Shown here: positions 1-57,673 of the stretch, piece after piece
Position numbering within the stretch: position 1 is the stretch's first letter
Layout: each line of letters starts with the position of its first letter
Origin: Candidatus Omnitrophota bacterium
GTDB lineage: Bacteria; Omnitrophota; Gorgyraeia; VGKN01
Reading direction: 5' to 3'
Assembly (NCBI GenBank): GCA_043800345.1
Contig: JAZDNB010000022.1
Location: forward strand, 1-57,673
Length of the DNA: 57,673 bases
The notes under the pieces: generated by a model
Databases searched by the model: none
The model's input: only the letters and a program-made list of their open reading frames with translations
What the model was told of the DNA's origin: nothing
Made by a program: the position numbers and the translations under genes

Positions 1-176
1 CGCACTAAGCCTGCCTCGTCCCGATAATATGCCTTCGTATGTTTTATATACACGCTTGTCAGCTGATACTGGCCAAGCATAACAAGCAGCACCGCAGCTG
101 CCACCGATGCTGTCATAAACATAAGTATTACAGAAAGCAATATGACAAAACCTTTATTATTCCGTTTAGTATCCAT
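1..176 (-). CDS. PilX/GspK-like minor pilin, 3' end runs off the window
   Basis: Not in the ORF track. Hand translation from ATG at 176: MDTKRNNKG|FVILLSVILMFMTASVAAAVLVMLGQYQLTSVYIKHTKAYYRDEAGLV. Basic leader, G|F site, hydrophobic helix without Glu+5, AYY..EAGL as in PilX N-termini; starts 2 nt after the previous stop. Confidence 0.7.
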   Translation of the reverse strand, partial: MDTKRNNKGFVILLSVILMFMTASVAAAVLLVMLGQYQLTSVYIKHTKAYYRDEAGLV

Positions 177-178
177 AT

Positions 179-685
179 TTAATTTAATGTCTTGCACCTC
201 ATACTTACTTTCGTAAGGCTCTGAAACGTCTCATCAAATGCGCTGCATTGTAGTGTAATCAAAAGTGTCCTGTAAGAAAAATCAAAGGCAAGCGAGTCAA
301 CTCCCGATGCTAATACCATTATATCGCCCGATACTGCTGTGTCGGGGTCGTATTTTAACTGCGTACCGTCAAGCCAATATCGCTGGTTTTTATCATTTGA
401 GGTGAGATTATCGCCCCCGTCATCTTTAATTACAAAAATATCAGTAGCATTGGTATGGGTAAGGCTATAGGCTTGCCTCACCGTTTTTACGATATGATAC
501 AGGGAGCTAGCTACCTCGTTCTGGGCATATGAACGGTACTGGGATTGCCGCCAAGCCCTGATAGCCGTAATATATACTGCTACTTCCGCCAGGATGATAA
601 TAAGGATAAGTCCGGCTGCTATCAGGACCTCAAGTAATGTCTGTGCTTTTGTTGAAGTTTTATGAATAGGGTCAAGAAATCTCAT
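179..685 (-). CDS. Type IV prepilin-like protein (PilW/GspJ-like)
   Basis: KA|QTLLEVLIAAGLILIIILA: class III signal-like, Glu+5. Start placed at ATG 685, which overlaps the upstream stop (ATGA); the track starts at 703. Confidence 0.75.
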   Translation of the reverse strand: MRFLDPIHKTSTKAQTLLEVLIAAGLILIIILAEVAVYITAIRAWRQSQYRSYAQNEVASSLYHIVKTVRQAYSLTHTNATDIFVIKDDGGDNLTSNDKNQRYWLDGTQLKYDPDTAVSGDIMVLASGVDSLAFDFSYRTLLITLQCSAFDETFQSLTKVSMRCKTLN

Positions 686-1059
686 ATTTGCGGTTCTGTC
701 CACGTTATAGTGACTGTGATTATTTTATACCGCTCACCGCTTCCGGTGCTATAGTCATCCGGACCCCATGCAACAGCATATGTCCTTGTACCGCCAAAGC
801 CATCTTTCAATTCACTATTCGGTAGCGTATTTGTATTATAATCGTCTACGGCCAATGAGGCATCATCAAATGAAAGCGACACCAATTCCTCTATTTTTTC
901 CTGCGCATAATTAAGCGCCATCAGTCTTCTCTTGGTAACGTTTACCTTTGACTTGGCAGCAAGAAATGTGCCAAAGCACCCGATGACGACAATATTAACG
1001 ATTATTGCCGCAATCAGCACTTCGACAAAAGAAAATGCAGACTTTTTTTTCCTATGCAT
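682..1059 (-). CDS. Type IV prepilin-like protein (PilV/GspI-like)
   Basis: MHRKKKSA|FSFVEVLIAAIIVNIVVIG, then ALNYAQEKIEEL and C-terminal YKIITVTITW typical of PilV-like pilins. Confidence 0.8.
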   Translation of the reverse strand: MHRKKKSAFSFVEVLIAAIIVNIVVIGCFGTFLAAKSKVNVTKRRLMALNYAQEKIEELVSLSFDDASLAVDDYNTNTLPNSELKDGFGGTRTYAVAWGPDDYSTGSGERYKIITVTITWTEPQI

Positions 1060-1075
1060 ATTTTAATCCAGTGTA

Positions 1076-1103
1076 ATTATAACATAATAATATTATTTAT
1101 CAA
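1076..1103 (-). promoter_or_regulatory. Putative sigma70 promoter of the pilin cluster
   Basis: TTGATA-16 nt-TATAAT with extended -10 (TGtTATAAT) in an AT-rich gap; AT richness makes chance matches possible. Confidence 0.5.
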
Positions 1104-1169
1104 CAAATTATTTATTGTAACTACTTCAAATTATTTTGGATAACCATATCTTAAGCGACGGTACATATG

Positions 1170-2318
1170 TTAGGATATCCTGTGATAGAACCGCGGTACC
1201 CTTTTTGATATCCAGCATACGATTTCATACGAGATGGTATCCCCCAGGGCGGCAAGTGACTCCGCGCTAATCCGCTCCTTGGCTTGCGCACCCATCAATA
1301 CTGCTTCATCTCCGATACGTATGCCCTTAATGGCGCTTACATCCACCATGGTCTGGTCCATGCATACCTTTCCCCTTATGGGTGCTTTTTTGCCCCGCAC
1401 CAAGACATAGCCCCTGTTTGATAAAAAACGCGGATATCCGTCACCGTAACCGACGGGCAGCGTTGCAATCTTCAATTTTTTTTGTGTGATATACGTTCTG
1501 CCATAACTAATGGACCTATTTTTCGGAACTTCTTTCAGATATACCACGCGGGTTTTAAACGCCATGACAGGTTTTAACCTACATGGCATAGGGCTTCTCC
1601 GGTGCGGATACAGACCATATATCATAAGGCCGGGCCTTACCAGATTAAGATGCGATTTTGTAAACCGCAACAGCCCCATACTGTTTGCTGCATGCTTAAG
1701 GGGAATACAAATCCCCATATCCTCTAGTTCGTCTATTAACCTGTTAAAAGATGTCAGTTGCCGGTTTGTAAATTCTTTATCCTGTTCATCCGCGCTGGGA
1801 AGGTGCGTATATATACCCTCAAGCATTACATTCTTTAAAGCCCTGATTTCTTTTATAAACGATATGGCCTCCTCATGCCACACGCCTATTCTGCCCATCC
1901 CCGTATCGATTTTGGCATGGACAGTAATTATTTTTCCTAAACGCATTGCCTCTTTTGATAAAAACTTTGCGATTGCAAGGTTTGGGACCGTCTGCGTTAT
2001 TCCATGGCGTATAATAGGAATGGCTTCACTTTCTAATACCGCCCCGAATATGAGTATGGGCGTGCGTATCCCTTCGCCTCTAAGCAGGAGCGCCTCATCA
2101 GTTGTCGCAACCCCAAGATAATCCACCCCGAAGCCGACGAGCGTATGCGCTATCTCTTTAATGCCGTGACCGTACGCGTCTGCCTTTACCGCAACGAGAA
2201 TTTTTGTTTTTTCAGGTATACGCTGTTTTACTTTTTCAAGATTAAATTTAAGAGCGGCAAGGTCTATCTCGACCCAGGTAGGCCTGTATACGGGATTTTT
2301 TTTATAGGCTTTATGCAT
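1170..2318 (-). CDS. alr: Alanine racemase
   Basis: AVKADAYGHG PLP-lysine motif, KIDTGMGRIG, VRPGLMIYG, GYGDG, VCMDQ. Confidence 0.97.
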   Translation of the reverse strand: MHKAYKKNPVYRPTWVEIDLAALKFNLEKVKQRIPEKTKILVAVKADAYGHGIKEIAHTLVGFGVDYLGVATTDEALLLRGEGIRTPILIFGAVLESEAIPIIRHGITQTVPNLAIAKFLSKEAMRLGKIITVHAKIDTGMGRIGVWHEEAISFIKEIRALKNVMLEGIYTHLPSADEQDKEFTNRQLTSFNRLIDELEDMGICIPLKHAANSMGLLRFTKSHLNLVRPGLMIYGLYPHRRSPMPCRLKPVMAFKTRVVYLKEVPKNRSISYGRTYITQKKLKIATLPVGYGDGYPRFLSNRGYVLVRGKKAPIRGKVCMDQTMVDVSAIKGIRIGDEAVLMGAQAKERISAESLAALGDTISYEIVCWISKRVPRFYHRIS

Positions 2319-2369
2319 ACGGGATATCTCTACGTCAGTTATTTTACTGTGCGCATCGCGCCTTGCGCG

Positions 2370-3059
2370 CTACGTATGTTTCTTCTGTGTAATGGTACAT
2401 TCTTTCGGGTACATATAGAACGGTAGCAGGTCCTTTTTTTTATCAAACCCTTCTTTTTTGATCCTGCGATAACCGACGAGCCCCAGTAGTTCCGGTCTTG
2501 GATACCAATACTCTTTTTCTGCCGCGAAAATTAAACTCCCCATTCTCTTCTTAAGCGGCTCTTTTATTATGGAAAGCCCGTCCCCCAAAAATATAGTGGG
2601 GCGTCTAATTTTTGATACTATATCATCTAGTCTCAGCAGCAAATACTCAGTAACCGGTTTTAGTACCCCGTTAATTTCTCTAAAAAGACAGAAATAAAAT
2701 TTTTCCCTCTTTGCGTCTAATACTACGGCAATATCAGCATGCGCGGACGGTATGTTGTGTGCAATAAGCTCTAAACTCTTTATGAGTTTTACGCTTTTAT
2801 CCGAGCCCGCCAAAAATCCTTTGACGGCAGCAATGCCTATCCGCAGGCCCGTAAACGAACCCGGCCCGATATCTACCACAAAACCATCCAGCATAGCAAA
2901 AGAAACACCTGAAAGCGCCAAAATCTCATCTATCCTGGAAATAAGAACCGACGCATGTTCTCTGTTAAGTTTATTCACCAGGCTTATTTTGACGATATCA
3001 TCTTCAAGCACTGCCAGGCCCAGATAATCCGAGGAGGTATCTATCGCGAGTAATTTCAT
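2370..3059 (-). CDS. tsaB: tRNA threonylcarbamoyladenosine biosynthesis protein TsaB
   Basis: LLAIDTSS start, GPGSFTGLRIG, LDAKR; coupled to tsaE. Confidence 0.95.
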   Translation of the reverse strand: MKLLAIDTSSDYLGLAVLEDDIVKISLVNKLNREHASVLISRIDEILALSGVSFAMLDGFVVDIGPGSFTGLRIGIAAVKGFLAGSDKSVKLIKSLELIAHNIPSAHADIAVVLDAKREKFYFCLFREINGVLKPVTEYLLLRLDDIVSKIRRPTIFLGDGLSIIKEPLKKRMGSLIFAAEKEYWYPRPELLGLVGYRRIKKEGFDKKKDLLPFYMYPKECTITQKKHT

Positions 3060-3529
3060 ATGGATAAGTCTTTTATCATATCATTATACCGTTTACCGTT
3101 AGGTATAAATTTTAAAAGCCTTGTATCTTTTGCAAGGTGTTCGAATTTTATTGTTAAATAGTGCCGTGGGAGTAACGAGACTACCTTGTCCGCCCACTCA
3201 ATTACAAGAACCCCTCTCTCTGATATATATTCTTCAAACCCCACGCATTCCAACTCGAGCGGATTTTTTAACCTATATACGTCTACGTGGTAGAGAGGAA
3301 GCTTTAAATCATATTCCTTGATTAACACAAATGAAGGGCTGTTTATTTCTTTGGTGTATTGTAACCCGAGCGCACGCGCAATACCCTTGGTAAACGTAGT
3401 CTTACCGCTTCCCAATTCTCCTATAAGCGCCACCGTATCTCCTGCGGATAGTAGGGCGCCTACCTTTTTCCCGAGAGCAATGGTATGCTTATATGAAGTA
3501 GTTATAATCTCTAAATTTGGATTACCCAT
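3056..3529 (-). CDS. tsaE: tRNA threonylcarbamoyladenosine biosynthesis ATPase TsaE
   Basis: GELGSGKT, SPSFVL, HVDVYRL, IEWAD. Confidence 0.96.
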   Translation of the reverse strand: MGNPNLEIITTSYKHTIALGKKVGALLSAGDTVALIGELGSGKTTFTKGIARALGLQYTKEINSPSFVLIKEYDLKLPLYHVDVYRLKNPLELECVGFEEYISERGVLVIEWADKVVSLLPRHYLTIKFEHLAKDTRLLKFIPNGKRYNDMIKDLSI

Positions 3530-3569
3530 AATAAGTCTCGCCGGGCCAAAGTAACAGAATTTCTTATAG

Positions 3570-3828
3570 ACAACCCCGACTCAGAACTATCTACTTGCCA
3601 AAATTCTCTTTCCCGAGAGATTCAAAGAATCTCCGGGACTTAATCCCTGCCCGTTAGGCGCCTAATGGCTGAAATTGCTCGCTCTCGACAAGCAATTTCT
3701 AGGGGTGATAATTTTGGCAACTTCGTCGAGATAGTCGACATACATTAATTTTAAATTTCTGTACAACCCCGACTCAGAAATACTCTTGCCAAAATTCTCT
3801 TTGATAATTTTGGCAACTTCGTCGGGGT
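3570..3828. repeat. Tandem pair of palindromic (REP/MITE-like) intergenic elements, the first with an internal insertion
   Basis: ACAACCCCGACTCAGAA at 3570 and 3763; CTTGCCAAAATTCTCTTT and GATAATTTTGGCAACTTCGTCG each occur twice; TTGCCAAAATT/AATTTTGGCAA and ACCCCGAC/GTCGGGGT are exact inverted pairs. Confidence 0.8.
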
Positions 3829-3865
3829 AAACGATACGCAGAAATATCAAAAGACTGCGTATCGT

Positions 3866-4789
3866 TTAAAAATGCTCAAAGCCGGGTTCTTTTAATTTTC
3901 TAATATTTCCTTTTTTATTTACAAGCGTTAAGCCGTCACGCCTTTTAGTAATAGTGCCGATTTTTGAAATTTTTGTATGAAAGGGCCTTTGCCTTTTTTT
4001 TAATAACCTCTCTGCCTCCCTGGGCGCCATAGTAAACAGGAGCTCAAAATCTTCTCCGTCGGAAAGCGCATGCTTTATATCCTTACAATTCTTCGAGATC
4101 GGGATGTGCGCTTCATAAAGCATGGCACCGACCTTACTCTCCTTTATAATATGCGATAGATCCTTCGCCAGGCCGTCTGAGATATCTATCATTGAAGTAA
4201 TTTTAAAATTGCTTACCAGGAACCGGGACTCTTTTATCCTGGGCGTAAAACTAAGATGCCTACCGTATAGGGACCCGCCTAAACTTCCCGTAACCAATAT
4301 CGTATCGCCAACCTGCGCACCTGAGCGAAGTACAAGATTAGTTTTCTTCACCTCGCCGATAAGCGCTATATCTACCACAAACTTATCCGAACGGTTCGTA
4401 TCCCCGCCTACGATTGAAACCGAAAACTTTTTTGCGATAGCCCCTAACCCTCTGTAAAAATCGTCTAAAAACGCGATCGATACACCCCGGGGGATACCCA
4501 GCGAAACAACGCAGAATTTTGCAGTGCCCCCCATTGCCGCAATGTCACTTATATTCACCCCCAGCGCCTTCCAGCCGACCTTAAACCCCCCCGGTGTATT
4601 GTTGAATGTAAAATGCACGTCTTCTATAAGCATGTCGGAACAAAACAATAGGTATGTGTCTTTGGTATGTGTTAATACAGCCGTATCGTCACCTATCCCG
4701 CACACAACATGTTTATTTTTACGCGCCAGATACCGCCGGCGGATCCGTTCTATGAATCCACACTCACCGATTTCACTTATTGTTTTCAT
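3866..4789 (-). CDS. thiL: Thiamine-monophosphate kinase
   Basis: GIGDDTA, NISDIAAMGG, GGDT, DISDGL, GEDFELLFT. Confidence 0.96.
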   Translation of the reverse strand: MKTISEIGECGFIERIRRRYLARKNKHVVCGIGDDTAVLTHTKDTYLLFCSDMLIEDVHFTFNNTPGGFKVGWKALGVNISDIAAMGGTAKFCVVSLGIPRGVSIAFLDDFYRGLGAIAKKFSVSIVGGDTNRSDKFVVDIALIGEVKKTNLVLRSGAQVGDTILVTGSLGGSLYGRHLSFTPRIKESRFLVSNFKITSMIDISDGLAKDLSHIIKESKVGAMLYEAHIPISKNCKDIKHALSDGEDFELLFTMAPREAERLLKKRQRPFHTKISKIGTITKRRDGLTLVNKKGNIRKLKEPGFEHF

Positions 4790-5829
4790 TTAACAATTCT
4801 TTTTAGTACCTGCAAGTTTTTTTTATACGGGGGCTTAAATATGCCCCTCTCCGTGACGATAGCGCTTATCAGATGATGAGGCGTTACGTCAAAGGCGGGA
4901 TTATATACTTTTATATCCTTTGGTGCTATCTGAACATCTTCTATCCATATAAGCTCATTGGGGTTTCTAAACTCAATCGGTATCTCATCCCCGCACTTTA
5001 AGCTCATATCAAAGGTTGAAACAGGCGCTACCACATACAGGGGGATACGGTGTGCCTTGGCAAGCACGGCAAGGGAATATGTCCCTATCTTATTTGCCGC
5101 ATCGCCGTTTGAGGCAATCCTGTCGGCGCCGACGATCACCTTATTGACCAAACCTTTCCTCATAATATCCGCTGCCATATTATCACATATGAGCGTTGCA
5201 TCTATATTATGACGAAGGAGTTCCCATGCGCTGAGGCGCGCCCCCTGAAGGAGCGGCCTCGTCTCATCAAGGAAAACCCTGAAGCGTTTTTTCTGTTCTT
5301 TGGCTTTATATAATACGCCGAGTGCGGTCCCGTAATCAAACGTTGCAAGCGCTCCCGCATTGCAGTGGGTAAGAATGCTGTCATTATTTTTTATGAGCCC
5401 CGCGCCAAACTCAGCCATCTTCCTGCAGGTGTATTTATCTTCTTCTATAAGCTTCATCGCCTCTTTAAAGAGCGCTTTCTTAATCTCTGCTATATGCAGT
5501 TTTTTATTTCCATCAAATACCTGCTGCATTTTCTTAAGCGCCCAGAAGAGATTTACCGCGGTAGGCCTTGATGAGCCGATATATTTGATAATCTCTTTTA
5601 GCTTCTGCTTAAACGCCTTAGTGTCTCCCTTAAAATCCTGCATGCCCAGATATACGCCCAGGCCCGCGGCAATCCCTATGAGGGGCGCGCCCCTCACTTT
5701 GAGCATCCTTAAGGCATGGTGCAGGTCTTCTATTGTCTTGCACTTAAGCCACACCAGCTTCTTGGGCAATTTTGTTTGATCTATAAGTTTTATATAATTT
5801 TTTTCCCACTTAATCGTCTCGATAGGCAT
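4786..5829 (-). CDS. mtnA: S-methyl-5-thioribose-1-phosphate isomerase
   Basis: DQTKLP, VRGAP, RPTAVNL, THCNAG, ETRP, GADRIA, NKIGTY, NPAFDVTP. Confidence 0.96.
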   Translation of the reverse strand: MPIETIKWEKNYIKLIDQTKLPKKLVWLKCKTIEDLHHALRMLKVRGAPLIGIAAGLGVYLGMQDFKGDTKAFKQKLKEIIKYIGSSRPTAVNLFWALKKMQQVFDGNKKLHIAEIKKALFKEAMKLIEEDKYTCRKMAEFGAGLIKNNDSILTHCNAGALATFDYGTALGVLYKAKEQKKRFRVFLDETRPLLQGARLSAWELLRHNIDATLICDNMAADIMRKGLVNKVIVGADRIASNGDAANKIGTYSLAVLAKAHRIPLYVVAPVSTFDMSLKCGDEIPIEFRNPNELIWIEDVQIAPKDIKVYNPAFDVTPHHLISAIVTERGIFKPPYKKNLQVLKRIVK

Positions 5830-6001
5830 ATAATAACTCCTTATAATCCAATCATACTATGTTCATAAGGAAAGATTGAAAATGTAAAATGAGGCACTGT
5901 GAAGGGAGAATTCTTAGAGCGGGTTTTTGTTTAATAAACTTATTTCCTTCGGCCTCCACTGCAAACATCAAAAAAATTTTATGCATGGAGGCGTTAAGAG
6001 T

Positions 6002-7039
6002 TTATTCAAAAATCAAAACGTTGCTCAGACCGCCCTCTTCATTTCCCACGGTTGCAGCAGGCGGAGGGTCAATAAACTTACTTACCCGGACGGTATCATA
6101 ACGTGAATTTAACGCAGTGGGTGCCTCTCTGGAAGAAAACCCTATATATCCTGAGGTCCTGGGAGTTGAATCGCTTGCCGAGAGAATCTCCGTACCGTCA
6201 AAATCAATGGTGATATCGCCGTTGGATCTCGAGATGATTTTATAGTCATGCCAGGAAGTATCTAAAATTACTGCATAGGTAGGTAAAAAGTCAGTATAAA
6301 CTGTGGCTGTTACTGCTTCTTGGATAGCAAGATAAGTACCGCCACCGGCCCAGGAGTTATAATAAGGGGCATAATAACCGGCGAATATCCTGTAATAGCA
6401 GGGAGCTGCGCCTCCTATGGTTCCGTCCCAGTTAATAGCAATTTCTATATTATCACCCGCACCGTTTCCTGTTCTGCGGGCACTACATTCAAGTTTATAG
6501 GGAGCGCTAAGAGAGGTCTTGGACCTTGCATAGACCCGGTTAGTACCGTTACTGGTAATTGAAAGATTCTGGTTCTGTTCTATAATCGTACCGGTACCGA
6601 CCTGCGTCCACTTATTCGTAGTGTCAAAACTATTGTCGTCAAAATCATCAAAAAATAAAAAGGTATTCCCTCCGTCACTGGTAGTTGCTACGCTTGCATT
6701 CCCGTAATACATATAAATAGTAGTCCCTCCTGTGGGGATGCTCGGGACTTCTACTACAAAGGTAGCCTGGGTTGACGCGGTGTATGTTTCCCTCCAATAG
6801 TATATTTCCGTAGTGCCGTTTGAGCTGGTAAAACGGATATCGTCAAAATCTGACTGCATATCAGAATCATAGGTTACATCAAATTCAACCTGGTAGTTTG
6901 TCTGCGCACTACCTGAACCCGTAATACTAACTGATCTGCGTTTTTTCCACGAACTACTATACCAACCCGCTTCGGCATTTTGGCACATGCTAAAAAAATT
7001 TATACATACTACTAAAGCTATTATAATTTTTTTATACAT
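6002..7039 (-). CDS. Secreted DUF2341-type protein with C-terminal beta-sandwich (lectin-like) region
   Basis: Signal peptide MYKKIIIALVVC...AEA, then W..RR.V.I...TNYQV, DFDDIRFT, IYMYYGN, TFLFFDDF motifs; Ser/Thr/Gly rich. Start moved to ATG 7039 (GAGGT 7 nt upstream); the track starts at 7096. Confidence 0.7.
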   Translation of the reverse strand: MYKKIIIALVVCINFFSMCQNAEAGWYSSSWKKRRSVSITGSGSAQTNYQVEFDVTYDSDMQSDFDDIRFTSSNGTTEIYYWRETYTASTQATFVVEVPSIPTGGTTIYMYYGNASVATTSDGGNTFLFFDDFDDNSFDTTNKWTQVGTGTIIEQNQNLSITSNGTNRVYARSKTSLSAPYKLECSARRTGNGAGDNIEIAINWDGTIGGAAPCYYRIFAGYYAPYYNSWAGGGTYLAIQEAVTATVYTDFLPTYAVILDTSWHDYKIISRSNGDITIDFDGTEILSASDSTPRTSGYIGFSSREAPTALNSRYDTVRVSKFIDPPPAATVGNEEGGLSNVLIFE

Positions 7040-7082
7040 CAGCATTACCTCGCGTAGAGGTTTTTTTAACCATGAGCAGTGC

Positions 7083-7685
7083 TTATTGAAAATCAAGCGC
7101 CTGGGCTACGCCGTCGTATTTACTGTCAACACCGTTATATATAAATCCGATATAATCTGTGCGGCCAGCCGTATCGGTAAGAGCGGGGGTACTGGCTCCC
7201 GGCCATCTTACGCTGGCAGGCCAGACAGGCTCCCAACTACCGGCACCGCCCTGTTTTATAATCAGAAGATACTTACCGCCGTCTTGTCCGTTAGAAAAAG
7301 TAAAAGTCCTATTTCCTCCGATAGTAACCGATTGTACATTGCCATTATCCCAGTCAACGGCAATAGGCTCGCCGTCAGTCAAGGCATACCGCTGGCTGTA
7401 CATCGCTCCGACAATATCCAGCTTATGCGCAGGATTCGTAGTCCCTATGCCTACATTTCCCTCGATAACCAAATCAGCGTCAGTATCTACTTCTGTGGGC
7501 CAACGGTATGATGCACTGTTTTTATAAGTATCTCCGAGCGCCATACGGCTTGCTCTTAACTCGGTATAATTACCGTACGGGGCGGGATAATATGTGGTAA
7601 GGGTAAGATTCTCTGCAAAGTTTAAAGAAACCAGGCCCACTAAAATCAAAAAAACGAGTATCGCTATAATAACGGATTTAGACAT
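7083..7685 (-). CDS. Exported fibre/adhesin-like protein (TTYYPAPYG motif, GNVGIGT unit, tail-fibre-like C-terminus)
   Basis: N-terminal hydrophobic helix, LTLTTYYPAPYG, GNVGIGTTNPAHKLDIVG, Trp-rich C-terminal domain; AGGAGG RBS at 7693-7698. Confidence 0.6.
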   Translation of the reverse strand: MSKSVIIAILVFLILVGLVSLNFAENLTLTTYYPAPYGNYTELRASRMALGDTYKNSASYRWPTEVDTDADLVIEGNVGIGTTNPAHKLDIVGAMYSQRYALTDGEPIAVDWDNGNVQSVTIGGNRTFTFSNGQDGGKYLLIIKQGGAGSWEPVWPASVRWPGASTPALTDTAGRTDYIGFIYNGVDSKYDGVAQALDFQ

Positions 7686-7712
7686 ATTCTAACCTCCTTG
7701 TTTCTTTGCCGT

Positions 7713-7741
7713 ATTGTAGCAAAATTAAATGTATTTGTCTA
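7713..7741 (-). promoter_or_regulatory. Putative sigma70 promoter for the two surface-protein genes
   Basis: TAGACA-17 nt-TACAAT with extended -10 TG, upstream of the AGGAGG RBS. Confidence 0.55.
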
Positions 7742-7768
7742 TTTTTTTTAATGCCCTGTAGCACATAG

Positions 7769-8887
7769 TTACTTTTTCTGCAGTAAAGAAAATATTTTAA
7801 CCAGAAAACTTTTTCTTATCTCTATCGCCGCATGCGGACATACCTCAAAACAACACAGGCAATTTATGCATGTACTATAATCGATTTTGAGATAATTATC
7901 TTTTTGTATAATGGTATGCATAGGGCAGTTTTTTACGCACATACGGCACGTTACGCAGAGTACCGTATTAATATAGGGCCTGAGGAAAATAAAACGGCTG
8001 AGCATTTTCATAAGCGGTGGGGGAATTTTTTTCAGTATGGAACTGCTTGCTAATCTAAAATCTGTTACCGCTACATCCTTTATATTTTCACCGAGTACCT
8101 CTATATCATCGCTATGAGAAGTACCCAGATTGCGCCTGTGCGCTTCGGCAATCATATCTATCTCGTCTGGTTTTATGCCCACGATGCGGCATAGTACACT
8201 ATCAACGCTCACCGCATCAAAACCCGCTATGATCAACCCCAGGTGCCTCACCCTGCCGCCTGCGGGTCCATCGCCGTCCATAGACCAAATACCGTCAACG
8301 ATAGAAAGGTGCGGCCTGGCAAGAGAAAAAACGTCAACGATGAGTTTTGAAAATTCACCCGGGTCGGGAAATTTTTTATGAAATTCAACTTTACTAAGGC
8401 CCGGCACCGCGCCGTACATATTTTTTATGGCGCCTGTCATGACCACAAGGCCATGCGTCTTAAACTTTGGCAGCGAAATTACAACGTCGCTCTCAAGCAC
8501 GCGTTTTGCAATCGGGATACCGTTTATTATTTTTGACTCGTCAAATTTTACAAGCACAGCGCCCTCTTCGGCGCATACGGCCTTCATCCCTGTTACCTCG
8601 TAGACCCTCTCGACAAAGTCACCGCTGAAGCCCGAAGGGCTATCTCCTACCGATATGTCGCATTTTTTCTGTTTCAAAACCCTGATAAGGGCCCGTACGA
8701 ATTCCGGATGCGTCGTAACGGCTTCATCGGGGTTGCGTGCCGAAAGAAGATTCGGTTTGATAAGGACTTTGGCATGGGCAGCGAGGAGAGTGTCTATGCC
8801 TCCTATAAGGGACAAGCTCTTTGATAAAGCCTCAAAAAGGGCCTCACGGTCGTAGGTACTACATTTTACTATCGCGACTTTTGACAT
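7769..8887 (-). CDS. DUF362-domain iron-sulfur protein with C-terminal 2x[4Fe-4S] ferredoxin domain
   Basis: VLIKPN, TTHP, PKFKTH, GAIKNMYG, GDGP; CVTCRMCVKNCP and CINCLCCFEVCP. Confidence 0.88.
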   Translation of the reverse strand: MSKVAIVKCSTYDREALFEALSKSLSLIGGIDTLLAAHAKVLIKPNLLSARNPDEAVTTHPEFVRALIRVLKQKKCDISVGDSPSGFSGDFVERVYEVTGMKAVCAEEGAVLVKFDESKIINGIPIAKRVLESDVVISLPKFKTHGLVVMTGAIKNMYGAVPGLSKVEFHKKFPDPGEFSKLIVDVFSLARPHLSIVDGIWSMDGDGPAGGRVRHLGLIIAGFDAVSVDSVLCRIVGIKPDEIDMIAEAHRRNLGTSHSDDIEVLGENIKDVAVTDFRLASSSILKKIPPPLMKMLSRFIFLRPYINTVLCVTCRMCVKNCPMHTIIQKDNYLKIDYSTCINCLCCFEVCPHAAIEIRKSFLVKIFSLLQKK

Positions 8888-8977
8888 AGTTATATAAAAA
8901 ATTAAACTTTAAAAAACGTTTCTATTTTGATAGGTGCTTCTGATTTTTGAATTTTTCATTTTTGACTACCGCATGTA

Positions 8978-10048
8978 TCAGAGCATCCCTGCTAGTTCTT
9001 TTATTGCCAACATAAATACCGCCAGTATCGCATTATGAATGACATGCACGGTTATCGAGGGGATGAGCGAACCTGATTTTTCATAGAGATACACAAGCAG
9101 AAGCCCGAGTACCATTATGGGGAAAAATCCTACTATGTTGGCATGAAGCGAGGCAAACACCGCTGAGGTGATGAGCGCAGAAGTAAGAGCCCCCCATTTC
9201 TTTTTAAGCGCACCATAGGCAAAACCTCTAAAAAATATTTCCTCCGCTATCGGGCCTATGATAGAAATCAGCACGATAAGATAGGTCAATACCATGGTCC
9301 TTTTTTCTTCAAAAAATATCTCAAATATCGGTTGCGGTTGGGGTTTGTAATGAAACAGGTTCACAAAAATAATGACTAGTATGAATACAAAAATAAGGAT
9401 CGGGATAAAGCTGATATAGCCTACGATACCTGTCAATACCGCCTTGAGAAAATTTTTAACGGTAATGCCGAGAGCGCGCAGCGTGTGCTTATACTTTACA
9501 CGTACAAAATACAGTATGACAAAAATTAAAATAATATCAACGAGCGCGGTATTGATAAGGGCAAAAAGATTACCGTCAAAAACCTTTATCCTAAACAGCC
9601 AAAAAGAAAACGCCTCGACGATATGGATGCTGTAACCGAAGAATAAAAATAGCACGGCGATCTTAAGGATATCGCCCACACCCCACGCTGGCGTTTCGTT
9701 ATCTTCGATAAATGGCCTGATAAGCCGTTTGCCTGACATCTTTTGACCCATGCAGTATATAAGCAGGCCTAACCCAAACAAAAACGATAGCACAGTGCCT
9801 ATAATAAAGAAGAAAATCATCCTTACCGCAAACGAATTTTCTTTTTTCGATAAACTCTCCAAAAGTTTTTCCCGGATTTTAAGGTCATCCTCGAGAATGC
9901 TCAACCGGGAGGACTCTGCCTTCGGGGAAGATTTTGGCTGGAATTTTCTCTCGCTATACGTAAAAACGAGCTGCACAGCTAGAAGAAACAACGCAATAAT
10001 GACATAAATCCGCTGTCTTTTTATAAAGGAAAATAGTGTGCGTATCAT
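8978..10048 (-). CDS. CPBP (Abi/CAAX) family intramembrane glutamic protease
   Basis: Multiple TM helices; EEIFFRG, FASLH, HVIHN motifs. Confidence 0.9.
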   Translation of the reverse strand: MIRTLFSFIKRQRIYVIIALFLLAVQLVFTYSERKFQPKSSPKAESSRLSILEDDLKIREKLLESLSKKENSFAVRMIFFFIIGTVLSFLFGLGLLIYCMGQKMSGKRLIRPFIEDNETPAWGVGDILKIAVLFLFFGYSIHIVEAFSFWLFRIKVFDGNLFALINTALVDIILIFVILYFVRVKYKHTLRALGITVKNFLKAVLTGIVGYISFIPILIFVFILVIIFVNLFHYKPQPQPIFEIFFEEKRTMVLTYLIVLISIIGPIAEEIFFRGFAYGALKKKWGALTSALITSAVFASLHANIVGFFPIMVLGLLLVYLYEKSGSLIPSITVHVIHNAILAVFMLAIKELAGML

Positions 10049-10051
10049 ACG

Positions 10052-11428
10052 CTATCCGACTACGTTAAGATGCCTTTTTCTAAAACCGACCCCGAGCTCT
10101 TTTGCCAATTCCTCGCATTTTTTTATATCTACCACCTGTGGCATATCAATACAGCTTATGGATACCTTTGGCAGGACCTTTTTACATTCAAGGATAAATT
10201 CTATTATTTTGTTAAATGTCTCGGGACCAAACTGGGGCTTGCAAATCTCAAAATACGTCCGGGCGTCTGCGGCATTTAAACTCACGCATACCTCATCGAC
10301 GAGACCTGCGAGCTCCTTGGCAACGGACCTGTTATGTATAAGATTACCGTGGCCATTCGTGTCTATCCTGATATATACGCCCTGTGCTTTAAGCAGCCTC
10401 GCCGTCTCTACAATAATGTCTAATCTTAAAAACGGTTCCCCGAACCCGCAGAATACTATTTCTTTGTACGGGCTGGATTTGCCGACCGCTTCTATTAATT
10501 CATGCGCATCCGGTTCACGAAGCAGTCTTAAGTTATGGCCTTTCACAAAGTCGGTAAAATTCCTTACGCAAAAATCGCAGTTATCCGTGCACCTATTGGT
10601 AAGATTAAGGTAAAGGGAATCTCTGATTTTATATGCGATTTTATTTTGGACGAGCTCTTCGTCTTGTAAACCAAAAAAATGAACCGCATTAAGGCTGGTT
10701 ATCCGCGCTACGTCCTCAAACGAAAGCCCGTATATATCGGCGATTGTCCTGCATAAATGTACAAGATACGAGGGTTCGTTGCGCCTGCCGCGAAAGTCCT
10801 GAGGAGGCAGATAGGGGGCATCGGTCTCAAGCATAAGCCGCTCAGGCGGGGTCTCTTTTAAAACCGTTCTTAATTCATAGGCATTCTTATAGGTGAGATT
10901 ACAGGTAAAGGAAACAAAAAAACCCATATCCAGGCATTGTTTCAAATATGTCTCGCTATTTGAGAAACAGTGAAGCACTACTTTTTTTACGCGCGCTTCT
11001 TTTAATATGGCAAGCGTATCTTCCCCTGCATCGCGCGAATGTATGATAAGCGGGAGCGATAATTCCTTTGCTAGTTCGATAAATGCATGAAAAGCTCTTG
11101 TTTGGTCTTCTTTTTTTGATTCATTTCTAAAATAATCCAGCCCTACCTCTCCTACCGCCACCACCTTTGAGGAAGCGCTGCGTGCTTTTTCCTTAAGAAA
11201 TGCAACGAGCCCGCTATCTACCGTTGATGCATGGTGGGGGTGCACACCGATGGTTGCAAATACATTCTCATACGTACTGGCAAGCTCTAAAGAGCGCAGG
11301 CTCCCTTCTTTTGAACTTCCAATATTTATTATATATCTAATGCCTGCCTCGCTTGCACGCCGCAGGACCTCGTCTCTGTCTAAATTAAACTCTTCAAAAT
11401 CCAAGTGACAATGGGTATCTATAAGCAT
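10052..11428 (-). CDS. tatD: TatD-family hydrolase fused to a TatD-associated radical SAM domain
   Basis: DTHCH, GVHPH, GEVGLD, ETDAPYL, then YLNLTNRCTDNCDFC (CxxxCxxC), FCGFGEP, DTNG. Confidence 0.9.
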   Translation of the reverse strand: MLIDTHCHLDFEEFNLDRDEVLRRASEAGIRYIINIGSSKEGSLRSLELASTYENVFATIGVHPHHASTVDSGLVAFLKEKARSASSKVVAVGEVGLDYFRNESKKEDQTRAFHAFIELAKELSLPLIIHSRDAGEDTLAILKEARVKKVVLHCFSNSETYLKQCLDMGFFVSFTCNLTYKNAYELRTVLKETPPERLMLETDAPYLPPQDFRGRRNEPSYLVHLCRTIADIYGLSFEDVARITSLNAVHFFGLQDEELVQNKIAYKIRDSLYLNLTNRCTDNCDFCVRNFTDFVKGHNLRLLREPDAHELIEAVGKSSPYKEIVFCGFGEPFLRLDIIVETARLLKAQGVYIRIDTNGHGNLIHNRSVAKELAGLVDEVCVSLNAADARTYFEICKPQFGPETFNKIIEFILECKKVLPKVSISCIDMPQVVDIKKCEELAKELGVGFRKRHLNVVG

Positions 11429-11509
11429 ATAGCCTCTATGAGAAAAAACTCTTCCTTCATCCGGGCACCCGTTTCGAAAAAAATATGGCGCGGATGTGTA
11501 GAGTAGGCA

Positions 11510-12673
11510 TCATTTTACAAGGGGGGACATTTTTCGCAGTTTCGTAACTATCTTCGGTATCACCTCGATGCAATAATCAATATCCTCTTCGGTATTGGCT
11601 TCGCCTAAAGAAAAACGCACAGAACCCTGCGCTATTACCGTATCCACCCCCATTGCCATAAGTACATGGGAAGGTTCAAGGCTGCCTGACGTGCACGCAG
11701 AACCGGTAGAAACGCATATTCCCTTCATATCAAAATTTAACAGTAATGCTTCTCCCTCTACATATGCAAATCCCAAGTCAAGCGTATTGGCAAGCCTGAG
11801 TTCGGGATGGCCGTTTAGATAAATATCGTCTATGTTCTTACGTAAGCCCTTATGGAGCCTGTCTCTTAAAAGCTGGACGGCTTTAGATTTTTCCGGATAA
11901 CCACTTTTAAGAATCTCAACCGCCCGGGCAAAACCTACTATTCCCGCAACATTTTCTGTCCCGGCCCGCAGGTTTCTTTCGTGATGCCCGCCGTGCAGAA
12001 AAGGTTCTATCTTTACCCCTTTCCTTATATATAAGGCACCTACACCTTTCGGTCCGTATATCTTATGCGCAGACACCGATAGCAGGTCAACACCAAGCTC
12101 CTCAACGCCGGTAGAAATTTTACAGAAACTTTGGACCGCATCAGTATGAACATATGCGCCTTTTTCTCTGGCGATTCTGGCTATTTCTTTTATCGGCTGT
12201 ATCGTCCCAACTTCGTTATTTGCATGCATGATACTCACAAGACTTGTCTTATCGGTTATCGCATCCTTGATCTGATTGACGTCCACTACGCCATACTTAT
12301 CCACGTCCACATAGGTAACCCTGAACCCTTTTTTTTCCAAATATTTGCAGGTTGAAAGCACGGCAGAATGTTCAATCTTAGAGGTAACGATATGGTCTCG
12401 TCCCGAATCTTTGTTTCTGTAAAGAACGCCCTTAAGAGCAAAATTATCCGATTCGGTCCCGCCGGATGTAAAAATTATATCTTCGGGCTCTGTACCTAAA
12501 AAATCTCCCATAATCTCGCGTGATGCATCTACCGCGTTCCTTGCCTCTCTTCCTTTCTCGTACAGGCTCGATGCATTACCATAATCGCCTTTGTAAAAAG
12601 GCATCATCGCCTTTAGGACTTCCGGATGTATCGGGGTCGTTGCATTATGATCAAGATAAATTACTTTCTTCAT
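11510..12673 (-). CDS. iscS: Cysteine desulfurase (IscS/NifS)
   Basis: YLDHNATTP, SGGTESDN, NNEVG, SAHKIYGPKG, STGSACTS. Start moved to ATG 12673 (GGAGG 7 nt upstream). Confidence 0.93.
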   Translation of the reverse strand: MKKVIYLDHNATTPIHPEVLKAMMPFYKGDYGNASSLYEKGREARNAVDASREIMGDFLGTEPEDIIFTSGGTESDNFALKGVLYRNKDSGRDHIVTSKIEHSAVLSTCKYLEKKGFRVTYVDVDKYGVVDVNQIKDAITDKTSLVSIMHANNEVGTIQPIKEIARIAREKGAYVHTDAVQSFCKISTGVEELGVDLLSVSAHKIYGPKGVGALYIRKGVKIEPFLHGGHHERNLRAGTENVAGIVGFARAVEILKSGYPEKSKAVQLLRDRLHKGLRKNIDDIYLNGHPELRLANTLDLGFAYVEGEALLLNFDMKGICVSTGSACTSGSLEPSHVLMAMGVDTVIAQGSVRFSLGEANTEEDIDYCIEVIPKIVTKLRKMSPLVK

Positions 12674-12702
12674 ATACATGCCTCCGTACAAATGTTATTA
12701 GC

Positions 12703-13260
12703 TTAAAATTTTACCTCGGGAACTGCCTGTGCCTTTTCTTCGGCTTTAAAATATTCAGTGGCAACTTTATAGCCGAACATACCCGCAATAACATTACCGG
12801 GGAACGTCCGTACTGTAACATTATAATCCCGCACCGCTTCGTTATAACGCATCCTCTCAACCGCAATACGATTTTCCGTTCCCGATAACTCATCCATAAG
12901 CCTGAGGAATGTCCCATCCGCCTTTAGGTTTGGATAATTTTCCACCACCAAAAGCAGTCTCGCAAGCGCAGCATCCACTCCTGAGGCAGCTTTCAGTTTT
13001 TCTTCCACAGTACCCGCTTTTGCCCACTGGGAACGCGCATTTGTTATATCTTCAAACACCGTCTTTTCATGAGCTGCATAACCCTTAACGGAATTTACCA
13101 AATTCGGGATTAAGTCATTTCGCCTCTGCAGCTGATTTTCTACCTGTGCCCATTTGGCGGTAATAGTTTCGTGTTTTGAAACAATTCCGTTATAGGTCGA
13201 AACAAACGATACGAGTATCGCTACGGTAATAATTACTATACCTATTAAAAATTTTTTCAT
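12703..13260 (-). CDS. lemA: LemA family protein
   Basis: N-terminal TM, QRRNDLIPNLV, ENYPNLKA, TENRIAVER..YN, FPGN. Confidence 0.95.
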   Translation of the reverse strand: MKKFLIGIVIITVAILVSFVSTYNGIVSKHETITAKWAQVENQLQRRNDLIPNLVNSVKGYAAHEKTVFEDITNARSQWAKAGTVEEKLKAASGVDAALARLLLVVENYPNLKADGTFLRLMDELSGTENRIAVERMRYNEAVRDYNVTVRTFPGNVIAGMFGYKVATEYFKAEEKAQAVPEVKF

Positions 13261-13284
13261 GCAATAACCTCCTTATGTATCATG

Positions 13285-14157
13285 TTAAAAACCTCCTCCT
13301 GCGCCACCGCCACCGCCTCCTCCGCCGCCACCGCCGAAACCGCCGCCTCCGAAGCCACCGCTACTTGAGCCGCCACCTGAATAAGCCCCCCCGTATGTCT
13401 GCGGACCAAAAAAACTTTTTCTTTTGTCCGGCGGGAGCTTATGCCAAAAATTATACCTTACCAGCATCGAAGCAATATAGCCGGCTATAACCAGGATCCC
13501 GGCAAACGGTGTAACCTGATAGAGAGAAGCGGCAAAGATAAGACTGACCGGCAGTCCGATAAGTACCGGCCAGGGCAAATTCCAGATAAAGAAAAAAAGG
13601 AAAGCAAAAAAATAAAGAAAAATAGACTCATTCTGATTCTGTTTTTTTATTGTTACGGCTTTTAAACTACTGATTTCAGCCTTAGCATTCTGCGAAATTA
13701 CTTTGGCGATGGCCGCTACCCCGTAATAAATACCTTTGCTATAGTCACCCGTCTTTAAATAGGGGACTATATAACTACGGCCTATTTCTCCGCAAAGGCC
13801 ATCGGGCAAAACCCCCTCTACGCCATAACCGGTTTCAATACGCCACCGCCTCTCTTTGATTGCCACAAGTACCAGAACGCCGTTATCTTTGTCTTTTTTT
13901 CCGGGTTTCCACGTGTCAAAGAGCCCTCTTGCATAAGCCTTCTCGTCATATGGGGCAATTGACGTCACGGTTGCTACAAAAATTTCTGCCGTGGTCTTTT
14001 GCTCTACCTCATCGATAAGAGAGGTTAGTTTATTTTTATACTCGGGACTAATAACCCCGGCAAAATCATTAACCCAACCTGCGGGACGAGGTGTATTTTC
14101 CGCATAGGCCAATAAAGACGACAATAAAAAAACACATAAAAAGCAAACTTTTCGCAT
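13285..14157 (-). CDS. TPM-domain membrane protein (YgcG-like) with Gly-rich tail
   Basis: Signal peptide, VNDFAG, DNGVLVLVA..ER..RIETGYGVEG.LPD, TM block, GGFGGGGFGGG...GAGGGF end. Confidence 0.92.
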   Translation of the reverse strand: MRKVCFLCVFLLSSLLAYAENTPRPAGWVNDFAGVISPEYKNKLTSLIDEVEQKTTAEIFVATVTSIAPYDEKAYARGLFDTWKPGKKDKDNGVLVLVAIKERRWRIETGYGVEGVLPDGLCGEIGRSYIVPYLKTGDYSKGIYYGVAAIAKVISQNAKAEISSLKAVTIKKQNQNESIFLYFFAFLFFFIWNLPWPVLIGLPVSLIFAASLYQVTPFAGILVIAGYIASMLVRYNFWHKLPPDKRKSFFGPQTYGGAYSGGGSSSGGFGGGGFGGGGGGGGGGGAGGGF

Positions 14158-14888
14158 TATGAAAGCTTATCTACTAGATCGACTATTTTCTCCAAATCTT
14201 TAGCAAACGTAACAAATAATTTCTCTGTTTCTCTTGTGTTTACTTTTATCTGTTTATTTTTTATGTCTAGAATCGTCTCCCATGCGCTTTTATTAATCGG
14301 AAACTCCAGGGCGACTTCTTTGAGAATATCCTGTCTTAGATAAGGGGGCTGTTTTCCCTTTATTCGTAACACGTTCCTTAAGATATGCGCTATTGAGGTA
14401 AAGGATTTTAGTAATACATTTGAGAGCGCATATTTATCCCTGGCTTTCTTTACATATAATTGTTTTAATGCAATCAGCTTTACCTTCAGCTCCTGCTCAC
14501 ACTGAAACCTTAAGTGTTTCATATCAACAGAGATGTCCTTAAGAACATCCCTGCCTTGCAAAACTGTATAGTTCTCTTTCATGTCCAAAAACTCGATAGG
14601 AAAAACATCGTGAGAGCTCTTTATGTATGCTTCGCTAAAGAAAAGAGGAGCGATCATCCTAAATTTAAATTTATTAACCGCGGGGGAGACCTTTTTTAAA
14701 TTTTCCAAATCGGCATTTTTTAAGACCACAAGAAGATTTACATCGGAATGCCTATGAACATACTCACCACTTGCAGCGCTTCCGTAGAGAATAACGCATA
14801 TAAGCTCTTTTTCATAAATGCTCTCTAACGTATGAATAAACTCCGTAAGTACACTTTTAATTTTTGAAGATACTTGTATGTGTTCCAT
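14157..14888 (-). CDS. Pol-beta-superfamily nucleotidyltransferase-domain protein
   Basis: VILYGSAASGEY...SDVNLLVVL, followed by a helical C-terminal domain; stop overlaps the TPM gene start. Confidence 0.75.
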   Translation of the reverse strand: MEHIQVSSKIKSVLTEFIHTLESIYEKELICVILYGSAASGEYVHRHSDVNLLVVLKNADLENLKKVSPAVNKFKFRMIAPLFFSEAYIKSSHDVFPIEFLDMKENYTVLQGRDVLKDISVDMKHLRFQCEQELKVKLIALKQLYVKKARDKYALSNVLLKSFTSIAHILRNVLRIKGKQPPYLRQDILKEVALEFPINKSAWETILDIKNKQIKVNTRETEKLFVTFAKDLEKIVDLVDKLS

Positions 14889-14905
14889 ATATCACATCCT
14901 TTGTA

Positions 14906-16426
14906 TTATTCTATCCTTGGAAAGAGCGGAATAGCCTTATTGACGGAGGTATGAGCCTGCGTAAGTCCCCACTCCTGCAACTGAGAGAATATAACGCCTT
15001 CTTTTAGGCCAAGCTGATGGCGCATATTGCCGGCGGTAGAAGGCAAGAATGGCCAGATTGCTACACTCACCATCCTCAGCACCTCAGCAAGATTGTAGAG
15101 CACCGTGCTCAGTCTTTTATCTTTCTCTTTTGCCAATACCCAGGGTTTTGAATCTTCTATATATTTATTTGCACTATTGATGAGTTCCCATAAAAAAGAA
15201 AGCGCCTCACTTATTCTTACATCTTCTACTGCTTCATCATACGGTTTCCACAGCTTGATCGCCTTTTGTTTTAAACATGCATCATCTTCATTTTCCTGTC
15301 CCGGCTCGGGGATCTTCCCGTTAAAATATAATCCTATCATACCCAAGGTCCGGTTTAACAGATTTCCGAAGTCATTTGCCAAATCACTATTTATACGTTT
15401 TTTCAGCTGCTCCTCTGAAAAAACCCCGTCAAGCCCCACAGGCACTTCCCGTAAAAGAAAATATCGGTAGGCATCTACCCCATACTGGCTTATCATGACG
15501 AGAGGGTCCATAATATTGCCTCTTGATTTGGACATTTTTTCACCTTCCTGGAGCCACCAGCCATGCGCAAAAACTGTCTTCGGCATATCCAGCCCGAGTG
15601 CCTTAAGCATGATAGGCCAATAAACGCTATGAGGTCTTAGTATGTCTTTTCCTATCATATGGATATCTGCGGGCCAGAATTTTGAAAATTTGTCTTGGTC
15701 CGATAAAAAACCTGCGCCGCTTACATAATTTATAAGCGCATCAAACCATACATAGGTCACGTGGTCGCTACTAAAAGGGATCTCGATACCCCATGCGAGG
15801 CGAGATTTCGGCCTTGAGATACAAAGGTCCTGAAGCGGTTCTTTAAGAAAACTCAAGCTCTCATTTGCCCTAAACGTAGGGAGTATAAATTTTGGATGTT
15901 GTTTAATATACTCAATGAGCCAGCCTTGGTATTTTGAGAGTCTAAAAAAATAATTTTTTTCTGAAATTTCCTCGGTTGGCCTTTTGCAGTCAGGACAGAG
16001 CTGATCCGTAAGCTGTAGCTTTGTCCAAAATGTTTCGCACGGCGTACAGTAAAAACCCCTGTAATCCCCAAGATATAAATCTTCCTTTTCATATAATATA
16101 CGCAGTATTTCCTGCACTACCTGCTCATGGCGACGCTCCGTCGTTCGTATAAAATCATCGTAGGAGATATGTAAACTCTGCCAGAGTTCTTTAAATTTTG
16201 GAACGAGACCGTCAACAAACTGCTGGGGGGAAAGGTTACTTTTTTCGGCTGCCTGCTTGACCTTAAGGCCGTGTTCGTCCGTCCCCGTCAAGAAAAAGAC
16301 CTCGCATCCTTTCATCCTCTTATATCTCGCTAAGGAATCTACTATGATAGTAGTATACGAATGCCCGATGTGCGGAGAGGCATTGACATAATAAATAGGC
16401 GTGGTAATGTAAAATTTTTCTGGCAT
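14906..16426 (-). CDS. metG: Methionyl-tRNA synthetase (short form)
   Basis: YITTPIYY, HIGH, GTDEHG, CTPC/CPDC zinc knuckle, YVWFDAL, KMSKS; no C-terminal OB domain. Confidence 0.97.
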   Translation of the reverse strand: MPEKFYITTPIYYVNASPHIGHSYTTIIVDSLARYKRMKGCEVFFLTGTDEHGLKVKQAAEKSNLSPQQFVDGLVPKFKELWQSLHISYDDFIRTTERRHEQVVQEILRILYEKEDLYLGDYRGFYCTPCETFWTKLQLTDQLCPDCKRPTEEISEKNYFFRLSKYQGWLIEYIKQHPKFILPTFRANESLSFLKEPLQDLCISRPKSRLAWGIEIPFSSDHVTYVWFDALINYVSGAGFLSDQDKFSKFWPADIHMIGKDILRPHSVYWPIMLKALGLDMPKTVFAHGWWLQEGEKMSKSRGNIMDPLVMISQYGVDAYRYFLLREVPVGLDGVFSEEQLKKRINSDLANDFGNLLNRTLGMIGLYFNGKIPEPGQENEDDACLKQKAIKLWKPYDEAVEDVRISEALSFLWELINSANKYIEDSKPWVLAKEKDKRLSTVLYNLAEVLRMVSVAIWPFLPSTAGNMRHQLGLKEGVIFSQLQEWGLTQAHTSVNKAIPLFPRIE

Positions 16427-16446
16427 CTGAATATACCTATCTCAGG

Positions 16447-17232
16447 CTATTTCTTAACCTCGATCTCTTTTTGGTAGCCTTCTTCAAATTCAACGGTAAT
16501 TGTCCTTTTTAACGGGTTTACGTTTATGACTTTACCGTGGCCTTCTTTAGATTTATATGCAGAACCTATCTTGGGCATATCTTTAAGCATCTCATGATAT
16601 ACTCCGAATTCATATCCCAGGCAACACATAAGCCTTCCGCAAACACCCGAAATCTTTGAGGGATTAAGAGGAAGGTTCTGCTCCTTGGCCATTTTTATAG
16701 TGACCGGTTCAAAATCCTTAAGAAATTTTGCACAACAGAGTGCTCTCCCGCAACAGCCAAACCCGCCCAAAAGTTTAGCCTCATCCCTTACCCCAATCTG
16801 TTTCAGTTCTATCCTGGTCTTAAAGGTATGCGCCAGGTCTTTTGCCAGGTCCCTGAAATCAATCCGTTCTTCCGAGGTAAAATAGAATATCAGTTTCGAC
16901 CTGTCAAAAGTATACTCCACCTCGACAAGCTTCATATTAAGATTTCTTTCCTGGATTTTTTTACCGCAGGTATCATATATCTCTTTTAATTTATTTTTAT
17001 TTTCTTGAATCATAGTTACATCCTCTCTCGTTGCGATACGCGCTATCTTTTTTAATACCTCATCCTTGGGGGAATCTTCGATCACCTCTATTTCGGATAT
17101 CACCTCTCCGTAATCAAGGCCGTATTCCATTTCGACGATAACAATTGTTCCTATCTTTAATTTAAAACCTGTCGAATTAAAATATATAATCTTGCCTGCT
17201 TCCCGTAACCTTACCTGGACTACTTCAGTCAT
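16447..17232 (-). CDS. ricT: PSP1-domain protein RicT/YaaT
   Basis: RIDFRDL, RIELKQIGVRDEAK, GCCGRALCC, KISGVCGRLMCCL; canonical position after holB. Confidence 0.9.
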   Translation of the reverse strand: MTEVVQVRLREAGKIIYFNSTGFKLKIGTIVIVEMEYGLDYGEVISEIEVIEDSPKDEVLKKIARIATREDVTMIQENKNKLKEIYDTCGKKIQERNLNMKLVEVEYTFDRSKLIFYFTSEERIDFRDLAKDLAHTFKTRIELKQIGVRDEAKLLGGFGCCGRALCCAKFLKDFEPVTIKMAKEQNLPLNPSKISGVCGRLMCCLGYEFGVYHEMLKDMPKIGSAYKSKEGHGKVINVNPLKRTITVEFEEGYQKEIEVKK

Positions 17233-17233
17233 G

Positions 17234-18247
17234 TTAGTTTAAAATCTCCCTGAATATGTTTAAAAATGCGATTTCCTCATTTGCGTTTTGCGATAATACA
17301 TCTTCGAGTTGCATAAGAAGATGCACTTTTTTATCCAATTCGTCAAATGTATGGACACCGCTAAATCGCTCCAGGTCAACAACCCTGTCAAAGTTAATCA
17401 GACCGGTCTTCTCGCCTATCTTAACCATTATTACGTCTCTAAAAAAACTGAGCAGAATTCTCATGATATCCTTAAATTCAAGCATCTCTTCTTGCTCCGG
17501 AAGGCGGCTATTTTCTTTTTTATACAACTCTTGCAATCTTTCAACGCGCTCAAGGAACGTATGCTTAGCATGCTCCGACAAAAGATAATCTAAGACCCTG
17601 TTTTTCTTTGAAAATATACCGAGCCTCGCGTAGCGTTTGGCCTCACCAAGACTTCCGCAAGAAAAATCGCTTATAAATGCCAAATCCCGTTCTTCTAAAG
17701 TACCCTCACCTGCCAAAATTTCCCTCACCGACATCCGGTTAATCGCATTAAATCGCACCTTTTGACACCTTGATAGCATGGTTGCTTTCAAAAGATACGG
17801 CTTACTACTAATAAGCAGAAAAACGGAATCTCGCTGGGGTTCTTCAAGAATTTTAAGAAGACTGTCTTGTGCCTCAGGGGTGAGTTGGTGGGCATGTTCA
17901 CATACAAATACTTTTTTCTTTGCAGTATACGCTTTTAACGACATAAGATACTGGACGCGTCGTATCGCATCTATAGAAATCGACCCCTCCGGGGTTTCCG
18001 GTTTTATCCATAGGATATCGGCCGTCACCTTATGCTGGATCTCTACGCAACTTGCACACCGGTCGCATGATTCACCGTTCTGCGCTTCGCAGTTTAAGGC
18101 CTTGATAAAATTTTTTGCTGCGTAAGCCTTACCAACACCTTCCGGACCAAAAAATAAGAAACTGCACGCACGTATCTCTTTCTGTCTTAAAAATGCCCTG
18201 AGAAACTTAACCGCTATTTCCTGGGATTTTATATCACGCAGTGCCAT
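17234..18247 (-). CDS. holB: DNA polymerase III subunit delta'
   Basis: GPEGVGK, four-Cys zinc module, AQDSLLKILEEP, SRC motif; follows tmk. Confidence 0.9.
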   Translation of the reverse strand: MALRDIKSQEIAVKFLRAFLRQKEIRACSFLFFGPEGVGKAYAAKNFIKALNCEAQNGESCDRCASCVEIQHKVTADILWIKPETPEGSISIDAIRRVQYLMSLKAYTAKKKVFVCEHAHQLTPEAQDSLLKILEEPQRDSVFLLISSKPYLLKATMLSRCQKVRFNAINRMSVREILAGEGTLEERDLAFISDFSCGSLGEAKRYARLGIFSKKNRVLDYLLSEHAKHTFLERVERLQELYKKENSRLPEQEEMLEFKDIMRILLSFFRDVIMVKIGEKTGLINFDRVVDLERFSGVHTFDELDKKVHLLMQLEDVLSQNANEEIAFLNIFREILN

Positions 18248-18267
18248 TGTATGATAGATAGTGTTTG

Positions 18268-18915
18268 TTATGACTTATTTTTTGCTTTTCTGACGGCATA
18301 TTTGTTAAGACACCGTAAGATAACGCTCCTTACCATTTCCTGCGTATGAGCTATATCCTTTAGGACGGGAACTACCTTTATTCTCTGAGGTTCCCGCCTC
18401 GCTAATGCATGATAACCATTGTATACTTTCTTGTGAAATACCATAGACCTTTTTTCTATCCTGTCGTCCCTTTTAGTTTTTCGTATCCCTGCTTCCGGAT
18501 TTATATCAAGTAAGATTGTCAAATCCGGCATTGTCCCGTCCGTTGCCAGGTTGCCCAAGAACCGAATCATCTTGGTATCCAATCCTAGGCCATAGCCCTG
18601 ATAGGCAATAGATGCATCAAGAAACCTGTCGCAGATGACTATGGCTCCTTTTTTAAGAGCCTGTTTTATGTATTTTTCGACGAGCTGGTTTCTTGCGGCC
18701 ATATAGAGAAAAAGTTCCGTAAGTGCCGACATAGTATTATGTGAGGCATCCAAAAGTATGTGCCTGATTTTTTCTCCGATGAGCGTGCCTCCCGGTTCCC
18801 GTGTATGATACACGTTAAAACCGGACTGTTTCAAAAACGCTGCTAATAGTTTTGAGTGAGTACTCTTACCGCAGCCCTCCGTACCCTCAAACGTTATGAA
18901 TAAACCTTTTTTCAT
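18268..18915 (-). CDS. tmk: Thymidylate kinase
   Basis: FITFEGTEGCGKST, REPGG, CDRF, AYQG. Confidence 0.97.
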   Translation of the reverse strand: MKKGLFITFEGTEGCGKSTHSKLLAAFLKQSGFNVYHTREPGGTLIGEKIRHILLDASHNTMSALTELFLYMAARNQLVEKYIKQALKKGAIVICDRFLDASIAYQGYGLGLDTKMIRFLGNLATDGTMPDLTILLDINPEAGIRKTKRDDRIEKRSMVFHKKVYNGYHALARREPQRIKVVPVLKDIAHTQEMVRSVILRCLNKYAVRKAKNKS

Positions 18916-18916
18916 C

Positions 18917-19816
18917 TCACCCTTTGATGCCCGTCAGTTTAATACCTTCGACAAAGAACCGTTGATTGAAAATAAATATCAGCATGATAGGCAAGGTTAC
19001 AATTACCGAACCTGCCATAAGAAGCCCCCACTCGGTACCATACGTACCCTGAAAATATGCCAGTCCCACCGGCAGGGTAAACTTTTCCGCAGAATTCATT
19101 ATGATGAGCGGCCACATGAACGACCCCCATGAGCCCATGAAGGTAAACGTAATAAGCGTAGCGAGCGCGGGTTTAGAAAGAGGTAAAATTATTCTCCAGT
19201 AAATGCCGAAAAAACTGCACCCGTCTATTTTTGCGGCGTCTTCCAGGTCCGACGGCAGCGTCATGAAAAACTGCCTCAGCATAAACGTGCCGTAGGCGCT
19301 GAACATCGCAGGCACCGTGAGCGCCTTGTAAGTATCCATCCATTTAAAAAGTTCGAATACGTGACCGAATAATGTTATTTTTAAATAACCGGACAGGAGG
19401 ATAAAAAGCGGGATAATGGTCACCGTTCCCGGTATCATCATCGTCGCCACATAGGCAAAAAAAAGTTTATCCCGTCCGGCAAATTTAAGGCGGCTGAACG
19501 AGTAGGCGGCAAGCGAACTTGTCGTAACCTGCCCAAGCGTCACCACCACCGCTACGAAAATGCTATTTATAAAAAACCGCGCAAACGGTATTTTTTTCCA
19601 TACGTTGATATAATTCCACCACGCAAGAGGCTCGGGTATAAAATTTTTAAAGGTAAGTCCTTTAAGAAGTATCCCCACATCCTGAAGCGAGGTGCCTATC
19701 ATCCATAAAAAAGGTATTACCATGGTGACGGCACCAAGGGAAAGCAGTATATACGCGGCCGCGTCCCCTATAAGCTCAGTCTTTGTTTTTTTCCTGCGCA
19801 GTTCTGATAGGTCCAT
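18917..19816 (-). CDS. Carbohydrate ABC transporter permease (MalG-like)
   Basis: FLRQFF-type segment, EAA loop DLEDAAKIDG, PLSKP, QRFFVEGI. Confidence 0.93.
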   Translation of the reverse strand: MDLSELRRKKTKTELIGDAAAYILLSLGAVTMVIPFLWMIGTSLQDVGILLKGLTFKNFIPEPLAWWNYINVWKKIPFARFFINSIFVAVVVTLGQVTTSSLAAYSFSRLKFAGRDKLFFAYVATMMIPGTVTIIPLFILLSGYLKITLFGHVFELFKWMDTYKALTVPAMFSAYGTFMLRQFFMTLPSDLEDAAKIDGCSFFGIYWRIILPLSKPALATLITFTFMGSWGSFMWPLIIMNSAEKFTLPVGLAYFQGTYGTEWGLLMAGSVIVTLPIMLIFIFNQRFFVEGIKLTGIKG

Positions 19817-19842
19817 ATCTTTAGTATAGGCTTGTCATGATA

Positions 19843-20745
19843 TTAATAATGCACTAATTTTCCGCCGTATCTCCAGTTAAAAAGAGTAACGATAAAAATA
19901 ACTACAAAAAGAAACCATGCGATGCTTGAGGCATACCCAAAATGCTGGTAGCTGTACAGTTTATCAAAGATATAGTACTCCAGTGTTTTCGTCGCCCCGT
20001 TAGGGCCTCCGCCGGTCATAATCCTTGCCGCCATAAATCCTCCCTGAAAACCCCCGATTATGCTCATTATGAAAATGAAAAATGTGGTAGGACTTATCAT
20101 AGGCCAGGTAATGGCCCAAAATTTCTGCCAGCTGTTCGCCCCGTCTATATCTGCTGCTTCATAAAAATCTTTGGAAATCCCCTGAAGGGCGGCCAGATAC
20201 AGTATCATATTATATCCCCCCAGGGTTGCCCATAAGCCCATAATCATGAGGGCGGGTTTTGCCCAGGCCTCCGAGGTAAGCCAGTGCAGGCTCTGGAGTT
20301 TCAACCCAAAAAATTTACCCATACTGGCAATAATCATATTTAAAAGCCCGTAGTCCGTGTTAAATATCCACATCCATAAAAGGCATATGGCAACACCTGC
20401 GGAAATTGTCGGCAAAAAATATACCGTCCTGAAAAATACTATCCCCTTTAATTTCCTGTTCAATAAAACAGCGATCAAAAGTGAACCCATAATACCTATA
20501 GGTATGGCCATCATAAAATATATGGTATTGCCAAAATACTTCCAAAAATATGGGTCCTTCATCAGCATGGTAAAATTCTTAAACCCTATAAAACGGGCAG
20601 CGGTAATAGGGGGGGTCATATTCCACTCTACGAAACTAAGTACCAGCGAGGCAACGATCGGAAACAGGGTAAAGATTAAGAACCCTACGAGATTAGGCAA
20701 TAAAAAAATATACGCCCACATAGCTTCTTTCGCCCGTGCTCTCAT
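19843..20745 (-). CDS. Carbohydrate ABC transporter permease (MalF-like)
   Basis: FIGFKNF, FRTVYFLP, YLAALQGI, FYEAADIDGA, GGGP. Start placed at ATG 20745 (ATGA overlap with the cysS stop); the track starts at 20760. Confidence 0.93.
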   Translation of the reverse strand: MRARAKEAMWAYIFLLPNLVGFLIFTLFPIVASLVLSFVEWNMTPPITAARFIGFKNFTMLMKDPYFWKYFGNTIYFMMAIPIGIMGSLLIAVLLNRKLKGIVFFRTVYFLPTISAGVAICLLWMWIFNTDYGLLNMIIASMGKFFGLKLQSLHWLTSEAWAKPALMIMGLWATLGGYNMILYLAALQGISKDFYEAADIDGANSWQKFWAITWPMISPTTFFIFIMSIIGGFQGGFMAARIMTGGGPNGATKTLEYYIFDKLYSYQHFGYASSIAWFLFVVIFIVTLFNWRYGGKLVHY

Positions 20746-22211
20746 ACTTTCTTTCTCCACATCGTCTTTTTTGTGCTGTCTTCTAAAATTATTCCTAACT
20801 CCAAAAGTCGTTCTCTTATTAAATCTGAAGTCTTGAAATCTTTGTTTTTTCTTGCATGTTCCCTGAGCTCTATCAAAAATTCAACCAGGTGAACGTTTAA
20901 TGCATCATCCTGTGTTTGAGCGCTGGGTTTAGTAAAAAGGCCGAATAGCCGGCCGAGTTCTAAAATTGTTTCTTTTGCATACGCTAAGACAGAATATTTA
21001 TGATCATTTGTTAGTACCACATCTTCTAAAAGCTTATTTGAAAGCGTCACCAGGTCAAAAAGGAAACCGCTTGCCAGTGCGGTGTTAAAATCATCATCCA
21101 TGGCCTCTATAAAAGAATTTTTTAACCCGTCTATCTTCTCCTTTAGACTTCCGGGAATATCTGCCTTGGTTACTTTTACAGATATCTCTTGTAAAAAAGA
21201 GTCGATCTTATTAAACAGTATATAAAATCGCTCAAGGGCTTTCTTTTGCTCATCCATCTTCTCATAAGTAAAATCCTGCGGACTGGCGTAATGGTTTGAC
21301 ATGAAAAAAAGTCTCAACACCTCTTGGTCATATTCACTCAGGAGATTGGCAACGGTAATAAAATTTCCCAGGGACTTTGACATTTTCTCCCCGCTCACCG
21401 AGAGCAACCCGTTATGCATCCAGTAATGCGCAAAAGGCTTATCGGTATGTGCACAGGATTGTGCTATTTCATTTTCATGGTGGGGGAAAACAAGGTCAAG
21501 GCCTCCTCCGTGTATATCAAAAGTCTCCCCAAGGTACTTCATGCTCATAAGAGAACATTCGATATGCCAACCGGGTCTTCCCTTTCCCCAGGGGCTCACC
21601 CAGAAAGGCTCGTCTTCTTTCGCTGATTTCCAGAGGGCAAAATCAAGTTTATCTTTCTTGCCTTTTTCTACGTCGACTCTTACGCCGGAGAGCATATGTT
21701 CCAAATCCTGGTTTGAAAGCCTGCCATAATCTTTAAACTTTCCAACTGAGAAGTAGACACTCCCATCCGCCTCATATGCATAATTCTTGTTAATCAGTTG
21801 TTCTATCATCTTTATAATATCGGGTATGTGTTCCGTTGCCCTGGGCTCTATATCGGGTTTCTCAACTCCCAGGTTTTCCATATCCCTGTAATATAGTTTT
21901 ATATACCGCTTAACAACTTCCTGGCACATCTCTTTAAGCAGTTTTATACCTGCACTAACCTTGGCAAGCGTACGTGCCTTCTCTATGATTTTATCGTCTA
22001 TATCGGTTATATTCTTAACAAACGTCACCTTAAAACCCCTGTACCTGAAATATTTCCTTATTACATCAAACATCACGGCGCTTCGGGCATGGCCTATATG
22101 GCATTCGTCATACACGGTAACGCCGCAGACATACACGGTAACTTCACCGGGGGTTATCGGGAGAAATTCTTCTTTTTTCCTCGTAAGCGTGTTATATATT
22201 CTTATCGGCAT
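20742..22211 (-). CDS. cysS: Cysteinyl-tRNA synthetase
   Basis: YVCGVTVYD, HIGH, GRPGWHIEC, FPHHENE, KMSKS, MDDDFNT; start MPIRIYN at 22211. Confidence 0.97.
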   Translation of the reverse strand: MPIRIYNTLTRKKEEFLPITPGEVTVYVCGVTVYDECHIGHARSAVMFDVIRKYFRYRGFKVTFVKNITDIDDKIIEKARTLAKVSAGIKLLKEMCQEVVKRYIKLYYRDMENLGVEKPDIEPRATEHIPDIIKMIEQLINKNYAYEADGSVYFSVGKFKDYGRLSNQDLEHMLSGVRVDVEKGKKDKLDFALWKSAKEDEPFWVSPWGKGRPGWHIECSLMSMKYLGETFDIHGGGLDLVFPHHENEIAQSCAHTDKPFAHYWMHNGLLSVSGEKMSKSLGNFITVANLLSEYDQEVLRLFFMSNHYASPQDFTYEKMDEQKKALERFYILFNKIDSFLQEISVKVTKADIPGSLKEKIDGLKNSFIEAMDDDFNTALASGFLFDLVTLSNKLLEDVVLTNDHKYSVLAYAKETILELGRLFGLFTKPSAQTQDDALNVHLVEFLIELREHARKNKDFKTSDLIRERLLELGIILEDSTKKTMWRKKV

Positions 22212-22212
22212 T

Positions 22213-22917
22213 TTACTTTTTCTCTTTATGGTGTTTGAGCTCACTTTCTATTAAATCTATTTCTTTCTGTATTCTTTCAAGCGCCTGCGACAACGGGTCG
22301 GGGAGATTCGTATGGTCAAGGCTTATTTCGGTAATTTTCCTGCCCTCTTTTTTTGCGATCCTTCCGGGAACTCCGACGACGGTAGAATTATCCGGGACAT
22401 CCTTAATGACTACGGCGTTTGCCCCTATATTGACATTATTGCCTACTTTTATATTTCCGAGTACTTTTGCCCCCGCCCCTACTACGACATTGCTTCCGAT
22501 GGTGGGATGACGTTTTCCTTTTTCCTTTCCCGTCCCCCCGAGGGTCGCACCCTGAAACAGCGTAACGTTATCCCCGATCTCGGTAGTCTGCCCTATTACA
22601 ACGCCCATACCATGGTCTATGAACAGGCCTTTTCCTATTCGTGCACCCGGATGTATCTCTATACCGGTCAAAAACCTCGCACACTGGGATAACATCCTTG
22701 GCACTAAAGGGATTTTCCAGTTAAAGAGGACATGTGCTATTCTATAGAATACAATCGCATGGAGGCCTGAATAGGTCAGTATAATTTCAAGCGAAGAACT
22801 TGCGGCAGGGTCCCGTGCGAGCGTCGCGGCAATTTCCTCTCTGAATACGAGAGCAATGACGAGAATCTTTAGTACAAATATACCTAATAAAACTAAGGGC
22901 ACATACAGGCATATCAT
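22213..22917 (-). CDS. cysE: Serine O-acetyltransferase with hydrophobic N-terminal extension
   Basis: [38 protein letters not shown] hexapeptide repeats. Confidence 0.94.
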
Positions 22918-22951
22918 ATTACACCTCTACGTAGTAACGACCACCGACAAC

Positions 22952-23437
22952 CTACATCTTGGTCTTTAACTTTTTTATAGTTATCACGGCATATGCCGCA
23001 ATCGCATTACCCCGGCCTATATCACCGAGGCCTTCGTTAGTTTTTGCTTTTACATTAACGGACCTGTAGGGCAAGTCTAATGTCTTTGCAATGCATGTTC
23101 TTATGTTTTCTTTAAATAGAAAGAGCTTTGGCTTTTCTAATAATACGGTAGAATCTATATTGTTAATCTCATAGCCTTTCTTTCTCACAAGACTATGCAC
23201 GTTTCTAAGGAGTATCATACTTGAAATCCCTCTATAACGGGGATCCGTATCGGGAAACTGTTCGCCGATATCAGGCTCTCCGAGCGCACCAAGGAGCGCA
23301 TCGCATATGGCATGGGTAAGCACATCCGCATCCGAATGTCCGAGAAGCCCCTTTTCGGAGGCAATAGCTACCCCTCCCAAAATTAATTTTCTGTTTTTTG
23401 ACGTCCTGTGAATATCATAGCCTATCCCTATCTTCAC
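22952..23437 (-). CDS. ispF: 2-C-methyl-D-erythritol 2,4-cyclodiphosphate synthase
   Basis: GIGYDIH, GHSDAD, DIG..FP, KAKTNE. Confidence 0.96.
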   Translation of the reverse strand: MKIGIGYDIHRTSKNRKLILGGVAIASEKGLLGHSDADVLTHAICDALLGALGEPDIGEQFPDTDPRYRGISSMILLRNVHSLVRKKGYEINNIDSTVLLEKPKLFLFKENIRTCIAKTLDLPYRSVNVKAKTNEGLGDIGRGNAIAAYAVITIKKLKTKM

Positions 23438-24135
23438 TTAGACACTGATCCTTTTAAGACTTCATATATCTTCTCAGCAAGCACGATATCTTCCGGCGTA
23501 GTTATTTTTATATTATAATAGGACCCTTCCACCATCCTTATTTTTGCTTTTAGTTTTTCAACTACCGATGCATCATCGCTGAAATAACCTTTACGGTAAA
23601 ATCTCGCGTAGGCATCAAGGACCAATTTTTTTCTAAACACCTGCGGAGTCTGAATCTGCCATAGGTATCTTCTATCCAATGTCCTTTTTACTACATTATT
23701 TTTTATCTCTTTAATAGTATCTTTAAGCGGCATGCCTACGCACGCAGCCCCAAAGCGTAAAGCTGCGTTACAGGACCTCCTGATTATATCTTCTGTCAAA
23801 AACGGCCGTGCACAATCATGAATCATAACGAGCGTATAATCGCTTTCCCGTATGGCTAAGAGTGCGTTATATACCGATTCATGTCGCGTCTTACCGCCTT
23901 CGATACACAACCGTGCCTTAGATATCCTGTATCTTCGTATAATATCCGACTCGACACTGCCTACAAAATCCCTGTGTGCTACTACTACAATGGCGCTAAC
24001 AAGAGGGCTCTTGTTAAGGACCCCTAACGTATGTGCAAGGAGGGGTCTTCCCTTAATAGAGACAAACGGCTTGGCTATATCATTACCGAGCCGTACACCC
24101 TTTCCTGCTGCAGGAACAATCGCGACTACTTTCAT
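23434..24135 (-). CDS. ispD: 2-C-methyl-D-erythritol 4-phosphate cytidylyltransferase
   Basis: PAAGKGVR, IHDCARP, QTPQ, NIKITTPED. Confidence 0.96.
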   Translation of the reverse strand: MKVVAIVPAAGKGVRLGNDIAKPFVSIKGRPLLAHTLGVLNKSPLVSAIVVVAHRDFVGSVESDIIRRYRISKARLCIEGGKTRHESVYNALLAIRESDYTLVMIHDCARPFLTEDIIRRSCNAALRFGAACVGMPLKDTIKEIKNNVVKRTLDRRYLWQIQTPQVFRKKLVLDAYARFYRKGYFSDDASVVEKLKAKIRMVEGSYYNIKITTPEDIVLAEKIYEVLKGSVSK

Positions 24136-24251
24136 GTATAATGTACACCGTCTATAATAGATCTCGGTTACTAAAAAATCATGCTGGCAGATGATAGCAC
24201 GCCATGTATGTTATCCCGGCCCTTAGAAAAAAGGCTCAGGTCACGGCTACA

Positions 24252-25256
24252 TCACCTATGATTGCTCTCTAATTTTGAAAAAATCATTCTGCCGGCGGAT
24301 GTCTGCAATACGCTTGTGACGATGACCTTAAGCACCTGGCCTATCATATGCTTGCCGTTTTCAACCACCACCATAGTACCGTCGTCAAGGTATCCTATAC
24401 CCTGATTAAACTCTTTTCCTTCTTTTATAACCCTTACCTCAAGCTCTTCTCCCGGAAGCACAACAATGCGCAGCGCATTTGCAAGGTCATTAATGTTTAA
24501 AACGGGTATCCGTTCCAGTTCCGCAACCTTGTTAAGGTTAAAATCATTGGTAAACACCTTTGCATTCATAATCTTAGCCAGCCGTATCAGCTTGCCGTCA
24601 ACATCGGCTATATCGGGAAAATCTTCTTCTTCTATCTTTACGCCGATATTTGTATTCTTTTGAATCTTGTTAAGGATATCAAGCCCGCGCCTGCCTCTTG
24701 CCCGTTTTAAAGAGTCCTGCGAATCTGCTATCTGTTGTAGTTCCCTGAGTATAAATCGCGGGATTATGAATTTCCCGCTCACAAATTTAGTGGTGCACAA
24801 ATCCGCAATTCTGCCGTCGATAATCACGGATGTATCAAGCAGTATAATATCTTCGACTACATCCTGACGTGTAAATTTAACATACGGTATGATAAGATTA
24901 AATTCGTCCTTCCCCCTTAGTGCAAGCACCATACCCAGATAACTGAAAACAAGCGTGACAACCGTCTGGAATATAATCGAAAACGTCTCATTGAGAGAAG
25001 AGACAAAAAAAGAGTTGGATAAAATTTTTGCAAGGAGTATACCGAGTATTAACCCGAATACTGCCGCAGAAAGACCCCTGAGCGATACCTTTTTCATAGC
25101 CATTTCAAGCAAAAGGATTATCACTGCACCGCCGATACCGATACCCATGCCGATAAGCGGAGCAAATTTAAATGCCTTCTCAAAAAGAACACCTACCTGC
25201 TGTCCGGCTACACCGCTTATGATAATAAAAAAAATCCGTATAAATAATAGCGTCAC
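24252..25256 (-). CDS. yacL: Membrane PIN/TRAM-domain protein (YacL family)
   Basis: TM helices, [49 protein letters not shown]. Confidence 0.92.
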
Positions 25257-25319
25257 TTTCTATGCCTCCTTTTTTATAATGTGCTTATGATAACGTACTA
25301 CCTCTAAAAGTAATAGTAC

Positions 25320-26681
25320 CTATTGAAACAATATATCCAATGCTGTTTTTATCGAATCAGTACCTATTAATTCTAACTTTGCATTAACTTTCTTAGCCTC
25401 TTCCATATTAAACTTTGAGATAACTGCTCTTTTAAATCCGAGTTTTTCTGCCTCGGCTATTCTTTTTGTAACCTCATCAACGGCCCGGATTTCTCCTCCA
25501 AGTCCGAGTTCTCCGAATACGATATCATCTTTTTTAGTTGGGGTATCTTTAAAACTCGAGGCAATCGCAACCGCTATTCCCAGATCACATGCAGGCTCAT
25601 CTATTTTTATCCCGCCCGCTACATTTATATATATGTCTTTACTGGCGAGATTAAGAGCTACCCGTTTTTCCAATATGGCGATAAGAACTGACGTACGGTT
25701 GAAATCCACTCCCGTAACGCGTCTGCGCGGAAGCGTCATATTAGAGACGCCCACTAAGGCCTGTATTTCAACAAGAAGCGGCCGTGTACCCTCGACGGTA
25801 GGTACGACCACGGAACCCGCCGTCCTCTCCGGTCTTTGGGAAAGCAACATCTCCGACGGGTTTTCAACTGTTACGAGTCCTGCGCCTGACATCTGGAACA
25901 GCCCTACCTCATTGGTGGAACCGAATCTGTTTTTGGTTGAGCGCAGAATCCTGAAATTTGTATGGGATTCTCCTTCAAAATACAACACCGTATCAACAAT
26001 ATGTTCGAGCACTCGTGGGCCTGCAATCGAACCATCTTTGGTCATATGTCCTATGATAAACATTGCTATTGATGAATTTTTTGCTAAAAATACAAGTTCT
26101 CCCGCACACTCTCTCACCTGACTTACGCTACCCGGGCTTGAGGTAATCCTGTCGCTATAGAGAACCTGAATGGAATCTATTATGACCGCAGACGGCTTAA
26201 GTCTCTTTATATAATCGACGATAAGCGTAAGACTTGTTTCGCTTAAAATATATAAATTCTTCGAAGAAACCCCCAAGCGCTCCGCTCGTAATTTTGTCTG
26301 CCTGACTGACTCTTCTCCGCTCACATATAAGACAACCTTTCCGTCCCTGCTTAACATATCGGATGCCTGAAGCAGTAAGGTCGATTTTCCAATGCCCGGG
26401 TCTCCCCCCACCAGGACTACGGAACCTACGACAAGGCCTCCCCCCAGTATCCTGTCGAGTTCCTTGAGTCCGCAATCAAACCTTATTTCATCAAGCGTCT
26501 CAACATCAGAGATAGGCTGCGGTCCCTGATGAGAAAGTTCCCTGATTATGCCTGTGCGCGGCTGTTCGCTGACAAATTCTTCAACAAATGAATTCCAGCT
26601 GTTACAGTCGGGGCATCTCCCCTGCCATTTAATGGATTTATAGCCGCACTCCTGGCACGTAAAGAATGTTTTTTCTTTCAT
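25320..26681 (-). CDS. radA: DNA repair protein RadA/Sms
   Basis: CQECG...CPDC zinc finger, GDPGIGKST, KNRFG, Lon-like C-terminus. Confidence 0.97.
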   Translation of the reverse strand: MKEKTFFTCQECGYKSIKWQGRCPDCNSWNSFVEEFVSEQPRTGIIRELSHQGPQPISDVETLDEIRFDCGLKELDRILGGGLVVGSVVLVGGDPGIGKSTLLLQASDMLSRDGKVVLYVSGEESVRQTKLRAERLGVSSKNLYILSETSLTLIVDYIKRLKPSAVIIDSIQVLYSDRITSSPGSVSQVRECAGELVFLAKNSSIAMFIIGHMTKDGSIAGPRVLEHIVDTVLYFEGESHTNFRILRSTKNRFGSTNEVGLFQMSGAGLVTVENPSEMLLSQRPERTAGSVVVPTVEGTRPLLVEIQALVGVSNMTLPRRRVTGVDFNRTSVLIAILEKRVALNLASKDIYINVAGGIKIDEPACDLGIAVAIASSFKDTPTKKDDIVFGELGLGGEIRAVDEVTKRIAEAEKLGFKRAVISKFNMEEAKKVNAKLELIGTDSIKTALDILFQ

Positions 26682-26725
26682 TCTGGTTATCGTATCTTAT
26701 CGGATTATCCCTAGGGCTGTCTTCT

Positions 26726-27457
26726 TTACTTACCCTTTTTGGGAGATTCTTCTTTTGTCTTTACTAAAAGTTTCCAAGGATGCCGCTTGATATCCTGGAT
26801 GAAATCTTCTAGTTGTTTATACAGGCCTTCGTCAACAAGGAGTTTTCCGATCGTACCTTCTCCTTTTTCTATTTTGCTTAGAATATTTTTTGCCGATTTT
26901 GTTGATTCTTGAACGTTGGCGAAAGCATCCCTTACATCCTGTTTGAACTTTTCGTCCTTCAATAGGCTATTGACATACTCCATTGCCGTATCAAATTTTT
27001 TAATTACATCCAGGGCCTTTTCCGTTACATTTTCTATGGAGACAGGGTCTTGTCCTATCAGTACATCATTTTCTTTTAAGAGATTTTGGTTATTCTCTCC
27101 GGGTATGATTTCTACATATTTTTCTCCTAACAGGCCGAGCGTATTGATATATACCTTTGCATCTGCCTGCACCTTTATATCTTGCTCAAGCCATGTATAC
27201 ACCTCAACTTTTGTGGTGCCGGCCTGGGGTTCATTTTTAATGAAGATTTCCTTTACCTCTCCTACACTCACCCCTGCTACCCTCACCGGAGCGCCAACCT
27301 CAAGGCCATTGGCAAAGTTAAAAAGTATCTTGATGGTATAGCCGACCCTGAAAAAATTTTTTCCGCCTATAGAAAAAACAATTATGGTTAATATAATAAT
27401 GCCGATAAACACAAATATGCCTACCTTCACCTCCAAATTATTTTTCTGCCTTATCAT
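26726..27457 (-). CDS. mlaD: MCE/MlaD family protein
   Basis: VKVGIFV TM, GLEVGAPVRVAGVSVGEV, GLLGEKYVEI.PG, helical tail with GEGTIGKLL. Confidence 0.9.
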   Translation of the reverse strand: MIRQKNNLEVKVGIFVFIGIIILTIIVFSIGGKNFFRVGYTIKILFNFANGLEVGAPVRVAGVSVGEVKEIFIKNEPQAGTTKVEVYTWLEQDIKVQADAKVYINTLGLLGEKYVEIIPGENNQNLLKENDVLIGQDPVSIENVTEKALDVIKKFDTAMEYVNSLLKDEKFKQDVRDAFANVQESTKSAKNILSKIEKGEGTIGKLLVDEGLYKQLEDFIQDIKRHPWKLLVKTKEESPKKGK

Positions 27458-27476
27458 ATCCTCACCGCCTTTTACG

Positions 27477-28226
27477 TTAAACTTTTTCTTCCGTTATGGG
27501 CCCTGTTGCAAGCCCCATAATGAATTGATGAACAATCGGGTTTTTAGTACTCTTTATCTCATCGGGCGTGCCCACGCCGACAATTTTTCCTTTATAAAGC
27601 ATGGCAATCCGTGTTGCAATCTTATAAGCACTGGTCATATCATGCGTAACTACAATTGAGGTAATATGCAATTTTTTTCCTAAGTCCACGATAAGTTCAT
27701 TAATGGCATCCGCCATAATCGGGTCCACCCCGGTTGTCGGTTCGTCATAGAGTACTATCTGGGGGTTAGTGCATATTGCGCGCGCAAGCCCGACGCGTTT
27801 TCTCATGCCTCCGCTCAATTCCGACGGCTTCAGATCCTCTATCCCTTCTAAGCCCACCATATGAAGACATTCGTGGATCCTGGGAATTATTATTTCTTCT
27901 TTTTCCCTTCTTTCCTTCAGGGAAAATCCCACGTTTTCGCCGACACTGAGCGAATCAAAGAGTGCCGCTCCCTGAAAAAGCATGCCGAAGTTAAGTCTAA
28001 GAAGGTTGAGCTCTTTTTCATTCATCCTCGTAATATCCTTGCCGTCAATGAGTACCTGGCCTGAATCGGGTTTCATAATACCGATAGTATGCTTAAGTAA
28101 CACGCTTTTCCCGCAACCGCTTCTTCCTATAATAACCATTGTCTCGCCCGATTCAATGGTAAGATTGATATTATCCAGCACTAAATGATCGTTGAAAGAT
28201 TTACAGAGATTAATTATTTCTATCAT
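27477..28226 (-). CDS. mlaF: MlaF/Mkl ABC ATPase
   Basis: GRSGCGKS, FQGAALFDS, LSGGMRKRVGLARA, YDEPT, VTHD; start MIEIINL at 28226. Confidence 0.92.
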   Translation of the reverse strand: MIEIINLCKSFNDHLVLDNINLTIESGETMVIIGRSGCGKSVLLKHTIGIMKPDSGQVLIDGKDITRMNEKELNLLRLNFGMLFQGAALFDSLSVGENVGFSLKERREKEEIIIPRIHECLHMVGLEGIEDLKPSELSGGMRKRVGLARAICTNPQIVLYDEPTTGVDPIMADAINELIVDLGKKLHITSIVVTHDMTSAYKIATRIAMLYKGKIVGVGTPDEIKSTKNPIVHQFIMGLATGPITEEKV

Positions 28227-28243
28227 AGCTTTATATGTAATAG

Positions 28244-29020
28244 TTAAAATGCAAAATAAAATATTGCGGTGAACAGACAATCAGCGGCAATTATCAGTAT
28301 AAATGCAAATACCACGGAAAGCGTGGTAGACCTTCCGACCCCCTCGGCGCCGCCCTCCGTTCGAAAACCTTCATAGCAACCGACTATAGCAATGATCATC
28401 GCAAATACAACACTCTTAAAAAGTCCTGAAAATAAATCTTTAAACATCAAAGGTTCATACGTCATTTTAAGATATATGCTGTGGCTTATTCCGAGTTTGT
28501 ATACCCCTACGAGATACCCGCCAAACATTCCGATAAAATCTGCATAAATGGTTAAAATAGGCAGCATGATAACCGCCGCTAAAAATCTTGGCACCACAAG
28601 ATACTGTACGGGATTAGTGGCCAGTGTCTGAAGCGCATCTATTTGTTCCGTAACCTTCATCGTACCGAGCTCTGCGGTAATTGAAGCACCAACCCTCCCG
28701 GCAACTACAAGAGCGGTAAGCACGGGCCCCAATTCTCTCGTCATAGAAAGCGCTACAAGGCTTGCGATATATAACTGTGCCGATATCTTCTGCATCTGAT
28801 AGGCGCTCTGCAGGGCAAGCACGATTCCCGTAAACATACCCGTTAATGAGATAATAGGAAAACTGTTCACGCCGATTTTGTTCATCTGGTCAAACAGCTG
28901 ATGTTTCCTGAGACGGCTTGTGAACATCCAAAAGATGGTTTGATAAAACAACAGCGATATCGCACCGATGTAATTAAAAAATGCCAGTAATCTTTTTCCG
29001 AAACGAACCGTTATATCCAT
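28244..29020 (-). CDS. mlaE: MlaE permease
   Basis: RELGPVLTAL..AGRVGA..AELGTM.VTEQIDAL, GAEGVG. Confidence 0.95.
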   Translation of the reverse strand: MDITVRFGKRLLAFFNYIGAISLLFYQTIFWMFTSRLRKHQLFDQMNKIGVNSFPIISLTGMFTGIVLALQSAYQMQKISAQLYIASLVALSMTRELGPVLTALVVAGRVGASITAELGTMKVTEQIDALQTLATNPVQYLVVPRFLAAVIMLPILTIYADFIGMFGGYLVGVYKLGISHSIYLKMTYEPLMFKDLFSGLFKSVVFAMIIAIVGCYEGFRTEGGAEGVGRSTTLSVVFAFILIIAADCLFTAIFYFAF

Positions 29021-29025
29021 ATTCG

Positions 29026-30846
29026 CTAAAATTTAATATTGTGCTGCAGTTGCAAGGTTTCTTCCTGTTCTTTAAAACGCATTTTAAAACTACTGTTGTC
29101 CTTGATTTTATATTCGAGCTCAAGCTCGTCATCGGGGACATCCTGGGCATACATCTCGTTATTAATAAATTTCTTAAAATTTATTTTAAAATCTTCCCGA
29201 ATGTTCTTTTCCAGTTTCAGCTCTTCTTCATTATCTTCTTTTGCTATGTTCCATCCGGCCCACACTATCGTTCCCTTATCCGAACGTACTTTCATATTTT
29301 CAAAAAACCGCGGTCTGCCAAGTCTGCTTAAATTCAAAAAACCGCTCAGCATAAGATTTCCTTCTTTTCTTAAAATTTGAGAATCTAATATCTTGAGGTC
29401 CAAGCCCTCGCCTTCAAGGTTCACGTTGACTGTATCATAATTAACAAGGCCGAGCGAGCCGTTTTTAGCCTGCAACCGTCCCCGTATCCTGGGTTTCGTT
29501 ACCTCACCCTCCGCCGACATATCACCCGACACTGTCCCCGAAATAGAATCCCGAAGCGGGGCACGGCCGAACATAACAAGATCGGATAGGTCTAAATCAG
29601 TTAATTGAATCTTGGTGTTGATGTTATATGGTTTCCTAAGACCTACGGTTCCCTCCATAGTAAAAGCATCTCCGAAAGAAAATCTTTCCAGGCGCACTAT
29701 GCCTTCCTGATATTCAAAATTTGCATTCAGTTCTCCCGCCGGCATACAATCAACAAGCGTATTGGTCGTCATGAGGGTTCCTTGTATTTTCTCAACGCTC
29801 CCGTCCTTCGCACTAGAAACTACATGTCCAAAAAGATATGTATTCAACACCACATCGTATCGAAACAAATCCACATGAAACAACCTCATAAGAAACATGA
29901 ATTGTTTTCTTTGAGGGTCAGCCTCGCTTATATTTTCCGGTCCAAACATACTTTTCTTAAGCTGTACTATATCGAGCTCTTCTTTATTGAGCGTAACCGC
30001 CGACTCTTGTAAAGATGACATATCGAATATGAAATTATACTTATTAAAATCGGCTTCGATATCGACCGTGTAAAGTTTTTCAAACACAAGATTGCTTATC
30101 CGGAATATATCTTTGTCAAAAATGAGTTTCCCCGTGATGTGTGTTTTTGGCTTATCGAATATCCTAAGCCAACCGTTAATTGTCGAATCGGAGAGCGGGC
30201 CTTTCACGCCCAAAAAAGCTGAAAAATCGGAATTTCTCATGCTGATAGTAATATTAAGATTCGGGGTTTCCGGAATATTTACAATAGTACCGTCTAAATC
30301 CATAGGAAGAGAAAACAGGGTTGCCTTGATATTTTTCAGTTCAATCATATCGGATTGGATGTTCAACCTGCCCCAAAATTTTTCCATAACAATGTTTGTA
30401 TCTCCGATACCCAAGGTTCCATCTTCAATCCCTACATGTAGTTCCTTCGGAAACCGTTTTTTATAATTCTTATTTATCTCAAACGGAATATTCTCTATAT
30501 CGCGAAGAAAAAATTTCGGCGCGACAACATATATAAACCTGACTTTTCTATAATTTCCAAAAAGAATATCAAGCGGATTATACTTTAAAACCAATCTCTT
30601 TGCTTCAAAAAAAGTCTTTTTGTCCTCTTTATATGCAAGACGCACATTTTTTAATACTATATTAAAAGGCAACCCTACCTTGATGCCGCCGATATATACC
30701 TCTTTGTTTAACATCCTAGAGAGTCTATACTCGATATTCTGCTTGAAGGTACCCGCACATAACGTAAGCATGGCAGTAAACACAAAGAGAAGCACAACGC
30801 ATACGCTTATATACGCTATGTATTTTTTTACTGTTACATTATTCAT
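29026..30846 (-). CDS. AsmA/TamB-like envelope protein
   Basis: Single N-terminal TM, long amphipathic beta-strand-rich body (G...P.I.G.L), alternating beta C-terminus ending in Phe. Confidence 0.6.
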   Translation of the reverse strand: MNNVTVKKYIAYISVCVVLLFVFTAMLTLCAGTFKQNIEYRLSRMLNKEVYIGGIKVGLPFNIVLKNVRLAYKEDKKTFFEAKRLVLKYNPLDILFGNYRKVRFIYVVAPKFFLRDIENIPFEINKNYKKRFPKELHVGIEDGTLGIGDTNIVMEKFWGRLNIQSDMIELKNIKATLFSLPMDLDGTIVNIPETPNLNITISMRNSDFSAFLGVKGPLSDSTINGWLRIFDKPKTHITGKLIFDKDIFRISNLVFEKLYTVDIEADFNKYNFIFDMSSLQESAVTLNKEELDIVQLKKSMFGPENISEADPQRKQFMFLMRLFHVDLFRYDVVLNTYLFGHVVSSAKDGSVEKIQGTLMTTNTLVDCMPAGELNANFEYQEGIVRLERFSFGDAFTMEGTVGLRKPYNINTKIQLTDLDLSDLVMFGRAPLRDSISGTVSGDMSAEGEVTKPRIRGRLQAKNGSLGLVNYDTVNVNLEGEGLDLKILDSQILRKEGNLMLSGFLNLSRLGRPRFFENMKVRSDKGTIVWAGWNIAKEDNEEELKLEKNIREDFKINFKKFINNEMYAQDVPDDELELEYKIKDNSSFKMRFKEQEETLQLQHNIKF

Positions 30847-30851
30847 GCAAA

Positions 30852-33281
30852 TTATGCGTTCTCAAAAGTAAGACTTTCGCCTTTCACATCTACTTTTATA
30901 GGACTTGCGGTCTTTAACGTCCCTTTTAGAATTTCCTCTGAAAGCGGGTCTTCTATATACCGCTGGATAATCCTCTTAAGCGGACGCGCGCCAAATATCT
31001 GGTCAAAACCTTTCTCGATAAGAAAATCTTTTGTTGTTTGAGTAAATTCCAAATTCAGTTCCTGCTCGTTCACCCGCTTGTTTAATTCCCCTAATTCTAT
31101 GTCGACAATCTTATAAAGGTCTTCTTTGGTAAGCTGGTGAAACACAATAATATCATCTATCCTGTTTAAAAATTCAGGTTTAAACGTACGTTTCACCTCA
31201 TCCAGGAGCTTTCCTTTCATCGCCTGATAGGAAACATCTTCTTTGGACGGGGTAAATCCCAATGCCCCCTGCCTCCTTAAAAGTTCCGCCCCTATGTTAC
31301 TTGTCATAATGAGCACGGTATTTCTGAAATCAACTCTTCTTCCGAAACTATCGGTAAGCCTGCCGTCCTCTAAGACCTGTAAGAGTATATTAAAGATATC
31401 GGGGTGTGCTTTTTCTATTTCATCAAGCAACACGACCGAATATGGCCTTCTTCGTATTTTCTCCGTAAGCTGGCCGCCTTCCTCATATCCTACATAACCG
31501 GGAGGCGCACCGACAAGGCGGGACAGATTAAATTTTTCCATATATTCGGACATATCAAGCTGTATCATCGCATCCTGATTGCCGAATAAAAACTCGGCAA
31601 GCGCCCGTGCTAAAAGACTCTTTCCGACTCCGCTAGGGCCTAGGAAGACAAATGAACCGATGGGCCTTCGAGGGTCTTTAAGGCCTGAGCGCGAACGCCG
31701 TATCGCATGCGCAATGGCGCTTATGGCCTCTTCTTGGCCGACCACCCTTTTATGTAATTCCTCCTCCATCTTAAGGAGTTTTTCCGTTTCTTTTTCTTCA
31801 AGCCTTGCCAGAGGCACGCCCGTCCATTTTGACACTATTGATGCTATATCTTCCCCGGTAACCTGCGGCTGATTTTCATATGTCGATTGCTTCCAGCTCT
31901 TTTTTGTATTTTCAAGTTGGAGTTTTGCCTGGCGCTCCTCGTCCCTGAAATGTGCCGCCTTTTCAAAATCTTGCTGTTTTACCGCAGCTTCCTTTTCTTT
32001 CCTTATTTGCTCTATCTTCCCTTCTAGGTCTTTTACGTCAGGCGGTGCGGTCATTACGGATAACCGTGCGTGAGAACCTGCCTCGTCAATAAGATCAATC
32101 GCCTTATCCGGAAGGAACCTCCCCGTAATATACCTGTCGGAGAGTTTTGCTGCCGCCTTTAAGGCATCGTCGGTAATCTTTACCCTGTGGTGCGCCTCAT
32201 ACCTGTCACGAAGCCCTTTTAAGATTTCAATGGTCTCGTTTACCGTAGGCGGGTCTACCATAATAGTCTGGAAGCGCCGCTCAAGGGCCGCATCTTTTTC
32301 TATATACTTCCTGTATTCATCCAGCGTGGTTGCGCCTATGCACTGTAACTCGCCCCGGGAAAGCGCGGGCTTAAGGATATTTGAGGCATCTATCGCACCT
32401 TCTGCGCCTCCGGCACCGACCAGGGTGTGCAGTTCATCGATAAATACAATTATATTTTCCGAGCGCTTTATCTCATCCATAACCGCTTTTATGCGCTCTT
32501 CAAACTGCCCTCTATATTTTGTACCCGCTACCATGAGGGCAAGGTCAAGTACAATCATCCTTTTATCTTTCAAAACTTCGGGAATATCTCCTCTTATGAT
32601 TTTCTGCGCAAGCCCCTCGACAATCGCTGTTTTACCTACACCGGCTTCACCTAAGAGCACGGGGTTATTTTTTGTCCTTCTGCTTAGGATCTGTATGACA
32701 CGCTCTATCTCATTTTTTCTTCCTATTACAGGATCAAGTTTATTATCACGGGCAAGCGTGGTAAGGTCACGGCCAAACGCATCCAAGGCCGGTGTTTTAG
32801 TCTTTACTCCCTGACCCTGATTTTTATTAACAGCACCCGGCGTTGCAGAACCAAGCAGTTCCATAACCTCCTGTCTTACCTTTTCCAGATTAAGCCCTAC
32901 ATTAATAAGGACTCTGCTTGCGACACCTTCGGTCTCACGGATAAGCCCCAAAAGAAGATGCTCGGTCCCGATATAATTATGGCCGAGACTCCTCGCCTCC
33001 TCCATGGCAAACTCTATTACCTTCTTTGATTTCGGGGTAAACGGGATATCTCCCGATACAATAGCCCCGGAACCGGGATGAACAAGTTTTTCTACTTCCT
33101 GCCGTATTATATCAAGGCTGATGCCGAGGCTCTGCAGTACCGCCGCGGCGACACCCTCTCCCTCCCGCAGCAACCCAAGCAATATATGCTCTGTCCCGAT
33201 ATAATCATGATTAAATTTACGGGCCTCTTCCTTGGCAAGCATAATAACCTTCCTAGCTCTTTCAGTAAATCTGTCAAACAT
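30852..33281 (-). CDS. clpC: ATP-dependent Clp protease ATPase subunit ClpC
   Basis: Two Clp-N repeats, GEAGVGKT, UVR coiled coil, GPSGVGKS, GAPPGYVG, LGF loop; start ATG 33281 with AGGGGG upstream. Confidence 0.97.
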   Translation of the reverse strand: MFDRFTERARKVIMLAKEEARKFNHDYIGTEHILLGLLREGEGVAAAVLQSLGISLDIIRQEVEKLVHPGSGAIVSGDIPFTPKSKKVIEFAMEEARSLGHNYIGTEHLLLGLIRETEGVASRVLINVGLNLEKVRQEVMELLGSATPGAVNKNQGQGVKTKTPALDAFGRDLTTLARDNKLDPVIGRKNEIERVIQILSRRTKNNPVLLGEAGVGKTAIVEGLAQKIIRGDIPEVLKDKRMIVLDLALMVAGTKYRGQFEERIKAVMDEIKRSENIIVFIDELHTLVGAGGAEGAIDASNILKPALSRGELQCIGATTLDEYRKYIEKDAALERRFQTIMVDPPTVNETIEILKGLRDRYEAHHRVKITDDALKAAAKLSDRYITGRFLPDKAIDLIDEAGSHARLSVMTAPPDVKDLEGKIEQIRKEKEAAVKQQDFEKAAHFRDEERQAKLQLENTKKSWKQSTYENQPQVTGEDIASIVSKWTGVPLARLEEKETEKLLKMEEELHKRVVGQEEAISAIAHAIRRSRSGLKDPRRPIGSFVFLGPSGVGKSLLARALAEFLFGNQDAMIQLDMSEYMEKFNLSRLVGAPPGYVGYEEGGQLTEKIRRRPYSVVLLDEIEKAHPDIFNILLQVLEDGRLTDSFGRRVDFRNTVLIMTSNIGAELLRRQGALGFTPSKEDVSYQAMKGKLLDEVKRTFKPEFLNRIDDIIVFHQLTKEDLYKIVDIELGELNKRVNEQELNLEFTQTTKDFLIEKGFDQIFGARPLKRIIQRYIEDPLSEEILKGTLKTASPIKVDVKGESLTFENA

Positions 33282-33324
33282 TTTATACACCCCCTACATA
33301 ATTATTATTAATGTGACGTGTATG

Positions 33325-34377
33325 TTACTTTTTTTTGAGCTTTTCTCTTATTAATGCTGCACGTTTTAAATCACGCTCATTTGCATTCAGTACTTTCCCT
33401 TCTAATTTTTGAAGATGTGCAGGCTGGATTAAAAGAAATAACTCATTAATAGTCTGCCTGGTTAAATCCTTTACTATGCCGATATCGACACCAAGCCGTA
33501 AGCTTGAGAGCAGTTCAATTGTTTCTCCGGCACTGATAATATACGCATTTTTTAATGTCCCGTAGGAACGCCATATCTGGTCTTCCAAGGCCGACCTGCT
33601 ATGTTCAAAGAGGTTTTTCCTCAGGCTCTGCTCGTGTTCAATCACTTGTTTTATAATACGCTGGAGATTATCAAGGATGATATCTTCTTTTTGGCCGAGC
33701 GTCACCTGATTTGAAATCTGAAAGAAATTTCCCGCAGCTTCGGTACCTTCCCCATACAACCCCCTTACCGTCAAGCCTAACTTGGTGATTGCGTGGATAA
33801 TCTTGCCCATCTGTTTTGTCATAACAAGACACGGCAGATGTAACATACAGGAACCGCGCAGTGCCGTTCCTGTGTTCGTTGGACAGGCCGTCAGATACCC
33901 CCATTCGGGACTAAAGGCATAATCAAGCTTTGTCTCTAACTCCTTATCTATCTTATCTGCAAGCTTCCAGGTATCCTGTATATTAAAACCGGAGTGCATC
34001 ACCTGAATCCGCAGATGATCCTCTTCATTAACCATAATACTTACGATTTCCTTTTCTCCTATAACAACAGCCTTATGGTCAGGATTTTGCACAAATTCAT
34101 AACTTATAATATGCCTCTCGATAAGAAACTGCCTGTCAAGGGAATCTATTATGCTGAGTTTGACAAACAAACTGTCTTTTAAAAGCATGCTGTGAGCTAC
34201 CGCATTTTTTACGATACCAATCACTTCATCCATGTGCTTTTTACCTGCCCAGTGCACGAAGAGCATCTTATGTAAATTTCTTGCAAGCCTGATCCTTGAA
34301 CTTATCGCAATGTCAGACTGAGGGCCTGTCCCTTTAAGCCATTCGCATGGTTTTTTTACTATGTCGTTAAACTCCAT
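33325..34377 (-). CDS. mcsB: Protein arginine kinase McsB
   Basis: SSRIRLARN, NEEDHLR, ACPTNTG, QISNQVTLG, IQPAHLQ. Confidence 0.95.
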   Translation of the reverse strand: MEFNDIVKKPCEWLKGTGPQSDIAISSRIRLARNLHKMLFVHWAGKKHMDEVIGIVKNAVAHSMLLKDSLFVKLSIIDSLDRQFLIERHIISYEFVQNPDHKAVVIGEKEIVSIMVNEEDHLRIQVMHSGFNIQDTWKLADKIDKELETKLDYAFSPEWGYLTACPTNTGTALRGSCMLHLPCLVMTKQMGKIIHAITKLGLTVRGLYGEGTEAAGNFFQISNQVTLGQKEDIILDNLQRIIKQVIEHEQSLRKNLFEHSRSALEDQIWRSYGTLKNAYIISAGETIELLSSLRLGVDIGIVKDLTRQTINELFLLIQPAHLQKLEGKVLNANERDLKRAALIREKLKKK

Positions 34378-34389
34378 CACACCCTCCGA

Positions 34390-34893
34390 TTAACCCTGTC
34401 CTTGTTGTTTTTCCAGTTCCCGTATCATATCGCGCAGCTTTGCCGCTTCTTCATACGCCTCTACCTGTATCGCCTTCTGCAGCTTGGTCTTTAATTCCTC
34501 AAATTGCGATTTTGCTTTATAAACCTTTGTAGATTTTTGAGGAGATTTTCCTATGTGGTGCGTCGAGCCATGGATATTTTTAAGAAGCGGCTCCAGGGCG
34601 ACCCTGAATGTATTGTAACATTCGCTGCAACCAAGCCTTCCTATCTTTTTAAAATCTTCGTACGTAAGTTTACAGTTCGGGCATTTCATCTTTATGTCTT
34701 CTATGGTTGTTCCCTCGGGAATGCTAAAATCGACAAGTCCTGCCAAGAGGTCCGAAAGGCTAAACTGCTGTTCCGTCTGGGCACCCTTTTCCCGCGCACA
34801 TTCCTCGCACAGATGTAATTCCGTAATCTGGTCATTTATCATTTCGGTGAAATGGACGGTGGCTTCATCTTTTTGGCATATATCGCAAAGCAT
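34390..34893 (-). CDS. mcsA: McsB activator McsA
   Basis: Four CxxC motifs, GRLGC..CY, C-terminal UVR (YEEAAKLRD). Confidence 0.95.
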   Translation of the reverse strand: MLCDICQKDEATVHFTEMINDQITELHLCEECAREKGAQTEQQFSLSDLLAGLVDFSIPEGTTIEDIKMKCPNCKLTYEDFKKIGRLGCSECYNTFRVALEPLLKNIHGSTHHIGKSPQKSTKVYKAKSQFEELKTKLQKAIQVEAYEEAAKLRDMIRELEKQQGQG

Positions 34894-34924
34894 AATACGC
34901 CCCCTTTATTTTATGTACGGCTGA

Positions 34925-35800
34925 TTATTTTATTCTCACACCCGCTGTCTTTGTAAGTTTGCGAAACTCTTTCATAAAAAAATTCGTGATCGTACCGGGT
35001 TTTCCGTTACCGATACTCCTGGCATCCACCTTCACCACGGGGATTATCTCTGCCGCAGTCCCGGTAAGAAACACCTCATCGGCATTGTAAATACTGTGCC
35101 GTGTCAACACTTCTTCCATGACGGATATTTTTTTCTTCTTAGCTATTTCAATTACGGCACCCCTCGTGATTCCTTTTAAAATCCCCACATACGCGGGCGG
35201 GGTTAACAGCACGCCTTTTTTTACAATAAACACGTTGTCTCCTGTACCCTCGGTAACATAGCCGAGAGAATTCAGCATGAGCGCTTCTTCCACATTTGAA
35301 TTGATTGCCTCAATCTTTGCGAGAATATTGTTCAGATAGTTCAAAGATTTTATCTGCGGATTAAGCGCCTCGGGCATGTTCCTGAGCGTCGGCACAGTTT
35401 TAATCTCAAGGCCATTTTTATAATACTCCTGGGGATAGAGGGCTACCTTGTCGGTTATGATAACAACCGTCGGTCTTTTGCACTTTCTGGGGTCTAAACC
35501 CAGGTCCCCCTTTCCCCTCGTAATCACAAGTCTTATATACGCATCCTTAAGGCCGTTTATTTTTAAAGTCAAAATAACCGCCCGTATCATCTCCTCTTTG
35601 GTAAGCGGGACTGATAACATGAGCGCATGGGCGGATTCATATAACCTGTCAATATGCTCCTGTAATTTGAATACAAGGCCGTTGTATGAACGTATTCCTT
35701 CAAACACGCCGTCGCCGTAGAGAAAACCGTGGTCAAAAACCGAGACCATTGCTTCATCTTTATCAATCAAATTCCCGTCAATATACACCTTAAAGCCCAT
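34925..35800 (-). CDS. ilvE: Branched-chain amino acid aminotransferase
   Basis: LYGDGVFEGIR, KSLNY, EGTGDNVF, GITR, TGTAAE. Confidence 0.93.
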   Translation of the reverse strand: MGFKVYIDGNLIDKDEAMVSVFDHGFLYGDGVFEGIRSYNGLVFKLQEHIDRLYESAHALMLSVPLTKEEMIRAVILTLKINGLKDAYIRLVITRGKGDLGLDPRKCKRPTVVIITDKVALYPQEYYKNGLEIKTVPTLRNMPEALNPQIKSLNYLNNILAKIEAINSNVEEALMLNSLGYVTEGTGDNVFIVKKGVLLTPPAYVGILKGITRGAVIEIAKKKKISVMEEVLTRHSIYNADEVFLTGTAAEIIPVVKVDARSIGNGKPGTITNFFMKEFRKLTKTAGVRIK

Positions 35801-35812
35801 ATGAACTCCTTT

Positions 35813-36481
35813 TTATTCTAAAAATTTTCCGTCCCTTATGTGTAAAACCCTGTGAGCAAATTGTGCGATCGATTCCTCATGGGTAACAATAACAAACGTC
35901 TGCATCTTTGTCTTATTCAGTTTTATAATTAAGTCTAGTACATCGCGCGACGTCTCCGAATCAAGATTCCCGGTCGGTTCATCGCAGAACACAATTTCGG
36001 GCTCGTTCATAAGGGCCCGTGCGATCGCAACGCGCTGCTGCTCTCCCCCGGAAAGCTCACTCGGCCTGTGATACAGCCTTTTTTCCAGGCCTATTTCCTT
36101 AAGCAATCCTGTTGCCCGGTTCCTTAGTATGCTTCTTTGCGCCCAGCTAGTTACAAGACCCGGCAGCATCACATTCTCAAGAGCGTTAAACTCCTCAAGA
36201 AGGTGGTAGAATTGAAATATAAACCCTATCGTCTTATTCCGAAGACGCGACCTTTCATCTTCGGATAATGTAAAGATATCTTTGCCGTTAATAGTAACTG
36301 CTCCCTTGGTTGGCTTATCAAGCCCCGCCAGAAGGTGAAGGAGCGTTGATTTACCGGCACCCGAAGGCCCGAATATAGAAAGAATCTCCCCCTTCGCCAC
36401 GGTAAGGGTCACGCCCTTTAATACGTGCAATTCCCTGATGCCGCTATTATAAACTTTATGCAGATTCTCGGCTGTCAACAT
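35813..36481 (-). CDS. lolD: Lipoprotein-releasing ABC ATPase
   Basis: [32 protein letters not shown]; adjacent to lolC/E. Confidence 0.88.
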
Positions 36482-36495
36482 ATTTGATTTTTCTA

Positions 36496-37677
36496 TTATT
36501 CATACCGCAGTGCTTCTACCGGATTAAGCCTGGACGCCTGATATGCCGGATACAGCGTTGAAAAAAAACTTATCAATATCGACGCCACTATAATCAGAAC
36601 AGAATCCCTTATCTCGACATTCACGGGCAACTTATCGATATAGTAAATATCCGGAGGCAACTTTATAAACTGATACGTCTTTAACAGATATGACAGGAAA
36701 AAACCTCCACACGCACCAAGTGCGGTTCCTATCAGGCCTATAATAAGCCCTTGAAGAGAAAATATCTTCATAATACTGCCGTTTGTAAGCCCTATCGCTT
36801 TCAGTATGCCGATATCACGCGTTTTTTCCATTACCACCATTATTAACGTACTTATAATATTAAAACAGGCCACTATGACGATAAGCGTCAGGATAATAAA
36901 CATAACGGTTTTCTCAAGCTTGAGCGCACTAAAAAGGTTCTTATTTACATCCATCCATGTAAGCACCCAGTATTCGTATCCCAGAAGTTTCTGCAAACTT
37001 TCTTTTATAACCTCCGCTTTATATAAATCATCAATCTTAACACCCACGCCGCTTACCAGCTCGCCCACCCCTAAAAATTCCTGGGCATCCTCCAGGGTAA
37101 TAAATACCAGACCCGCGTCATATTCGTACATCCCGGAATTAAATATACCTGCCACCTTAAAGGTCCTTGTCTTTCCGTCAAAAGGCGAGATAAGCGGGAT
37201 GCCGGTGCCTAACTGTGCGTTTATTTTAAACGCAAGTTCCCTTCCCAGGACAATACCGCCTTTTTCAATCTGATACGTTCCCTCTTTTATATATGAGGCG
37301 AGTTTCGTTACGTGTATTTCTTTATCGGGTACTATGCCCCTTAAGGAGACTACATACACCTTATCCCTATATTTTAAGAAACCTTGTCCGTTTAAAAACG
37401 GGGCGCTCGATACCACGTGTTCGGTATCTTTTATTTTCTCCATGACCGCATATGCCGCCGGAAGCCCGCCTTCTTTTTGAATGAGGATATGAGAGTTTGT
37501 CTGCACAATCTTATCTCTCAGGTCATTATCAAAACCGCTCATCACGGCAAGCACTATAATGAGCGCCATAACGCCCACTGCCACCCCTAGTATGGAAATC
37601 AAACTTATTATCGAGATAAATTTTTCTTTGCGTTTTGCGGCAAGATACCTCAGCGATATAAAAAGTTCTTTTCTCAT
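36496..37677 (-). CDS. Lipoprotein-releasing ABC permease (LolC/E/F family)
   Basis: RYL...FISIIS, AVMSGF, FNSGMYEYD, NLFSALKLEK, YPAYQAS..P.EALRYE. Confidence 0.92.
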   Translation of the reverse strand: MRKELFISLRYLAAKRKEKFISIISLISILGVAVGVMALIIVLAVMSGFDNDLRDKIVQTNSHILIQKEGGLPAAYAVMEKIKDTEHVVSSAPFLNGQGFLKYRDKVYVVSLRGIVPDKEIHVTKLASYIKEGTYQIEKGGIVLGRELAFKINAQLGTGIPLISPFDGKTRTFKVAGIFNSGMYEYDAGLVFITLEDAQEFLGVGELVSGVGVKIDDLYKAEVIKESLQKLLGYEYWVLTWMDVNKNLFSALKLEKTVMFIILTLIVIVACFNIISTLIMVVMEKTRDIGILKAIGLTNGSIMKIFSLQGLIIGLIGTALGACGGFFLSYLLKTYQFIKLPPDIYYIDKLPVNVEIRDSVLIIVASILISFFSTLYPAYQASRLNPVEALRYE

Positions 37678-37681
37678 ATAG

Positions 37682-39136
37682 TTATTGTTGTGGTTTCAGT
37701 TGCGGAAATAAAATTACGTCGCGTATCGAATCTGAACCGGTGAGTACCATGACAAGCCTGTCAATACCGATCCCCAAACCGCCTGCGGGGGGCATTCCGT
37801 ATTCAAGTGCTTCAACAAAATCATAATCTACCTGTTTGATATCATCTTTTTCTGCTTCTCTAAGTTGTTCTTCAAAACGCCTTTTTTGCTCAATAGGGTC
37901 ATTCTGCTCCGTATAGGCGTTCGCCACTTCAAGGTCTCCTATATACAGCTCAAACCTGTCGGACAGGAGAGGGTTATCTTTTTTTACCTTGGCAAGCGGG
38001 CAGAACTCGCTAAACAGGTCAACAAAGAAGGCAGGCTTATTTTCTTTCTCATTTTCAAGCAAGTCTTCTATAATCTTTGAAAGTTTTGAACGCGTAATCT
38101 TTTCTGCCTTATCAAGTTCCACCTTCACGTTCGCTACTTTAAGTTTATTAAGCCACTCCTCTGTTGAATTTCCCGGTTCGATACCATAGAGCGTTTTCAT
38201 CTTCTCGGCAAACGAAACTATCCGCCAGGGCGGGCTAAAATCAAACTCCCTGCCGTTTAGCTGTACCGCGGTTGAACCGTTTATTTCTTTTATAAGATAT
38301 ACCAGCATCTCTTCGGTAAGTTTCATCATGTCCGAGCAATCCGCATATGCCCAATATGCCTCGAGCATCGTAAACTCAGGGTTATGCTTTGTAGAAATAC
38401 CTTCGTTCCTGAAGCTCTTGTTAATCTCATACACCTTTTCAAGTCCGCCCACAAGTAACCGTTTTAAATATAGCTCCGGCGCTATGCGAAGATAAAGGTC
38501 TACGTCGTATTCATTATGATGTGTCTTAAACGGTTTTCCTGCCGCACCTCCGGGAATCGCATGCAGCATCGGCGTCTCTACTTCAATAAAACCTTTTTTC
38601 TCTAAGAAGCTTCGTACTAAACTGATAATCCTGGTCCTTGCCAATAATACCTTTTTAGAATCTTCGTTTGCAATAAGGTCAAGATATCGTTGCCTGTACC
38701 TCGTCTCTACATCCTTTAAGCCGTGCCATTTTTCCGGCAGGTTTCTTAAACTTTTTGACAGCACAATAAACTCATCCACCTTCACGGTGGGTTCGCCTGT
38801 CCTTGTCTTAAAAACCTCTCCGGTAACGCCAAGTATGTCCCCGATATCAAGACTGTTAAATATCTCGAAATTCTTCTCGCCTATCAGATCTAACTTTATA
38901 TATGCCTGTATACGACCCGTCTCATCTTTTAAGTCAAAAAATACGCTTTTTCCGTGGCTTCTTACCGCAGTCATCCTCCCGGCAATACTTACCTTAATGC
39001 CTTCCTGGAAAGAGACCACAATATCAGCTATCCTGTGGGTCTTTTCAAACCGCCTGCCAAAAGGCTCAACCCCAAGCAATTTCAGCTTGTTGAGCTTGGC
39101 TAATCTGTCGTTAAAAATCGTATTTTCTTCGCTCAT
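37682..39136 (-). CDS. lysS: Lysyl-tRNA synthetase, class II
   Basis: LPEKWHGL, RYRQRYLDL, EVETP, LRIAPEL, FRNEG, HNPEF, GMPPAGGLGIGIDRL; likely start ATG 39136. Confidence 0.97.
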   Translation of the reverse strand: MSEENTIFNDRLAKLNKLKLLGVEPFGRRFEKTHRIADIVVSFQEGIKVSIAGRMTAVRSHGKSVFFDLKDETGRIQAYIKLDLIGEKNFEIFNSLDIGDILGVTGEVFKTRTGEPTVKVDEFIVLSKSLRNLPEKWHGLKDVETRYRQRYLDLIANEDSKKVLLARTRIISLVRSFLEKKGFIEVETPMLHAIPGGAAGKPFKTHHNEYDVDLYLRIAPELYLKRLLVGGLEKVYEINKSFRNEGISTKHNPEFTMLEAYWAYADCSDMMKLTEEMLVYLIKEINGSTAVQLNGREFDFSPPWRIVSFAEKMKTLYGIEPGNSTEEWLNKLKVANVKVELDKAEKITRSKLSKIIEDLLENEKENKPAFFVDLFSEFCPLAKVKKDNPLLSDRFELYIGDLEVANAYTEQNDPIEQKRRFEEQLREAEKDDIKQVDYDFVEALEYGMPPAGGLGIGIDRLVMVLTGSDSIRDVILFPQLKPQQ

Positions 39137-39144
39137 AATAATAT

Positions 39145-39368
39145 GGAACACCCCACTGGCAAGCCCGTGGTACCTAAATTTATCCTCTTACTTTGTGAAC
39201 AGCTTGCCCATTTAGCGATATCCCCCGAAGCAGTTTTTTCTTCGCATTCATCCGCGTGCATGCACGTGGTCTTCTGCGAAAGGGGATAAAATAATAATCC
39301 CTATGGGTTATTCTGTTTGTTTGGCCTACGCCGCGCGCTCCGCAGGGCGAAGCGGGCGTAGGATAAAT
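39145..39368 (-). other. Highly structured lysS 5' leader (unknown cis-RNA or IS200/IS605-derived palindromic element)
   Basis: Inverted pairs ATTTATCCT/AGGATAAAT (39178/39360), CCTACGCC/GGCGTAGG, TATCCCC/GGGGATA, TTCGCA/TGCGAA; near-palindrome CCGCGTGCATGCACGTGG; hairpin CCACGGGCTTGCCAGTGG just before the start codon. Confidence 0.5.
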
Positions 39369-39374
39369 CAATAA

Positions 39375-39403
39375 ATTATAATTAATTATATGGAGGATGT
39401 CAA
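39375..39403 (-). promoter_or_regulatory. Perfect-consensus sigma70 promoter upstream of lysS
   Basis: TTGACA (39403-39398), 17 nt spacer, TATAAT (39380-39375). Confidence 0.85.
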
Positions 39404-39440
39404 TTGAAATAAATAGCCAAACTATAAGGATGTTATGGAC

Positions 39441-40934
39441 TTACAACTTTACTACCGGCTTAAAACGTGGCAGGATTAAAACCGATATGCTTAACACTAA
39501 ACATATAAAAGCAAATAAATCCCCGAATCTTGTATAAAATGTGTCTGAACGTAAAAGTCCAACCTCGCTTATGCAGACACCGGCTACCTCAATACTCTTT
39601 CCATGGGCATCCCTGACTTGATTATATAACCTCCCTTTCTCATCGATAAAACATGACAGGCCCGTATTTGCGCATCCTACCACATATACCCTGTTTTCAA
39701 CAGCCCTGAATATAGAGCCTTGGGCATGTTGGAAAGGGGCTGATGAATTTTTAAACCAGGCATCGTTGGTAATATTTACCATACAATTTGCGCCTTTTTT
39801 AATAAAATTCCTGACTATACTTCCAAAGATATTTTCAAAACAAACGAGCGTACCGAGTTTTGCATCTTTTATACTCAACAAACCATACTCTTTTCCTGCC
39901 TTAAAATCCCCTATTTCGATAAGACTTCTTATAAATCCGAAGATATTTTCAAAAGGAATATACTCTCCGAACGGAACAAGATGGAGCTTATTATGCCTTT
40001 CAAAATTTCTGCCGCTGTCTTTTATAAGAATGGCACTGTTAAACGGTTTTCCATAATTTTCAAAATCATAACCGATGCTTCCTACGAGCAAAGATGTGCC
40101 AGTCTCTTTTGCCAGTGCCGTGACCCTGCCAAGTAAATCAGGCTCTGCTTCAAGATATCCGGGCACGGATGTCTCGGGCCAGATTATCAGGTCAGGTTTT
40201 TCTTCTCCCGCCTTTTTTGTCAATACTTCATAGGTCCTCAGGATAAAATCTCTCTTGCTCTCTTCCCACTTCACATCCTGGGGGATATTGCCCTGTATGA
40301 GGGCTATTTTTATTTTTGAAAATGCCTTGGTGGTTTGACGTAGCTTAAAAATTCCGTATGCAAATAAAACGGATATAACCAAAAATACGGCAACAGCTTC
40401 TTTGGTGTTTTTACCCAAACCATCCCTTATAGAAAAATATAAAAGCACATTAACAAGCATAACCGCATATGAAACGCCGTATACGCCCGTACAATCCGCT
40501 ATCTGAATCATTGCCAGGTTTGAACTTTGGGAATACCCCAGTAGTACCCAGCCGAATCCGCTTAAAAAATGTGAGCGGATATATTCAAGCGCTATCCAAA
40601 CGGCAGGAGTTAAAAACAAAAACAGGATTTTCGGAAAACGTTCTAACTTTTTTGTCAGGATACCGAACAAACCAAAATATACCGCTAAATAGACTACCAG
40701 CAATATAAGCCCGATTAACGTAACATGTATTACCCAGTATATGGTAAGGGCATAAAAAACAATCCCCCCTGCATACCACAGGAAAAATGTTTTTTTCAAA
40801 GAACAATTTCTTGTTGCCAAAAACAAACACACAAACCCCGCCCAGGCAAGGAAGGTAAAGTTAAAATTGGGGAAGGCCAGCGAAAGGAAAACTCCGGATA
40901 ATACGGCAAAGATAAAAGGTTTAAGTTTGGACAT
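39441..40934 (-). CDS. lnt: Apolipoprotein N-acyltransferase
   Basis: TM helices, QGNI, WPE, KLHLVPFGEYIP, CFE triad, TNDAWF, RAVEN, NTG. Confidence 0.95.
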   Translation of the reverse strand: MSKLKPFIFAVLSGVFLSLAFPNFNFTFLAWAGFVCLFLATRNCSLKKTFFLWYAGGIVFYALTIYWVIHVTLIGLILLVVYLAVYFGLFGILTKKLERFPKILFLFLTPAVWIALEYIRSHFLSGFGWVLLGYSQSSNLAMIQIADCTGVYGVSYAVMLVNVLLYFSIRDGLGKNTKEAVAVFLVISVLFAYGIFKLRQTTKAFSKIKIALIQGNIPQDVKWEESKRDFILRTYEVLTKKAGEEKPDLIIWPETSVPGYLEAEPDLLGRVTALAKETGTSLLVGSIGYDFENYGKPFNSAILIKDSGRNFERHNKLHLVPFGEYIPFENIFGFIRSLIEIGDFKAGKEYGLLSIKDAKLGTLVCFENIFGSIVRNFIKKGANCMVNITNDAWFKNSSAPFQHAQGSIFRAVENRVYVVGCANTGLSCFIDEKGRLYNQVRDAHGKSIEVAGVCISEVGLLRSDTFYTRFGDLFAFICLVLSISVLILPRFKPVVKL

Positions 40935-40963
40935 TATCGGTTATGAATTTTTTATCTTTCCAC

Positions 40964-43699
40964 TTATTTCCCGCAGCACTTTTTGTATTTCTTCCCGCTT
41001 CCGCAGGGGCAGGGGTCGTTTCTTCCTACCTTTTCATCTTTTCTCTGGAATGTAGTAATTCTGGGGGCTTGGGATTGATTGCTTGCCGTATCATCGTTAA
41101 AGGCATGTTCAAAAACAGGCGCTTGAGGAACAGGTCTGGCGACTTCGGGATGGATAAATTCCTGCGGCAATGCCTCGAATACGCCCCGGATTTTTTCCTC
41201 GGTATAAGGCCTCACCTTAAGAATAAGTTCAAGCGCTTCTTCTTTTATTCGGTAGCTCATGTTCTCAAACATGTCAAACCCTTCGTGCTGGTATTCTACA
41301 AGCGGGTCTTTCTGTCCGTAGGCACGCAATCCTATCCCTTCCCGTAACGCATCCATCGCATAGAGGTGATCTTTCCATTTTGAATCAATGGTCTGGAGCA
41401 AAATTATTTTTTCAAGTCCCCTCATAATCTCGGTGCTGATAGCCGCCTCTTTCATGTTATATGCCAGTTGTAACGCCCCTTTTATATCCTCTTTTAATTT
41501 TTTCCTGTCCTGTTCATCCCGTTTGATTACGTTCTTATTAAGAAGAAATGTCGAGCTTAAAAAACTACAAAGGCCTTCCAAATCCCACTCCGTCTCGCGC
41601 AATTCTTCGTTTACGTAAATAGCTAAAACTTCATCGGCCACATCCTCTACCATTTCAAAGACATGGCCCTTAAGATTATCTTCTTCGAGCACAAAGCGCC
41701 TCTCGTCATATAAAATCTCTCTCTGCTTATTCATCACATTGTCGTATTCAAGAAGATGTTTTCGTATTTCAAAGTTATGCATCTCGACGCGTTTCTGCGC
41801 TGTTTCAATAGCCCTGGTAATAAGCGGGTGAGCGATTTCCTGGCCTTCTTCCATGCCAAGCTTATCCATTATGAGTTTTATCCTGTCGGAGCCGAATATG
41901 CGCAACAGGTCATCTTCAAGAGACATATAAAACTTGCTTGAACCGGGATCGCCTTGCCTGCCTGAACGGCCGCGCAGCTGATTATCAATCCTGCGCGCCT
42001 CATGGCGCTCTGTGGCAAGAATATGCAGACCTCCAAGACCCACCACTTTTTCTTTTTCCTCGGCAAGCTTGGTTTTCATGAGACTGAATGCTTCCTGTTT
42101 TTCCTGGGGGGTTACAATTTTCGGGTCTACGCCTTTTTGTTTTAAATAATCGTTTGCCAGGTAGTCGGGGTTTCCTCCGAGCAGGATATCGGTTCCGCGA
42201 CCTGCCATATTGGTAGCAATGGTAATACCTTTAAAACGACCTGCCTGGGCGACTATATGCGCTTCCATTTCGTGATATTTTGCATTCAATACCTGATGGG
42301 GGATTCCTTTCCTTTTTAAAAGAAGACTCAGTCTTTCGGATTTATCTATCGAAATAGTACCGACAAGCACGGGCCTTCCTTTTTCGTAATGCTCGGATAT
42401 TTCTTTTACTGCCGCATCAAATTTTTCTTTTTCGGTCTTGTAAATAGAATCAGGATAGTTTGTCCTTACAAGAAGCCTGTTGGTAGGCATAACGACGACA
42501 TCAAGTTTATAGATATGGAAAAACTCTCCGGCCTCGGTAAGGGCAGTACCTGTCATGCCCGCTAATTTCTCATACATCCTGAAATAATTCTGAAAGGTAA
42601 TGGTAGCAAGCGTCTGATTTTCGCGTTCTATTTTAACGGCTTCTTTTGCCTCTATCGCCTGATGCAGGCCGTCAGACCATCTTCGACCGGGCATAAGGCG
42701 CCCCGTAAACTCATCGACAATCAACACCTGGCCTTCTTTTATTACATAATCCACGTCCCGCTTAAATAGTTCATGGGCCCTAAGCGCCTGGTTTATATGA
42801 TGTTTATAATCCATGTATTTGATATCGTGGAGGTTTTCTATTCCTAAAAGCTGCGCCGCTTTTGGCTCGCCTTCTTCCGTCAAATAGGCGGTGTGCGCCT
42901 TTTCATCAACTATGTAATCGCCCGACTCCGTCTTTTTTTCCTCGTCTCTTTTGCCGCGGGTCAGCCGCGGGATGAGCTTGTCGATTTTGTAATATTTATC
43001 CGTTGATTCTTCCGCAGGACCCGAGATGATAAGCGGAGTCCGCGCCTCATCGATAAGGATACTATCCACTTCATCGACAATCGCATAGTGAAGTTTTCTC
43101 TGGACGCGGTCTTCTTTGCGGATAACCATATTATCGCGTAGATAGTCAAAACCGTATTCATTGTTTGTCCCGTAGGTAATGTCCGCGCCGTATGCAAGTT
43201 GTCTCTGATACGGAACCATATCGTGCTGGATTACGCCGACGCTGAGGCCTAAAAATTCATAGATGGGCCCCATCCATTCTCGGTCTCTGCGCGCAAGGTA
43301 GTCATTGACCGTAATAATATGCACCCCTTTTCCTGTTAATGCGTTTAAGTATGCCGAAAGCGTCGCGACGAGCGTTTTCCCCTCACCTGTTGCCATCTCG
43401 GCGATTTTACCCTGATGAAGAACAATACCGCCCATAAGCTGCACGTCAAAATGGCGCATCGCAACGGTTCTTCGCGCCGCTTCTCGTACCACCGCGAATG
43501 CCTCGGGAAGCACGTCATCAAGCGCTTCACCCGCACTCAGGCGCTCTTTAAAAGCATCGGTCTTTGCCCGAAGCTGCTCATCGGTTAATTTCTGCAACTG
43601 GGGTTCAAAGCTGTTTATCTGTTCAACAATAGGTGATATCTGTTTTAAGACCCTATCGCTCTGGGTGCCGAAGATTTTTGTAAGAATAAAATTGATCAT
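40964..43699 (-). CDS. secA: Preprotein translocase ATPase SecA
   Basis: [46 protein letters not shown]-terminal [18 protein letters not shown]. Confidence 0.98.
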
Positions 43700-43703
43700 G
43701 GTA

Positions 43704-44802
43704 TTATTTTTTCGCCTTCCATTTTAAATATGCCTCGATAAAACCGTCAATATCGCCGTCGATCACATAAAGCGCTTTTGCTGTTTCATGGGCGGTCCTG
43801 TGGTCCTTTACCATGGTATATGGCTGGAACACGTAAGAGCGTATCTGGCTTCCCCAGGCAATATCCTGTTTTGCGCCGTAACGCGCTTCCTCCTTTTTCT
43901 TTCTCTCTTCCATCTTCTGTTCATATAGGCGCGCCCGCAATATTCTCATCGCGGTCTGTTTATTCTGAAACTGCGAACGCTCGTTCTGGCACTGCACGAT
44001 GAGTCCGGTCGGGATGTGCGTAATGCGCACGGCGGAATCGGTAGTATTAACGCCTTGGCCGCCCGGGCCGCTTGCGCGGTATACGTCAATTTTTATGTTT
44101 TCGTTTTTTATTTCTATTTCCTTGGTATCTTCTATCTCCGGTATGACGTCAACAGAGGCAAATGAGGTATGCCTTCTTTTGTTTGCGTCAAAGGGGGATA
44201 TGCGCACAAGCCTGTGGACCCCGGTTTCTGATTTTAGATAGCCAAATGCGAAATGGCCCTTTATAATCATCGTGGCATTTTTTATTCCGGCTTCTTCTCC
44301 GGGGAGCATATCCACGACTTCTGTTTTAAAACCCTTGCTCTCCGCCCATCGTGAATACATCCGTAAGAGCATCTTCGCCCAGTCGCAGGATTCAGTCCCG
44401 CCTGCGCCAGAGTTAACGCTTACAATTGCATTATTTTTATCGTGCTCGTCTCCTAAGAGCTTGTTAAATTCAAGTTCCGTTATTTTTTTTGATACGCTCT
44501 CAAGTTCTTTTTCAAAATCTTTTATCGTTTGTTCGTCGTTTTCTTCGATGATATCGATGAGTTCCGATATATCCTTGAATTTGTGCAGTGCTTCGTTAAA
44601 GGGATCAACGTTGACTTTTAGCTGCTTTAATTCCTCGATAACCTTACCTGCGGTTTCCTGATTATCCCAGAAACCCTTCTGCGCCATGGAGAGCTCTATT
44701 TCGGATATCCGTGTGTTCAGTTTTTCGACGTCAAAGATACCCCCTGAGTTCGTCGATTTTTGAAGAAATATCCTTTAATCTCTCTTTCAATTCATTAAGC
44801 AT
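43704..44802 (-). CDS. prfB: Peptide chain release factor 2, programmed +1 frameshift after codon 23 (about 365 aa)
   Basis: GGAGG RBS, ATG 44802, [23 protein letters not shown]-stop; the +1 frame continues [22 protein letters not shown]; SPF and GGQ motifs. Confidence 0.97.
44730..44745 (-). promoter_or_regulatory. RF2 autoregulatory frameshift site
   Basis: AGGGGG-TAT-CTT-TGA-C: internal Shine-Dalgarno plus the slippery CUU-UGA-C. Confidence 0.97.
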
Positions 44803-44910
44803 AACTATCCTCCAAAATTTAAGTAGCATTAAATTATCATATTTAAGGAAGGATTACAACAGAAAAGCACGGATAACCAACCTTGGCGTTGAATAGATTA
44901 GAAAAATACT

Positions 44911-44974
44911 AAGGAAAGGGGCTATCCTAAAAGAGGGGTTTCAGCTGGCGAAAACCTTCTCCCGGGTAGCCCCC
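44911..44974 (-). terminator. Long hairpin directly after the giant gene (putative terminator or stabiliser)
   Basis: Minus strand GGGGCTACCC...GGATAGCCCC outer stem with an imperfect inner stem, followed by TTTCCTT (weak U tract). Confidence 0.5.
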
Positions 44975-44980
44975 CAGATA

Positions 44981-47900
44981 CTACAATGTCCTGTCATATG
45001 GTACGCGTGTCTGCAATACTTCTTTGGTTATAGCCTGGGTTACAACGCCGGTCAATCTAAAAAGATCGCCGTCATCGAGCTTTCCGTGGCTTGCCTTTTC
45101 TATACACAGTTTCATGATAATATCCATCATCTCTTTGGATGTCGGCGTTTTCTCAAAATACATAAACTTATTATACCCTTTTACTTCGCGTGCGCCCTCT
45201 CCTATACCGATAAACACAATATCTATACCGAGCTCTGCTTCCAATGCTTTTAATTGTTTCCGTAACTCGCTAAACGATACCCCGGAGGTTTCGCCTCCGT
45301 CAGTGAATATTATTTCTAATTTATTCGGCTTATCTTTTCGCGTCGCATATTTTCGGCGTATGCCGTTCATGACCGAGACAGTATTAATACCGCCTCTGTC
45401 CGGTACATGCCAGAGATTGCCAAGTCCCTTCTCTACACTATCTTTATTCCGGCAGTCGGGAAAATCAAGAAGCAAATGGTGCTTATCTCCTATCGCGCCC
45501 AGCGAAAATTCCATATCCCTATTTATCGAAGCGGCAAGGTAAAATAATGACGTATAAAAATCCGACATTTGCGTAAAACTATTTTTTAACGGGGAATTAC
45601 CCAGTACGCTTCCGCTTATATCAACGGTAATACCGCAACTGAGCATTCCTTCGCGCTTAAGCCTTTTTACCTGGATAAAAGGCTCAAGCGAACCCATAAT
45701 CTTGAGGATAATATCTATTTCTTCTCCCGATTCGGCAGGCGTCCTCACTATCTGCTCGGGGGCGGCGAATATGTTAAGAAAATCCCTCACCAAGTGAGGA
45801 GAGATAGTCAAGAGTTCTTTTATCTTGTCTGCCAGGCCGCCCTCGGCGTCCGTATAAAAATCATCCTCAATCTCCGTATCCCGCTTTTTTTCCTCGTCTT
45901 CTTCTATGATGCCTTCATCGGGATTTTTATCCTGTTCTGTCATCTCAATTTCTTCATCAACGTCCTCTTCGTCTATGATATCAAATTCGGGAGATTCTTC
46001 TAAATCACCCTGGATTTCCTCTATCTGAAGCCCTCCTTTTCCGTGCGCAAGTTTAATCCTATATTTTCCCGCTTCTACGGTAGAGAGGTATTTCTCCGGT
46101 TCCTCAAAGAAAGTTCGTGCCGCATCCCGTATATCATTCTGCTTCATATAATGCTTTATACCTTCGAATATCCTCGTTACGTCAGATACGTCAAAGTTTT
46201 CATCAAAGTTAGAAATCATATAGTATCTATATGACGAGTTATAATGTTCGTCCATATAAATGGCGAATCCGTTAAGGATTGCCTTTGCGGCCTGACAGTA
46301 ATAATCCTTTCTCGCTCTTTCGAGCCCCCCGATTGCAACAACATTTCTTATTCTTTGTACAAGATCATATTCTATATATTTTAGTGCATCTGATGAAAAT
46401 AATAACGGGAATAGGGTCGAATAAAGCTCTATGTTCCTTTTTAAGCTTCTTCTCTTTATTACATTCTGGAACAGGTGGCCTAGTTCATGGAAGGCGGTCC
46501 AGTCTATTGCTTCCTGCTCGCTAACATGCGCTAGAAGCGCTTCCTCTGCCGACGGTTTTTCAAGGGCAATAGCAAATTCCCCTTCAAAATAACCAAGGAT
46601 AGAGCCCTGGCTAGAATCAACTACAAGCACCTGTGGTTCATTGCCAAGCACCTTCCATTCGTCCCAATTTTTCTTCTCTAGCGAACCTTGTTGAAGAAGA
46701 GAATCAAGACCATCCGGGGCCTTTAATCTCTGCGTTATTTTGCCTTTTACCGTAATCATTATATATGGTTTTTTGTTTATAATCAGACACTTCATGCTGC
46801 AGAAATAATTTCCCTTCGCTATAGTTCTTCTTAGGGAAAGCACTATTCGCCTAAGGGCACTCATCTTAATAATTTTTTCTTTGTAAAGCGCCGTCAGTTG
46901 CTCAACCTCTGTGCGTATACCGAGCTTTTTGGCAATATCAAGAAGCCGGTCTACATTAATACCTTCCGTGTCACGATGGGTTAGAGCAAATAAGAACGGC
47001 TGAAGGATTTTCTCAATAAAGTAAGGCATTTGGGCGTCGGGCTGCTCTTTAGCATATTCGGAAATAGCATTATTTATGGCATTTTTATCGTACGATATGA
47101 CTACTTTTTGCTTGACGCTACGGCGAGGTTTTTTAGGTGTTGTTTTTTCGCCTTCGGGTTCCACCTCTATAATGTCGTCAATTATTTCATCCTGCGAAAC
47201 CAATTCGGGCATATCGGCTGAAATATCTCTTATTTTGTCCGGTTCCGTTTTTATTTCCCTCACCCCGCTCGGCACGACAAAAGAAACCTGTTTCACCTGG
47301 CCAGATAATTCCTTCTTTACCTTGTCTATTCCCCTTCTGTGTATTTCCTTAAGAATATTAAAACGGTCTGTCCTGTTGTATTTCAAAGGATCGGGCATCC
47401 ACAGCTTGATTGCGTTAAAACTTAACTCATTCGCTATTGAATACCTCCCTGCATATTTTTCGGCGGGATTAAACGTCAACACCACCAAAACGTCCGAATC
47501 AAGTTCTACTTCAAATACCTCTCCCGCAAAATATACGCTGAATTTCCTTTCCCCTCTGAAGAGCGGCATAAGCGCAAAGAGGACATCGGGATTGGCATTT
47601 GCTTCATCCAGAAGCAATATCTTACGGTTTGCGTCCTGTTTCTGCGGCAGATGCACTCTTTTACCGTTTATTGTTCCGCACCGCGCCAGAAACTCTTTTA
47701 TCCCCACTTTAAACTTACCTTCCTCAAGGCGCAACTCCGCAGTTATATCCGAAACGCGGATATCTTCATAGGCATTCAATTGATAGAAGGGAATTCCCCA
47801 GATATCGGATATGCTATGCAGAAGGGTTGTCTTTCCTGTCCCGCTTTCTCCGTTTAAAAGCACAACCCGGGGATTAATAATTCTTCCGCTTGGCTCCTGT

Positions 47901-50900
47901 ATTCTTAAAAATGCCTTAATGAGCGCACTCATAAGTTGCCGTATGGTGTTGGTATATTCGATATAGCTCCTGCTTGTGGTTTCATGCGGCGGAAGGGAAT
48001 ATGCCTTTGCGCTCGTATCCCTGGGGATATCCTGCCCTCCTATCGAACTTAGTAAACGGCAGACAACAACAAGGTATTTTCCGTCAAGCAGTTTAACGCC
48101 CATGGTAGGAGAAAGCATTTTAAGCTTCCCGTCTTTTATATCCTGCGTTTTAAAACTATAGATATTACCCGGCGTCTGAATAATAATTTCTCCCTCTACC
48201 TTGATAACCGTTATGCCGTTATCGAGCACGATACCGCGGTTTATTTCTTCGGCATCCACACGGATACGGGGATGCTCAAACTCTTCAAAACTGATTGTGG
48301 TCAAACCGACGGTAATTTCATCCTTCAGCGCCTGATATATCTTGTCAGTGTCGGCATCTGACACCTGATTGTCTCTAAAAATAAACCTTTTTAGCCAATG
48401 GTCCTTCATAAGTTCCTGTTCAAACTTCACCTTGTCGGACTCTTCGAGAGCAGCCAGATAAAATAACATGAATGCCTTTAAGCAATAATAGAGAGGGTTT
48501 GGATGAAACGATTTTTTATCTACATCTTTCTGTTTTTCGCGTTGTATAAGTGCAGCGATTTCGAATATATCTTTTATCGAGAAACCGTAACGTATGTTAA
48601 AAACGCCGCTTCTATCAAATTGATACATCTTGACTGCTATGGCCCTGATCCAGAGCAGTTCTTTTTTAGTCACATTGGGATATCTGCTTTTTATTATATC
48701 CCTCAGTTCGGAAAGATCCTTCAGCGAACGGACTGCAATACGGCTGAAGCGGTTTATGAAAGGCGAGGAAAATTTATGCTCAAGCGGAGCCGATACCACA
48801 ATATGCGCCCATTCGGGAAGCACATATACAACTCTTTCCCCTTTTTCGTCGATAAGGGCAATGTTGCGCTCCGCAAGTAATCTATGCAACATGACTCGCT
48901 GTCTTTCCGGTATGGTATCCATATAACTAAAGAATAGAATCTTGTTGGCATGAGTACCTTCTCTTCTGGCTCTCTCCAGTTCATCTTCTCTTACGAGATG
49001 CATTGCCAGGAAACCAAGCGCCATCTTAAGACCTTCTGAAATTTTTTCTGTCTTAACCCCGTAGTCATCCATCTCATCAAACAAAGGAAGAAGACTTTCT
49101 AATAAATGCATACGCGTCATTTCATAGTGACAATCCGATGCATAGAGCTCCCACTCACTCATCAGAGAAAAACGTTTTACAAGGTCCGCTACATCCGCTC
49201 CGTCTTCCTCAAGCAAGGCTACGGGCCTTCCAAGGGATAAGGCGAGGGCAAAATCTCTTAAGGCCTTATTGGTAGAACCCACGTCAAGACCCGAAGAATA
49301 GCGCAGGTCATCATGGCGCGGTACAAGATCGGCATTGCCGTTTCCTGCAGAAAGCACAATACCTCCAAAATCTATTGTCCCATTAGTCCTGGTAACCTTC
49401 AGTGTCCCCCGCCACTCTTTTAGCCTCTCTTTGAGCTCGCCCGAGAGACTGTCTCCGTCAAAGATCTCTTCGATCATAGCCCACAAATTATTGAATTCGT
49501 TTTCTGATACCACCGTAGAAAGATAGTTAATCATTATGCCCTGGAACAGGGCCCTTGAAAGATCCTGTTCTTTGAGCGGTTTTTCCAGTTCTTTCTTAAG
49601 TAGCTGGGTAAAAGCGATTAACTGACGCGGACTTAATTCGTCTCTTGCCGGATGCTCATACAAAAATTTTCTATGCAGCCGGGCGATTTTATATTTTAAC
49701 TCCATGGGTAATTGCGGGACATCTTTTAAGTAATACTCAAGAATCCTTATACAATCTTCTTCGCTCAAGCGGTTATCAACCCATATCTTCATTGCTTGAC
49801 TATCTATGGTATATGGTATGCTGGATCTGCCCTTTGTCGCGTTGGACGGATTCTGGGTTATGGCAAGATGGAAATTTGGGTCTCTGGGTAGCCGAAGCTT
49901 AAGCCCCGGATGAAAATGCCCAAGATAAAGTTCCTCTAGCTGCGACACGCTTTGTAACAATGACAATAGCTCCTGGGAGTTTTTGCCCATTGCCCCTTCG
50001 TCTGCGTTATAGATTCCCCCGGTTGCAGCTTCGGGATTGCGATAATAGGCATTAAGAAAATCTATGAGAAATCTGCCCTGGGAATCTTTTTCTGCTGCGG
50101 TGAGAATCACCTTTTTCCCCTGTATCGTAAGTCTTCCCACCGCCTCGCCGATATCTATATCTTCATACATCAAACCATTATAATTCGGAAGTTTTATCCT
50201 CTGTGACAGGTCTTCTATGGAAGAAGTTTTTCCTCCTCCCTGATACCCTTCCAGAATAATGCTGCGATTATGTTTTAACGCGATAAGCATACTTGCATAG
50301 CGCCTTACCGATTCTTCCGTGGGGGCGAGAAATTTATCCTTGATAACTTCCACGTCCTCTAAATCCTTAAACCCCGTCTTAAACCATAGCAGTTCATTAA
50401 CCACGAGATATACAGAACCGTCACTGCCAACTTCATATCGCAGGGCATTTTTTGGGTCGGTGATGAAGGGTGCTTCTACTACGTCGCTAACGGTACTTTT
50501 AAGCTTTTCCGGCATATCGCGATGACATCTGATTCCGCCTAAATACTCGGGTATAAGTCCTATGGCGAGAGTGTAATAACCGATTTCTTTTATGAGCGAA
50601 AGAGGGTCCTTTTGAGGATATTTCTTTAAGGCCTCCCCCAATTCCGACAAGAAGGTATCAAGGTCGCTTCTGCTTATGCGAAGATGTTTATAAATAGAAT
50701 CCTCTTCTTCGGTCTTATAAAGCCAGTAGACGCTAAGGGCATAATCAATAATAGTTCTTTTGGTGTCGGCAGGAAGTGCTTTCATGTGGACGTTAAGGTG
50801 TTTACGGACATACTGCTCAACCCAGTCGCTGGTTATCGTTTCAGAGATATTTACGGGGCTAAACCTGTCAACTTCTGCAGGGCTTAAATTCGGCTTTTCC

Positions 50901-53900
50901 CCTGAACTGTCAAATGCTATAAACCTTAGGTTTTCAGGAAGCGTGGAATAAAACCACTGGGTCAATAACATTTTTTCTTCGTCGGTTAATTTTTCAAGAT
51001 CGCTAGAAAGTTTTGCTCTAGCGGTCCTGTTATATTGCTGTATGCTATCTTGAAATAATTTCTGATTTTGGCTAAAAACCATGACCAATTCTTGCACTCG
51101 TGATTCGGTCAGTACACCGTTTAAATCCAGTATACCGGTCTGGAAAAATTCATTCAAAAGAGGCGCTACCTTGGGGTTTAAGTGCATATAATTATACAAA
51201 AATGCCACATAAGGGGTATCGGGATGAAGGCGCGCGGTATATATTAATTCGGGTATTATACCTACGCCCATTTCAAACTCTATTTTCATCGTAGCCTGCA
51301 ACTGCCGTAATCGCTCATCAGCAGGCAATTCTTCTGCCTCCGACTCCTTGGTAACCAACCCTCCCACAAGCTGTCTCTTATTATGAAAATAACTTAAACT
51401 GATGGGTATTATCGTGGGACTGCCGAGCGTTTTCTTTATATCATCCTCTGTCTCTTGCTGATAATTCGCGCCGTTGGTAAATACGAAAAGAGCTCTTTTG
51501 CTTACAAGCAGCTTTCGCCTGAGCACATCGATAGGGCTTGGCGACGAAACGAAATATTTATAATTCTTTCCGGTAATGGTACGCGCTGTTTCTATATCAC
51601 CAATATTATGCCATACAAATATATAGTTATCTTCAAGCGCATGGCTAAGCGCCTCTTCTACGGTACTGCCTTCGTTAAGATATACAAAGAATGCCTCTAC
51701 GGTACGGACAAGCGCCCTTTTAGTAATATCCTGGCCTGAGACAAAAACGTCTTCGCGCACCGCACTTCTGAAGGCATTGTGAATAGAGGATAAACTATCA
51801 ACGAGCTGATCTAGCACACCGACATCAACTGTCTTGGCTGATTCTTTATTACCTTTAGCAAGGAGGTCTCTACATACTTTCGGGATTTCTTCGGAAGGAA
51901 TTTGCATATAGAAACGGACTAGATTGGCAGCAATGGAACGGGGGAGCGGTTCTCTTCCCTGGAACGTATCGGGATTAACGGTAAATAACCACAGGTTATT
52001 CTGGTCTATCGGAAGCGTCCTGAAGAGTTCGGCTGTTTCGGTATCCTGAAGAGGAAATTCGGGAAGATATTTCATGGGACGAGCCATAATTTCAGGATAT
52101 AACCAGTAATACAGTCCCTGACAGGTATTAATCTCATCCATAAGATGGAGATTTCCGGGGGTCTTTGCCGATGTCAGATAGCGCGGCTTAGAAATATAAT
52201 ACCTTCCGTACACATCGGGCGTTATCTGTCCGACAAACTGGGAAAGGTTTGTGTCTTCGTTTACCGTATAATGATTAAGGTTGTATCCGATTATCTTTGC
52301 AAAGGCCTTTCCTATTTCGGTTTTCCCCTCTCCGGACGGACCTTCCAGCTGAATCGCCACATGCCTGTAGCGTAATGTCCTGGCAAGCTGCGCAAAAATC
52401 CAACATTCGGTATCCGATATAATAAATCCTGTGAAGGCGAATATTAATTCTTCCGGGCTTAAGGAAGGATGCTGCGCTATAAAATCCCTAAAATCTCCGG
52501 AGATATCCAGCGCTACGTCCCCAAAATATATTTTACCTTCCTTTACCGTTATGGCAGGCGGTTTTGGCAGCGCCACAGTTGTGTATATACATTTTGCCAG
52601 CGATTCTTTTGATTTTTTGGTCATGACCTTCAGAGACAGATATCCGTATGTTTCTCTTTTAATCACTTCTTCTTCCGGACACTGTAAATCCTGCGCAACT
52701 CCGTAAATTGCTTTTGCTATCTGGACAATATCAAAAAAGAGCGTTCCGGATACATCAGCACTCTTTGTTTTCTTAAGCTGTCCATAGATATCAAGGAGTG
52801 TTTCTGCCGTCTCTTCGGAAACGTTGGTTTCTGCCTTTAGATATTTCATCATATCGGTATAAGAAGGATCCGGCACATACTGACGTATAGGCCTATCCAT
52901 AAAAGATGAATCCTTTATTTCGGAATCTTTGTGCATAGTAAAGACAATATGGACGTTGGCAGGCAAACTTATACTTATACCAAGCTCGGGTACTTCTACA
53001 ACGTTTTCAAGCAGCACCGGATTGAACTGGACCCTTACTCTGTCAGGCATGCCTTCTACATTCTCAAATAACAGGAAAAATTGTTCTCCTCTTTTCTTAA
53101 TCGCTTCATCCCGCACCAGCTTTAATATGCCGTCATACCACTTCATTTCTTTTTCCCAGTCATCGCCGTAGCGCAAGGCACAGCTTACCGCTGCTCGCAA
53201 TACGCTATCGGAAGAAAATTCCGAGCCCCAGCGCTTGAAATATTCCTCGATAAGGTTTGCGTCATGTCCCAGGCGAAGTACTCTGTCGAGCGCCTGTTTT
53301 ATATCATCATCCGTTGCCTTTCCTAATAAATACCGTATCTCATCTTCCCGGGGTATGCTCAGCGGAAGGTACATCCCGAAGAAATGCCTGCGTGCGGTAA
53401 ACTGGCTCATGGGAAGGCGCAGTAGATTCCTACCCGGCCTCATCAGGGCCTCCATTGCCTTATCTACCACATCAAGCGAGCTATCGGAAGTAAAGAGGAT
53501 AAGCGGTTTTTGTGCCTGCGCTGCCCTTTCAATCTTGGCTCTTGTTGCGCGTACTATCTTGATTTCATCTTCGTTTACCTGGCTCGATAAATCTTCGTAT
53601 GTTCCGTACCGTATAAGATTTTCGATAACCTTCCTGAGATTTGCAGACCGCAAAAGAGGTGAATCTACGGCTGCGATTTTGAGAAAATCATGGTATGTGC
53701 GGATATTTTTTTCAAGGATATCAACGAACATCTGGAGGGTATCCTCATCGGTAATGAGGAAACCGTAGATATTGGCTGCGGTAACGATAAAATACTCAAG
53801 TACGTTTTCAAGACTCCCCTTCTGCAGATAGAAACGGCTGAAGTCGATATTGAATTCTTTGAGTTCCCTGAAGGTAAATGCAAACTTCGGATTGCCGGCA

Positions 53901-56900
53901 TACTTTTTCTTTGCCATCTCAAGGAGCTCGTCATTTAAATCAATACTGAGATTGATGATCGTATCTTGGTCAGTATCGGAAAGTTTTTCTTCGGCGCGCC
54001 TTACTTCCTTTAAAATAAAGCGGTTGATGACCGCTTTAAACGGACCTTCTGCGTTATTATTAATAATGTCATTGAACTCTCCGTATGAAAGCCCTACTAC
54101 TACTTCCTTAAGCTCTTTTCTTAATTTCAGATATAGATACATTGCATAAGGTTCTTCGTGAAAATTTACCATGGTGACTTCTCTGAAAAGTTCATCGATA
54201 GGAGTCATCTCCGCCTTAGGGTCCACCATGGACTTCGGCACCAATAATTTTATTACCTTCTCTTCGGATAGATCGCTCAACTGTAATACATCTGCCGCGC
54301 GGTCTATAAAGTTAACCATGCTTATCTCATTGGGTCTCATGCCTTTCTTTTTAATATCAGCAGCGATACCATTAAAAAACGACTTAATAAGATGGTCGCT
54401 GTTTGCATTAACCAGTATTTGTAACGCCTCGTTTAGATAAGGAAGGTCTGCCTGTATAATCCAATCATTCTGTATCAGATTTTCAAATATTTTATATATG
54501 CTATCCGCCGTAGCAGGAGGTGGCATTGCGTTGATTTTTTTGCAAATTGCCGTTATCTGTTCAAAATTAGCGCCTGCAATTATCCCCTTTGACACCATGG
54601 CAACCATAAGCTTCCAAGGAATGTCGCTACTCAGTACCTCGGCAAGAATCTGTTGCAGGGTAGCGGGAATACCGGACAGCGCAGCAATTAATACGGCAAG
54701 TTCTCCGGCAGTAAGTTTTTGCCTCAATGTTGTATCCCGGCTCATTGCCTGGATAATAACCTTCATAATCGCAATTTGGATTGATGCGGATACGGTAGGA
54801 CCAAGTTTGGCACGGGCTTCGAGTAATACACTCAGATGTTCGCTCGTTAAGGTAAGTTTACTATTATTATTAAGCGCCCCGTGGATTGCCTCGGCAATCC
54901 ACTCTTTTACCTTAGGAGGTGCGCTCTTAAAAAATCCAATTATAGGATTGATAAGGGATTCGTTTAATACATATGCCCTTGTTAACGCTGCAATAAACTT
55001 ATCTTTATGAGAAATAATCCCGGGAATTTCAAACCGGGCGAAAAACACATCGGTAAGTTCCGTATTGTATGCCATTGCAGCTCCTGTTGCCAAAGTTAAG
55101 AAGTCGTGTGTTTCTTTTAATACTTTCTGAGGTTTGCTCATACCAATGTACTGAGCAGTATCCCGTTCCAGCAATGCCAACAGAAACTCAAACCGCTCTT
55201 TCGACACCATAAAACCTTTTGTATTTTCCAATGCCTTTAAAATAGCAAAAACACACTCCCTTTCAGTAAGAGGAGAATCGGCATGCTCTATCGCTTTCCA
55301 TAATATATCAAATTGTTCGGCAGTTATGCTAAGTGCGGGATTATTTTTTAATACAAGACCAACCGAAGCGACAGCAGCCTGAAGCGTAGCGGCTGAAGAA
55401 GTTTCCATAACCTGCATAAGCAGCGCAAGACTGGAGGAGTCCAACATAAGTTTCGTGTTCTTCTGTAGGACATCTTGTAAAAATAGGAGAAGTTCCTCCT
55501 TTAAATCTCCCTCAATGAACGGCAGAATTCTACAAAGGGTATTACACATATCTTGATTAAGATTTCTCTGTTCCTTCAGATAATTGGCAACAACCCAGCA
55601 AAGTAACTTTTTAATGTCATCTGAAGCGCTGCGTTCAATATGCTGGACTAAAAGTGCAACAAGATCCCCGTTATTAAGAATGGTCTTTGATAAGAGTATT
55701 GCAGAAGTAGCCTGTTGCGTTGAAGAAAGCTCGGGAAGCGCTCTGATGATAACCTCGGCATGCCGTTCGGTTGGTTTTAAGGCCCGATTCTGGGTTAATA
55801 CGTTTTCGATAATTACTTCTACCTGGACATTGTGTTCATAGTGTTTATCAGTCCCTTCTCCTGTCTCGGTGTATAAGAGAGGATACAACACGTCAAGATG
55901 GGAGGCGGTAAATGTTTCAAAAAGTGCCTTGTTATTATCGGAGGAGAAAACTTTCAGAGAATCATTTATAATATCACATATAACCAGTCTCATCTCTGGG
56001 GAAGCGATTATAAGTGCATCAACCATACTATCGAGCAATTCCGGGTACATCTGCAGGGCCAGTCGGAACATCCCACCCATTGATTCTCTATAAGGGCTTT
56101 TTGACTGCTCATAATATATAAGAAGTGGCTTAAGAAGATCGGGGTTATTGCTAACTGCTATTGACCCTATGACGCCGAACCATTCTTCGAGAAGGGAAAA
56201 ATCAACCTTGCTCAAGCTTTCAAAATATGTAAAAAATTCATTGAGTTGCTGCGGTTTATTGGCAATTGAAAGAGCAATTACCTCCGATAAGGAATCTAAC
56301 ATATCAACCTCTTCTACTATCGTTTTACCTTTCTTCCCCAATTCGGAAAGCGCCGATAGAAGAAGTGTCAGATTTCCCGACGAGAGGGCCAGAGCTGCAT
56401 TATGTTGCAAGAATGCGCTGATGGTATCTACAATGTACCCTCTGATATAAAAATCGGATGTATCTCTGAAGACATCTAAGAGCATATCGAGCTGTTCGGG
56501 GGTAGTTTTAATACCCGGATTTTTATGCAATATTCCGGCAATGATAAGGGCAAGCGAGCGCTCATGTTCGTCCTTTGCCCCTCTAAACCGGTCAAAGATA
56601 AGCAAAAATTCTTCATTGCTTAAGGGCACATCCGAAAACGCCTTTGCAATCCAATTCAGAAGATCCTTATCGGTAACGGCAAGGAAATAATCAAGCAGTG
56701 GTTCAATAAGCGTCTTATCGAGGGTCAGGGCATTATTTATAATAGAAGCCGCATATTGTTTTGCTGCATCGGAGGATTTTGCAACAACGTCAAGTAGCAC
56801 GTTAAGATATTCTTTTTCTTTAGATATAACCGTACCTGAAACTGCCGAGAGGAATATTTTTGTCTTTTCGTCCGATGAAGGGTCTTCCAGATAACGAACT

Positions 56901-57673
56901 ATATTACCAATAAGCCCATTATTGTTATGGAGGGCCGTTGAAAGCATATATACTGCCGGTGATCCCGCAGGCACTTGAATAACTGTCTGAAATGTATAGT
57001 CCTTTGGAGGTTGCGGTTTAGATGAAATCATGTCCTCAAATTCTATGATGCTTATGGAGTTATCTCCATAGTTAGTAACAAAAAGCTTACCCTCTACAAG
57101 GGCAATGCCTAATGGACTTATTAAGCCAAGGCCTGCATCCTTTTCAAATCTGTGGAGTTCTTTTCCTGTAGCGGGGTCTATGACGCTCATGGAGTGGTTA
57201 TTATGGTTAGTAATAAAAAGTTTGCCATTTGCGAAGGTGATGCCTGCCGGTCCGGCTAAGCCAAGGCCTGTACCCAATCCGAATCTATCGAGCTCTTTTC
57301 CCGTAGCGGGATCTATGACGCTGAGAGAGTGGTCATCATAGTTAGTAACAAAAAGTTTGCCATCTGCGAAGGTGATGCCTGCCGGTCTTTTTAAGTCAAG
57401 ACCTGTACCCAGTCCGAATCTATCGAGCTCTTTTCCCGTAGCGGGGTCTATGACGCTGAGAGAGTGGTCATCATAGTTAGTAACAAAAAGTTTGCCATCT
57501 GCGAAGGTAATGCCTGCCGGTCCTTTTAAGTCAAGACCTGTGTCTTTGCCGAATCTGCGGAGCTCTTTTCCCGTAGCGGGGTCTATGAGGATGATGGAGT
57601 CATCCAAAGAATTAGTGACAGCAAGGATGCCTTCGAAAATGATAATTCCGTCAGGGTCATTTAAATCAAGGCC
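44981..57673 (-). CDS. Giant (>=4230 aa, 5'-truncated) midasin-like protein: NHL repeats, helical solenoid, six AAA+ modules, HExxH, acidic tract, VWA/MIDAS
   Basis: Frame stays open past the track start (TTG 57607) to the window edge (GLDLNDPDGIIIFEGILAVTNSL). Walker A GPSGEGKT, GYQGGGKT, GESGTGKT; Walker B LMDE, NADE, LLDE; three further degenerate AAA-like modules; HELGH; VDISGS...TDG...IVFIGIG. Confidence 0.85.
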   Translation of the reverse strand, partial: GLDLNDPDGIIIFEGILAVTNSLDDSIILIDPATGKELRRFGKDTGLDLKGPAGITFADGKLFVTNYDDHSLSVIDPATGKELDRFGLGTGLDLKRPAGITFADGKLFVTNYDDHSLSVIDPATGKELDRFGLGTGLGLAGPAGITFANGKLFITNHNNHSMSVIDPATGKELHRFEKDAGLGLISPLGIALVEGKLFVTNYGDNSISIIEFEDMISSKPQPPKDYTFQTVIQVPAGSPAVYMLSTALHNNNGLIGNIVRYLEDPSSDEKTKIFLSAVSGTVISKEKEYLNVLLDVVAKSSDAAKQYAASIINNALTLDKTLIEPLLDYFLAVTDKDLLNWIAKAFSDVPLSNEEFLLIFDRFRGAKDEHERSLALIIAGILHKNPGIKTTPEQLDMLLDVFRDTSDFYIRGYIVDTISAFLQHNAALALSSGNLTLLLSALSELGKKGKTIVEEVDMLDSLSEVIALSIANKPQQLNEFFTYFESLSKVDFSLLEEWFGVIGSIAVSNNPDLLKPLLIYYEQSKSPYRESMGGMFRLALQMYPELLDSMVDALIIASPEMRLVICDIINDSLKVFSSDNNKALFETFTASHLDVLYPLLYTETGEGTDKHYEHNVQVEVIIENVLTQNRALKPTERHAEVIIRALPELSSTQQATSAILLSKTILNNGDLVALLVQHIERSASDDIKKLLCWVVANYLKEQRNLNQDMCNTLCRILPFIEGDLKEELLLFLQDVLQKNTKLMLDSSSLALLMQVMETSSAATLQAAVASVGLVLKNNPALSITAEQFDILWKAIEHADSPLTERECVFAILKALENTKGFMVSKERFEFLLALLERDTAQYIGMSKPQKVLKETHDFLTLATGAAMAYNTELTDVFFARFEIPGIISHKDKFIAALTRAYVLNESLINPIIGFFKSAPPKVKEWIAEAIHGALNNNSKLTLTSEHLSVLLEARAKLGPTVSASIQIAIMKVIIQAMSRDTTLRQKLTAGELAVLIAALSGIPATLQQILAEVLSSDIPWKLMVAMVSKGIIAGANFEQITAICKKINAMPPPATADSIYKIFENLIQNDWIIQADLPYLNEALQILVNANSDHLIKSFFNGIAADIKKKGMRPNEISMVNFIDRAADVLQLSDLSEEKVIKLLVPKSMVDPKAEMTPIDELFREVTMVNFHEEPYAMYLYLKLRKELKEVVVGLSYGEFNDIINNNAEGPFKAVINRFILKEVRRAEEKLSDTDQDTIINLSIDLNDELLEMAKKKYAGNPKFAFTFRELKEFNIDFSRFYLQKGSLENVLEYFIVTAANIYGFLITDEDTLQMFVDILEKNIRTYHDFLKIAAVDSPLLRSANLRKVIENLIRYGTYEDLSSQVNEDEIKIVRATRAKIERAAQAQKPLILFTSDSSLDVVDKAMEALMRPGRNLLRLPMSQFTARRHFFGMYLPLSIPREDEIRYLLGKATDDDIKQALDRVLRLGHDANLIEEYFKRWGSEFSSDSVLRAAVSCALRYGDDWEKEMKWYDGILKLVRDEAIKKRGEQFFLLFENVEGMPDRVRVQFNPVLLENVVEVPELGISISLPANVHIVFTMHKDSEIKDSSFMDRPIRQYVPDPSYTDMMKYLKAETNVSEETAETLLDIYGQLKKTKSADVSGTLFFDIVQIAKAIYGVAQDLQCPEEEVIKRETYGYLSLKVMTKKSKESLAKCIYTTVALPKPPAITVKEGKIYFGDVALDISGDFRDFIAQHPSLSPEELIFAFTGFIISDTECWIFAQLARTLRYRHVAIQLEGPSGEGKTEIGKAFAKIIGYNLNHYTVNEDTNLSQFVGQITPDVYGRYYISKPRYLTSAKTPGNLHLMDEINTCQGLYYWLYPEIMARPMKYLPEFPLQDTETAELFRTLPIDQNNLWLFTVNPDTFQGREPLPRSIAANLVRFYMQIPSEEIPKVCRDLLAKGNKESAKTVDVGVLDQLVDSLSSIHNAFRSAVREDVFVSGQDITKRALVRTVEAFFVYLNEGSTVEEALSHALEDNYIFVWHNIGDIETARTITGKNYKYFVSSPSPIDVLRRKLLVSKRALFVFTNGANYQQETEDDIKKTLGSPTIIPISLSYFHNKRQLVGGLVTKESEAEELPADERLRQLQATMKIEFEMGVGIIPELIYTARLHPDTPYVAFLYNYMHLNPKVAPLLNEFFQTGILDLNGVLTESRVQELVMVFSQNQKLFQDSIQQYNRTARAKLSSDLEKLTDEEKMLLTQWFYSTLPENLRFIAFDSSGEKPNLSPAEVDRFSPVNISETITSDWVEQYVRKHLNVHMKALPADTKRTIIDYALSVYWLYKTEEEDSIYKHLRISRSDLDTFLSELGEALKKYPQKDPLSLIKEIGYYTLAIGLIPEYLGGIRCHRDMPEKLKSTVSDVVEAPFITDPKNALRYEVGSDGSVYLVVNELLWFKTGFKDLEDVEVIKDKFLAPTEESVRRYASMLIALKHNRSIILEGYQGGGKTSSIEDLSQRIKLPNYNGLMYEDIDIGEAVGRLTIQGKKVILTAAEKDSQGRFLIDFLNAYYRNPEAATGGIYNADEGAMGKNSQELLSLLQSVSQLEELYLGHFHPGLKLRLPRDPNFHLAITQNPSNATKGRSSIPYTIDSQAMKIWVDNRLSEEDCIRILEYYLKDVPQLPMELKYKIARLHRKFLYEHPARDELSPRQLIAFTQLLKKELEKPLKEQDLSRALFQGIMINYLSTVVSENEFNNLWAMIEEIFDGDSLSGELKERLKEWRGTLKVTRTNGTIDFGGIVLSAGNGNADLVPRHDDLRYSSGLDVGSTNKALRDFALALSLGRPVALLEEDGADVADLVKRFSLMSEWELYASDCHYEMTRMHLLESLLPLFDEMDDYGVKTEKISEGLKMALGFLAMHLVREDELERARREGTHANKILFFSYMDTIPERQRVMLHRLLAERNIALIDEKGERVVYVLPEWAHIVVSAPLEHKFSSPFINRFSRIAVRSLKDLSELRDIIKSRYPNVTKKELLWIRAIAVKMYQFDRSGVFNIRYGFSIKDIFEIAALIQREKQKDVDKKSFHPNPLYYCLKAFMLFYLAALEESDKVKFEQELMKDHWLKRFIFRDNQVSDADTDKIYQALKDEITVGLTTISFEEFEHPRIRVDAEEINRGIVLDNGITVIKVEGEIIIQTPGNIYSFKTQDIKDGKLKMLSPTMGVKLLDGKYLVVVCRLLSSIGGQDIPRDTSAKAYSLPPHETTSRSYIEYTNTIRQLMSALIKAFLRIQEPSGRIINPRVVLLNGESGTGKTTLLHSISDIWGIPFYQLNAYEDIRVSDITAELRLEEGKFKVGIKEFLARCGTINGKRVHLPQKQDANRKILLLDEANANPDVLFALMPLFRGERKFSVYFAGEVFEVELDSDVLVVLTFNPAEKYAGRYSIANELSFNAIKLWMPDPLKYNRTDRFNILKEIHRRGIDKVKKELSGQVKQVSFVVPSGVREIKTEPDKIRDISADMPELVSQDEIIDDIIEVEPEGEKTTPKKPRRSVKQKVVISYDKNAINNAISEYAKEQPDAQMPYFIEKILQPFLFALTHRDTEGINVDRLLDIAKKLGIRTEVEQLTALYKEKIIKMSALRRIVLSLRRTIAKGNYFCSMKCLIINKKPYIMITVKGKITQRLKAPDGLDSLLQQGSLEKKNWDEWKVLGNEPQVLVVDSSQGSILGYFEGEFAIALEKPSAEEALLAHVSEQEAIDWTAFHELGHLFQNVIKRRSLKRNIELYSTLFPLLFSSDALKYIEYDLVQRIRNVVAIGGLERARKDYYCQAAKAILNGFAIYMDEHYNSSYRYYMISNFDENFDVSDVTRIFEGIKHYMKQNDIRDAARTFFEEPEKYLSTVEAGKYRIKLAHGKGGLQIEEIQGDLEESPEFDIIDEEDVDEEIEMTEQDKNPDEGIIEEDEEKKRDTEIEDDFYTDAEGGLADKIKELLTISPHLVRDFLNIFAAPEQIVRTPAESGEEIDIILKIMGSLEPFIQVKRLKREGMLSCGITVDISGSVLGNSPLKNSFTQMSDFYTSLFYLAASINRDMEFSLGAIGDKHHLLLDFPDCRNKDSVEKGLGNLWHVPDRGGINTVSVMNGIRRKYATRKDKPNKLEIIFTDGGETSGVSFSELRKQLKALEAELGIDIVFIGIGEGAREVKGYNKFMYFEKTPTSKEMMDIIMKLCIEKASHGKLDDGDLFRLTGVVTQAITKEVLQTRVPYDRTL
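57035..57673 (-). repeat. 135-bp (45-aa) intragenic tandem repeat, NHL/YVTN-type propeller blades, at least 4.7 copies
   Basis: Unit GLDLKGPAGITFADGKLFVTNYDDHSLSVIDPATGKELDRFGLGT; units at 57539-57673, 57404-57538, 57269-57403, 57134-57268 plus a partial unit. Confidence 0.92.

Follow-up and report, generated by a model that had tools for sequence, protein, structure and literature searches.

A single gene in an Omnitrophota metagenome bin encodes one polypeptide of ~7,400 residues, which is probably a self-contained AAA+ remodelling or processing machine. At its core lies an array of six AAA modules in which degenerate (dead) and live modules alternate. By analogy, its function could be that of a bacterial MoxR ATPase and a VWA protein (plus a peptidase) fused in one chain, in a form like that of midasin.

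The window, that is, the whole stretch of DNA analysed (57,673 nucleotides), is the entire contig C31 of a small genome whose bin has 62% completeness. The giant gene was found on its minus strand as a single frame of 4230 codons, without internal stop and with an open 5' end, just as an earlier note on this DNA had described it. Over its last 141 bases, C31 is identical to the reverse complement of one end of contig C37, and the frame is in register with an ORF of 3256 codons on C37 that starts at an ATG. Since the overlap is exact and in frame, the full gene has ~7439 codons and not 4230, and the upstream sequence that the note had advised retrieving is the one supplied by C37. An assembly chimera or a dead gene could also produce a long frame. 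The source is an incomplete metagenome bin, the gene is split at a repeat between two contigs, and the sequencing run with the gene yields short contigs only, none of them across the C37-C31 join. However, 14 of the 16 contigs aligned are at least 99% identical, and stretches of 12.7 kb (C31) and 9.8 kb (C37) are free of stops. In addition, the join yields a complete six-bladed propeller, the family conserves the catalytic motifs, and collinear homologues are present in 14 other genomes and among ~95 database representatives. We consider a chimera or dead gene extremely improbable. The features of the gene are as follows (residues are numbered from the first codon in the window).

G000:C37:40220-49987, plus strand: N-terminal 3209 further codons, on contig C37.
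44981..57673, minus strand: C-terminal 4230 codons and stop, on contig C31.
56996..57673, minus strand: second NHL/YVTN β-propeller, blades 2-6, then the linker IIEFED..KPQPPKDY (residues 1-226; from NHL, PQQ_2, TIGR02276 and blade count).
54194..56986, minus strand: Leu/Ala-rich repeat region, presumed α-solenoid (residues 230-1160; from composition).
53537..54196, minus strand: family-conserved pre-ring domain (residues 1160-1379; kept in 13 of 13 aligned members).
52574..53536, minus strand: M1, degenerate AAA module (residues 1380-1700), without Walker A/B and with an invariant Arg (FMDRP).
51539..52441, minus strand: M2, live AAA_5 module (residues 1745-2045; Pfam AAA_5 30.5 bits).
50489..51526, minus strand: M3, degenerate AAA module (residues 2050-2395), with a conserved DRF Arg.
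49424..50341, minus strand: M4, live AAA_5 module (residues 2445-2750; hhalign 99.3% to M2 and 99.1% to M6).
48389..49276, minus strand: M5, degenerate AAA module (residues 2800-3095), with an invariant NRF Arg.
47972..48388, minus strand: conserved M5-M6 insert of ~140 aa (residues 3096-3234; from core-alignment conservation).
47309..47971, minus strand: M6, live AAA_5 module (residues 3235-3455; Pfam AAA_5 36.8 bits).
46034..47086, minus strand: conserved HExxH domain of ~350 aa, presumed zincin-type peptidase (residues 3530-3880).
45839..46036, minus strand: acidic tract of 66 aa, 47% D/E (residues 3880-3945; from composition).
45074..45841, minus strand: VWA domain with MIDAS motif (residues 3945-4200; from motif and family profile).

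A search of genomes for the same architecture, also proposed earlier, detected the family in 14 of 400 other Omnitrophota genomes and in ~95 database representatives above the midasin-sized matches; these representatives keep the order M1 to M6. Some members are labelled Elusimicrobiota. Identity within Omnitrophota goes down to about 25%; genome G292 carries tandem paralogues and one MAG several paralogues. Databases label the family as 'AAA family ATPase' only, and our literature searches turned up no account of it.

Profile comparison delimited six AAA modules, from M1 starting at 53536 to M6 ending at 47309. The six tandem modules that had been placed at 53550-47330 are thus borne out, M3 only via transitivity. 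Against the whole protein, AAA_5 (PF07728) reached 70 bits (cut-off 22) in two stretches, and midasin was the top PDB match, as had been expected of such searches. With the window sequence alone, Pfam recognises M2 and M6 above the cut-off and M4 below it, as AAA_7 only (18.2 bits). The P-loop-less M1, M3 and M5 are recognised by family profiles only; Pfam AAA_5 matches 7 of the 39 dead modules of the family. The window protein contains just three P-loops, at residues 1778, 2476 and 3275. They belong to M2 (Walker A GPSGEGKT, Walker B D1846-E1847, sensor-1 N1900, GR 1906-1907), M4 (GYQGGGKT, D2558-E2559, N2608) and M6 (GESGTGKT, D3356-E3357, N3402). Across 19 aligned members, these three modules keep the Walker A Lys, the Walker B Glu, the sensor-1 Asn and the GR motif; M1, M3 and M5 are without Walker A and B and keep a near-invariant Arg in (D/N)R(P/F). 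Judging by these motifs, ATP binding is predicted to be possible in only three of the six modules, M2, M4 and M6.

The two classes also separate when modules are compared with each other. By hhalign, odd modules match odd ones at 97-98% (E 1e-11 to 1e-13; M1 to M3 97.6%, M1 to M5 97.1%, M3 to M5 97.9%) and even modules match even ones at 98-99% (E 1e-14 to 1e-20), while cross-class matches are mostly below 36%. The merged odd and merged even profiles do align (94.3%, E 9.5e-8, 260 columns), and so do the live-module profile and M1 (86.4%, E 4.7e-6) or M5 (94.5%, E 7.5e-8). On its own, M5 matches midasin in the PDB (E 1.7e-12), and 10 of the 10 Atlas clusters nearest to the M5 part of homologue P0045 carry AAA_5. 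The M1 profile alone had no significant PDB match (E 0.15), and the M3 profile alone was not significant against live modules (0.9%) or the PDB (E 0.41). M3 is counted as AAA because of its transitive matches to M1 and M5 and because of the merged dead-module profile. As odd modules are alike and even modules are alike, we read the array as a tripled dead-live pair.

By homology, the six modules would form a single closed pseudo-hexameric ring. Its three ATP sites would each be complemented by the conserved Arg of the dead module that comes next (M3, M5 and, where the ring closes, M1). Alternatively, each dead-live pair might work as a two-module unit of its own, or the pairs might assemble with modules of other chains, similarly to two-tier or hetero-oligomeric AAA+ proteins, and no single intramolecular ring would form. 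The pair is indeed the duplication unit, and in distant homologues M3/M4 or M4/M5 are separated by inserts that reach ~3,400 aa and would need to loop out of a ring. However, six modules in the same order are kept in the family and in its distant relatives, and the dead modules retain the Arg needed by the neighbouring live site. To our knowledge, moreover, every solved single-chain six-AAA_5-type protein matched here (midasin, dynein) forms one ring. An arrangement other than a single ring therefore seems improbable to us.

Both live and dead modules match midasin far better than any other solved structure; dynein comes next, and MoxR, CbbQ and NorQ are far behind. The live-module profile matches Rea1 with E 1.1e-108 (82, 79.5 and 73 bits per module), against 73.8 bits for dynein AAA3, 45.7 for MoxR (2r44), 44.5 for CbbQ and 41 for NorQ. 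The dead-module profile matches Mdn1 with E 2.3e-49 (45 and 42 bits, full module including the lid), followed by McrB at 7e-4. Both profiles align over the full module length to midasin AAA3/AAA5, which are the best HMM matches whatever the module position; M4 scores 48 bits against midasin AAA5. Single-module AAA_5 proteins from 40 related genomes reach at most 26.5 bits. In a library of 1.84 billion proteins, midasin comes next after the family, with protein length and the number of matched stretches as criteria; among shorter proteins midasin is the only kind of match. RNF213 is absent among the PDB matches listed for the AAA profiles.

Midasin (Rea1/Mdn1) is a eukaryotic pre-60S remodelling AAA+ protein. 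The midasin-like architecture proposed in the earlier note stands in its outline: one chain carries six modules of AAA_5 type, then an acidic tract and, at its C-terminus, a VWA of the MIDAS type, a combination known elsewhere from eukaryotic midasin. It does not stand in the details. The bacterial array has three live modules alternating with dead ones, whereas midasin has P-loops in most modules (AAA2-AAA5), with 4-6 P-loop motifs in the fungal midasins examined. The ~1700-aa helical linker of midasin is absent and the ~350-aa HExxH domain stands in its place. The acidic tract has 66 aa and is present in 23 of 50 relatives (counting tracts of at least 30% D/E), so it is not universal, while the D/E-rich region of midasin is much longer. 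For the VWA, no specific similarity to the midasin MIDAS domain was evident: the family profile gives at most 6.7 bits with midasin C-termini, integrin I domains score better (E 1.2e-4 in the PDB), and the family C-terminal profile had no midasin match in the PDB. Finally, a solenoid of ~3,100 aa, a pair of propellers and a membrane helix are additions of the bacterial protein. In dynein and RNF213, too, one chain forms a six-module ring and ATP is hydrolysed by some of the modules only; their dead modules occupy other positions and do not alternate, and both proteins are eukaryotic and have no VWA.

In module trees, the odd-module clade has support of 100/99 and the even-module clade of 77/74, and each of M1 to M6 forms its own clade (95-99 SH-aLRT). 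Midasin modules group together weakly (43/85) and sort by parity, (A3,A5) with 98/92 and (A2,A4) with 94/93. The backbone is unresolved, with the bacterial modules outside the midasin clade. The per-module phylogeny suggested earlier thus gave no position-by-position orthology of M1-M6 with midasin AAA1-6. With this result, the lack of a long linker and a MIDAS domain of no evident specific similarity, the protein is not a midasin orthologue.

It is conceivable, if doubtful, that no other prokaryotic proteins are as closely related to the midasin/dynein ring of eukaryotes as this bacterial family. This reading would be compatible with live modules closer to midasin and dynein than to MoxR, CbbQ or NorQ, with the parity grouping of midasin modules, and with an AU test in which a clade that unites bacterial odd modules with midasin A1/A3/A5 is not rejected (p 0.33). 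The AU result is compatible with both origins weighed in the earlier note, an independent MoxR/VWA fusion-expansion and kinship with the midasin ancestor. If the reading is true, bacteria would already have had a tripled odd/even two-module chain with a VWA. Such a protein, or an ancestor common to both, would then have given rise to the six-AAA motors of eukaryotes, in place of a one-module MoxR in early eukaryotes. The opposite direction, by which a eukaryotic midasin gene was transferred to bacteria and alternate modules then decayed, we hold to be very improbable. Midasins are the top non-family matches in every search, and some Elusimicrobiota and Omnitrophota live in association with eukaryotes or other cells. 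Against a transfer, the dead and the live modules form clades of their own outside the midasin clade, profile searches found neither the midasin linker nor its N-terminal domain, the VWA shows no specific likeness to that of midasin and the family is old, as its ~25% identity within Omnitrophota indicates.

After M6, ~425 aa precede the acidic tract. What had been taken for a linker is, over ~350 of these residues, a conserved domain with a near-invariant HExxH: HELGH at 3729-3733 (window 46475-46489), with a near-invariant E at 3749, 20 residues downstream. In 13 members the motif's H, E and H are conserved in at least 90% and its G is invariant. No peptidase family in Pfam matched the domain (Peptidase_M60 E 0.14). 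It follows M6 in 24 of the 45 representatives with room for it, and homologues P0009 and P0013 have Transglut_core (papain-fold) in its place. This replacement suggests a peptidase role, and we presume from the motif that the domain is a zincin-type peptidase, in keeping with the protease modules that the earlier note had thought possible. The D/E-rich tract that it had placed at 45845-46025 was recovered at 45839-46036. The terminal VWA likewise holds, with a complete MIDAS motif: DISGS (D4018-x-S4020-x-S4022, window 45608-45622) and T4124-D4125, of which, in 13 members, D4018, S4020 and D4125 are invariant and S4022 and T4124 reach at least 90% conservation. On the window sequence itself the match is a weak one to VWA_2 (E 0.0015 in one search and 0.0056, below cut-off, in another); Pfam VWA recognises 11 of 13 members of the family, and a VWA follows M6 in 40 of the 45 representatives with room.

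In the N-terminal half, propeller repeats score above cut-off with NHL (37.2 bits, cut-off 20) and TIGR02276 (74.9 bits, cut-off 27.85), as their earlier recognition had anticipated, and Pfam PQQ_2 also matches. Read together, C37 and C31 give two propellers with 6 + 6 blades of 45 aa each, the second, completed by the contig join, matching the first. The ~900-aa Leu/Ala-rich stretch reported before was confirmed in composition (L 14%, A 9.6% in residues 230-1160) and had no Pfam family match. It extends a ~2200-aa stretch of like kind on C37, to ~3,100 aa together, and is presumed to be an α-solenoid. The profile of the pre-ring domain (1160-1379) had no PDB match. The only hydrophobic segment in the ~7439 aa is a single helix at the N-terminus, and from it the machine is most likely membrane-tethered. 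By eye, Lys/Arg precede this helix and acidic residues follow it. Under the positive-inside rule, most of the protein would then be extracellular and have no access to ATP, which counts against the remodelling machine.

We hypothesize that the remodelling machine works as follows. The N-terminal helix would anchor it to the inner membrane on the cytoplasmic side, and solenoid and propellers would select or scaffold client proteins. Flexibly tethered by the acidic tract, the MIDAS domain could grip an acidic residue of a client, which ATP-driven movements of the ring would pull on or unfold and the adjacent peptidase-type domain may cut. The neighbours of the giant gene are housekeeping genes (RF, SecA, Lnt, LysRS), and the flanking ORFs of family loci gave 1 cross-locus match among 38. 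The lack of a conserved neighbour gene fits a self-contained machine. The sequencing runs listed included none of RNA, and no sign of expression came to light.

Bacterial MoxR-VWA pairs (RavA-ViaA, CbbQ-CbbO, NorQ-NorD) share with it an AAA+ of the same clade and a MIDAS-bearing VWA, but they are encoded by separate genes and their ATPase is a one-module homohexamer, whereas here six diverged modules lie on one chain. Mg-chelatase BchI/BchD combines a live AAA+ subunit with a dead AAA+ module bearing an acidic linker and a C-terminal MIDAS/VWA. It is encoded by two genes, is a member of the chelatase sub-clade and assembles in two tiers; BchI/BchD were not among the PDB matches listed. The MoxR-vWA-YebA (TGL peptidase) operon has been proposed, in the part of the source drawn on here, as a membrane-proximal degradation system (PMC3495828). 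The likeness lies in a peptidase near the membrane, and two members of our family carry a transglutaminase-type domain in the corresponding position of the chain.

A further reading sees a fused NTP-dependent conflict system, sensor and effector in one, for defence or for predation or host attack. Propellers and solenoid would detect a component of prey or of foreign origin, and the ATPase switch would release or activate the peptidase effector. MoxR, vWA and β-propeller are described as a multi-gene theme in ternary conflict systems (Kaur et al. 2020, PMC7159879, in the sections cited), and all three are present here too. The patchy distribution in the phylum, the paralogues in G292 and in the MAG, and the variation in accessory domains, one peptidase type being displaced by another, are in line with conflict, as is the link of Omnitrophota giant proteins to predation made in the consulted portion of a preprint (bioRxiv 10.1101/2023.11.21.568195). 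However, the ternary systems, in the sections cited, have a one-module ATPase, with the propeller fused to the vWA protein, and no six-module chain. The Pfam bpMoxR model had no match in the window protein, and PADLOC models gave nothing beyond the P-loop (IetA best, E 1.6e-5, ~60-63 residues round the M6 Walker A), 4 of 5 protein segments being without any match. No toxin-type effector domain was found in profile searches, and the housekeeping neighbours also speak against a conflict system, which we regard as possible though unlikely. This reading shares its mechanism with the remodelling machine and differs in purpose only.

The giant proteins already described in Omnitrophota (West-Roberts et al. 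2023 preprint; Seymour et al. 2023) come from the same phylum and from unusually long genes, and AAA_5 is among their frequent intracellular domains according to the legend of Supplementary Fig. S1. The Archaeovorin-type and Dockerin-type giants, as portrayed in the sections cited, exceed 30,000 aa and have many TM helices and SecA-DEAD or dockerin domains. Our protein differs from them in its ~7,439 aa and one hydrophobic segment, and profile searches found no SecA or dockerin domain in it. The terms midasin, dynein, MoxR, VWA and 'von Willebrand' are absent from the main text of both reports.

In summary, the giant genes of Omnitrophota are poorly understood, and for one class of them the remodelling machine would be the first interpretation that is specific and can be tested. 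It would also be a compact all-in-one MoxR-VWA-peptidase version amenable to biochemistry. Single-chain six-AAA rings (dynein, midasin, RNF213) are treated as eukaryotic inventions from one-module bacterial MoxR in the cited portions of the literature (PMC3495828, PMC5100056, PMC3160578). A bacterial six-module chain with a MIDAS domain could offer a prokaryotic comparison point, whether it is a parallel invention or a relative, and its strict dead-live alternation may serve as a natural experiment on how many active sites a ring needs.

Six tandem AAA modules form the core of the giant protein, as claimed by the earlier note. An alignment of 19 core sequences contains six conserved blocks (M1-M6), and profile-profile comparison sorts these blocks into two classes. 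The odd modules M1, M3 and M5 match one another with 97-98% probability (E 1e-11 to 1e-13), and the even modules M2, M4 and M6 do so with 98-99% (E 1e-14 to 1e-20). Matches across the classes are weak (93% for M5-M6, about 35% for M1-M4 and M4-M5, below 2% for the others). When the odd (39 modules) and the even (39 modules) were each merged, the two profiles matched at 94.3% (E 9.5e-8, 260 columns). Against the even profile, M1 alone gave 86.4%, M5 94.5% and M3 0.9%, so that M3 counts as AAA only because it is clearly homologous to M1 and M5.

Features of the window's protein (residues numbered along its C-terminal 4230 codons; all encoded on the - strand)
Residues 230-1160: Leu/Ala region, 14% Leu and 9.6% Ala
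Residues 1380-1700: M1, core alignment
Residues 1745-2045: M2, core alignment
Residues 1776-1852: AAA_5, Pfam
Residue 1778: Walker A, motif scan
Residues 2050-2395: M3, core alignment
Residues 2445-2750: M4, core alignment
Residues 2447-2498: dynein-type P-loop region, Pfam, sub-threshold
Residue 2476: Walker A, motif scan
Residues 2800-3095: M5, core alignment
Residues 3235-3455: M6, core alignment
Residues 3271-3405: AAA_5, Pfam
Residue 3275: Walker A, motif scan
Residue 3729: HELGH, motif scan
Residues 3880-3945: acidic tract, 47% D/E composition
Residues 4017-4126: VWA_2, Pfam, weak
Residue 4018: DISGS, motif scan

Domain content and the conservation of the domains are read directly from these matches and from the aligned family. 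In that family the Walker A Lys, Walker B Glu (E1847, E2559 and E3357 in the window's protein), sensor-1 Asn and GR motif are all retained by the even (live) modules, the Walker B of M2 being D-E in the window and mostly N-E elsewhere. Walker A and B are absent from the odd (dead) modules, which carry a near-invariant Arg within FMDRP, DRF or NRF; in the window's protein these are R1594, R2270 and R2975. At that position M4 and M6 have Lys, and about 70% of M2s have Arg. The conserved Arg of the odd modules sits where, presumably, the arginine finger of this clade is expected. If the modules close into a ring, the live sites M2, M4 and M6 would each precede an Arg-bearing dead module. Pfam AAA_5 matches 7 of the 39 dead modules, and for the M5 portion of one homologue the ten nearest language-model neighbours are all AAA_5 or midasin clusters.

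The four profiles that combine several modules all had midasin as their best match in the PDB.

Top PDB matches, by family profile
A2 (M4-M6): midasin, E 1.6e-52; next NorQ, E 5e-6
A1 (M1-M3): midasin, E 2.5e-32; next Lon, E 1.8e-4
A5 (merged live modules): Rea1, E 1.1e-108; next dynein AAA3, 73.8 bits
A4 (merged dead modules): Mdn1, E 2.3e-49; next McrB, E 7e-4, and CbbQ, E 0.003

The PDB signal came from family profiles only, residues 1700-3560 as a single sequence giving nothing under E 0.3. As multi-module E-values sum over modules, the per-module scores weigh more. On Rea1 the live-module profile scores 82 bits with AAA3, 79.5 with AAA5 and 73 with AAA4, and on single-module proteins 45.7 (MoxR-type 2r44), 44.5 (CbbQ) and 41 (NorQ). 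The dead-module profile gives 45 and 42 bits across the full length of midasin AAA3 and AAA5. The M5 profile alone still matches midasin in the PDB (E 1.7e-12); neither M1 alone nor M3 alone has a significant match there. When the single-module AAA_5 proteins of 40 related genomes were scored with the live-module HMMs, none exceeded 26.5 bits, and among the proteins below 2326 aa that were searched, a fungal midasin fragment was the sole match. By these scores the ATPase modules group, as far as these samples show, with the dynein-midasin branch of the clade rather than with typical MoxR.

The window's protein resembles midasin in form. Two trees were built from 6 of the 19 core members, 6 midasins and 13 single-module ORFs; 12 long-branch rows of the distant giants P0057 and P0070 were in the first tree and were left out of the careful maximum-likelihood tree (85 rows x 288 columns). 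In the latter, M1 to M6 come out as one clade apiece, as do midasin AAA1 to AAA6; the per-module phylogeny proposed earlier gave no positional orthology. Support is 100/99 for the bacterial odd clade and 77/74 for the even one. It is weak both for midasin monophyly (43/85) and for the backbone relating bacterial live, single-module and midasin sequences (56/18), and therefore no sister-group conclusion is drawn. Uniting the bacterial odd modules and midasin A1/A3/A5 in one clade, a grouping named after the tree was seen, was not rejected by the AU test (delta lnL 6.6, p 0.33). Midasin modules partly sort by parity, as observed in P0017, P0020, P0022, P0025, P0098 and P0100: AAA3 groups with AAA5 (98/92) and AAA2 with AAA4 (94/93), AAA6 lying beside the latter pair. 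This hints that midasin, too, may have grown from a two-module unit.

The protein is not a midasin orthologue. Whatever the position of a bacterial module, its HMM has its best midasin matches in AAA3 and AAA5, the bacterial odd and even modules form clades of their own, the midasin linker is absent and the VWA domain shows no specific likeness to that of midasin: the family VWA profile gives at most 6.7 bits on midasin C-termini, and E 1.2e-4 against integrin I domains.

The interval between M6 and the acidic tract, described in the earlier note as a linker, is occupied instead by a conserved domain, whose HExxH is near-invariant and is followed by a Glu 20 residues downstream. Among 45 representatives with at least 700 aa past M6, the HExxH domain is found in 24 and VWA in 40. 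A transglutaminase-core domain occupies the same place in 2 homologues. This exchange of two peptidase-type folds is the best hint that a processing enzyme occupies the position. The terminal VWA domain claimed earlier stands, although its own sequence matches VWA_2 only weakly: the MIDAS residues D4018, S4020 and D4125 are invariant, S4022 and T4124 are nearly so, and Pfam VWA matches 11 of 13 family members. The D/E-rich tract is also present as claimed; tracts of at least 30% D/E occur in 23 of 50 representatives, so this element is not universal.

Ahead of the six modules, Pfam and NCBIfam recognise NHL/YVTN propeller repeats. Pfam gave chance-level matches only for residues 210-1700, 2100-2440 and 2800-3230, a profile of the pre-ring domain (A8) had no match in the PDB, and PADLOC returned P-loop-level matches only, with no real match to the window's protein.

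Within the window the gene is a single stop-free frame of 4230 codons in the ORF scan (window 44981-57673, -), open at the window end. Its contig, C31, all of which makes up the window, belongs to a 0.97-Mb bin of 37 contigs and 62% completeness. The upstream sequence sought for the true N-terminus was found on contig C37 of this bin. The last 141 bases of C31 are the exact reverse complement of the C37 end, which is in frame with a 3256-codon ORF starting at an ATG; the two pieces have 47 residues in common, and the joined 22-kb gene would encode about 7439 residues. On C37, six 45-residue blades make up the first propeller, which ends in the linker IIEFED..KPQPPKDY. Two blades of the second propeller lie on C37 and its other four in the window, closed by the same linker. 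The join is supported because the second propeller comes out six-bladed with the end linker of the first one. In one public DNA run, X1, 34% of the sampled words are present, at low coverage; its short contigs (220-475 nt) are exact pieces scattered along the gene, none crossing the contig end, and are neutral on the join and on expression. None of the listed public read runs is an RNA run holding the gene.

Residues 10-28 of the full protein are its sole strongly hydrophobic segment. In the N-terminal residues 1-560 (L006:10220-11900, L006 being a stretch of C37), a Pro/Glu/Ala/Val-rich low-complexity region (about 160-330) lies downstream of this helix, a second HExxH motif (HELYH) is found at 477, and Pfam matched no family.

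Neighbouring genes (L044 is another stretch of C37)
G000:C37:21592-37119 (L044:1793-17323), +: second giant ORF, 5176 aa; methyltransferase, receiver, HATPase_c
G000:C37:37132-40209 (L006:7132-10209), +: GNAT+HD ORF, 1025 aa; weak GNAT and HD matches
Window 30852-33290, -: ClpC
Window 33325-34380, -: ATP:guanido phosphotransferase

The GNAT+HD ORF ends 10 bases ahead of the ATG of the giant gene, and this short gap suggests that both form one transcription unit. Pfam matches nothing in about 3,000 aa of the 5176-aa ORF, which lies two genes upstream on the same strand. The downstream genes are unremarkable (release factor, SecA, Lnt, LysRS, Lol-type ABC transporter, ClpC, McsB), ClpC adjoining the phosphotransferase in the usual McsB-ClpC pairing. 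Across window 1-44687 GC skew stays negative, and every gene-like ORF is encoded on the minus strand. No conserved neighbour genes were found across 14 family loci.

A search for the same architecture in other genomes uncovered a family. Nine database proteins (2810-6494 aa) share 34-41% identity across residues 1700-3560, the named ones being 'AAA family ATPase' of Candidatus Omnitrophica/Omnitrophota. Of 400 other genomes of the phylum, 14 carry that segment; all 14 belong to the same class, and the open frames holding it span 2232-9099 aa. Among 1.84 billion representatives, searched exhaustively with a profile, 1776 matched at E<=1e-3, of which 404 reached E<=1e-30. About 50 full-length relatives come first and about 45 more distant giants follow; midasin-sized proteins with 8-11 matched stretches rank below. 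The M1 to M6 order is kept in the distant giants too, some of which carry insertions as long as about 3,400 aa between M3/M4 or M4/M5. Judged by source names only, the range extends beyond Omnitrophota, the named distant members being from Omnitrophota, Elusimicrobiota and one 'Deltaproteobacteria' MAG, or labelled 'MoxR-like ATPase'.

Some Omnitrophota genomes hold at least two family members, and one MAG has at least three named ones. Tandem paralogues lie on one contig in G292 (C5:19007-22030 and 34622-37705; open frames of 4927 and 4971 aa), and paralogues on C13 and C11 in G368. In related genomes, other very long open frames hold a close pair of AAA_5 matches each and may represent additional multi-AAA giants with different architectures: G270:C8:28724-30220 (23,636 aa), G402:C94:87336-89219 (8,666), G067:C12 (2,731) and G041:C2 (3,114). 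By eye, a C-terminal 'GGIDL' piece is common to several of P0004, P0005, P0006, P0009 and P0012, and some of these homologues and P0007 have a conserved N-terminal domain of about 400 aa behind a signal-like helix; neither is in the window's protein. P0008, P0011 and P0013 have several hydrophobic segments each.

We think that the giant protein most likely works as a membrane-tethered AAA+ machine on one chain. In it a pseudo-hexameric ring, live at three of its sites, would drive a MIDAS 'hand' tethered by the acidic tract and might also feed the neighbouring putative peptidase, while solenoid and propellers would serve as client-binding scaffolds. We infer the ring, the arginine-finger logic, the membrane topology and the client role from sequence. 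As to its purpose, a role in conflict or predation is a live alternative. An Archaeovorin or Dockerin giant-protein type was dropped, as the features of those types were not found.

Functionally, such a machine would be the MoxR-VWA(-peptidase) idea, proposed for bacterial operons in PMC3495828 and PMC7159879, fused into one chain. Midasin, dynein, MoxR and VWA are absent from the main text of both Omnitrophota giant-gene papers (West-Roberts et al. 2023; Seymour et al. 2023), one of which lists AAA_5 among frequent giant-protein domains. We found no description of a bacterial six-AAA single-chain protein in full-text literature; an earlier mention, for example in supplements, is possible. Dynein and midasin are treated as eukaryotic proteins in PMC5100056 and PMC3160578, and PMC3495828 derives the array of six tandem AAA modules from MoxR and dates its origin to early eukaryotes.

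Follow-up and report, generated by a model that had tools for sequence, protein, structure and literature searches.

A giant bacterial protein with six AAA+ modules in which nucleotide-binding and arginine-finger motifs alternate

Domain organisation of the giant open reading frame

The window, the whole stretch of 57,673 nucleotides that was analysed, carries a giant open reading frame on its minus strand, with a stop codon at 44981–44983 and an open 5′ end. The frame probably runs on into contig C37, with 3256 further N-terminal residues. The whole protein, from an Omnitrophota-type bacterium, probably has about 7400 aa and a membrane anchor. The genes adjoining the frame are housekeeping genes and are uninformative on function. 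The features are as follows.

44981–57673, minus: giant open reading frame, 4230 aa inside the window, 5′ end open
57044–57673, minus: NHL/YVTN-type beta-propeller repeats (aa 1–210 of the window translation)
53885–57043, minus: long helical-repeat region (aa 211–1263)
53558–53884, minus: 'pre' segment (aa 1264–1372), motif TFRELKEF, R1269 at 53867–53869
52439–53557, minus: module 1 (M1), degenerate AAA (aa 1373–1745)
51530–52438, minus: module 2 (M2), active-type AAA_5 (aa 1746–2048)
50354–51529, minus: module 3 (M3), degenerate (aa 2049–2440)
49304–50353, minus: module 4 (M4), active-type (aa 2441–2790)
47984–49303, minus: module 5 (M5), degenerate (aa 2791–3230)
47264–47983, minus: module 6 (M6), active-type (aa 3231–3470)
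46022–47263, minus: tail between the modules and the acidic stretch (aa 3471–3884), HExxH motif HELGH at 46475–46489
45836–46021, minus: acidic stretch (aa 3885–3946), 31 Asp/Glu in 62 residues
44984–45835, minus: C-terminal VWA with MIDAS motif (Pfam VWA_2, match to midasin MIDAS)

The core is a single chain of six AAA+ modules belonging to the MoxR/midasin/dynein clade, with all AAA+ motifs in one minus-strand frame of at least 4230 aa. The propeller repeats were identified with Pfam NHL and PQQ_2 and with NCBIfam beta_rpt_yvtn (E 3.5e-21), and Pfam gave no other match in the window protein N-terminal to the modules; residues 211–1263 were assigned to no family and appear ARM/HEAT-like on reading the sequence. 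Beyond M6, the tail with its HExxH motif is a putative zinc-peptidase-like domain. It matched no Pfam model and is present in 26/52 relatives; in relative P0003, a transglutaminase-like Pfam domain takes its place. The VWA domain matched Pfam VWA_2 at E 0.0027, which is below the cut-off, and the midasin MIDAS domain in hhalign at 95% (E 4e-8, 165 columns). Its MIDAS elements are DxSxS at VDISGS (45608–45625), the Thr in GGINT and the Asp in IFTDGGE, and the domain was found in 51/52 relatives with a long C-terminus.

Alternation of motifs and its conservation in the family

A sequence-only reading had described by eye an alternation of catalytic motifs along the six modules, and this observation is confirmed: each of the 22 motif strings it named is present once, at or within ~30 nt of the place given for it. 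From the single sequence, Pfam recognised AAA_5 in M2, M4 and M6, which have a P-loop, and missed M1, M3 and M5. M2 carries Walker A GPSGEGKT (52319–52342; K1784, 52322–52324), a canonical Walker B D1846-E1847, sensor-1 N1900, N1917 in the finger column (51923–51925) and sensor-2 R1986 (51716–51718). The corresponding elements of M4 are GYQGGGKT (50225–50248; K2482, 50228–50230), D2558-E2559, N2608, Q2626 in the finger column (49796–49798) and R2683 (49625–49627), and those of M6 are GESGTGKT (47828–47851; K3281, 47831–47833), D3356-E3357, N3402 and N3420 in the finger column (47414–47416). Because only ~35 residues follow its strand beta-5, M6 lacks a full lid. M1 has lost the P-loop GK by deletion (PLILFTSDSS), its Walker B position reads F-E-N, the finger R1594 (52892–52894) is present within SFMDR (52892–52906), and a sensor-2 Arg is missing from its lid. 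M3 has no P-loop (ALFVFTNGAN) and keeps the finger R2270 (50864–50866) within AEVDRF (50861–50878). M5 has LLEEDGAD in place of the P-loop, S-Y at the Walker B position and the finger R2975 (48749–48751) within PFINRF (48746–48763); its lid is followed by a beta-rich insert of ~130 aa.

The pattern is conserved in a family alignment of 27 rows (24–60% identity, part of the rows incomplete). The Walker A Lys, Walker B Glu and sensor-1 Asn are each present in M2, M4 and M6 in 27/27, 25/25 and 22/22 rows, while Arg occupies their finger columns in 1/27, 0/25 and 1/22, as the sequence-only reading had proposed. The sensor-2 Arg that it placed after M2 and M4 is invariant (27/27 and 25/25), and the position of the midasin sensor-2 Arg is occupied by Asp in the M1 lid and Lys in the M5 lid; it had likewise seen no such Arg after these two modules. 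Its description of the odd modules stood for the P-loop, with GK[ST] in 0/26, 0/27 and 0/25 rows of M1, M3 and M5, and for the finger Arg, kept in 27/27, 27/27 and 24/24; it went too far for the Walker B motif of M1, which is incompletely lost, the position being [ED]-N, with an acidic residue in 22/27 rows and Asn in 27/27. M3 and M5 frequently have Ser or Thr at sensor 1. The even modules also retain a 'GR' Arg following sensor 1 (27/27, 25/25 and 18/22 rows of M2, M4 and M6), which by eye is found in none of the odd ones, so the complementarity extends to another cis element.

Searching a library of 1.84 billion representatives yielded 91 proteins at E<=1e-30. Among the 60 representatives with at least four modules, 58 alternate strictly and the remaining 2 are split hits, bearing out the expectation that homologues keep the alternation. 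A P-loop regular expression matched 190/201 even modules and 1/174 odd modules, the latter a chance match outside the P-loop. Nine of the 11 even modules that failed the expression have V/L/R/I before K[ST] (8 M6, 1 M2); of the other two, one is a normal GK[ST] loop that was missed (VPGAGKT) and one is a hit cut at the protein end, with K[ST] not shown. Across 89 representatives, the Walker A Lys is present in 75/75, 61/61 and 57/57 even modules, and the M5 finger Arg in 58/58. As judged from these motifs, the even modules are a nucleotide-binding class that has lost its trans-acting arginine finger, and the odd modules a pseudo-ATPase 'activator' class lacking the P-loop, catalytic Glu and sensor-2 Arg and retaining the finger Arg where helix 4 ends.

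Derivation of the odd modules from AAA domains

Comparison with solved midasin by HMMER and hhalign confirmed the by-eye register. In HMMER, the Arg of the Rea1 [NS]RF motif aligns with R2975 of M5 and also with the M4 column occupied by Q2626, and in hhalign the Arg of midasin AAA1 aligns with R1594 of M1; the even modules thus have N1917, Q2626 and N3420 in their finger columns, as originally read. Three residues past this column the window M2 has R1920, with Arg there in 6/27 rows, and Lys occupies the equivalent position in 23/25 rows of M4 and 19/22 of M6; we count this conserved Lys against our preferred explanation. The M4 profile matches Rea1 at E 2.1e-60, its best stretch, which takes in the lid, scoring 48.9 bits over 293 positions.

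The odd segments could in principle be unrelated spacers between three MoxR-type AAA domains, their modular appearance being an artefact of alignment by eye. This agrees with the Pfam matches to AAA_5 at the P-loop modules only, the odd segments being empty, and with hmmsearch, in which the M1 and M3 profiles found zero AAA chains among solved structures. M3 likewise has no direct match to midasin modules (best 19%), and its AAA identity emerges only by way of M1 and M5. We nevertheless consider this reading very improbable, since profile–profile comparison aligns M1 with midasin AAA1 at 98.4% (260 columns) and M5 with AAA5 at 97.8% (255 columns). The odd modules also match one another (97.2–97.7%; M3 with M1 and M5, 97.6–97.7%), and the invariant Arg falls exactly on the finger column. 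The M5 profile matches Rea1 at E 5.4e-12 with the motifs corresponding one by one: LLEEDGAD lies on the P-loops, S-Y on the Walker B D-E and NRF on NRF. The odd modules are thus AAA-derived, as had been suggested.

The predicted separation of odd and even clades was recovered in a quick module tree, assessed by SH-aLRT support only and weakly rooted (65), with support of 99 for (M1, M3, M5) and 90 for (M2, M4, M6). Long-branch attraction among degenerate modules could account for part of the odd clade. The two clades are compatible with triplication of an inactive/active pair.

A proposed pseudo-threefold ring with three composite sites

According to excerpts of a report on Rea1 (PMC6286127), helix H4 of AAA5L gives its finger to the AAA4 site, which agrees with the 3→2, 5→4 and 1→6 directions put forward in the sequence-only reading. 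If, as is the rule in this clade, each site i receives its finger from module i+1, a pseudo-threefold six-module ring with three composite ATPase sites is the expected fold of the chain. This is our best explanation, to which we assign a probability of about 60%. The composite sites would be M2 with R2270 of M3, M4 with R2975 of M5 and, closing the ring, M6 with R1594 of M1. The interpretation of the sequence-only reading is thereby partly supported; those of its predictions that sequences can address all came out as expected.

The 'pre' segment may contribute to ring closure. Its R1269 is invariant (24/24 rows), and hhalign places it weakly on the M2 lid (66%, E 5.5e-5), with R1269 opposite R1986; midasin lids and the midasin NTD were unmatched. 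Excerpts of PMC6286127 state that Rea1 AAA6 lacks its small domain and that the N-terminal domain occupies the place. The 'pre' segment is similar to that half of the M2 lid which carries sensor 2, and we infer that on ring closure it supplies the lid that M6 lacks; this half-lid with R1269, N-terminal to M1, would stand in for the M6 lid much as the midasin NTD does for the AAA6 small domain.

An improbable alternative is that no closed six-module ring exists, the modules forming three separate inactive/active pairs, an open spiral or rings between chains, with the odd-module Arg acting only within a pair or structurally. In its favour, M6 lacks its own lid, and the pairs are set apart by long inserts, of ~130 aa after M5 and, in distant relatives, of over 1000 aa between modules. 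Against this, the M1 finger would face away from M2 in the chain-order pair M1–M2, and only the 3→2, 5→4 and closing 1→6 contacts give each Arg a live site, given the direction described in excerpts of PMC6286127. The M1 Arg is conserved as strictly as the others, yet only ring closure would give it a partner, and an invariant R1269 in a lid-like segment preceding M1 fits closure.

The claim of exactly three catalytic sites is weakened for the family, where the M2 Walker B Asp is replaced by Asn or Ser in 25/27 rows and 74/75 library modules; the M2 of the window protein has D1846-E1847, and M4 and M6 have D-E in all rows. M2 may therefore bind ATP and hydrolyse it poorly in most relatives. 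It is possible, if unlikely, that the alternation is real and hydrolysis takes place at M4 and M6 only, the M2 nucleotide being structural or regulatory as in AAA1 and AAA6 of midasin and AAA2 of dynein; excerpts of PMC6286127 mention Rea1 sites without Walker B. The window M2 is canonical, however, and its Walker B Glu, sensor-1 Asn and sensor-2 Arg do not vary across the family. R2270 of M3, the expected finger for M2, is likewise conserved in 27/27 rows, which is hard to explain if hydrolysis never occurs at M2.

In the preferred ring, the three sites would use ATP turnover to pull at or remodel a protein gripped by the MIDAS domain, and the held protein might then be cleaved; the substrate and cellular role suggested here rest on analogy with midasin and MoxR–vWA–peptidase systems.

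Comparison with known systems

We found no description of such an alternation in print. Midasin (Rea1/Mdn1), a eukaryotic ribosome-assembly AAA+ mechanoenzyme, matches the active modules far better than any other solved structure, and likewise has six AAA_5-type modules per chain. The sequence-only reading had called the pattern different from midasin, which is correct for the motifs because midasin has six P-loops, whereas the window protein has three, in alternate modules; the layout is midasin-like, and midasin modules also fall into odd/even similarity classes (hhalign scores A1–A3 273, A3–A5 389, A2–A4 414; 180–300 across classes). The bacterial odd modules group in the tree as a single clade, without one-to-one pairing to midasin AAA1, AAA3 and AAA5, and constraining M1 with AAA1 is 14.8 log-likelihood units worse (p-AU 0.041). 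Both proteins have an acidic stretch directly before the C-terminal MIDAS/VWA domain, of 62 aa here and hundreds in midasin. A last module without a full small domain, with a segment before M1 in its place, is stated for Rea1 in excerpts of PMC6286127, which also give four working midasin sites (AAA2–5), and is inferred here. The window protein differs in having a tail of ~415 aa with HExxH instead of a ~1700 aa linker, and a huge N-terminal region of propellers and helical repeats; being bacterial, it has no pre-60S substrate.

Prokaryotic MoxR–vWA systems combine an AAA_5-type ATPase with a MIDAS-type vWA protein and sometimes a membrane-proximal peptidase, as outlined in parts of PMC3495828 and PMC7159879; examples are RavA–ViaA, NorQ–NorD, CbbQ–CbbO and the MoxR–vWA–YebA transglutaminase-like operon. 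In the window family, ring, peptidase-like tail and vWA are fused in one protein, the tail carrying HExxH or, in P0003, a transglutaminase-like domain. The M6 P-loop variant A-K-T (15/22 rows) corresponds to RavA A51-K52-S53. MoxR proteins are one-module homohexamers with six equal sites, unlike the window protein, and solved ones match the M4 profile in the P-loop part only (E 2e-6 to 1e-3; NorQ 2e-6, CbbQ 2e-5).

Dynein and RNF213, like the window protein, are single-chain six-AAA rings containing modules dead for nucleotide binding. Those of RNF213 are AAA1, 2, 5 and 6. The dead modules are contiguous in both proteins (AAA5–6 in dynein, by an excerpt of PMC4047620), whereas those of the window protein strictly alternate. 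The portions of the dynein and RNF213 literature available to us do not describe a complementary division into finger-only and pocket-only modules.

In the F1/V1-ATPase alpha3beta3 (A3B3) hexamer, catalytic P-loop subunits alternate with non-catalytic ones around a pseudo-threefold ring, and the catalytic site receives its arginine finger from the non-catalytic neighbour. This hexamer resembles the proposed ring in this threefold alternation, but belongs to the RecA/F1 class rather than AAA+ and consists of separate polypeptides, and its alpha subunit still binds nucleotide.

A similar division of labour has been proposed for LAP1/LULL1–Torsin, an (activator–ATPase)3 ring with three active sites. 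LAP1/LULL1 is a nucleotide-free AAA-like 'activator' whose finger-position Arg is strictly conserved, and Torsin lacks a finger of its own, as set out in part of PMC4358337. These are separate polypeptides of another AAA+ clade in the eukaryotic ER lumen, so the likeness would be one of mechanism, not family membership; here both partners are linked covalently, three times, in a single bacterial polypeptide that belongs to the MoxR/midasin clade. If the proposed arrangement is true, this chain contains a built-in three-engine ring akin to eukaryotic midasin.

Division of catalytic motifs among the six modules

The minus-strand open frame at 44981-57673 runs off the window end and encodes 4230 aa within the window, which is the whole of contig C31 of a 967 kb, 62% complete assembly. 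Profile comparison recognised six AAA+ modules in this one chain, here M1 to M6 in order. The 22 motif strings quoted in the sequence-only reading all occur where it placed them. Relatives were pooled from a word search (3), further genomes (15), metagenome loci (3) and genome loci (15, of which 6 were duplicates). The genome scan covered 401 genomes and gave a match in 16, the window's own counted, and the metagenome and genome loci were searched with the six closest rows of the M3 alignment as query. The family alignment comprised 27 non-redundant rows with 24-60% identity to the window.

Catalytic motifs in the family alignment (rows with the residue/rows compared)
Finger Arg, odd modules: M1 27/27; M3 27/27; M5 24/24
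GK[ST] at the P-loop position, odd modules: M1 0/26; M3 0/27; M5 0/25
Walker A Lys, even modules: M2 27/27; M4 25/25; M6 22/22
Walker B Glu, even modules: M2 27/27; M4 25/25; M6 22/22
Sensor-1 Asn, even modules: M2 27/27; M4 25/25; M6 22/22
Sensor-2 Arg: M2 27/27; M4 25/25; M6 not applicable
Arg in the finger column, even modules: M2 1/27; M4 0/25; M6 1/22

Walker A, Walker B, the sensor-1 Asn, the [DNS]-R-F finger and the sensor-2 Arg are all present in the chain, and these five elements are divided by class, with the pocket elements in M2, M4 and M6 and the finger, a putatively trans-acting Arg at the end of helix 4, in M1, M3 and M5. The alternation of lost and kept motifs first described from the window is borne out by the 27-row counts. 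An additional Arg, in a 'GR' pair after sensor 1, was found in even modules only (M2 27/27, M4 25/25, M6 18/22).

Independently of that reading, the even-module finger column was set by HMMER alignment to Rea1, a eukaryotic midasin. The Arg of the Rea1 [NS]RF motif aligns with R2975 in M5 and with the M4 column holding Q2626, and the even finger columns are N1917 (M2), Q2626 (M4) and N3420 (M6). R1920, K2629 and K3423 were also considered as even-module fingers and rejected, since in this register they lie three residues past the finger column. The Lys at this later position, at the start of strand β5, is itself conserved in M4 (K2629, window 49787-49789; 23/25 rows) and M6 (K3423, 47405-47407; 19/22); in M2, 6/27 rows carry Arg at this place.

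Conservation of the alternation

A profile of M1 to M3 together with 'pre', the 109-residue segment preceding M1 (aa 1264-1372), was searched against 1.84 billion representative sequences. The search returned 898 proteins at E<=1e-3, 544 at <=1e-10 and 91 at <=1e-30, and the best 150 were annotated with the six module HMMs. Every family member among these best 150 displayed the order 'no P-loop, P-loop, ...'. Homologues keep the alternation strictly in 58 of the 60 members with at least four modules, the two exceptions being single even modules split into two hits, and 47 of the 60 have the exact order of three odd-even pairs. A P-loop regular expression matched 1/174 odd modules, by chance and away from the P-loop, and 190/201 even modules. 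Nine of the 11 failing even modules have V, L, R or I before K[ST] (8 in M6, 1 in M2); the other two are a normal GK[ST] loop that was missed (VPGAGKT) and a hit cut by the protein end, with no K[ST]. Over 89 representatives, the Walker A Lys was present in 75/75 M2, 61/61 M4 and 57/57 M6 modules, and the finger Arg in 58/58 M5, 23/31 M1 and 25/28 M3 modules, where all M1 and M3 misses are gaps from split hits. On these alignments, the family is deep and conserved, with only every second module able to bind ATP and the others persisting as putative finger donors. We consider it a clear example of duplicated copies degenerating in complementary ways, with the pocket lost in one copy and the trans element in the other.

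Most library matches ranked below the family have five or six P-loop modules, and five of the ten lower matches inspected, with a eukaryotic source or midasin name, were midasins or probable midasins. Three prokaryotic single-chain proteins contain four to six AAA_5 modules, all with P-loops: P0135 (4005 aa, 'AAA family ATPase [Thermoproteota archaeon]'), P0137 (partial, Candidatus Omnitrophota) and P0112 (7557 aa). P0135 has M-R-N-K-F in every second module at the place of midasin R-N-R-F. These proteins lend themselves to comparison in tracing how six-module rings arose.

Homologue-bearing genomes of the same class are labelled 'Candidatus Omnitrophota'. Some relatives (loci L051/L053, L055, L064, L056 and L063) come from assemblies that carry the labels Planctomycetales/Planctomycetia, Candidatus Auribacterota or Deltaproteobacteria; either misassigned bins or gene transfer across phyla may account for this. 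Contig C5 of genome G292 carries two tandem whole-protein paralogues (15914-21997 and 31520-37648; L022 and L007, also L053 and L051), with frames of 4927 aa and 4971 aa at a spacing of about 10 kb and with 41-42% identity to the window's ring. In the article text covered, we found no description of a bacterial midasin-like six-module protein or of such alternation. The covered text of the Omnitrophota giant-gene preprint has AAA_5 a single time, in the legend of a supplementary figure, and does not mention midasin, dynein, MoxR or von Willebrand; that of a 2026 Omnitrophota preprint has no mention of AAA, VWA, MoxR or dynein.

Ancestry of the odd modules

The Pfam family AAA_5 (PF07728), which stands for the AAA+ clade with a helix-2 insert that takes in MoxR, midasin and dynein, matched the protein in two stretches with E 2.7e-19 and 70 bits against a curated cut-off of 22. 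Pfam recognised AAA_5 at the three P-loop modules only, and single-sequence Pfam scans of M1, M3 and M5 gave no match. As the odd modules escape Pfam, such proteins are annotated as having 'three AAA domains', and the predicted ring goes unnoticed.

Comparison of M1 with a profile of midasin AAA1 (11 sequences) using hhalign gave 98.4% probability with E 4.6e-15 over 260 columns, and profile-profile comparison of M5 with midasin AAA5 gave 97.8% over 255 columns. In the M1 alignment, PLILFTSDSS falls on the AAA1 P-loop with G-K deleted, F-E-N falls on I-E-D and R1594 on the AAA1 Arg; the M1 lid has Asp at the place of the sensor-2 Arg. In M5, LLEEDGAD falls on GxxGxGKT, S-Y on D-E and NRF on NRF. 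The M5 HMM also matched the solved Rea1 chain with E 5.4e-12, a value that sums weak per-module matches; the M1 and M3 profiles had no AAA match among solved chains. M3 had no match among midasin modules by profile comparison (best 19%), and it matches M1 and M5 at 97.6-97.7%, so its AAA ancestry rests on transitivity. The expected match of odd modules to midasin profiles thus held for M1 and M5 but not directly for M3, and the profile alignments identify M1 and M5 as AAA modules.

Competence of the even sites

Three catalytic sites had been proposed. The three P-loops stand, in even modules only, but the M2 Walker B Asp is replaced by Asn or Ser in most of the family (25/27 rows; 74/75 library modules). 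M2 has D-E in the window's protein (D1846, 52136-52138) and in one close relative, the Asp having been either regained or kept in this lineage. The M6 P-loop reads A-K-T instead of G-K-T in 15/22 rows, which is no sign of decay because the MoxR ATPase RavA uses A51-K52-S53 (according to a passage in PMC6987120).

Proposed ring closure and finger direction

The finger for the Rea1 AAA4 site comes from AAA5, as its helix-4 Arg, as described in a section of PMC6286127. Transferred to the bacterial chain, this direction gives every conserved Arg a live pocket in one order alone, 3->2, 5->4 and 1->6. The M1 Arg reaches a live pocket only by 1->6 and therefore makes sense only with a closed ring. 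M6 has about 35 residues after strand β5, and 'pre' contains a sensor-2-like Arg, R1269, within a T-F-R-E-L motif, invariant in 24/24 rows; the M6 site would thus be completed at ring closure by a split lid supplied from 'pre'. T-F-R-E-L aligned weakly with the M2 sensor-2 motif I-T-K-R-A-L (66%, E 5.5e-5), and hhalign of 'pre' against the midasin N-terminal domain and the six midasin modules gave no match (best 1.2%). A complex prediction of pre+M1 against M6 with ATP scored 0.22 against a mark of 0.32, with controls not folded, and so speaks neither for nor against ring closure. The interpretation put forward by the sequence-only reading, alternating loss of pocket and finger in a pseudo-three-fold ring with three composite sites, is supported in every respect that sequence can test, the ring geometry being a prediction.

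Domain architecture and genomic setting

M6 is followed by a 414-aa tail with HELGH, then 62 residues including 31 D/E, and then a VWA domain with a MIDAS motif (DxSxS as VDISGS, Thr, Asp). The VWA profile matched the midasin MIDAS domain by hhalign (95%, E 4e-8, 165 columns, the segment before strand 1 included), and a single-sequence Pfam scan of the tail gave no match. Among 52 relatives with at least 500 aa after M6, the VWA domain was found in 51 and the HExxH tail domain in 26. The VWA domain starts about 230-1680 aa past M6 in the 51, and about 450-620 aa past it in most. In one relative, P0003, a transglutaminase-like domain (PF01841) replaces the HExxH domain, and the segment between ring and VWA is interchangeable. 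Both domains are peptidase-type folds, reminiscent of the MoxR-vWA-transglutaminase operons.

Besides AAA_5, Pfam scanning of the whole frame placed NHL/YVTN propeller repeats N-terminally and gave a weak VWA_2 match close to the C-terminus. Contig C37, presumed to lie upstream, shares its final 141 bases, without a mismatch, with the window end. C37 (G000, L066:2221-11988, +) has an ATG-started open frame of 3256 aa reading into this overlap. The encoded stretch has a hydrophobic helix at its N-terminus, a HELYH motif and very long helical repeats, as well as propeller repeats in two sets. Provided that the join, which falls inside repeated propeller units, is right, the joined protein has about 7439 aa, from a gene of about 22 kb, and begins with the hydrophobic helix.

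Features of the window around the giant frame
57533-57673: overlap identical to the end of C37
44730-44829 (-): 32-codon frame ending ...LRGYL, with its stop within CTTTGAC at 44730-44736, upstream of prfB
43704-44687: RF2 (prfB) frame, beginning at PCRF profile position 12
33325-34380 (-): McsB-like ATP:guanido phosphotransferase gene, adjoining the next
30852-33290 (-): ClpC-type gene with Clp_N and UVR
Downstream genes: prfB, secA, lnt, lysS, lolCE and lolD; further on, mcsB-like and clpC (housekeeping, diderm)

The neighbouring housekeeping genes give no hint on the function of the giant protein. The 32-codon frame and prfB together look like the usual programmed +1 frameshift. The McsB-like/ClpC pair sits in an otherwise diderm gene set (Lnt, LolCDE, TamB).

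Phylogeny of the modules

A tree of 86 module large-domains (198 columns) was computed with a quick IQ-TREE method, sampling six modules each from 8 of the 27 family rows and 6 of the 11 midasins, with the window's two ClpC domains as outgroup. All 12 module types each formed one group. Odd and even modules fell into separate clades, (M1,M3,M5) with SH-aLRT 99 and (M2,M4,M6) with 90, under a weak root (65). Triplication of a pair that had already differentiated into an inactive and an active member would predict such separation, with the same weakness of the root; long-branch attraction among degenerate modules is a real caveat on the odd clade. The bacterial odd clade lies beside midasin AAA1 (90), within a group including AAA3 and AAA5 (87), and midasin's own modules show the same two similarity classes. 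One-to-one orthology of M1 and AAA1 was rejected, as the tree puts M1 with M3 and M5 although AAA1 is its best hhalign partner. Forcing M1 and AAA1 together cost 14.8 log-likelihood units (p-AU 0.041), a marginal result for a group named after the tree had been seen.

Zhang and Aravind, in a passage of PMC3495828, derive the six tandem AAA+ domains from MoxR early in eukaryotic evolution. It is possible, though we think it rather doubtful, that eukaryotic midasin has in the present family a prokaryotic sister, or else a surviving relative of its ancestor. If so, a single-chain ring from a triplicated odd/even pair arose outside or before eukaryotes, as did the missing M6 small domain, the acidic stretch and the MIDAS tail, and this would contradict the early-eukaryotic derivation in that passage (PMC3495828). 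The bacterial branch would then have brought subfunctionalisation to completion in a covalent (activator-ATPase)3 ring that works through three non-adjacent sites, which a strictly sequential around-the-ring model of hydrolysis cannot accommodate.

Comparison with known systems

In the nucleus, midasin strips assembly factors from pre-60S ribosomes. The host here is bacterial, as its neighbours SecA, RF2, Lnt and LolCDE indicate, so the substrate must differ. Like the bacterial protein, midasin has six tandem AAA modules in one polypeptide, and in both a D/E-rich region precedes a C-terminal MIDAS domain with DxSxS, the acidic stretch being far shorter in the bacterial protein. Midasin mostly has six P-loops (11 aligned sequences) where the bacterial protein has three, and has a linker of about 1700 aa that separates the ring from the D/E-rich region, in place of the 414-aa tail; its working sites are AAA2-AAA5, as reported in part of PMC6286127. 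The bacterial protein lacks the defining midasin traits of six P-loops, a long linker and a eukaryotic role, but its layout is midasin-like. This layout, a six-module chain with acidic stretch and MIDAS domain, is thereby placed in bacteria and bears on the origin of the dynein/midasin ring.

The M4 profile (23 rows) matched solved Rea1 with E 2.1e-60, its best stretch covering 293 positions including the lid, and solved MoxR-type proteins with 2e-6 (NorQ) and 2e-5 (CbbQ); the single M4 sequence had no match among solved chains at 1e-3. By these profile scores, midasin is a much closer match to the active modules than the solved MoxR proteins are. MoxR-vWA(-peptidase) systems couple an AAA_5 ATPase to a vWA/MIDAS protein, often with a peptidase, whereas the bacterial protein has these fused in one chain, and MoxR protomers with a single module form homohexamers, in contrast to six modules of two classes in one chain. 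The MoxR-vWA-transglutaminase operons, proposed in a passage of PMC3495828 as membrane-proximal degradation systems, contain just those parts that are fused in this family.

LAP1-Torsin has been proposed to form an (activator-ATPase)3 ring in which the two partners alternate and three sites are active (cited portion of PMC4358337). LAP1/LULL1 activators are nucleotide-free, with a strictly conserved finger Arg and a finger-less ATPase partner, and by motif counts the bacterial odd and even modules have the same properties. Their Arg reaches the neighbour's γ-phosphate and stimulates hydrolysis, a role that is putative here. LAP1 belongs to a different clade and has no sequence relation to the bacterial modules, so that the likeness is functional only. 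The same division of labour is found in the α3β3 assembly of F1/V1. Current AAA+ motor models lean on hydrolysis passing between adjacent sites, and for the midasin/dynein clade the family offers a natural way to ask whether three non-adjacent sites are enough; each site can be mutated alone since a single chain holds all six modules. The division of labour seen in LAP1-Torsin and F1/V1 is here found within one chain of the MoxR/midasin clade.
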